NCBI GenBank assembly: GCA_002269645.1 | Contig: NIVC01004963.1 | Coordinates: 1-30,006, forward strand | DNA: 30,006 nucleotides | Direction of reading: 5' to 3' | DNA from: Macrostomum lignano | Taxonomy: Eukaryota | Part shown: piece after piece, positions 1 to 30,006 of the stretch | Numbering within the stretch: position 1 is the stretch's first letter | How the letters are laid out: every line of letters starts with the position of its first letter | The notes under the pieces: model-generated | Seen by the model: only the letters and a program-made list of their open reading frames with translations | What the model was told of the DNA's origin: nothing | Databases searched by the model: none | Program-made: the position numbers and the translations under genes

Positions 1-571
1 CAGGAGTGTACAGCGCCCTAACTTATTTATCGTTAGACATGTACACTTCACAGTGCCTTGGGGTTAATTGCATGAGGCAGAGCCAAGCCGAGATTCCAAT
101 TCAGCCCAAATTAATGTGACTGCACTTGAATCGAGCCTGGGCCGCAAGGCACACCAGAGCAGGCCGCGCTGGACCACTGGCTACTACTGGGTTAACCGGA
201 TTTTTTGCTTAAATCTGTATCATTTGTTATGGCAGTTTTACAGTGCATATGTCTACTAGACTACTTTCAGTATCAGTAGACACGTGCTATGCAGTTTTTC
301 TACACAATTGCATAAGTGTATATGAGTACCTTTTTACTTTAGCGCCCTAATTAATTTACAATACATTTCCACTTAGAAAAATTAGTCTGAGAGAATTTTA
401 ATTGCACAAATAGTATTTCTACTATTAATAATTGATATTACTTTTGTTTATTGATTTGAAAATTTTGCTATCGTTATAAAGGTCGCTTTTGCTTTTTTCT
501 GCTTTTCCAGTTTGTGTTTGCTTCTGCCGTAGCTTATTTCTGTTGTTTAGTCTCTGCACTGCCAGCATCAT

Positions 572-762
<191 letters not shown>

Positions 763-1392
763 ATCTCACTTTCTACTCCCTTTTCGTCTCAATCTTTCTT
801 ATATCTCTGATCTTCATATATCCATGGCTATCGTCCACTGCTTCAATAAGCAAGATTTTCCAAATTTGGCATTTCTGTCTCTTCAGTGTCGCCCACTAAA
901 AATGGCTGACCTTTCTAAGCTTAAAGCACAACTTGTTATGATTTTCACTTGTTGTGCAATGCCCCCTGTTAGTACTTAGGCTGTGAACAAGAATTCATCA
1001 GTATCTCTGTAGATTTCAAGCCTGTGTTTGAATCAGTGAACCTTTAATTGCGTTGAAATAAGGTTTATGTTTTTCACTGAAACGTGAAATTGATTTAAAA
1101 ACATTCATCGCAGACTTTTTCTTTTCTACTGCAAGTAGCTTGTTTGGAATATTAGGAAAAGTTTATTTAAATTTGACTTTTCATAGTATATCAATGCTTT
1201 AATAGGGAATTCGAAACTCAATTTTTTGAGTTGAAACCTTCATTATCCAGCTCTCAGTCACCAAGAAAGCTTTCGATTGCACTAATCGAATCGAAATGTA
1301 CTCAAAAGTGCAGTATAAATCTTTCAATTTAATGAGTCTGTATTAAATATGCTTTGTTGCTATACTCATTTATTAACTCATGGAGATGTATG

Positions 1393-1706
1393 TGGGTCTG
1401 GCTCAAAGTTTATGAGTCTGTCTCCAAGTGGGTGGTGTCTCAAAGTGGGTGAGTCTGTGTCAAAGTTGGTGAGTCTGTCTCGAAGTTGGTGAGTCTGTCT
1501 CAAAGTTGGTGAGTCTGTCTCAAAGTTGGTGAGTCTGTCTCGAAGTTGGTGAGTCTGTCTCGAAGTTGGTGAGTCTGTCTCGAAGTTGGTGAGTCTGTCT
1601 CAAAGTTGGTGAGTCTGTGTCAAAGTTGGTGAGTCTGTCTCATAGTGGGTGAGTCTGTCTCAAAGTGGGTGAGTCTGTCTCAAAGTGGGTGAGTCTGTCT
1701 CAAAGT
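1393..1706. repeat. 20-bp minisatellite, consensus CAAAGTTGGTGAGTCTGTCT, about 15 copies
   Basis: 13 in-register units at 1441-1700 plus degenerate units upstream. There are no unique spacers. Confidence 0.95.
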
Positions 1707-2470
1707 AAGGGCCTAGCCCATCTCTATAGTGGTGTTGAAACTGGCACTTCATATTCTCCCAGTGCGTGAGAGTATGGGCAGCCCATATCTATACCACGGG
1801 AAGAACTTGAGAGTGGAAATTTCCGTCAAGACAGCGTACAAACCAGAACACTGAAGTACTTAATATACCAATGTACATAAACAGTCAACAACGAGGCCAA
1901 AAATAGTTGCTAAATGTACATTTCGTATTCTCGTATACACTGTGTAAGAATGTACAGTATTAACACAAAATATTTTCGGAATTCAGGGTCGCAGAAATGT
2001 CATGTGTGCTTGCTTGGTTTTGTTACGCAGATAAAATGCCAGGAAAGCTCTATAGATACAGCTAGAGTCTAGTTGAAAAGAAATTCACGAAAACAGTTCT
2101 GAAGCTCGCTTGATATTCACGAACCAAGTTAGGACTCCGACTATACAGTGTAATTGTTCATTTTTTAAAAAGGGCATCATTTAACAATGTAACTTCTCCG
2201 GAGCACACTAAAAAAGAAGATATCAAATCTAGCGTTTGTATTTTAATGGCACAAAACGCCTTTGTGGATATCAGCTGTGCTGCAATAAGTTCAAACTGTG
2301 TCAACTGCTGCGATAAAGCATGGAGCTGAAAGTAGACGATTTACAGGTAGATTGCTCTGACCAAGGCAAAGAGGAAGAAATTCTGGTAAGAAAACTTGCA
2401 TGTAACATCCATCAGGACTTTTCTGACGTAGAAAGATACAGTAAAGCTTTGTTAAAAACAAAAACTTCAG

Positions 2471-2835
2471 ACTCTCCATGAGCTTGTCGTGACCTCAGGC
2501 AGGCTATGATCCCGAGATTCTCCATATGACCTTTGCCATTATCTCAGGCAGGCTATGACCCCAGATTCTCCATATGACCTTTGCCATGACCTCAGACAGG
2601 CTATGACCCCAGATTCTCCATATGACCTTTCCGCGACTTCAGGCAGGCTATGATCCCGAGATTCTCCATATGACCTTTGCCATGACCTCAGACAGGCTAT
2701 GACCCCAGATTCTCCATATGACCTTTGCCATGACCCCAGACAGGCTATGACCCCAGATTCTCCATATGACCTTTGCCATGATCTCAGGCAGGCTATGACT
2801 CCAGCTTCTCTATGAACTTGTTGTGACCTCAGGCA
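2471..2835. repeat. 48-bp minisatellite (CATGACCTCAGACAGGCTATGACCCCAGATTCTCCATATGACCTTTGC), about 7.5 copies
   Basis: Tandem units are readable directly. The minus-strand ORF 2539-2841 shows the matching 16-aa periodicity. Confidence 0.93.
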
Positions 2836-3269
2836 TACCATAACCCTAAATCACTCAGTCACCTTACTGTTACCTCAGCTGCTTCCTAAAATCTGCATAA
2901 TCTCTGACACTAAATGACCTCTACTTGATCTTATGCACTTTTTTATTCCCAGACACTTCCTGACCGCGTGCAGTGTATGAAGTGTTATTCTCTTAATACT
3001 GAACATTACTTTGTCTTTGCAGACAATATCGTGACTTGAACTTTGCCCTAACTTCTTGAAACTACATGTAGATGTAGATTCTGCATGCATACATGTACCT
3101 GCAGTCTGCGGACCAAAGCTTTCCCGATGACCTTGCCGTGACCCTTGACACCAATCGTACACAAAAAATTGAGCAATTAAACAGCAAGCTTGGAGCATAG
3201 AGCCAAACCGTAAAGAGGCTATTAAAAGTAGATGAACAAACAAGACATTGATAAATTCCCACGTTCCAG

Positions 3270-3802
3270 CTGGTTGGCTCTCGCATCTGCAAGCTGGCCG
3301 CGTCAGGCGACCTCATCGGATTGAAATCGGCGACAGACGAGTTGGGGATCGGCTCAGCCGCCGGACCTGCCCTGTCAGTTGATGACCTGTTCGATTCGAA
3401 CGGCTTCAATCCGCTGATGCGCTCCGCGGCTATCGACCGTCGCTCGCCGTCGATTCAAGGCCAAGTCGAGTGTGCTCGACATCTGCTAGTGACCTGCGGC
3501 GCCGATCCGGATGCTAGCGGCGCCAAACAGGCGTCCGGATTTCGCGCTCTTCACCTGGCGGCCGAGACCGGCAACGAGGAGGTAGCCAGGCTGCTGCTGG
3601 CTGCGGGAGCCGATCGGGATGCTCAAACGGTGGACGATTGTTGGACGCCGTTGATGCTGGCAGTGATCGGCGATCAGCTGGGAGTTGCTCGGCTTCTGTT
3701 GCAGTGCCAGGCCGATGCTGCACTGCGCGACTCTTCGGGCCGCACGGCCGAGGACTGGGCGGTCAGGCTGGGTCGTTGCGAAGTGCTGAACGTTCTGCGA
3801 AG
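3270..3802 (+). CDS. Ankyrin-repeat exon of a Mind bomb-like E3 ubiquitin ligase (internal exon; upstream exons not found)
   Basis: Ankyrin motifs GFNPLMRSA, GFRALHLAAETGNEEVARLLLAAGAD, WTPLMLAVIGDQLGVARLLL and GRTAEDWA. Acceptor ttccag|CTG at 3269/3270 and donor AG|gtcagt at 3802/3803 (phase 2). Confidence 0.85.
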
Positions 3803-4587
3803 GTCAGTGGGGAGGCTGGTGAATGTTGAGCTTGGGGGGTACAATAGCGGCCAGTTTATTAGCGCTCACACAGATCGCACTGAGTCCATAAGTATAGTCT
3901 GAGTAATCCGCCTTATAGTTAGCTTAATTTGCTGTTATTAAACGGAAGAGATTACAAGGGTTTATATAAACTAACTTGAAAGTTTCTTACAAGAAATTTT
4001 TTCCATTTTTAAGGCCTCACATGCTTTCGCCTTAATATTCGACCGCTTCACCTGACTTATAACAAGCAACGTTTTCGCAAAACTGACTGTAGCTTGTTAG
4101 GCACCTTTATTGTACTCCCTTATACTTAAATGAGCCCCTTGAAGTTGCTTCCTGACTGGCTTTGCACACCTAGAGCTCAAGAGAAGGCCAGGTCAATCAA
4201 CTTTGCAGTCAGCGGCCACAGGAAGCCGCACAAAAGAGAAAAAGATTGAACGAAATTCAGTTCTATTCAGCATACGAGATTTCTAAAAGGTCATAGCATT
4301 CATAAAAAACAACAGAACTGTCTAAATTTTAGTTTCTTACTCCAATCAAGAGCTTTGAATTGAGTCTTTAAAGCTTCCTCGTGTACTTGAAGTTCTACAT
4401 CGATTCGGCCCAACGCTAATACACTACAAGAACCGTAATCCCCTGGAGAAAGCTCCGCTCTTACGAGGCAGTAGAAAGACAGAGAAGTCGCCGTTTTGAT
4501 AGTCCGCCTCCATTTAAAGCCCAAGCTGGAAATCTTTTTGTACGGTTGAAAAACCAGCCTCTTAAAGTCGATCACTAACCCCCACAG

Positions 4588-4957
4588 AGACCTATGCGAA
4601 GTGTGTCGCACGGACGATGTCGCAGTCACTTTCCGACCGTGCGGCCATCGAACAACCTGTCGCAGGTGCTGCGTCCTCTTGACCGTTTGCCTCTCCTGCA
4701 ACCGGCCCATTGAGATCAAGGAAGGCCAGCTGGAGGCTGCATCAGCTGATGATGAAGCTTCGTCAACCTCGACAGAGCCTGTACCCATCGATCAGCAACA
4801 GCTGGACGAAAGATTCCAGTGCCGCGTCTGCATGTCCTCCAGCGTCGGCGTTGCCTTCGGCTGCGGACATCAGGCCTGTCGCGGCTGCGCCAAGCAGCTG
4901 ACAGCTTGCCACATGTGCAGACGCTCCGTGGACACGAGAATTAGACTGTATAATTGA
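4588..4957 (+). CDS. Terminal exon with two C3HC4 RING fingers, Mind bomb (MIB1/MIB2)-like C-terminus
   Basis: Branch/acceptor cactaacccccacag|A joins the phase-2 donor in frame (LRR-DLCEVC). RING1 is CEVC..PCGHRTTCRRC..CLSC. RING2 is CRVC..FGCGHQACRGC..CHMCRRSVDTRIRLYN*, resembling the MIB C-terminus. QQQLDE precedes the last RING. Confidence 0.88.
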
Positions 4958-6554
4958 ACTTTAGCCGCCAGATGACTTTGGAATCGATACGAGCTGATAG
5001 GTCACTGCTATACTTGGCGCAATTTTTCACCGTATAGTATGCCAATGCCAGCACTGACTCATATAAACACTGTGTATAAACACTCTCACACAGGGTCTAA
5101 AGTGGCCCTAACATTCTCGTTGTCTGGCAAGTGTACAAACTCTGTAATTTACTCTTGTATTGCGCTCCTGAAAATGTATAAAATTACCGTCTTGATATGT
5201 AAACTTTTTATCTGATTAGTATCATGTCTCATACATGTATTTTATGCACTACTCGCATGAGAAGCTAGTATAGTATGTCATATTAACCATCCATTGTTTG
5301 CCACTGGACTAACACCCCAAGGAATTCTGGTGTTTAAAAACTCATTAAATAAACCAATCAACACGCCCACTGCTGACTCTCAGAACTTCCATCGACCTGA
5401 ATCTAATTATCAGTTGTATGATAGGCTAAGCTTGCATAAATTATCCATTAATTTATGCTTACCGTTTGAACTAAGAATTTTCCCACCAATAATAGAGAAA
5501 TCAGTTCTTGTCTTGCGTTGTTTTCTAAGTTTTAGGAATCCAGCAAATTTGCATAGGCAAGAAACTTAACAACTTAGCTGTTTTGCATTCGAAATCGCCG
5601 CAAGCAATGCTGATTATTTCAGCTTGGTGAGAGCCTCTTTAATAGTTGCCACTGTGTGAACGGTAACCTGAGGTCAACCAAGGTAGCTGTTCACGTTGCT
5701 TTATATTAAAGCATTTACACTGTAGTCCGAAATATTTTAAGGATCGCGTGACTTCTCTTTTTGTTAGCAACTTTTTGAGCCCTCGCTTACAATTCTGGAG
5801 AGTATTTACACCAGATCTAGAAAAATCTGGCTCTCCTGAGTGACCGGAGCGCCCTCAGGTGAGGGCCCTGAGTGCCTCTTTGTCTGAAGCCTGAGACGCC
5901 TTCTTATGAGCGTCCGGAGCACCTCATAAGTCTCCAAGACGCCTTTACTATGATTGTCAGGATGTCTGCCGTATACACCAGCATGTAAACTTGGCTTTCT
6001 GATTGTTGAAGTGGAATTTCAGGGTGCTAAATTATACTCATGTATTCATTACATGTATTCAGATACCAAAAATTCTCACTATTCTACAGTAAGCCCATCA
6101 ATTTCTTTTCTAGATTATAGACTACATGCGTTTAGAACAGAGCTACACTACACTACGTTCTGTATAGCACACCTGACCGTTTCATTTTAAGTGACTATGC
6201 CGTTCTTGGTGGCAGCCAGTGATGGGGTGGCTTTTGTCGGCGTGCCTCGTAATAAAATAGAGAGTAGAGGCAGAGACGAGGGAGTGGGCTAGGGAAAGGG
6301 GAGAGAGGGGAGAAGAGAGAGCGAGAGCAAAGAGGAACTGCTAGAATGGGAGTAGAGCTGAGCTTCAGCCAATAGGGCTGCAGTGGCATGGCTAAAAAAG
6401 GTGTGCCGCGGATCGTTTGCGTGTATACGACTAGCTAGCTGGCGGGGGGCTGCACCTGCACTGTACTATTATTCTGCCATCCCCTCTCCCTCTCTCTCTC
6501 TCGCTATAATCTGCCACAATTTCCTACCTTGCCAGTCAAACGCATCTCGCACTC

Positions 6555-6560
6555 TATAAG
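6555..6560 (+). promoter_or_regulatory. Candidate TATA-like element upstream of the NtA-like gene
   Basis: TATAAG about 50 nt upstream of ATG 6606. Motif and position only. Confidence 0.25.
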
Positions 6561-6605
6561 GTTAAGAAGCAGCTGAGTAGCAGGTCCGACTCTCTCCCTC
6601 ACACT

Positions 6606-7383
6606 ATGGGAGCCGCGCATTGTGCAGCATACGTCAGCCTAGTTGCAGTCTGCTGCACCGCACTGACAGCTGCCGACTGCAGCTACCCAGCGGCTCAGCA
6701 GATGTTCGACCTGGCCCGGGTCTCTCTGGACGGCTGCGCCCAGCGACTGGCCAGCCTGGCGCACATCTTCCGCGACGGCACGCAGCAGGGCGCGAGCTCG
6801 CGAGAGCACCAACTGGTGGCCGCCCGATTCTTGACGGCCAATCTGGTGTTCACCGGACTCGCGACGCACGTTCGAACGTTGTCGGATGCTGCTACTAGCG
6901 AGGGCGGAGGCACAGACTACGAGGTTGTGGTTAAGCCGAACTGCTACGTGAAAGGCCGACTGCCACCTGGTGACGTCACCCTGACCGGGTTGACACCCTC
7001 GATGAAAAACGGACTCTGCCTGCCCGTGAGGGTCCAGGTTGGAGACTTCGGTATGTTCTTCGCCACCGTTCTGCCTTCTGGCCAGGTGGCTATCAACGAG
7101 AACGGATTCGCTGCTGAAGGACGCCAGCTGCAGACAGCCTGGCAGGCTCTGCAGTGTCGTCAGAACCAGGCCGAGGTGAAGCCGCTGCCAGTGGCGGGTG
7201 CGAGCAGAGGCTGCGGCCTGGCAATCAACAACTCCGCATCGGAGGACTGTGTGCTGACCCTCGCTGCGGCTAGGGAAGTCCTTCGTCGGAAATTCGTTTT
7301 TTACGAGGCCGATCTAAAGCTGGAATGTCAGCTGGGTCAGGATGCCGTGCTGAGCAGGTTGCTCAAGGGGCCAGCTGAGTTCG
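6606..7383 (+). CDS. Exon 1 of a secreted protein with an agrin NtA / TIMP-like OB-fold segment
   Basis: Hydrophobic signal peptide (AYVSLVAVCCTALTAA) followed by D-C. The motifs ANLVFTG, YEVVVKPNCYVKG, VTLTGL and C..VQVGDFGMFF parallel agrin NtA (ANVVLTG, YSCKVRVWRYLKG, VVISGF, C..VSTGDTRIFF; recalled, not aligned computationally). Donor TTCG|gtgagc at 7383/7384. Confidence 0.75.
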
Positions 7384-7388
7384 GTGAG

Positions 7389-7745
<357 letters not shown>

Positions 7746-7811
7746 CTGAGTAGCCAAAATTTTGATTTAGCACATCGCCTTCATAACTAAAGATGCTTTC
7801 TAAATCTTTAG

Positions 7812-7900
7812 CTGGCCACCTGTTCAAATATAGCGATCAATATGCCGAATCTCCAGCAGCTTTTGTCCAGACCGTGAGCATTGATTTGCTCTATCCTTAG
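7812..7900 (+). CDS. Candidate exon 2 of the NtA-like gene (AGHLFKYSDQYAESPAAFVQTVSIDLLYP*)
   Basis: Acceptor tctttag|CT fits phase 1 and reads open to TAG 7898-7900. Alternatives are an internal donor at 7873/7874, or an acceptor at 7900/7901 giving GDLLIDLSHLLVPQSI* (stop 7948-7950). Confidence 0.4.
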
Positions 7901-8673
7901 GTGACCTCCTCATCGACCTTTCGCACCTGCTTGTACCACAATCTATTTAGTTCTATCATTCTTTTTTCGCAAGCATTCTACATACATCATCTCCTCTGTT
8001 GGCTCGAGGGCAGCTTTAGCTGGGAACTCAGTCAGGAAACAAAAATCGCGTTGTTTCCTGCCAACAGAGGAACAGTTGAAAATATGAAATTTAATTAATT
8101 TATTCTAATCATTCTAGGATGAAGCAGGAATTGCAATTCTTCCCTGCGTCCTTCTCGATCCCTTCTCTGGCTCTTTAACGCTCGTGCAAATTGTCAGAAT
8201 TTATAGAATTTCCTCCGCACGCACACAACTGGCGCCTCTGTTTCTGCTAATTCCCAACCCTTCCCCCTCTCCCCTACTCCCGATCCCTCTCTCCTTAAAG
8301 AAGCACCGAGAAATGAAATTTTGCATCAAGCCAGCCAACCCCCAATACCTCCGCCTTTCTCAGCTTGAATCAAATTAGGAAACCTTCTCTCTAACCCCAA
8401 GCCTGGGGGTCACGTCCCCAAGCGTCGCAGAGCGGCGACCAGCATCACGACAGACTCGTTATGCCTCATCAAACACCGCGGCCCAGCCTCATCAGCGAGT
8501 TGGGGTGGCGGCTAGCATTCTGAGCTCAATACCCATATAAGCATGCCTATCACTCGTATAGTGAAATGACGAAAATATCAGCACTTGACTGTGTTAAGCT
8601 GGGTAATTTTTCTCACTTTGAGTCATTTTGTCATTGGAAAAGTATTATTACAGAGCGCTAGGCATTAGTCGAA

Positions 8674-8766
8674 GTTTAGACTTAAGCTAGGGTTTAGGCT
8701 AGGGTTTAGTTTAGAGTTTAGGTTAGAGTTTAGGTTAGGGTTTAGGCTAGGGTTTAAGCTAGGTTT
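8674..8766 (+). repeat. Degenerate telomere-like (TTAGGG/TTTAGG/CTAGGG) tract
   Basis: ctagggtttaggctagggtttagtttagagtttaggttagagtttaggttagggtttaggctagggttt read directly. Confidence 0.8.
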
Positions 8767-9760
8767 AAAAACCTAACAGAGCTTTGTCATCCCATGTTAC
8801 GAAAGTTACATAGATATGGGTCAACCTGGGACTATTTCAGTAGACTTTGTTACTTTACTTTATATGTTACTTTAGTCGTCCTTGGGGTCAATAAAACGAA
8901 TTTTTTTCGCAAAATCATATAAATCTAAATTTGGAATTCACTATAAAAAGAGGTCAGAGCATCTCAACGGTTTACGCTTCTGTCTTTCCATGTCAAATTA
9001 TAGTAGTATAAAACGGGTTTTTTTCGTTTTTTTCAGACGTCAATCGAAGCTCAAATGTGCAAAAACAGCGTTGCGGGCTGCTGCTGATGCTGATGCTAGC
9101 TCTCTGCTCTACGTCAAGGACAATCACGTCAGCTGCTTTCGGGCTGCAAGCAATCGGCTGCATCTAGTCTGCTTTGAAAAATACATGTAATAAGACGGTC
9201 CACCTAAAGCCATTATTGTTCAATTTGCAATTGCTAATCAATTGTGTTTATTAGTGATTTTTTACAAATTAAATTTAATTTTAGCTATAAATTCTTTTAC
9301 AAGTATTAATGCTAACATCAATTCGATTGACAAACTCTGTTAGGGATCAGTTAGACATGGCGCTAAAATGTTAGATATCAGGCTGACATGGCGCCAAACT
9401 ATTAAAAGCCGGCTTATTTATTTGACTTGCATTGCACAATTGTCCCAATTAAAATTTTCATTCATTAAATGTTCGATTATTGCCATTGTTATTAGAATCT
9501 TATACCGTGATTAGTAAATACTGATCCGTACTTGTACACTATAGGCTGTGAAACAGTCCTTTTGTTCATCTACTAATTTAAACAATTCCTATATTCATTT
9601 AGCTCTAACAATAAATTAAATTATAGCAATAAAAGTTAATTAAAATTCTTGCCAGTGTTTATTCCTGTTTCAATTGTCACATTTCCGTTTTTTCAACCAA
9701 TAATTGGTGATGTACGCTCGTAATATCTTCTTAATCTACTTTAAGTAGAGAGAAGAAAAC

Positions 9761-9802
9761 TTAACCTAACCTAAATTTAACCTGAACCCTAACCTAAACT
9801 CT
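9761..9802 (-). repeat. Degenerate telomere-like tract in opposite orientation (CCTAA/CCCTAA)
   Basis: The reverse complement of 9781-9802 matches 8725-8746 at 21 of 22 nt. Confidence 0.7.
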
Positions 9803-10049
9803 CACTCTTAGCTCACAGGCTTGCGTTGCAGGTGATAATTGCGCTCCGATTCGATGCAGCAATCCGGAGTCCGCATTGTCAATGAACTTTTTCCTGTCCA
9901 AGAAAACCTGGATTTAGAAAAAGGAGACTGCTCAGCATGTATCGACCCATGCAAGTGCAAAAATCAATGCCGGACTTGGGCAGCGGTTAGGCGGTTAAAA
10001 ATCTATGACAATTGTCAGTGTTCTCGTATTTTACAATCGGATATGATAG

Positions 10050-10213
10050 TAATAGAGAGTAATAGAGTAAAATAGAGAACAGAGAAGAGAGATAAAAATG
10101 AGAGATAGGAGAAACGAGAAACCAGGAGCCAGAGACGAGGGGAGGCAAAAATACAGGATATGAGAGGAGAAGAGAGATGGCATAGGAGAGGAGAAAGAGA
10201 GAGCTGAGAAGAG
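10050..10213. repeat. Purine-rich (GA-rich) low-complexity tract
   Basis: Almost only A and G, with irregular GAGA/AGAAG words. Confidence 0.7.
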
Positions 10214-11207
10214 TCACAAACCTTGAGCAGGCCAGATTGCTATTGTGAAGTTTCGAAGGACCCGAGGCCCGGATAGAGAGGCTTGGTGGGCCGCAGTTTG
10301 CCGACCCGTACATCCCGTACAACCATAATACGTTGACCATTGCTTAGCTACCATTGTGTTTATAAAATCGAACCTTGATTTTTAACGGCTAACCACAGAT
10401 CAAAAATCTTTATGCTTTATAAAATTGCTAGAGCATGGGTCGGATCAGGCGTTCCAGCTCTTCAACAGCGTTTCGGCTGGAACGAAAGCGCTGTACAAAA
10501 TCTCTATCGTCCTCGAAGAACGTCCTTGGAGACTCTCTCGACTTTGGACGAAGCAGGTTCTTCCTAGACGTTCCATAATTGAAGAAAGTCCATAAATTTT
10601 GCTTGGTTTTATCCAGCCTAGACTGGGCTAAAAGTTGCTTTATATCAAGCTAGTGGTAGACTGAGAGGAGCATCGTAAAATGGGAATTTGCATCAACATA
10701 TATAGAATAACTAAAATAACACTATATAAGACTAAAATAAATTGGTCCCAGAAGGTATGGTGGTCGGCAACTAAGTGCTTAAAACCATGCACTTTCTTTA
10801 GTGATCCTTGAGTGGCAATGAGTGCCGAGTGGCTATAAATATAGTTATTCCAAGTATATACCTCCATGTATAGCGTCCCGTGTGTGAAATATCAACACTC
10901 CAAGCTGAGACGCTGGAAATTAAAATATATTTAAATTAGTCACGAACGCTTGGACAGACTGTTTCATCCACGTTCCGATCTGATTGGCCAGTTTTGAGTG
11001 GCGTGGTCAAAGCTACACTCTCCAGCTCTTCCCAGCCATCCCAGGTTTTTAAGACCCACCCCCCTGTCCGACGACCTGACTGCTGTGCTGATTCGGATCA
11101 ACTGAAAAAGTGATACTGCGGAGTCGAATTTCCAATCGAAAGATCGAAGGCGAATTCTTGCTTAGGAGCTTCTTTTCCTTGTTCCAAAGGGACTGGAAGT
11201 AAAGGCG

Positions 11208-11342
11208 ATGGTTTTTCTTCTAGCAGCAAATCGACTTCTGCTTGCGTCTGGAGCTGTCGGCCTGTTGCTGGCGGTGTTGCTGGTTCAGGGGCCGCCCGGT
11301 TCGGAAGCCTACTTGAGGCTCATGGGTGGCCTTGAGTCCATG
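11208..11342 (+). CDS. Exon 1 (signal peptide) of a secreted cystine-knot / RFamide-tailed precursor
   Basis: ATG 11208, hydrophobic core LLLASGAVGLLLAVLLV, plausible cleavage at SEA|YL, donor ATG|gtgagc at 11342/11343 (phase 0). Confidence 0.8.
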
Positions 11343-11585
11343 GTGAGCCTGCTTGTAGTAGTTCACTCGGCCTGTCACTCATACTGTGCCTTTCACTCAG
11401 ACTGTCACTCTTTCTTTGTTGCTCTCTCCTCATCCTTCACTCTACCTCCCAATCCCTGCGCTTTACTCTGTTGGTCGCTCACAGACCCTCTTACTGTCTG
11501 TCAATACTCTGTACTCTATTTGCTGAAAACAATTTCAACAGAATTTAAGAGAATAGAAAATTCTCACAAAACCATTTCATTTTAG

Positions 11586-11670
11586 TGTCAGGGCCAAGGC
11601 GCTCATTGTTGGAGCGACGCCATCTGCTGCCAGGGACTCAAATGCCAGCGAAATTGGTGGCAGTACAAGC
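11586..11670 (+). CDS. Exon 2: inhibitor-cystine-knot-like core (CQGQGAHCWSDAICCQGLKCQRNWWQYK), absent from the ORF track
   Basis: Acceptor cattttag|TGT and donor C|gtgagt at 11670/11671 (phase 1). Spacing is C-x6-C-x5-CC-x4-C. Confidence 0.8.
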
Positions 11671-11936
11671 GTGAGTAGCGTACTCAGCTCTGGGAGTCTG
11701 AAGAGGAGAGGAATTCACTTGGGAGGCTTCGAAAGTTGTCAATTTTTCAAATTGAGTCGTCAAAGCAATCAATGGCTATGGCAGTCAGAGAGTGGACTGT
11801 CTAAGATCTGAGTCTCACGGAGAGATGTTTCAGAATGAGGAGTCAGATATTGGGGAGAGTTAGGAAGAGAGCTAGTCTGACACTCCGGTGAAGACGCAGT
11901 TTAGTTTAGTTCACAATTTCACGCTCACACATTCAG

Positions 11937-12217
11937 GCTCAATCAGCGGTGTCTGCCAGTCGCCCTCGGCCGAAATCCCCGGCGAGGAATGGTCAGCCCG
12001 CGTTTCAAGCTACAATGCGGCTCCGTCGTGGAGCCAGTGCCGCACCGACTGGGACTGCCCTCGAGGTCAGTGCTGCCACACCAGCCTGGCCAGCGGTCGT
12101 GGAATTCGTCGACGAATCTGCAGTCGGACAATCTGTCCGGGAGACGACGAGGACGCGGAAACGGATCGAACGGATGACCAATACGAGAACTACTATCCCA
12201 GGCGGTTCGGACGCTAG
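11937..12217 (+). CDS. Exon 3: sixth knot Cys, second six-Cys module, acidic spacer, C-terminal YENYYPRRF-G-R*
   Basis: Acceptor acattcag|GC completes CGC in phase 1 and enters the 11888-12217 frame. The module is C-x5-C-x4-CC-x14-C-x4-C. Stop is TAG 12215-12217. Confidence 0.8.
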
Positions 12218-12316
12218 CATCAGAGGCTCAAATCAAGTCCGTTATTCTTGAGAATCAATTTAAAACGCACACACACCATCGCACTTAAAAAGTTTGTGAT
12301 CTTTATGAACCGTACA

Positions 12317-12322
12317 AATAAA
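12317..12322 (+). promoter_or_regulatory. Candidate polyadenylation signal AATAAA of the cystine-knot gene
   Basis: AATAAA 100 nt downstream of the stop codon. Confidence 0.45.
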
Positions 12323-12424
12323 AAAACGATGGGACCGCGACCTTGGGACCGAATTCCCTCGATTGTTTGCGAGACAGTACCTTTGGTTTATTCAGTTTCA
12401 TGACGTCAAGCATTCAAAAGACCT

Positions 12425-12930
12425 TTGAAATTCACTTCATTAAAGATTCATGTTCTTGGATTTTCACTAACGTCCTAGAAGATCCGCTCACATCCTTAAA
12501 GATTCGCTCATGTCTTTGAATATTCACTCACGTGCTTAAAGATTCACTCAAGTACTTGAAGATTCACTCAAGTACTTGAAGATTCACTCACGTACTTGAA
12601 GATTCACTCACAGTCATCTGAGATTCACTCACAGTCATCTGAGATTCACTCACAGTCATCTGAGATTCACTCACAGTCATCTGAGATTCACTCACAGTCA
12701 TCTGAGATTCACTCACAGTCATCTGAGATTCACTCACAGTCATCTGAGATTCACTCACAGTCATCTGAGATTCACTCACAGTCATCTGAGATTCACTCAC
12801 AGTCATCTGAGATTCACTCACAGTCATCTGAGATTCACTCACAGTCATCTGAGATTCACTCACAGTCATCTGAGATTCACTCACAGTCATCTGAGATTCA
12901 CTCACGTACCACGAGATTCACATCCTTTGA
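12425..12930. repeat. Minisatellite: 14 identical 21-bp units (AGATTCACTCACAGTCATCTG, 12600-12893) flanked by diverged 20-bp relatives
   Basis: Exact 21-bp period. The flanking units are of the type GAAGATTCACTCACGTACTT. It explains the SSEIHSQ and MTVSESQ ORFs. Confidence 0.96.
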
Positions 12931-14246
12931 AATCGACGTTACGGTCAGAATTTCAGATTGTCAAGAATTTACATTCTTGTAGTTTTCGTCTTAAGAACTT
13001 GCTCGCCACGAAAACTAGAAACAGTGCGTCTAATTAGCTAAGTTCTTTGATAAGTGTCTTCGATCTACATATTTAGTCAAAAATTTCTGGTAAGCAGTGG
13101 ATTCTGGGATCAATCCCAATCGTTTCTGATGTAAGGACAGAAATTCACAACAAAATAATCTGGCCTAGTTTGCAGTGGAGCAGCTAAAAATACTCAAATT
13201 TTATTTGCTCCACAGCTCCGCCTCTCTTCTCCCCTCCCAAAGGATTTCTCCGCTGTATGACCAGCATCCTTAACAGGGTCCACTGGGTGGCTACCCCGCC
13301 TTATTCTTGTCCACTCAGCTGTACAGGACCACTTTTTCGTTTCAAAGTTACCGCAGCTACAGACAGACAGATCTCGGTAGGAGGCTCGGCTGAGGAACGA
13401 AATGCAATCAATGCGGCAGGCTTCAGCCAAGCCAGAAATAGAATAAAATGATGAAGCATGGATATATAGGCCGACCGCAGCAGCGTCCGGGTTTGTCGCG
13501 CTCTGCTGACGAGATAATTTGATACTGCCGAATCCCCGAGCGAGCTCAAGTGTTCTCCCAAGCCTTAAAATAGCCGCAGCAAATCGAGCATGTACTCCTT
13601 CGGCCCCCCATGAGATTGGGGAAAGTGAGATTAGCAGCAGTTCCTACACCTTGAATAATTGCAGCTTGTTGTTGGCTGGTGAAATGAATATATAGCTTGT
13701 TGCAGCCATTGAGACAGCTGCCTACTTACTGCACTACGATCAACTGCCATAAGAACTTTCTGTATGTTCAGTGCTAAAAATTAGCACGCAGTGGAAGAAG
13801 TAATTTGTAGAACCCATTGTTGATTACACAGCTAAGAATTAATAGCTCCAAATGTCGCTTCCAACACTCATCTAACGCTTATCGTTGATTATCCAACACT
13901 TATCACTCAGATTCGCACGAAAACTCAGCGTCTTGTCATGATTAAATCCCCTTACAGCATAGTAAGCATAGGTGCACGGAAAATATTCAAAGGTTTCCTG
14001 TCTACTCGTAAAACAGGTCACTAATGCAAAGATTAAATAAAATCTGAAGCTTTTTGAAAGCTTTTTAAAAAAACTATAATTTCACACAGCAACTGGGCAG
14101 TTTTTGACTGAAAGGCTTCGTAAACTATGGCTGCGCTCTTTGTTAGCAAAATTGGATTAAAATAAATTTGTTTCTGTAGTCCATGGCTAGTCAAAATGAG
14201 GAATAAATACGTTATTCCTTATATTTATAGTTTCTTATATTTTTCG

Positions 14247-14523
14247 GCTGACGACGGCTTCCTGCTACGCAGAGGCATCGCTCGCTGCCACAGCGAAAAG
14301 CGCCTGAGCGTGCTTGCTATGCCGACAACCTCACCTCCTATCCTCGTCCGTTGAAGGCGCCCAGCGCCAGATCGACAGACTATTCGAGGTGGCATCGAGC
14401 GTCGGTCTGGTTGTCAACATGCTGAATACCGAGTTGCTGACTGTGCCGACCTGACGTGCTGCGGCGCAGACGGGCAGACGACCAAGCTCGCACACTGCCA
14501 GCGGTTCCCCTATCTCGGCGGAG
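14247..14523 (+). mobile_element. Decayed non-LTR retrotransposon (RTE-like) reverse transcriptase fragment, left part
   Basis: Across frameshifts it reads DDGFLLRR..EKRLSVL-YADNLT-SSVEGAQRQIDRLFEVASSVGLVVNMLNTELL..GADGQTTKLAHCQRFPYLGG. These are the YADD (here YADN), GLxVNxxKT and FxYLG motifs of LINE RT, with stops and frameshifts. Confidence 0.88.
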
Positions 14524-15245
14524 CACCCCAACTGCCAGCCGGAAAACTGCTAGCCGACAACTGCCAGCCGGAAAACTGCTAGCCGACAATTGCCAGCCGA
14601 CAACTGCCAGTCGACAACTGCAAGCCGACAACTGCCAGCCGACAATTGCCAGCCGACAATTGCCAGCCGAGAAAACTGCCAGCCGAGAAAACTGCCAGCC
14701 AACAAGTTCTAGCTAATTGAATCTACTGTAGCCTATATATATATATGTGAAGGAGAAGGCATTCAAATTTCGTATTTTAGGTAGCCTTTGCTCTTTCTTT
14801 GAAAGCTTTATTTAAGTAAAGTAATTTAATAGACTTATCTAGGATTGCGTCATATAGCAATCGAAATCGCAAATTAAATAATAAAGTAAATGAACTTTCA
14901 ATACAGAAATATTTACAATGGGCATTACAGAATGCCTTCTCCTTCACATATACTTCTAATGGAAATCTGAAAAAATTAGGGAAGGGAAGGGCGACATTTA
15001 ATGCTAACCCACAAGCCTTTTGCTAGCCAAACAGTTTCGTGCTTTTTACTTAGCTAATAAGTAGGCTACAGTAGATTCAATTAGCTAGAACAGTTTTCGG
15101 GCTGGCAGTTTTCTCGGCTGGCAATTGTCGGCTGGCAGTTGTCGGCTGGCAGTTGTCGACTGGCAGTTGTCGGCTGGCAGTTGTCGGCTGGCAATTGTCG
15201 GCTGGCAGTTTTCCGGCTGGCAATTGTCGGCTGGCAGTTGGGGTG
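14524..15245. mobile_element. Non-autonomous foldback/MITE-like DNA element with long inverted arms built from 13-bp tandem repeats
   Basis: Perfect 18-bp termini CACCCCAACTGCCAGCCG / CGGCTGGCAGTTGGGGTG. Inverted arrays of GACAACTGCCAGCC-type units at 14529-14702 and 15097-15240. A 30-bp perfect inverted pair at 14706-14735 / 15062-15091. No coding capacity. Confidence 0.85.
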
Positions 15246-15249
15246 GACC

Positions 15250-15365
15250 CGGTCTGGTGCCCTACGTGGAGGAAGACCTCCAGCGGCGCAGAGGACTTGC
15301 CTGAGCGGCCTTCCGTTCGATCCGGGCCGTCCTCCAGTCCGAAGCGCTGCCCGACTGCCAGAGCG
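15250..15365 (+). mobile_element. Decayed RTE-like RT fragment, right part, resuming after the foldback insertion
   Basis: Reads GLVPYVEEDLQRRRGLA*AAFRSIRAVLQSEALPD, the expected continuation after FxYLG (D..RR..LAW.AF), with W replaced by a stop. Confidence 0.8.
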
Positions 15366-15544
15366 GTGGCCGAAAAGGAGAGTGCGGTCTAAAAATTGAT
15401 CGCGATAGTTCGAGTTTTAGGTCATTAAGAAGCTACTGAACTACTGAGTATTTTTAGTAGTATTTTAGAGCACGGTCAGTAGATATCCTTGCGCTGTTTC
15501 TCTGTCGTTTAAAACTTCAAAATATAGCAATCCGGCCTAGAGGT

Positions 15545-15675
15545 TTATATCTCCTCTCCTCTGAGCTCTTATCTCTTCTGTCCTTTTTTGTCTCTCAACT
15601 CGTTCATCCTCTTATCTCCTCTCTCACCTCTTTTCTCTTTTCATACTTCTGATCTTTACCTTCTCTTATCTGTCC
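15545..15675. repeat. Pyrimidine-rich (CT-rich) low-complexity tract
   Basis: Almost only C and T, with irregular CTCTT words. Confidence 0.65.
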
Positions 15676-18093
15676 ACTAGCGATCGTATTCCCACTCCTT
15701 TCCTATCTCATCTGGCGAGCAATCTTAAGCTGGATGCTTTATCTGGCTTGTCAGGTAAAAAGGTTTCCAACCACTATGACCTAGCTAAAAGGCTCATTCA
15801 TACGAGCGTACTGCAATCAAATGAGGTCAATTATTGTGATTTCTCGTTGCCTTGTACATAGCTGGAGCGAGTTATGATTAAATAGATCGACTCAGACCGG
15901 TAACGACTTTCAAACCACGACTCGGGCTTAACCTAGCGGATATTATTACAAACCTCAACGCTATTTTAGACGAACGATGGTGCGGGTCTCAGTTTTGTGT
16001 CCAGGTATTTAACTAAATTCATCCATGTGGGACCCCTAAAGACTATAAATCTCTTCATTTTCTGGCTCGATTTTGCCATAGCAGTGCGTACCTATTCATA
16101 GAGAATTTCAGTTAGCAAAAACCTGCAATCTCATTATGCAGCGGAGCCTTCAATTGTAATTGTCACGTTGCAGAGCGCTCGAGGGTACCGCCTCGCCACC
16201 CCCAGCCTCCCTCCCGAGCAACACGCTTTTCGGCCGAGCCGCTGCAGCACGTGTTGGGTGCAGAACCGGTGGTGTTTTGGACGCCTGGGCTGGCCAGACA
16301 GGCCACACTCCACTCAAACTGTATTTTTGTTGACAAGTTCTGCTTTGACCTATTCGTGATACTACTCGTAAGATTGCATAAAAGGTCCTGTAGCTCGTGC
16401 TTGTAGCTCGTGCCTAAACGGTTGGACTAGATACGTAGCTAATTGCTGCGGTCCAGACTGGTTAAAGAAGCCTGAGTCTCTTGTTGAACTTGCAGACAGT
16501 GCAATTGTTGAAGACTGAAGATCGGAAGCATCAGGTTTCAGAGACATTATCTCACACTAAGTGCAGAGGCTATTCTGCTCATTCTGCTGACTCCTGAGTA
16601 CGCCAATATTGTACGCAGACACACAGTCATGCACAAATCCCAAAGATTTTGTGAACCATAATTAAACCGACAGATCATATTTGGTTTTGTTTTACTGCGA
16701 TGCAGAAAGATGAAAACGGGAAACAAATAAAACACTCGAACTTTTGTGATCAAAGTTAGAATTTGCGTCAATAATGATTTGATGATTCTTTCCACCTGCT
16801 GGAACGGAAAATTTTACTGAAATTTTTGTGAAGCAATTTTCTAAGGCTGAAGAAAGTCAATTTACCAGCCCAGATATCAAACTGAATAGCCACACTTGGG
16901 TTCGGTCTCGAAAAATGGTTATAGAAGTGACATCAAGTGATAAATGTGCTGCTACAAACTCAAAGAGAATGCAGCTCAGGCAAAGAAAGCCAGACAGACC
17001 GTCAAAAAGACGCCAATTGTCAGCGGTATGGGGCCATTGCGTATTTGTGCCTTGACAAGCTGCAGAGGTGCTGAGACTGAGACTGAACTCGGGTTTAACC
17101 GTTCTAGTTCGTTGCCTATAGCTAGCGAGTGAACTCCAATCAAGCACACTAATTTTTTCTGGGAATAAAACGTTTTAGTTACTAAGTAATGAAAAAAAAT
17201 TATCATTGTCTACCCTCAAAACCATATACAGCTAACCATTATTCTGCTTTAGAGAAATAATTGCCTCGCACTTCAATCAGGACTAAACATCTGCTACTTC
17301 AGAGCTCCGACTAACTTGCGAACTTAGTGGGGAAGCTTCTTGGCGATGAAAATGAGTAAACGATGCCCATTTTGAGCATGCACATCCACACGGATTCTGC
17401 AGTGGCCCTGACTCTTTTTAAAGAACGAATCGAGCATATACACCCTGGTCCTCTTGTCCGGAAATTTAGGAGAAATCAATCTGTGTGAGAAATAAGAGAT
17501 GGAATAGAAATGTGAAAAATAATTCGGTCAAACTGATTCAAAACGTGTTCTACTGAGCAGTGTCACAAAACGCAGCAATACCGAAACAGCATAAACACAA
17601 TGAACTCTCAGCCTCTGTAGCAGAAAATTTCAACGCACGTTTTTTCAAGCGTTGCTGAAGACACGTGCGGTTGAGATTGAGGCACAGAAACTAGCTTTCC
17701 TAGCTCTCTTATTATCTCTCTCCTTCGGACCCTGCGGCACAAGTTTGAAAAGCATCTAGAAATTTCTTGAGCTACTCTTTGGATCGTGTGCTCAACACGC
17801 GACCTCCGAGGCTGCACAATAATGCATTCGAGTTTTATTAGTTGAAAAACTGTCGCAGGTGCGGGGGCAAACAACACGAGGCTGTTTGGTATCTGTGTTG
17901 CACCGCAATGAACAATGGAGGCTGGCTCGGGTTAGGGGTCTCTCTGCGCGCGCCATGCAGTCTCGTGTCGCTAGTTGAGAAGAGAATCAGTTCAGCAGCA
18001 GCCGCTAAAGATGAGGGAGAGGCTGAACTGGGGGGGGTTGTCGGCAGGGCTATTGTTCGATTCTTCGATCGCCCGAGCGCTGCATCAAGTGCG

Positions 18094-18100
18094 TATAAAA
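18094..18100 (+). promoter_or_regulatory. Candidate TATA box of the large VWA/polycationic gene
   Basis: TATAAAA followed about 30 nt later by an Inr-like TCAG (18126-18129). ATG is at 18318. Confidence 0.35.
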
Positions 18101-18317
18101 CTGGACGCTGAGTGGCGGCAGCAGCTCAGCTCGAACGTGGTCGGCTCGCGCGACAACGTCTTCCCAAGTTTTGTTAAAAACAGCAAAAGTGTTTAGAATC
18201 TTATACTCGACAAGTCCTGGCAACGGAGATTACTAGATCGCACAAGTGGGACAACGTTAAACTGCAAACCTAATATTTATAGTCGAGTGAACGCTAGTGA
18301 ACCTAGCAGCAGAGGTC

Positions 18318-18422
18318 ATGCCGTCAACGGCTACTAAATGCAGCCGTGCGGTCCTCCTGCTTGCGCTCTGCATCGCCGTAGCGGCCGCCGCAACTGACGA
18401 CGCAACGGAGCAGACGCCAGAG
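18318..18422 (+). CDS. Exon 1: signal peptide and start of acidic pro-region
   Basis: MPSTATKCSRAVLLLALCIAVAAAATDDATEQTPE, donor GAG|gtaatt (phase 0). Confidence 0.75.
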
Positions 18423-20472
18423 GTAATTGACTGCTGTGAAGCTTTGTTTTACTGTACTTGTCGGACCAGAAACTATCTTTATGCTTTGCTGAGATGACGA
18501 ATGTTCTAATCCATAGATTATAAATTTTATATTTTCTGCGATAGGCCATGTGCTTTTATGCAGTTTAAATGAGCAACTGCTCAAATTAGTTTGTAGGGAT
18601 ATAACACAGCTTTTCGAAATCGTTCCATTATTGCTAGTTATAGGTGATGATTTTTCGAAAATCAAATAAATTAACCATTGTCTTAACTAAGAATTATCCG
18701 TGTTACATTCATAGAAGCGTTCTTTACATATGCTATTTTAAGACTGTGTTAAATTATGTCTATGCATTTGTAGTCAAATGGTCTACTAGAGACTATTCTG
18801 AGATCTAGTCTTGATCTACTCTTAGATATGGTCTTAGATATGGTCTTAGATCTAGTCTTATATCTAATCTTAGATCTAGTCATGATCAAGTGTTGGATCT
18901 AATCTTAAATAGTCGTAGATATATTCTTCGATTAAAAAAGACCTGCTTGAACTTTTTGAGATACAAACTGGCGCTAAACTAGGTGTACAGTTAGACAGTT
19001 CCATGGCTATTTTTCACCACACTCCCCATCCCCGTGAATTGCGCAGCAAATGCTGGAGAACATGAACGACGCTATCGAGGTGCCGGATTCCATCGAGTTG
19101 GACGGAAATCCGGGCGCCTTCGCCGATTCAATCAACGAGATCGAGGCCGAGGACGAGGGCGTGGACGATCTGGCTGCCAAAGCCATCTCGAGGCACGGTG
19201 AGTTTCAAATTATTTTTTGGCACCTTTCACTCAATTTGTCAGAGCTTAATAACTATGGATATAGATAATTACGTGTAAATAGTTAACATGTGTGCCTTGG
19301 AAGCTGCAATTAGTATGAGCAGAAACAGTGGGCCCGAGAGTTCTTCAACCGATTGGTGATCAGGATGTCACGCGGAAGCGTTGCCAGTGTTGGAAAATCA
19401 GCTCCGGTACCCATGGTGCTGGCGCCTACTGAAAATTGGACCCCTCAATTAGAGGCCCACCCAAAAATGGGATCACTAACAAAAGATCCCGGCTGCGCCC
19501 CTGATGATTGACTTACTTACTTGACTCAGCTGCAGGGGGCTCTGGGCACCCGGATGCAGCGGGGAGGCGTTGCCGCCCATTCCGCTAACCCCTGGCGACC
19601 ACGGGCAGCCGGTGCTCCAGTGGTGCCGGTTTCCACAGCGCACCCCCCCCCCTACGGAGAGTCCAGGAGGTGGATTGTCGCTCACCCGGTAGCCCTTAGG
19701 TAGTGGACGAGGTGGCAGAGATTCTCAAGCCTGAAAATGGCCGATGTAGGTGCGCCTGTCCCGAGTAAAGGCGGAGCATTCACGGATAAAGTGCTCCGCA
19801 TTCTCAACACCGGAGAGGCAGAATGGGCATTCCTCGCTACAGATGCGCCCCTGATGCTACGACGCTTGTACATGCTTGTGGTCCCTGACATGCCGGATTA
19901 CATCACCGATAGTACCTCTGCTGGTTAAAATACCCTTTTCAAAACAGATTCACCAATGATATTGCTTAACTTCTGTTCTGTGCGACAGAGTGACTTTGAG
20001 CTGAAAGTTTCAACTGTTGCTGAGTAAAATCTGTGAAGCAAAGTTTTTGAGCTCCATTGCGCGCCAAGTATTCCAGGCACCCAGTTAACGCAGCAACCAA
20101 GTTGTTTACTCATAATAATGCAACTATTATAGCTAATGCATTAACATGGGGTGGCACGTGCCGCTGGAAGGCATAATGCGCAGTCTGCGTGTTTACTGAC
20201 TCTGATGGCGAACGAATCTAAGCTGAGGAGGGAGGGAGGGTGGGGCCGAGAGGGCGCAGCAACAAGTGACGACGCACGTGCTGCTTGATTCGGTAGCCAG
20301 CACGTGAAGACCGCGCACGCCCTGCCCCCACTCCCCGGGCACAGCAGCTTCCAACAGTGCCTTCAGTGTGTCAGCTTGGTGCAGAATTTTTTTTTAATCA
20401 AAGCAGTTTGGTTGGGTTGGTTCGGGCACAATAGAGACGAGACAATGCAGTTAGAATGATGCCCCGGGGGTA

Positions 20473-20513
<41 letters not shown>

Positions 20514-23500
20514 ACAGCCCCACCCAGCCCTTACTCAGTTGCCAGAGACCACGAGTACTCGACCCCCCCCCCACTTGGCACCCAAACTCTGTGGCGCCAT
20601 AGCCAGTCAACTCAATATAGCCAATAGAAGGCCTAACGACAGTGGCTAAAAAACCTCATTGGATTGTGCTTGCTTAAAATACTAGAACTGATTAGTCCTG
20701 CCATTATGTGGCTCAAAATGTATAATTTGTTGTGTGGATTTTATAAACGAACTGACTTCTGGCATCTATCTATATGGATGTCAATGGATTTGACTCTGAT
20801 AACAAATGACAAGTGAATGATATATTGGCGTTACATTACTTACTCTATAATAAAACTATCTTTGCGCAGCAAAAATCAGCACATAACTCTCTAGGGAATT
20901 TAGTAAATTGACTTATTTTAGTTTAGTTTACGCATAATAGTTCAATGTATGCATTCAGCCCTGCCCAAACATCGCAGGCCACTCGTCGCCAAAAAAGCGG
21001 GTTGCCGGTCGCGGCTTACGCGGCGGCTGCCGCAAAGGCATCTGTGTCGGCACCTCGACCATCGATTTCACATTCTTGGTGGACGGCAAGCACTTCCAGC
21101 GCTGGCGCAAGTTCGCCGCCCATCTGGTCAACCGGCTGCGAGTCGCCCGCTATCGAGTCCGCGTCAACATGATCGTGGCCGGCACCCGGCCTCACTTGCT
21201 GTTCGGTTTCGAATCAGCCAAGTCGAGCATCATCTCCAAGATTAGGCGAACTCGATACGCCAGCAAGGCTGGGAACGTGGCGCTAGGCGAGGCTCTGTAC
21301 TTCTACAGGCGGCGCATTCTCAGGAAAGGACGCCGGTTCAGCGGCAAACTGATCGTGGTGCTCGCTAGCGTAGACTCGAACTCTGGACGCAGCGTGTCGA
21401 ATCAAGTTAGCTACCTAACGGCCAAGGGTGTCACATTCCTGCCAGTTATGGTGGGCTACGATGTGTCTCAGTGAGTTGCTCGTTTTACTGCTGCTATTAT
21501 GTTATTGAAATGCGAAAATTTAAACAGATTACGAGCGCAGAAAATTAATTTCATTCCTAAAGTGCAGCCACCAAGCGACTTGTGCAGTTAAATACTCTTG
21601 ATTTTTAACAGGGCATTTTGGAAGAGCCGCGCTACAGCTGGAAAGTACGTCTGGGTGCCCAAGTTTTCCAGTCTTCAGTTCGTGGTTGACGCCTTCATCC
21701 ACATGCACATCCGATGGAAGAGTGAGTTGACATTCGATTTTAAAAGTTGAATTTTGCGGCTAGATCAATAGCTTTCCAAAAATTCGTACCATTCGGCATT
21801 GAAAGATTGATAAAAAGTACGATTGCTTATACTCAGCAAAAGACAAAGGTGTTCAAGGATACACGCGTTATTAAATTAAAATTTCCACTGTTCTAATTTC
21901 CTGTCTTCATTCGTTTTCATCAAACTGTCTATCTCAAATCCTGTAGATTGAGAGATGCGCATTGAGTCCTGTGTCAGAATAAATGTCTATGGCCCAGAGT
22001 CTTGCCACTCAACTGAGAAACGCTCGAAATTCTTGCGAAGAAGGGGGGACACTCTTGTCTGCTGCTGAGTCTGAATGGATATTCAATTCTATTATTCTAA
22101 GCCGGGAATCCGTCGTTTACGAAAATAAGTCCCTACTTTTGAGGAGAATTAAACCGTTTAAAGCTATCAGTATAGCATTATCATATAGAATGATCAACCG
22201 AAAACGATCGTGTATATGATAATGCGCTTATGTCTATGATTTCAGAATTAAATAATAATCCAATATTTAAAGATCCAAGTGGCAAAAATTCTGAAACCAT
22301 AGACTTAATCTACCATTAGACGATTGAATTCTCCTCCGATTGAAAGTGAAATACTTTTACCATAGACTACGGACTGGCCACAAACAAACATAGTATATTT
22401 TTAGCATTGTAAAATTGCAATCGAATTTCATATATAATAATACTTATCATAGTTTATGGTTAAAAAGTAATCGGCCACACTCAATAGTCCTCTGCTCGCT
22501 TCGATCGCCTCGAGACCGTTAAATACAGTCTTGGACTTTTTAACCATAGAATGTGAATTAAACGGCGCTTATTCCCCAATCGTCCCGGTCAAATAAGTCT
22601 ATGGTGTTGTGTTGAAAAATTTATTTGTCCCGGGCGAAAAAAAGGATCTATATGACCATAAAAACGATCAGAACCATAGACAATTAACCATAGACTAATG
22701 CTGTCAGTCATGTTTGCAAATTTTATACTTCGTGTACAAGCCATTCACCTAAACTGATTAAAATTGTTTTCTGCTTTTTATGTCGATCAGAAAGACCGAG
22801 CCAAGTGGGGACAATACTTCTATATCTCCCGTTCATTCATTTTTCTATGGTCAAAACAACTTCGAACTTAACTCTCGAAGTTAATAATTTCTAAGTCATT
22901 CTGACGGCCATAGAAAAATGAATAAACGGGAGATGTTTTATATATTATTTATACAAAATCTAAACAATCTGTCTAAGGCTTATGTAATGTTTGGTACCAT
23001 TCCAATTGCCCGTAGGCATAGCAGTATCTTTTATAAATATATAATACACTGAAACAAGAAGATACCCTAGGCATAAACTCCAAAACATAGAGTATCTCCG
23101 AGTTAAAGTGTATTATTCTAATGTAGTACACTCTGCCTGTTCGCCTTGTCTTTTCCCTAGTGTTAAAACTTGCGGAGATTATCAGTAGCTTATCTCCGCT
23201 ACCATGGACAACGGAATTCTTTATTTGTTAACAGCGCATTATAAAATCTAGATATTTAGTTCGAGTTTATCTCCGGGGGAGAAATTAATCTCCGCTCCCT
23301 GTATAGATCCATCGCGGCTCACAGGCAGTGAATTGCATGCTAATAACAGACTTACTAAACCTAAACAATTTCAGTGAAAATGACCATGAGCAGCGTATTG
23401 AAGTGTCCCAAGCCGGTTCGGTACAAGACTCCCTGCAAGCACGGCTTCCGCAAAACCATGGAAATTGGCTTTGTCAAAACGCTCAACAAATGCAACCCGA

Positions 23501-26500
23501 TTACTAAAGTTATTAAAAGGAAGTCGTGCGGCTGCGAGAAAAGCCAGTGCTTCGCCAGCCAGGCTATGGAACTCATTCTGGTGATGCAGGCCTCGCAAGA
23601 TCTTGGCGAGTTGCACTTTGGCTACGAGAAGCAATTCATTATCTCTATGATTCAGAAGATGAAGATCGGCGCCAAGAGCGTCCGCGTCTCCGTTGTCCTG
23701 TTCTCTAGCCGTGCCAGCCTGGCTTTCCGTCTGACTGAGTACCACAGCCAATCAAGCGTCATCACCGCTATTAAGGGCCTCAAGCTGATGACTGGCAAGC
23801 ACCGAGCCATAGGCGATGCCCTCTTATTAGTTCGGGAACAGGTTCTAACCGATTCAGCTGAGCAGAGTGCCAAAATGCTCATCGTCATCACTTCGGGAGA
23901 TTCTAACTACGGCCGCAGCGTGGAAGTAGAGAGCAACAGACTGCAGGAGATGAGCGTTTCAATCCTGGTGATCGGTGTTGGGGCTGATGTTAATGATGCG
24001 TCCCTGCAGGTTATCAGCACCGTATACATTCATATTCGCACCTGGATCAAGCTTAAGTACGCATACAAGTACGTACTTCGCATGCGCATCAGCTTCGTAG
24101 CCCAGCCAGCCGTCCATGGCGCTCTGAAGATTCGCTGTCCAAAGTATCGCCGAGTGCTGGTTAGCAAATGCGTTGCTGGCTATAAGAAGCGCATTGTCAA
24201 GTTCTACAAGATGGTTCGCAACACCTGCATGCCATTCAAGCAGGTGCACAAAGTTCGTTGCACCAATCGTAAGTGATCCGTTGAACTAAATTGGCGTGAA
24301 ATTTGATTTAAAAGGCTTATTACAGTACTGTATAAAACTAAAATATGCTTCTATCGATTACTTCCATATTACACCTACAGCTCCAGTCTGCAAAGAAGGC
24401 ACAAAGGTTCACATTGGAAAATGCAACCCTAAAACGCGCCTACGCGTTGTTACGCGAGTGCACACCTCCAAGATTCACGATTGCAGCCACAAAAAGTGCG
24501 TCTGGCGATGCAGCAAGCGGCTAGTCCGAAGGAAGCAGCCCTGTCGAAAGAGTAAGAATGTCGCTTAACTAGGCTAAATGATCAAATTTAATATCAATAT
24601 TATGCCACTTTCAGAATTGCATCTTTCCCACACATTGCAGTTCGATGCATCAAGCGCCGGCTTATGATTGAAAAACGTTGCAGAAAATCAGGCTTTCGTA
24701 GAATCTTCTGGGGATTCTACAGTACAACCCGCGGCAGTTGCAAGCGAGTTCGCATCAAGGTCATTCGAAAAGTTCCGTGCAGTGGCTGCTCCAAGCACCA
24801 GATTCGAATCTTTCACATAACTGTTGGGCGCAAGTGCACTGGAGGTAGTAAAGCGATCTACTCTAGTTTCTACGCCTCACACAAAGGCAGATGCAGCTAC
24901 CAGAGACTGCATGTTACTAAACGGCGATGCGTTTTGAAAAAACGTTGTCCAAGAAAGGCCAGGATCCAAATCGAGACCCAATGTCTCCGTAAAGGAAGCC
25001 GTTATCGCGGCGTGTATTGGACGTACTTAACAAGACTGCAACCTGCCGGTCCATGCGTTCGAGTTCATGGAAAATTAGTTCGACTGATCCCCTGTGGTGG
25101 ATGCACCACTAAGCAACGTAGCTACCAGCATGTAACCACGGGAAAAGCCTGCAAAAGCGGCTTCATTACCAGCTTCGTTACTGTCTATCAGGGCGAGGAA
25201 TCCAGGCGGTGCCACAAAACTCGAGTGGTTATCCGAAAGCGAAATTGTAAGAAATTTAAGTTAAAAAACATGAATGAAACTGTTATTAGAATTTACAGCT
25301 TTTTCTCAAAAACAGCCAAACAACTAATACAAATCCGTTTAAATATTTTAGGCAAGTCTTGCAAAAAGGATACGACGAAAACAACACCGTGCATTCGAGG
25401 ATATAGAAGAACCATCCGAATTCACTTCACGGTCAAAGGAAGTAAATGTGTGCCTCACAAGACTTTGATAAAGAAAGTCAAGTGTGGTGAGGAAAAACAC
25501 GGCTGCAAACCACCGCGCAAAGTCCACACGCGATGCTCGGCTGGGCACAAGTACTCCTACACCACTACGTATTACTACAAGAAGAAGAAGGTTTGCACCG
25601 GTCTGGTTGTTCCGCCAAGTCGCACCTGCAGCAAGGTTGCCGACCTCGTGTTCGTTCTGGACTCTTCGACCAGCATTCACGACGCCGATTTTGCCAAAGA
25701 ATCTCGCTTTGTTCAGCACATCGTTCGCAGGATGGGCGTATCTCCGACTGGCGTTCGCGTTGCTGTTGTCACTTATTCGACCAGACCGAAACTCGTGTTC
25801 AACTTGGACAAGTACAAAACCAAGTCGCAGGTTCTGGCCGCCATGTCGAAGCTTCCACGAGACGAGGGAATCACAATGACTTATGCGGCTATCGACCTTG
25901 TCAACAGTGACATCTACCCGAAGAGACGAGCTGGAGTCCCGTTCATTGTCGTGGTCATCACTGACGGCAAGAGCACGATGGGTGACCCCGTCGCCTCGGC
26001 TAAAGTCTTGAAGAAAAGGGCGCCCGCTTTGTCTCTGTCGGAATCTACAACCCCGACCCAAGCGTGACCGACAAGATTAATCCGTAAGAATACATTTCTT
26101 AAACTGTATTACAGAACATAGGTTACCTGATTCAAATAAGACATTATAAGCGAAGCATGCTTGCTTTCGAAATCTACTGCTGCAGGGCTGAACTAAAGGG
26201 CATCTCAAGCAAAGGAAGATTCTGGCGAGCCGGAAACTTTAACAAGCTTGATTCCATCGTCAGCAGCGTCGTTCGGGAAGTGTGCACAGGTAGGAGAACG
26301 GACACATGCTAGATGCTGGTCTGATGCTTAATAACTTGTAATTTACAATTTACAACTTCAGACATGGGAAAATCAAAATCAAAGTCAGGAGGAAAACGGG
26401 TGTGCAAGATAATCTGCGTGAAGAAGCGCAAGATTTCTGCAAAGAAGATTTGCAGGAAGGACTGCTCGAGCAGGACTCTCATCCGTCACTGCAAGAAGCA

Positions 26501-29500
26501 CAGGGCCTATCGCGTGTTTACTCGAGTCACCTACCGGTGGAACGGAAAGAAATGCGTTCCCAAGAGCCGGAAGGTCATCAAGAAGATCCGGTGCCGTAAG
26601 TAAATGCACTCGTGAAAAACGAGTATATTAATACCTTTTGCACCTTTGTGCCCCAGGCGTGACTTGCAACGCCATTGGCGCATGTTAAGAGAAGCCGAAT
26701 CCAAATATTAGATTATTCGTAACTATGCTAAGTGATTATTCGCTTTCGCCTTGATTGCAGCTCCGAGAACTTGTCCGAAAGCCAAGATCATCCGCAAAGA
26801 GTGCAAGCCTGGCAGGGCGAAGAGCGTCACGACGCACATCTTCTACACGTCGCGTGTGAAGTGCACGATGTCTCTGCCGCCTCGTTGCACGCAGCACTGC
26901 ATCAAGAAGGTGAAGCGCTCGGCCGTTCCGTGCAAGAAAATCAAGTGCAAGGGCGACAAAGACCACGTGACCAAGTGCGGCGGCAGTCGTCGCTATCGCG
27001 TTGTCGTCACAATCAAGTACATCCAAGTAAAAGGCGTCTGCAAGAGGCGCAAGACCACCAAGCGCTATCCGTGTCCGGTCAAGTGCCCAAAGACTCAGAC
27101 CATCATAAGGCCTTGCAAAAAGGGTCGCAAGTTCTCTGTGAAGTCCATCATCAGCTACACCGTTCGTCGCGCGTGCGTTCACAAGGGCAAGTGCACAGTG
27201 AAGTGCGTCAGACGAGTTCTGCGATCGCGAAAGCGGTGCAAAACGCGTCCGCCAGATCGTCGCTGCAAGCAGCCTCCGCCCTTCTGGACCAAGTGTCGCA
27301 AACACTCTGCATACAAGTACCAGATCAAGGCGCTCTACAGGAATGTTCGCGGAACTTGTGTCATCTACAAGCGAGAGACAATTGCCCGACTTCTTTGCCG
27401 TAAGTAGCTCGTTCCTTGACAAGTAGCAAGGGTAGCTAATCTACTCGTCAAAATAGAAGTTTCAAAACCAGGGTTTATATCTGCTTATTGAATTAATATT
27501 TTAGCACCTCGCAAGTGCCCGAAGACGAGAGTAACCAAAACGAAGTGCACAAAGGGAGTCAGGCACAAGGTCACCACTACGATTTTCTACTCTGGTAAGA
27601 TTGTGTGCAGCAAGAAGAAGCCGATCGTATGCCGACAGGTGTGCACAAAGCGAGTGACCAAGTCTGGTGTCCCGTGCTTTCACATCGTGTGCGACGAGGC
27701 CAAGAAGGTCAAGCTTACCAAGTGCGGCGGTAAGAGGCGCTACCGATCCGTCATCACTACCTGGAATACACGAGTCGGAAAGAAGTGCAGGAAGCACAGG
27801 ACCGTCAAGCACTATCCGTGCCCAGTGGTTTGCCCGAAGAGGTCCAAGACCATCAAGCGAACTTCGTGCGGCAAGGGCAGGAAGTACCGGACTCTCACGA
27901 TCGCGACTTCCACCGTTAAGAAGAGGTGCAGCGGCCGTATCTGCACACTGCACTGCATCCGCAAGCTGATCCACTCTCGCGTGTTGTGTCCGAAGCCGCC
28001 ACATCGCTGCAGGAAGCCGCGCAAGGTGCACGTCCGATGCTCGAAGAAGAACTCACACTCGTACATCATCACCTATTACTACGTGAAGAAGCGAGTGTGT
28101 CACCGTAAGTCCCAATGCCTAAAACGTTTTGCAACCAATTATTTTAGTTCGCAATGGTTTACAAGCATACCTTACTTTAAACGAATGCACAACTGTTTCT
28201 CAGGTGCTTTGAAGTCTGGAAAAGCGCGCCGCTGCAAGATTGTGTGCGTGAAGAAGCACAAGCGGTCAGCCAGGAAGCCGTGCAAGAAGCGCAAGTGCCG
28301 ATACCAGCTATCCTACCACACCACCAAGTGTGTGCACAACTTCCGAACCATCACAACGAAGTACCGCACTCGGGTCCACGGACGCTGTGTCTGGCGACGA
28401 AAATCCGTGCGTCGCGTCCGCTGCTCTGGCTGCTCGTCCCACCAGATTCACTACCACAAGACGACGGTCGGCAGCAAGTGCAAGGCTGGACGCACGCAGA
28501 CCTTCCTGAACTTCTACGAGTCGCGCAAGTACAAAACCGGCTGGGTGTGTCACAAGAAGAAAGTCCAGGTGTCCATCATTAAGTGCAAGTGCAACAGGAA
28601 GCCTCTGCTGCTCCTGGACAAGAAGTGCCGCAAGGGCTACAGGAAGCTTACCAAGGTGGTGTTTATCGATCGCGGCGGCAAGTGCATTAGGAAGCAGACT
28701 GTCACTAAGAAAAAGTGCAAGATCATCAAAATCCATTGCGATCCGGCAATGATTGTGAAGAAGTGCACTAAGCACGCGGCTTACCGACTGTTCCTGCAAA
28801 TCAGCTACAGGCTGGTCGACGGAAAGTGCCGCAAACACCGCACAAGGATCGTCAAGAAGCAGCCTTGTCGTAAGTATTGATAATCATGCTTTTTAAGTAC
28901 GCTCTTAAGTAAGTGTTCTAGTTTCCCTAAATGATATCTCATTCTTTGATCAAAATGTAAACACAATGCAGCACCAAGACGCTGTCCGAAGGCCAAGACA
29001 ATCCGCACAAAGTGCAAGCCGGGAGTCGTCAAGCGAGTCACGACGCACATCTTCTACACGTCGCATGTCAGGTGTACAAAGTCGAAGCGGCCTCGTTGCA
29101 CGCAGCACTGCATCAAGAAGGTGAAGCGCTCGGCTGTTCCGTGCAAGAAAATCAAGTGCAAGAAGGACAAGGACCACGTGACAAAGTGCGGCGGCAGTCG
29201 TCGCTATCGTGTTGTCGTCACCATCAAGTACACCGAAGTAAAAGGCATCTGCAAGAAGCACAAAACCACCAAGCGCTATCCGTGTCCGATCAAGTGCCCG
29301 AAGACTCAGGTCATCCGTAAACCCTGCTCCAAGGGCAAGTCGCACAGCTTGTTCGAGGTCAAGTCCATCATCAGCTACACTGTTCGTCGCTCGTGCGTTC
29401 ACAAGGGCAAGTGCACCGCAAAGTGCGTCAGACACGTGGTTAGCAAGAAAAAGCCTTGCCCACCAGTCCCTACTCCGTGTAAAGTTAAGGCCGTGCTCAA

Positions 29501-29610
29501 GCGCTGCAAGAAGCACTCCGCCTACAAGTACTTGATCGAGGTTTACTACAAGCGAATTCGCGGACGCTGTGTACCGCTGAAGCGTATCACGAAGAAGAGA
29601 CTCCCATGCC
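18318..29610 (+). CDS. Gene span (3' incomplete): giant secreted Lys/Arg/Cys-rich modular protein with three VWA domains, at least 14 exons, about 2,050 aa in window
   Basis: Phase-consistent GT-AG chain: 18318-18422, 19047-19197, 20978-21470, 21612-21721, 23375-24268, 24381-24551, 24641-25246, 25352-26083, 26186-26289, 26362-26595, 26761-27399, 27505-28104, 28204-28869, 28972-29610. It needs one -1 correction near 26017. The last exon ends in a donor, so no stop is identified. Confidence 0.8.
18797..18907. repeat. Degenerate 12-bp tandem repeat (TCTTAGATCTAG-like) in intron 1
   Basis: cttagatatggtcttagatatggtcttagatctagtcttatatctaatcttagatctagt. Confidence 0.7.
19047..19197 (+). CDS. Exon 2: acidic pro-region
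   Basis: Acceptor ttgcgcag|CAA, QMLENMNDAIEVPDSIELDGNPGAFADSINEIEAEDEGVDDLAAKAISRH, donor G|gtgagt (phase 1). Confidence 0.75.
19507..19843 (-). mobile_element. 5'-truncated non-LTR retrotransposon 3' end (CCHC knuckle, I/Nimb-like) with (TAAG)n tail and 13-bp target-site duplication
   Basis: The minus strand reads CSEECPFCLSGVENAEHFIRECSAFTRDR, then LCHLVHYLRATG* in another frame. ACTTACTTACTT is at 19511-19522. TGCGCCCCTGATG is repeated at 19494-19506 and 19844-19856. Confidence 0.78.
20473..20512. repeat. (GA)n dinucleotide microsatellite
   Basis: Direct reading, with one AA interruption. Confidence 0.95.
20978..21470 (+). CDS. Exon 3: KKR site and degenerate, basic VWA domain 1
   Basis: Acceptor atcgcag|GC fits phase 1 (a phase-0 acceptor at 20958 also exists). 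It reads DFTFLVDG..VRVNMIVAG..ALGEALY..KLIVVLAS..GVTFLPVMVG. Donor CA|gtgagt (phase 2). Confidence 0.75.
21612..21721 (+). CDS. Exon 4: end of VWA1 (QAFWKSRATAGKYVWVPKFSSLQFVVDAFIHMHIRWK), absent from the ORF track
   Basis: Acceptor ttttaacag|G fits phase 2. Donor A|gtgagt (phase 1). Confidence 0.75.
22824..22934. repeat. Short inverted-repeat (MITE-like) structure in intron 4
   Basis: 22824-22852 versus 22906-22934 match at 27 of 29 nt as an inverted pair. An inner pair AACTTCGA / TCGAAGTT is also present. Confidence 0.7.
23375..24268 (+). CDS. Exon 5: Cys/Lys module, VWA domain 2 (no MIDAS Asp), Cys/Lys module
   Basis: Acceptor aatttcag|TG. Reads ELILVMQASQD..VRVSVVLFS..IGDALLLV..KMLIVITSGDS..VSILVIGVG. 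Donor C|gtaagt. Confidence 0.88.
24381..24551 (+). CDS. Exon 6: one six-Cys basic module
   Basis: Acceptor acctacag|CT and donor A|gtaaga, phase 1-1. Confidence 0.8.
24641..25246 (+). CDS. Exon 7: tandem Cys/Lys/Arg modules
   Basis: Acceptor cattgcag|TT enters the 24664 frame. Donor T|gtaaga, phase 1-1. Confidence 0.8.
25352..26083 (+). CDS. Exon 8: basic modules and canonical VWA domain 3 (MIDAS intact), with an apparent -1 frameshift near 26014-26020
   Basis: Reads DLVFVLDSSTS..VRVAVVTYS..GITMTYAAI..IVVVITDGKS. After the shift it reads GARFVSVGIYNPDPSVTDKIN, with donor CC|gtaaga (phase 2). Confidence 0.82.
26186..26289 (+). CDS. Exon 9: C-terminal helix of VWA3 (AELKGISSKGRFWRAGNFNKLDSIVSSVVREVCT), absent from the ORF track
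   Basis: Acceptor gctgcag|G fits phase 2 of the shifted frame. Typical VWA end (EL..IS..F..L..I). Donor G|gtagga. Confidence 0.82.
26362..26595 (+). CDS. Exon 10: basic Cys modules
   Basis: Acceptor aacttcag|AC and donor C|gtaagt, phase 1-1. Confidence 0.85.
26761..27399 (+). CDS. Exon 11: four-module block, paralogue of exons 12 and 14
   Basis: Acceptor gattgcag|CT, donor C|gtaagt, 639 nt. Confidence 0.88.
27505..28104 (+). CDS. Exon 12: older paralogue of the four-module block
   Basis: Acceptor attttag|CA, reads PPRKCPKTRVTKTKC..TKCGGKRRYR..YPCPVVCPK, donor C|gtaagt. Confidence 0.85.
28204..28869 (+). CDS. Exon 13: basic Cys modules, partly paralogous to exons 7 and 10
   Basis: Acceptor tttctcag|GT, contains CSGCSSHQI (exon 7 has CSGCSKHQI), donor C|gtaagt. 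Confidence 0.85.
28972..29610 (+). CDS. Exon 14: recent duplicate of exon 11; the gene probably continues beyond it
   Basis: Acceptor aatgcag|CA, 639 nt, shares long identical stretches with exon 11, donor C|gtaagt at 29610/29611. Confidence 0.88.
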
Positions 29611-30006
29611 GTAAGTTTTAGTCTCTTGTTTTTGCAAACTATTTGTTATTTCAAACTGTAAGAAATGCAATTGTTCATTCAATTGCTGTTTGATTTATTT
29701 AAGCACTTTCACTAAATCTGTAACTTCTAAGTATTGTACCTGAGACATGTTTTCAGGGTGATGGGTTTCTTGTTCTTTCAGCTCTTGTATTTTGTTTTCG
29801 ATTCTTGAATCCAGAAGATTCAAAGTAATGAGATGAAACAATAGTTTTCGATTGAGCACTATAAAAAACTCTATTGACGAACGCAAAACTTTGTTTAACA
29901 TAAGACCCATCTGTATGTGACGAAAAATAATAGAATAGTTAATTAAGTTTCAGAAAATCTTTTCAAGGAAATCCAACTTATTGCAGAAGTTTTCGAGAGT
30001 ATCTGA

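Follow-up and report, generated by a model that had tools for sequence, protein, structure and literature searches.

Inhibitor cystine knot (ICK) peptides are best known from venoms, and cases in a non-venomous flatworm bear on the spread and age of the scaffold outside venom. The precursors of single-domain ICK peptides such as spider theraphotoxins, the sea-anemone peptides Ms11a/AMS3, and horseshoe-crab tachystatins often carry C-terminal G-[KR] amidation signals. Agatoxin-like peptides, which are amidated neuroendocrine ICK peptides of non-venom tissue in arthropods, consist of one 8-Cys knot each, about 40-45 aa long. In flatworms, RFamide/FMRFamide-like and neuropeptide NPF precursors begin with a signal peptide and have an Arg-Phe-Gly-basic motif at the C-terminus; the known RFamide precursors release short peptides that have basic sites on both sides and a conserved amidated end, while NPF ends in GRPRFa and lacks Cys modules. 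Secreted single chains of two linked three-disulfide modules are represented by the double-ICK toxins, remipede phi-xibalbin3-Xt3a (7rz3) and spider DkTx (6cuc). Here we describe a real three-exon gene, with an existing annotation, of Macrostomum lignano, a free-living flatworm. It is best read as expressed and as encoding a secreted protein of two Cys-rich modules that ends in an RFamide-type motif. To our knowledge, a knottin and an RFamide terminus on one chain have not been described before, and literature searches on knottins in flatworms yielded nothing relevant.

The gene lies on the forward strand of contig NIVC01004963.1 within a window of 30,006 nucleotides (the whole stretch of DNA that was analysed). 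All features claimed for the three-exon model in the initial annotation were found at the coordinates collected in Table 1. Both introns have GT..AG borders, and the spliced CDS of 501 nt is translated in frame into 166 aa that are 100% identical to GenBank PAA46256.1 (Mlig031025g2 / BOX15_Mlig031025g2, "hypothetical protein"). The gene is thus not cryptic, as had been supposed, although the mechanical ORF list indeed lacks exon 2 in its correct frame. Because the Mlig_3_7 annotation is based on a genome-guided RNA-seq transcriptome assembly (PMC5730564), the splice junctions of the gene derive from transcripts. A second AG is present at 11590-91, 6 nt downstream of the exon-2 acceptor, and older UniProt models of 164 aa take this downstream AG and thereby lose Cys46. 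The sequence favours the junction at 11586, since Cys46 is conserved in all relatives and the paralogue intron is located directly before that Cys codon; the 164-aa splice variant, in which only 11 Cys are left, was rejected as the main form.

Table 1. Coordinates of the gene on NIVC01004963.1 and of the paralogue introns (locus L004)
Feature	Position	Strand	Residues	Description
Exon 1	11208..11342	+	aa 1-45	ATG at 11208; donor ATG/gtgagc at 11342/11343; ends in phase 0
Putative signal peptide	11208-11309	+	aa 1-34	In exon 1
YLRLMG	11310-11327	+	aa 35-40	In exon 1; followed by GLESM
Intron 1	11343..11585	+		243 nt, GT..AG, phase 0; ends directly before first Cys codon
Exon 2	11586..11670	+	aa 46-73 and first base of Arg74	85 nt; acceptor ttttag/TGT, donor AAGC/gtgagt; Cys I-V of module 1
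Intron 2	11671..11936	+		266 nt, GT..AG, phase 1; splits Arg codon of conserved YKR
Exon 3	11937..12217	+		Preceded by attcag; TAG stop at 12215-12217
Cys VI of module 1	11954-11956	+	C80	In exon 3
Linker		+	27 aa	In exon 3, between modules 1 and 2
Module 2	12038-12136	+	C108-C140	In exon 3
Tail	12137-12208	+	aa 141-164	In exon 3; acidic, Tyr-containing
Gly165-Arg166	12209-12214	+		In exon 3
PRRF-G-R-stop	12197-12217	+		In exon 3
AATAAA, putative poly(A) signal	12317..12322	+		Pattern match, 100 nt past stop codon
Paralogue intron 1	3111/3259			L004; same position and phase
Paralogue intron 2	3334/5890			L004; 2.5-kb intron, same position and phase

A homeologous copy (L001; protein P0003) differs from this gene by 7 synonymous and 3 non-synonymous changes, with 4 synonymous differences and 1 non-synonymous difference in exon 3. 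The corresponding pN/pS values, 0.13 for the full-length sequence and 0.05 for the mature part (binomial p = 0.002), show selection on the coding sequence. The two copies share 97-99% identity in the exons and 94% in intron 1, and their second introns are distinguished by a 251-bp indel. In a paralogue of 38% identity, all 12 Cys residues are retained together with both intron positions and phases. The pN/pS values and the conservation of introns and Cys residues led us to reject a pseudogene or annotation artefact. The range of the family was narrow. An exhaustive HMMER search of 1.84e9 representatives returned a single real relative, the M. lignano paralogue P0006 (E 3.7e-11); two other matches, P0007 and P0008, were discarded as low-complexity repeat proteins. 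Another relative, P0011, comes from a 925-nt contig that was assembled from run SRR28338164; its ORF has no intron, and the contig is most simply a transcript. Beyond the M. lignano copies and this one contig, no homologue was detected by word-indexed searches with the protein, the paralogue, and a four-sequence profile, by the exhaustive HMMER search, or by a scan of metagenome contigs, and the family is detectable only in Macrostomum-like flatworms. No Pfam entry scored above its cut-off for any family member. Conserved across the relatives are 12 of 12 Cys with spacings of 6,5,0,4,10/14 in module 1 and 5,4,0,14,3/4 in module 2, the N-terminal motif, and a Y..YY tail.

The N-terminus of the protein resembles a signal peptide, and positions -3 and -1 ahead of Y35 are occupied by small residues. 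The putative cleavage site, S-E-A/Y, was placed by inspection of the sequence without a predictor, and inspection likewise supports the secreted precursor proposed in the initial annotation. Directly behind their own signal peptides, the paralogues conserve the motif [YF][LI]R[LI]MG. The first Cys module follows (C46-C80), with the spacing C-x6-C-x5-CC-x4-C-x14-C that the initial annotation had described. Its framework, C-C-CC-C-C, has loop lengths within the known ICK range, the last loop comprising 14 residues here and 10 in the paralogues. In a search of the PDB with a profile of module 1, the best match was Xt3a (E 7.4e-7), and the matches behind it were mostly ICK peptides, about 25 in number, including those of spiders, sea anemones, and horseshoe crabs. 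This similarity exceeded that of shuffled sequences with fixed Cys positions (z 4.8-7.4), only 1, 0, and 0 of 1000 shuffles reaching the real scores, and the proposed knottin-like, ICK-type nature of module 1 is thereby supported at the level of the sequence profile. Pfam matches to ICK toxin families were weak (Toxin_12, 0.011; Conotoxin_I2, 0.017).

The comparison with known ICK proteins can be extended beyond the Cys framework. Both knots of Xt3a share the consensus C-x6-C-x5-CC-x-GL-x-C...GVC with module 1. However, the two flatworm modules are unlike each other, module 2 having a long loop 3 and a short loop 4, and the flatworm protein adds a conserved N-terminal hexapeptide and a processed, Tyr-containing tail of 23-24 aa; moreover, M. 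lignano is not venomous, and demonstrable homology to the double-ICK toxins extends only to the short knot motif. With the single-domain ICK peptides, the protein shares the Cys framework, loops in the ICK range, and a predicted C-terminal beta-hairpin. In this case, the individual matches are not significant (E 0.03-6), and the flatworm knot is not preceded by a propeptide cleaved at basic residues but is embedded in a two-module protein of 130 aa.

The second module (C108-C140) is connected to the first by a linker of variable length, 27 aa here and 17-27 aa in the family. It is a distinct six-Cys unit with the spacing C-x5-C-x4-CC-x14-C-x4-C noted in the initial annotation, the last loop having 3 residues in the paralogues, and it also fits the six-Cys ICK framework. 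A search of the PDB with the module 2 profile gave no match, and by sequence the module appears to match nothing known. Its beginning, of the type CxxDxDCxxGxCC, led the initial annotation to compare it with Dickkopf, prokineticin, and colipase-type modules. If this resemblance reflected common descent, the protein would be a divergent colipase-fold signalling protein of the prokineticin/astakine/Dickkopf type, whose free conserved N-terminus activates a receptor as the AVITGA sequence of prokineticin does. The start CxxDxDCPxGxCC with a predicted hairpin behind it and the conserved hexapeptide directly behind the signal peptide would fit this idea, as would the automatic UniProt names of sister models ('Prokineticin domain-containing', 'Ixodegrin') and weak matches to Dkk1 (E 0.06-0.1). 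The Dkk1 matches, however, were obtained with the module 1 profile only, the module 2 profile hit no such structure in the PDB, and no Pfam Prokineticin (PF06607) match was found at E <= 10. Dickkopf_N reached 9-15 bits against a cut-off of 25 (E 0.03-0.4), and the likeness of module 2 to these families consequently has no significant profile support in Pfam or the PDB. In addition, the 6 + 6 Cys residues are separated by the variable linker of 17-27 aa instead of forming one contiguous 10-Cys domain, and the N-terminal motif, YLRLMG in this protein, is unrelated to AVITGA. We therefore regard the colipase-fold interpretation as improbable.

The UniProt name 'WAP domain-containing protein' points to yet another family, the WAP-type ('four-disulfide core') protease inhibitors or antimicrobial proteins. 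Pfam gave E values of 0.015-0.02 on aa 106-122 and the equivalent region of P0011, but at 16 bits the match stays under the curated cut-off of 20.8 for PF00095 and spans only 17-19 of the 41 profile positions. Module 2 contains 6 Cys instead of 8 and has a loop of 14 residues where WAP domains have 3, and no WAP structure appeared in the PDB profile search; membership of this family is thus very hard to credit. What the protein shares with the prokineticin/astakine/Dickkopf and WAP families is the CxxDxDCxxGxCC-type start and the conserved free N-terminus, from which the automatic names arise, while the number and arrangement of Cys residues differ. The names 'WAP domain-containing', 'Prokineticin domain-containing', 'Calglandulin', and 'Ixodegrin' in the databases are misleading.

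AF2 models built from the single sequence and from the 4-sequence alignment had a mean pLDDT of 62 and 50, respectively, both too poor to read the disulfide topology, which in ICK folds is I-IV, II-V, and III-VI with the last of these bonds passing through the ring. When the low-confidence AF2 model was compared with the PDB by Foldseek, mostly ICK toxins were retrieved, including the double-knot toxins DkTx and Xt3a, with target-normalised TM values of 0.7-0.75 over about 38 residues; none of the matches was significant (none at E < 0.07). Dkk, draxin, and MIT1 (E 2.7 for MIT1), which would fit a colipase-fold relationship, were also among the non-significant matches.

The C-terminus of the protein, QYENYYPRRFGR before the stop codon and behind the acidic tail, carries the potentially amidated F-G-R-stop on which the initial annotation based its view of a multi-product precursor. 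Spelled out further, such a view would make the protein a neuropeptide-type prohormone that is cut into a knottin, a second Cys-rich peptide, and the RFamide-like ...YENYYPRRF-NH2, with RFamide receptors or channels as the targets of the last. The signal peptide and the terminal R-F-G-R-stop, a textbook amidation signal that is identical in the homeologue P0003, fit such a prohormone. KR and RR motifs are present as well, and ICK peptides can be neuroendocrine, as the arthropod agatoxin-like peptides illustrate. The agatoxin-like peptides, with their ICK type and C-terminal amidation, were the analogy drawn in the initial annotation; no sequence match to them was obtained here. The distribution of potential cleavage sites and of conservation points in another direction. 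The paralogues P0006 and P0011 end in ...YYR[ST]SY-RKKR-x5-9 and have neither RF nor a Gly for amidation. The initial annotation had named the lack of the RFG tail in orthologues as an observation that would speak against its proposal; the only detectable relatives are paralogues, both without RFG, and the observation therefore applies in part. In the alignment of this protein with the paralogues, no conserved basic cleavage site was found in the linker or between the last Cys and the tail, and in this protein the stretch from C140 to the tail contains no basic pair. The sole upstream polybasic candidate for release of the tail is RRR131-133, which falls between Cys IV and V inside the conserved six-Cys module 2; the paralogues lack this site. 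The conserved YKR site lies within knot 1 and has the appearance of a structural loop. The Cys modules and the N-terminal motif are the most conserved parts of the protein, as the end of the tail is not, and whereas known flatworm RFamide precursors have basic sites on both sides of their peptides, no upstream site is conserved here.

The canonical RFamide propeptides of M. lignano are encoded by other genes, for example Mlig001796.g3, which yields YMRFa (PMC9234716). A relation to flatworm NPF (GRPRFa) was rejected because there was no match to Pfam Hormone_3, the tail motif PRRF differs, and NPF has nothing equivalent to the Cys modules. Taking these results together, a multi-peptide prohormone is unlikely, and the "RFamide" end probably represents a trimmed, possibly amidated C-terminus rather than a separate neuropeptide. 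In this particular paralogue, a convertase could still cut at RRR131-133, which would leave two chains linked by disulfides or release an amidated C-terminal peptide of 31 aa that contains the C135-C140 loop. A bolder proposal would make the protein a flatworm-specific neuroendocrine double-knot signalling ligand in which the N-terminal [YF][LI]R[LI]MG and the Arg-Phe-amide are both pharmacophores, the knotted scaffold carrying the RFamide-like end to RFamide-sensitive receptors or DEG/ENaC-type channels; we consider this quite unlikely.

The reading that we prefer, and hold to be probable, is a single-chain, secreted, disulfide-rich protein of two modules that is trimmed at both ends and is not a multi-peptide prohormone. 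Removal of the signal peptide would expose the conserved N-terminus [YF][LI]R[LI]MG, module 1 would fold as an ICK-type domain, and the variable linker would join it to module 2, a predicted second three-disulfide unit built around a beta-hairpin with an invariant R-G turn. The Tyr-containing tail of 23-24 residues would terminate in an aromatic residue whose spacing to the last Cys is conserved. From the last Cys to the aromatic residue that precedes the processing signal, there are 24 aa in this protein and 23 and 24 aa in the two paralogues; GR-stop comes next in this protein and RKKR in each paralogue. In this gene and its homeologue, Arg166 would be removed and Gly165 converted to give Phe164-amide, a possible end that the G-R-stop motif suggests, while cleavage at RKKR in the paralogues would leave a free Tyr C-terminus. 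After maturation, one chain of about 130 aa and about 14.9 kDa would remain. By analogy with double-knot and modular ICK peptides, it would most likely serve as a stable extracellular ligand or blocker that acts on a membrane target, in either a defensive or an endogenous signalling role.

Full-text searches found no paper naming the gene or protein identifiers, and no M. lignano single-cell atlas was found in a literature search. In the portion of the M. lignano supplementary data that was covered, no expression-site, proteomic, or peptidomic record turned up for the gene or the other gene identifiers of the family, an absence that is uninformative. The idea of a knottin plus RFamide prohormone is probably wrong, and no long-standing question is opened by the locus. 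If confirmed, the interpretation given above would define an uncharacterised, lineage-restricted family of secreted Cys-rich proteins under purifying selection. The family would be unusual in combining an ICK-type knot with an orphan six-Cys module, a free N-terminus that is conserved, and processing of the C-terminus at a constant position. M. lignano is genetically tractable, and both transgenesis and RNAi are at hand. As for the surroundings of the locus, a neighbouring gene, which was rejected as the adhesive protein Mlig-ap1 because its domain content differs, encodes a large K/R/C-rich VWA protein.

The joining of 11208-11342, 11586-11670 and 11937-12217 in the region 10900-12600 of this eukaryotic DNA gave an in-frame CDS of 501 nt encoding a 166-aa product (MVFLLAANRLLLASGAVGLLLAVLLVQGPPGSEAYLRLMGGLESMCQGQGAHCWSDAICCQGLKCQRNWWQYKRSISGVCQSPSAEIPGEEWSARVSSYNAAPSWSQCRTDWDCPRGQCCHTSLASGRGIRRRICSRTICPGDDEDAETDRTDDQYENYYPRRFGR, followed by the stop). 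Both introns have GT..AG borders, and a paralogous gene in M. lignano (L004) has introns at the same places and in the same phases: intron 1 (phase 0) lies right before the first Cys codon, and intron 2 (phase 1) within the Arg codon of a conserved YKR. These shared introns settle the three-exon model of the initial annotation, and its Cys spacings matched the spliced product exactly. As it also noted, the ORF track misses exon 2, the proper frame of which is absent from the mechanical ORF list. The gene had been called cryptic; however, it is annotated, because GenBank PAA46256.1, [quoted passage not shown] (UniRef name, "WAP domain-containing protein"), matches the whole product with 100% identity. 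The Mlig_3_7 annotation was made by genome-guided assembly of the transcriptome from RNA-seq with StringTie and TACO (PMC5730564), and its splice junctions thus derive from transcript data; we infer from the naming scheme that this gene model has the same origin. A literature search for the gene and protein identifiers found no paper mentioning the gene.

The 90% cluster of the product contained the homeologue PAA94324.1 (P0003, 98% identical), a shortened model (P0002) and two older models of 164 aa, listed as "Calglandulin" and "Prokineticin domain-containing protein". A tandem acceptor lies at 11580-11592 (ttttAG/TGTCAG/G), with its AGs 6 nt apart (the second at 11590-91). The 164-aa UniProt models A0A1I8H1G5 and A0A1I8GXW5 lack "CQ", including the conserved Cys46, because the downstream AG was used, and the intron positions of the paralogue favor acceptor 11586 over 11592. 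In a third copy of the gene (L002), two 1-bp homopolymer deletions, one each in exons 1 and 3, explain the odd 102-aa model PAA72121.1 (P0002); this copy is probably redundancy or an error in a known redundant assembly rather than a pseudogene.

Compared with the locus of the homeologue (L001), exons were 97-98.8% and introns 94-96% identical, and an indel of 251 bp separates the two copies of intron 2. Seven of the 10 exonic differences were synonymous, and two of the three non-synonymous ones fell in the signal peptide (pN/pS 0.13 overall and 0.05 in the mature part; binomial p = 0.002). When 1.84 billion representatives were searched exhaustively with HMMER, a single true relative emerged, the M. 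lignano paralogue P0006 (Mlig005172g1/g2, loci L004-L006; 149 aa, E 3.7e-11, 38% identity; UniRef name, "Ixodegrin protein"). P0006 as a query retrieved P0011 (154 aa, 59% identical to P0006), an uninterrupted ORF at 118-582 of a 925-nt contig (L003) assembled from run SRR28338164, the simplest reading of which is a transcript from a different, presumably macrostomid species. A profile of the four sequences and a metagenome scan yielded no further relatives. In the alignment, all 12 Cys residues including Cys46 were kept, with spacings of 6,5,0,4,10/14 in module 1 and 5,4,0,14,3/4 in module 2 and a linker of 17-27. Directly after the signal peptides stands [YF][LI]R[LI]MG with an invariant R..MG, the long loop of module 2 has an invariant R-G, and the tail retains a Y..YY pattern. 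The presumed mature part is unusually rich in Tyr in the paralogue branch (11/115 residues in P0006 and 15/116 in P0011).

Pfam gave no match above threshold for any family member, and module 1 (C46-C80) gave sub-threshold matches to the ICK toxin families Toxin_12 (E 0.011), Conotoxin_I2 (0.017) and Toxin_29 (3.9). When a module-1 profile was searched against all PDB sequences, the remipede phi-xibalbin3-Xt3a (7rz3) was found with E 7.4e-7, both of its knots being aligned, followed by about 25 ICK peptides (E 0.03-6), including anemone AMS3/Ms11a, theraphotoxins, DkTx, purotoxins and tachystatins; Dkk1 chains were also matched. Module 1 and the matched ICK peptides share the pattern eG.fC...CC.GL.C...GVC. 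When the non-Cys residues of the matched segments were shuffled with Cys fixed, 1, 0 and 0 of 1000 trials scored as high as the real segments (z 4.8-7.4), and the likeness is therefore more than Cys spacing. Thus, the proposed knottin-type first module is supported at the sequence level, its fold and disulfide pairing being putative.

Module 2 (C108-C140) fits a C-C-CC-C-C framework but is an orphan by sequence. Its profile found nothing in PDB (best, the Dumpy DPY module, E 0.31). The suggested Dickkopf/prokineticin/colipase likeness was not borne out: Dickkopf_N reached 9-15 bits, short of its cut-off (25), and no member matched Prokineticin in Pfam. The conserved free N-terminus hints at a divergent ligand of this fold, but this reading is quite unlikely and stands behind the best explanation, because every family test fails. 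A WAP inhibitor is also ranked below that explanation and is very improbable; over half of module 2, Pfam WAP scored 16 bits, less than its cut-off (20.8), and the Cys number is wrong. AF2 models were weak (pLDDT 62 from the single sequence and 50 with a shallow alignment), and both of these low-pLDDT models had hairpins at 64-66/78-81 in module 1 and 119-124/131-136 in module 2. Foldseek against PDB gave no match below E 0.07; the list, all at E >= 0.07, was largely ICK toxins (Pmu1a, poecitoxin-1a; TM-target 0.71-0.75 over about 38 residues), with DkTx, Xt3a, Dkk, draxin and MIT1 among the other entries.

The product ends in PRRF-G-R-stop, as initially described, identically in the homeologue, while the paralogues end in ...GEYY[SN]RYYR[ST]SY-RKKR-S..., without Gly or RF. 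In P0006 and P0011, a short C-terminal extension, acidic or rich in Ser, follows the conserved RKKR. The aromatic residue before the processing signal lies at +24 from the last Cys in this gene, +23 in P0006 and +24 in P0011, and the conserved feature is thus C-terminal trimming behind an aromatic residue at a set distance, probably by basic-residue removal and amidation here and by furin-type cleavage at the predicted RKKR site in the paralogues. A multi-product RFamide prohormone, as first proposed, would release this tail as a separate peptide; it is unlikely and ranks below the best explanation, because neither RFG nor the upstream cleavage sites are conserved. No pair of basic residues stands between C140 and the tail, and no cleavage site is common to the aligned linkers. 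RRR131-133 occurs in this paralogue only, in the stretch from Cys IV to Cys V of module 2, and the YKR of knot 1, although conserved, lies within a disulfide-bounded loop; nothing conserved would separate the tail from module 2. Prohormones usually show their strongest conservation in the peptide that is released, whereas here it lies in the Cys modules and the N-terminal motif. Since ICK toxin precursors commonly carry C-terminal G-[KR] amidation signals, the motif alone does not imply a neuropeptide. Ordinary RFamide propeptides exist elsewhere in M. lignano, e.g. Mlig001796.g3, which gives YMRFa (PMC9234716).

The best explanation is a secreted protein with a single chain of about 130 aa (residues 35-164; computed mass 14.86 kDa, pI 6.9), which would consist of a conserved N-terminus, an ICK-like knot, a variable linker, a second three-disulfide hairpin module and an acidic Tyr-containing tail. 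It would be processed at both ends, with signal-peptide cleavage placed by eye and a possibly Phe-amidated C-terminus. Modular and double-knot ICK peptides suggest by analogy that its most likely role is extracellular, as a stable ligand that binds a membrane target or blocks it, in either defence or endogenous signalling; a knotted scaffold that presents an RF-amide end and serves as an endogenous ligand has a low probability. The modules of this paralogue are positively charged (+3 and +5) and its tail negatively (-6), but this pattern is not kept in the paralogues and no inference was drawn from it. The nearest known systems are double-ICK toxins (Xt3a, DkTx) and single ICK peptides, with arthropod agatoxin-like peptides nearest to the analogy of the initial annotation. 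Unlike these, the flatworm protein has two unlike modules, a conserved N-terminal hexapeptide and a tail processed at a fixed position; its host is non-venomous, and its detectable relatives are confined to Macrostomum-like sequences.

Features of the gene, its third copy and the window (slashes, exon borders)
Feature	Sequence	Position	Strand	Remark
Intron 1	window	between 11342 and 11586	+	GT..AG, ATG/gtgagc...ttttag/TGT
Intron 2	window	between 11670 and 11937	+	GT..AG, AAGC/gtgagt...attcag/GCT
AATAAA	window	100 nt 3' of stop	+	pattern position
Third copy	L002 (NIVC01001112.1)	5569-6574		near-identical
21-bp tandem array	window	12463-12909		~21 copies; units AGATTCACTCACAGTCATCTG and TTCACTCACGTACTTGAAGA
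(TCTA)n microsatellites	window	572-762; 7394-7745		48 and 88 copies
Ankyrin-repeat ORF	window	3321-3902	+	Ank_2, E 1e-30
RING-finger ORF	window	4601-4957	+	zf-C3HC4_3, E 2e-13
Long-ORF run	window	20949-30006	+	VWA domains at 21076-21474, 23374-24276, 24664-26067
Tandem arrays, periods 20, 48 and 14 bp	window	1392-1706, 2490-2835, 14529-14705, 15091-15240		

The same-strand ankyrin-repeat and RING-finger ORFs are probably exons of one E3-ligase-like gene. The long-ORF run looks, from its sequence, like a large secreted repeat protein continuing past the window end; between its VWA ORFs are very Lys/Arg/Cys-rich repeats (26751-27407, 27603-28880 and 29121-29621) with no Pfam match. The adhesive protein Mlig-ap1 was rejected as its identity because the domain content differs. 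Two 14-bp arrays, mutually reverse-complementary (CAACTGCCAGCCGA and CAGTTGTCGGCTGG) and about 400 bp apart, may bound an inverted-repeat element. The microsatellites give rise to long "SIYLSIYL" ORFs, and the second lengthens ORF 6606-7790, which is otherwise unassigned and the first 258 aa of which had no Pfam match. The 21-bp array begins about 250 bp 3' of the gene's stop, also occurs beside the homeologue in L001, and is the source of long "SESQMTV"/"EIHSQSS" pseudo-ORFs.

Follow-up and report, generated by a model that had tools for sequence, protein, structure and literature searches.

The locus considered here, which occupies positions 18318 to 29610 of the plus strand in a contig of 30,006 nucleotides from Macrostomum lignano (the whole contig being referred to below as the window), raises the question of what a giant, secreted and exceptionally cationic protein may be doing in this flatworm. 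The gene comprises 14 exons in the window (see the table), with GT...AG at 13 of 13 introns, and its product is at least 2048 aa long; the translation shows 0 mismatches to UniProt A0A1I8JHM6, and GenBank PAA46257.1, evidently annotated on this same 30006-bp contig, is an exact 847-aa prefix of it. This exon chain coincides with two public models, one of them derived from RNA-seq, and extends PAA46257.1; the gene, named Mlig000187 in M. lignano, is a real and transcribed one, hitherto uncharacterised. The phases of the exon ends are 0,1,2,1,1,1,1,2,1,1,1,1,1,1, that is, phase 1 at 11 of the 14 ends when the open last end is counted. Exon 4 is the best-sited phase-2-to-phase-1 candidate in a scan of the intron, and the only one in which a pyrimidine-rich acceptor is combined with a GTGAGT donor; it aligns with the tail of VWA3, and the phase-2 end of exon 3 falls at a position matching the split within VWA3.

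Position 29610, which an initial annotation of the sequence had taken for the end of the gene, is the final base ahead of a phase-1 donor (C/GTAAGT) and not the C-terminus; since it is a splice donor, the gene runs off the contig and the window holds its 5' part. The end of exon 14 resembles those of all the other module exons; P0006 and P0001 splice from this exon to ...PCPPRRCPKSRTTTSNC..., and a scaffold locus, paralogous or allelic (L001), likewise continues, reaching the gene end about 18 kb further on through 3' exons that, read by eye, encode more modules and a Lys-rich tail.

Table. Exons of Mlig000187 in the window and the protein segments that they encode.
Feature	Position	Strand	Content
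Exon 1	18318..18422	+	Initiation codon, signal peptide MPSTATKCSRAVLLLALCIAVAAAA, onset of the acidic stretch; same sequence as the beginning of PAA46257.1
Exon 2	19047..19197	+	Acidic N-terminal region; ends just ahead of SPKKRVAGR
Exon 3	20978..21470	+	Most of VWA1, degenerate MIDAS (DGKHF replacing DxSxS); Pfam VWA E 2.9e-11
Exon 4	21612..21721	+	VWA1 C-terminal helix segment AFWKSRATAGKYVWVPKFSSLQFVVDAFIHMHIRWK; present in both public protein models
Exon 5	23375..24268	+	Module 1 (23404-23529), whole VWA2 (~23566-24090), module 2 (24136-24261)
Exon 6	24381..24551	+	Module 3 (six Cys); with the acceptor at 24381 the protein reads ...RCTNPPVCKEG..., in agreement with the public models
Exon 7	24641..25246	+	Modules 4 to 7; module 7 completed in exon 8
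Exon 8	25352..26083	+	Modules 8 and 9, followed by most of VWA3 (25639 onwards); Pfam VWA E 1.4e-27
VWA3 1-nt deletion	26010..26020	+	GAAGAA-AAGGG here, GAAGAAGAAGGG elsewhere; frame shifted in this contig
Exon 9	26186..26289	+	VWA3 C-terminal segment AELKGISSKGRFWRAGNFNKLDSIVSSVVREVCT
Exon 10	26362..26595	+	Short C-x3-C-x11-C-x3-C segment and module 10
Exon 11	26761..27399	+	Four-module unit, modules 11-14, order 6C-4C-6C-4C
Exon 12	27505..28104	+	Paralogous unit of four modules (15-18); the following intron interrupts module 18
Exon 13	28204..28869	+	End of module 18, short Cys segment, modules 19-22
Exon 14	28972..29610	+	Third four-module unit, modules 23-26; 3' open, donor GTAAGT at 29611-29616

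The protein starts with a signal peptide, the sole hydrophobic stretch of the whole chain, and a short acidic stretch (18 D/E vs 9 K/R in the first 100 aa, net -9), followed by 26 modules and three VWA domains; the linkers between modules are 1-8 residues long and often Pro-rich (PPRT, PVK, PPVPTP, SG), and no regular dibasic cleavage motif was found in them. A giant, signal-peptide-bearing, polycationic and disulfide-rich protein with few acidic residues had been announced from the beginning, and the composition bears this out: K 14.4% and R 10.7% (K+R 25%), C 6.3%, D+E 4.2% and W 0.7%, with a pI of 10.6 and a net charge of about +428. The signal peptide, the disulfide modules predicted to fold on their own and the predominance of phase-1 module exons are those of an exon-shuffling mosaic, phase-1 boundaries being typical of shuffled extracellular modules and of matrix-protein mosaics.

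The three VWA domains of the initial annotation are all above the Pfam gathering cut-off for PF00092 (23.8 bits), VWA1, VWA2 and VWA3 scoring 44.4, 103.6 and 97.4 bits with E-values of 2.9e-11, 1.9e-29 and 1.4e-27, respectively. As read from the sequence, the MIDAS (DxSxS...T...D) is complete in VWA3 only (LDSSTS ... ITMTY ... ITDG), its residues being lost in VWA1 (VDGKHF) and in VWA2 (MQASQD ... ITSGD); only the VWA type of the amplified unit described below thus retains the full motif.

The modules are about 44 aa long and typically follow C-x10-C-x19-C-x11-C (range C-x8-12-C-x17-24-C-x9-13-C), often with a Gly following the second Cys and with a net charge of about +12 each. The 26 counted fall within the 25-30 estimated at first, and are far above chance expectation: the strict four-Cys pattern was counted 16 times, while 2000 shuffles gave it 0.46 times on average and 4 times at most. 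Nineteen of the 26 have four Cys, and the remaining seven are of the six-Cys variant already noticed in the initial annotation, with an extra C-x(4-8)-C-x3-C. AlphaFold predicts a three-stranded antiparallel beta-sheet in both models calculated (pLDDT 83.1 and 87.7, the latter for modules 11-12), so that each module may be pictured as a small bead pinned by two, sometimes three, disulfides. The modules gave no match in Pfam; their profile found no PDB sequence at E<=10, and neither model found a Foldseek match in the PDB better than E 0.79. Among 1.84 billion representative proteins the profile retrieved 4 matches, all from Macrostomum, and no other M. lignano gene carrying the module. That the architecture belongs to no named family is hence borne out; the module represents a new small-domain family, with a confidently predicted structure and without a relative in Pfam or PDB.

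The gene has grown by exon shuffling and by recent tandem duplication of a unit of about 5.5 kb. At L001 this unit is repeated about four times, the copies being 99.6-99.7% identical, and Mlig000187 illustrates clearly how a giant gene confined to one genus has been enlarged by a very recent 5.5-kb tandem duplication; structural proteins secreted in abundance often show such amplification. An ortholog in a second species (L002) has the same exon layout, with a dN/dS of 0.26 and 46 of 46 Cys conserved: exon 10 is 78% identical to its counterpart (7/7 Cys kept), exon 11 60% (20/20) and exon 12 63% (19/19). Module boundaries and inter-module spacing are kept as well, as would be expected of an array that remains intact.

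In a published positional RNA-seq dataset the transcripts Mlig000187.g2, g3 and g6 are all classed as "Non-Specific"; the dataset has tail, ovary and testis classes, and Mlig000187 is in none of them. For g2, which falls in the high-count bin, the reads number 1555 (head), 1754 (+testis), 1308 (+ovary) and 2236 (whole worm), and relative expression is equal in the head alone (-6.37) and in the whole worm (-6.28). The head fragment contains none of the tail adhesive organs, prostate, cement or shell glands or oocytes. Expression runs all along the body and is not confined to tail glue organs or reproductive glands, in a dataset whose positional resolution does not tell epidermal glands from subepidermal matrix, gut or parenchyma; the Non-Specific class and the equality of head and whole worm argue against roles in tail glue, egg cement, eggshell or seminal fluid. 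Worms kept in groups of eight also show 4-fold lower expression than isolated ones (padj 0.025).

The best reading, to which we incline only tentatively, is that Mlig000187 is a body-wide secreted or matrix scaffold which cross-links polyanions by charge; both the tissue and the ligand are here what we infer. The mechanism proposed is the charge-based glycan binding shown for Mlig-ap1, the cohesive glue protein of M. lignano expressed in the tail adhesive glands, whose polycationic KR regions bind negatively charged glycans, binding being blocked by heparin (Wunderer et al. 2019, PMC6410801). The protein would be secreted by somatic cells along the whole body, and the array of beads would act as a structural polycation that, through multivalent charge, binds and condenses or cross-links polyanions, candidate partners being the sulfated or carboxylated glycans of the surface mucus, of the epidermal-gland (rhabdite-type) secretion, of the glycocalyx or of the extracellular matrix; the VWA domains might add metal-dependent protein-protein links, to the protein itself or to collagen-like partners, and the outcome would be a cohesive network. 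Midkine and pleiotrophin, which bind heparin, provide a useful functional analogy. Against such a scaffold it may be observed that sea water, the habitat of the worm, screens simple charge interactions, that two of the three VWA domains are without MIDAS residues, that Foldseek gave no structural analogue supporting any particular binding mode, and that the scaffold does not explain the drop in expression in groups of eight.

If right, the scaffold reading would add, in the best-studied flatworm adhesion model, a second and structurally different solution to cohesion by polycations, with the charge carried on folded, disulfide-locked beads and not, as in Mlig-ap1, on low-complexity Lys/Arg repeats. 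It would also point to a specific protein that may underlie the secretions or matrix found along the flatworm body, and could serve as a model for materials that bind polyanions and tolerate salt. A bolder version of it, in which the 44-aa, K/R-rich, two-disulfide bead is a fold family arisen within Macrostomum and the protein is the structural polycation of the epidermal secretion, rhabdites or mucus, is distinctly unlikely. If true, it would give a first molecular component to a classic organelle of flatworms, the protein make-up of which is, to our knowledge, undescribed, and it would provide a natural folded polycation able to condense polyanions in sea water.

It is also possible, although unlikely, that the protein acts inside the body rather than in an external secretion, as an accessory of the basal lamina or of pericellular microfibrils comparable to collagen VI or matrilin. 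Indeed, in a PDB sequence search the nearest solved relatives of VWA3 are collagen VI alpha3 (its N-terminal VWA domains in particular, six separate VWA stretches of this chain matching VWA3), mussel PTMP1 (proximal thread matrix protein 1, of the byssus; 9e-22) and the collagen-binding I domains of integrins alpha2/alpha1; the phase-1 mosaic architecture is typical of matrix proteins, and expression that is even from head to tail suits a body-wall matrix. Mlig000187 shares with collagen VI alpha3, the matrilins and PTMP1 the presence of several VWA domains in one secreted chain, with a MIDAS in VWA3, but its VWA domains lie amid novel modules that form a polycationic array, two of the three have lost the MIDAS, and no collagen triple helix, EGF, coiled-coil or other matrix-assembly domain was found by Pfam in the exons of the window. 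Such an extreme charge and the restriction to one genus are moreover unusual among core matrix components, and a 99.7% identical tandem amplification appears more typical of secretory products.

A role in defence, either as a polyprotein cut into cationic antimicrobial peptides of about 45 aa or as an intact microbe-binding coat of the mucus, has a slightly lower probability and is likewise unlikely. The modules are cationic, disulfide-stabilised beta-sheets of defensin-like size, expression is body-wide, and evolution is fast, lineage-restricted and accompanied by changes in copy number; the acidic N-terminal stretch followed by KKR recalls the pro-pieces of cationic granule proteins. This stretch, however, is with its net charge of -9 too small to neutralise +428, the short and often Pro-rich linkers are devoid of a regular dibasic cleavage motif, VWA domains are scattered through the chain, and the ortholog conserves the boundaries and spacing of the modules, as for an array that stays intact.

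Less probable still is that Mlig000187 is a product of the tail plate or of a reproductive gland, contributing to the temporary tail adhesive, to egg cement or eggshell, or to seminal fluid. The initial annotation proposed a bioadhesive, cement or matrix scaffold; its polyanion-binding matrix part survives as the best reading given above, and the adhesive, cement or eggshell part is weakened by the Non-Specific class and by expression in the head. Mlig-ap1 is, like Mlig000187, a giant, strongly polycationic protein of the same animal with a signal peptide and Cys-rich parts; VWA proteins occur in other marine adhesives, PTMP1 being among the closest solved relatives of VWA3, many adhesive and reproductive proteins are lineage-restricted and tandemly amplified, and expression is slightly higher in the whole worm than in the C sample (+0.74 log2). 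In Mlig-ap1, however, the basic regions are low-complexity Lys/Arg repeats and not disulfide modules, and the folded domains are of the C-type lectin, vWD/C8/TIL and EGF types instead of VWA; the proven glue proteins, Mlig-ap1 and Mlig-ap2, lie on scaffolds other than that of Mlig000187, and of their domain set (C-lectin, vWD/C8/TIL, EGF, LDLa, TSP1) none was found, Pfam returning VWA alone. Expression of Mlig-ap1 is in the tail adhesive glands; Mlig000187, by contrast, has the positional class Non-Specific and is absent from the tail, ovary and testis classes, and no ISH annotation was found that connects it with the antrum, the prostate or the adhesive organs.

That the modules are divergent PTN/MK C-domains or TSP1 repeats, so that the chain would be an array of heparin-binding domains of the TSR superfamily, is highly improbable. 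This relationship had been suggested at the outset. In its favour, the modules space their Cys (C-x10-C-x19-C-x11-C) much as the midkine C-domain does (C-x9-C-x21-C-x9-C; midkine sequence verified), in a domain with four Cys, commonly a Gly after the second, a very basic composition and a predicted three-stranded antiparallel sheet, as in the midkine and pleiotrophin C-domains (1MKC, 2N6F), whose disulfides are C1-C3 and C2-C4. The spacing and the basic charge are a resemblance only, insufficient for membership. No exon matched PTN_MK_C (PF01091), PTN_MK_N (PF05196) or TSP_1 (PF00090) in Pfam at E<=1; the module profile had no PDB match at E<=10; hhalign against a PDB-verified alignment of midkine/pleiotrophin C-domains gave a probability of 0.2% over one aligned column; and no midkine, pleiotrophin or TSR entry was among the best 50 Foldseek matches in the PDB for either model, nothing being below E 0.79. 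Midkine and pleiotrophin have two domains per chain, compared with tens of modules here, and the family is restricted to one flatworm genus. As to the TSR arrays of SCO-spondin, properdin and the Mlig-ap2 C-terminus, they too are secreted tandems of small, elongated, three-stranded and disulfide-pinned modules with phase-1 exons, but the modules of Mlig000187 mostly have four Cys and not six, and the Trp ladder (WxxW) and CSxxCG are absent from their alignment, with Trp at 0.7%. The labels "midkine-like" and "glue or cement" are thus unsupported by the evidence at hand.

There remains the frame of VWA3, which is disrupted in this contig by a 1-nt deletion at 26015/26016, as seen by three-frame reading and by DNA alignment with copy 1 of L001; that copy and both public protein models, A0A1I8JHM6 included, are intact at the site, the public proteins reading ...AKVLKKKGARFVSVG... 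there. Another 1-nt deletion is common to units 3 and 4 of L001, and since the deletions differ between the two loci, neither the true length of the repeated units nor the state of their reading frames is certain; the source assembly is PacBio-based and rich in repeats. Although these frameshifts, the nature of the assembly and a contig end lying within the gene might suggest a decaying repeat array, a pseudogene or an assembly artefact, this reading is largely refuted and retains almost no probability, as restoring one base gives an open frame of 2048 codons, copy 1 of L001 and A0A1I8JHM6 are intact, thousands of RNA-seq reads map to Mlig000187, and the ortholog keeps every Cys at a dN/dS of 0.26.

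Stop-free segments on the forward strand of the window, from about 18.3 to 29.6 kb, encode a Lys/Arg/Cys-rich sequence with three VWA domains. The exon chain of this gene, Mlig000187, was assembled from GT/AG sites and the continuity of the reading frame (see the table below); all 13 introns are bounded by GT...AG, most being of about 100 nt, and 11 of the 14 exon ends (the open last end included) are in phase 1, phase-1 boundaries being the textbook mark of extracellular modules that have been shuffled. The 14-exon chain proposed in the initial annotation is confirmed, its 2048-aa translation showing 0 mismatches to UniProt A0A1I8JHM6, while PAA46257.1 is an exact prefix of it; moreover, the GenBank annotation of the assembly was built on RNA-seq transcript assemblies (PMC5730564), and the objection that no transcript supports the chain therefore fails. 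A VWA1 tail exon at 21744-21850 was dropped, its sole acceptor giving the wrong phase, as was an acceptor for exon 6 at 24387, the public models agreeing with 24381. Antisense stop-free ORFs of 180-234 aa lie exactly beneath the module exons; considered as genes, they were judged by-products of the Lys/Arg/Cys-rich codon usage.

Coordinates of the Mlig000187 exons and of other features in the window
Feature	Position	Strand	Remark
Exon 1	18318-18422	+	
Exon 2	19047-19197	+	
Exon 3	20978-21470	+	
Exon 4	21612-21721	+	VWA1 tail, from phase-constrained scan
Exon 5	23375-24268	+	
Exon 6	24381-24551	+	acceptor matches public models
Exon 7	24641-25246	+	
Exon 8	25352-26083	+	
Exon 9	26186-26289	+	
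Exon 10	26362-26595	+	
Exon 11	26761-27399	+	
Exon 12	27505-28104	+	
Exon 13	28204-28869	+	
Exon 14	28972-29610	+	open at 3' end
VWA3 1-nt deletion	26010-26020	+	GAAGAA-AAGGG
Antisense ORF	26739-27440	-	
Antisense ORF	27504-28052	-	
Antisense ORF	28311-28883	-	
Antisense ORF	28953-29645	-	
Neighbour gene	3255-3899, 4550-4954	+	ankyrin repeats, RING finger
Long ORF	6510-7380	+	hydrophobic N-terminus
Microsatellite	7394-7745		perfect (TCTA)88
14-bp-unit arrays	14529-14705, 15091-15240		inverted
Simple repeats	572-762, 1392-1706, 2490-2835, 12463-12909		(TCTA)48; minisatellites of 20-bp, 48-bp, 21-bp units
GC-rich block, intron 2	19300-20400		53% GC
(GA)n run	near 20470-20520		adjoins GC-rich block

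The protein begins with the signal peptide already claimed for it (MPSTATKCSRAVLLLALCIAVAAAA, its sole hydrophobic stretch), followed by an acidic stretch (residues 25 to about 85) and then by SPKKRVAGR; as anticipated, the composition is rich in K (14.4%), R (10.7%) and C (6.3%) and poor in acidic residues (D+E 4.2%), with a pI of 10.6 and a net charge of about +428. The K/R-rich Cys modules, of about 44 aa each and previously put at roughly 25-30, number 26 with the pattern C-x8-16-C-x17-24-C-x9-13-C; 19 of them have four Cys and seven are of the six-Cys variant noted before, and the linkers between them, of 1-8 residues, are in many cases Pro-rich. Sixteen modules fit the strict four-Cys pattern, with a mean net charge of +12.5, where 2000 shuffles averaged 0.46 occurrences and never gave more than 4. 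The three predicted VWA domains are matched by Pfam PF00092 (E 2.9e-11, 1.9e-29 and 1.4e-27); on direct reading of the sequence, the full MIDAS motif is kept in VWA3 only, which among solved structures is closest to collagen VI alpha3, mussel PTMP1 (9e-22) and the integrin alpha2/alpha1 I domains, and a homologous-protein search with its exon returned only generic VWA proteins, at 31-41%.

The architecture indeed belongs to no named family: a Pfam search of the module-only exons gave no match even at E<=1, and a profile of the four-module unit found four proteins among 1.84 billion representatives, with no relative outside Macrostomum. Three of the four are M. lignano gene models, namely PAA94323.1 ('hypothetical protein BOX15_Mlig000187g2'), PAA46257.1 ('Mlig000187g3, partial'; its 30006-bp contig is evidently the window) and A0A1I8JHM6 ('VWFA domain-containing protein'), the fourth being a 249-aa Logan ORF. 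A homologous-protein search with the largest module exon gave no match, in an index that seems not to return M. lignano proteins; PDB sequences, searched with the module profile and with a single four-module exon, gave no match or only composition-driven noise. A full-length match to a characterised protein was likewise not found, the public entries being only 'hypothetical' or 'VWFA domain-containing', and a literature search of main texts by gene ID found no paper naming the gene. As a mosaic multi-VWA secreted protein it is of a known kind; what is new is the module itself, the placing of such an extreme charge on folded beads and an amplification restricted to the genus.

Mlig000187 is a secreted-type mosaic of a polycationic bead array and VWA domains of the collagen-VI/PTMP1 type, restricted to the genus, transcribed along the whole body and recently amplified. 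The reading that we favour, tentatively, is that of a structural polycation for polyanionic glycoconjugates: the bead array would cross-link or condense them in a secretion or matrix throughout the body, to which the VWA domains would supply protein links. The same domains and body-wide transcription could be those of an internal matrix protein, which we regard as unlikely, and the charged Cys beads those of a defence protein or peptide precursor, for which the chances are lower again.

The head fragment of the available positional samples takes in none of the adhesive organs, the prostate, the cement and shell glands, the antrum and the gonads, which are all situated further back, and for this reason expression argues against a role in glue, cement, eggshell or seminal fluid; an adhesive of the tail, egg or semen, close to the bioadhesive or cement role first suggested, is quite improbable. 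In the re-analysis by Brand et al. 2020 (PMC7336406) of the Arbore et al. 2015 positional RNA-seq data, Mlig000187.g2 has 1555 reads in sample A (head only), 1754 in B (with the testis region), 1308 in C (with the ovary region) and 2236 in D (whole worm), with expression values of -6.37, -6.45, -7.02 and -6.28, well above most of the table rows listed; expression in the head is at the whole-worm level, and g2 is classed '0,0,0 Non-Specific' in the high-count bin. The g3 copy, which is that of the window contig, and g6 are Non-Specific too, and the same source gives no neoblast, germline or ISH annotation for Mlig000187 (PMC7336406). Expression of g2 is reported to be about 4-fold lower in octets (groups of eight) than in worms kept in isolation (log2FC -2.06, padj 0.025; PMC7336406, Tables S6/S9), an effect not explained by the somatic, positionally non-specific character of the gene. 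Mlig-ap1 and Mlig-ap2, the proven glue proteins, differ from Mlig000187 in domains and scaffolds; literature searches on rhabdite histochemistry, and in Macrostomum on VWA, eggshell or rhabdites, yielded nothing usable.

That the modules, described at first as PTN/MK- or TSP1-like, are true homologs of pleiotrophin, midkine or the thrombospondin type-1 repeat (PTN/MK/TSR) is very improbable. With paralogous modules as alignment input (aligned two-module pairs in the case of the pair), AlphaFold2 predicts for the single four-Cys module strands at residues 7-10, 19-30 and 33-44 (pLDDT 83.1), and for a six-Cys plus four-Cys pair two three-stranded units (pLDDT 87.7). The structure comparison with midkine and TSP1 proposed at the outset, run on both models with Foldseek against the PDB, gave nothing below E 0.79, midkine, pleiotrophin and TSR entries being absent from the best 50 matches. 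For a profile comparison, the midkine sequence was checked against PDB 1MKN and 1MKC and aligned with three further C-domain sequences added from PDB alignments; hhalign of the module profile against this midkine/pleiotrophin alignment gave a probability of 0.2%, and Pfam PTN_MK and TSP_1 had no match on the exons. Since these tests of the relationship are all negative, the similar Cys spacing of the midkine/pleiotrophin C-domain is a resemblance and not evidence of membership. The gene is well-founded and somewhat unusual, and its two most attractive labels, midkine-like and glue/cement, are removed.

Within VWA3 the frame of the window is broken at 26015/26016, where one G is missing from GAAGAAGAAGGG; the site is intact in copy 1 of a second, paralogous or allelic, locus (L001, scaffold NIVC01000012.1) and in both longer public models (P0001, P0006), being broken in the window contig only, and because the assembly is PacBio-based (PMC5730564) the deletion may be an assembly error. 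The probability that the gene is non-functional is negligible: an ortholog on three Logan genomic contigs (SRR31628392, SRR31628403, SRR31628435), presumably of a congeneric species, has the exon-intron layout and intron positions of the window, 60-78% amino-acid identity, 46 of 46 aligned Cys kept, and a dN/dS of 0.26 (dN 0.30, dS 1.15). Mlig000187 is under purifying selection and its Cys framework is strictly kept.

Position 29610, initially given as the gene end, is not the C-terminus: the other module exons close with the same phase-1 donor, here ...CCATGC C followed by GTAAGT, the ORF end 'CRKF*' is intron read-through, and the contig stops 396 bp inside the intron (29611-30006). Between L001 and the window the locus is collinear, with identities of 98-99.4%. 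Further on in L001 (21478-39430), window 25519-30006 recurs as a tandem unit of about 5.5 kb, in about four copies of 99.6-99.7% identity, containing a VWA domain and about 17 modules; divergent terminal exons follow, and the gene ends there in a Lys-rich tail ...KVKKPKKVVKVVKPKKVIKHKKVIKHKKKKNRR... near 39430. As a rough estimate from these sequences, the full protein would have about 80 modules and at least five VWA domains. Its exact length is uncertain because units 3 and 4 of L001 have in common a different single-base loss (GACGG-AAG, at about 29518 and 35020) in the VWA exon; the GenBank model PAA94323.1 terminates at this site, and either a true truncation or an error of assembly may lie behind it.

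The window is microsatellite-rich eukaryotic DNA, with simple repeats at several places. The neighbour gene encodes ankyrin repeats (Pfam Ank_2, 3e-30) and a C-terminal RING finger (zf-C3HC4_3, 8e-15) and, judging from these domains, looks like an E3 ubiquitin ligase; the long ORF downstream of it, whose hydrophobic N-terminus reads MGAAHCAAYVSLVAVCCTALTAADC..., has no Pfam match and runs directly into the (TCTA)88 microsatellite. In intron 2 of Mlig000187, the GC-rich block has long ORFs on both strands, two of which, on the + strand, gave no Pfam match when scanned; the block may be a degraded mobile element. The inverted 14-bp-unit arrays (CAACTGCCAGCCGA and its reverse complement), about 390 bp apart, could form a foldback structure or one resembling a transposon.
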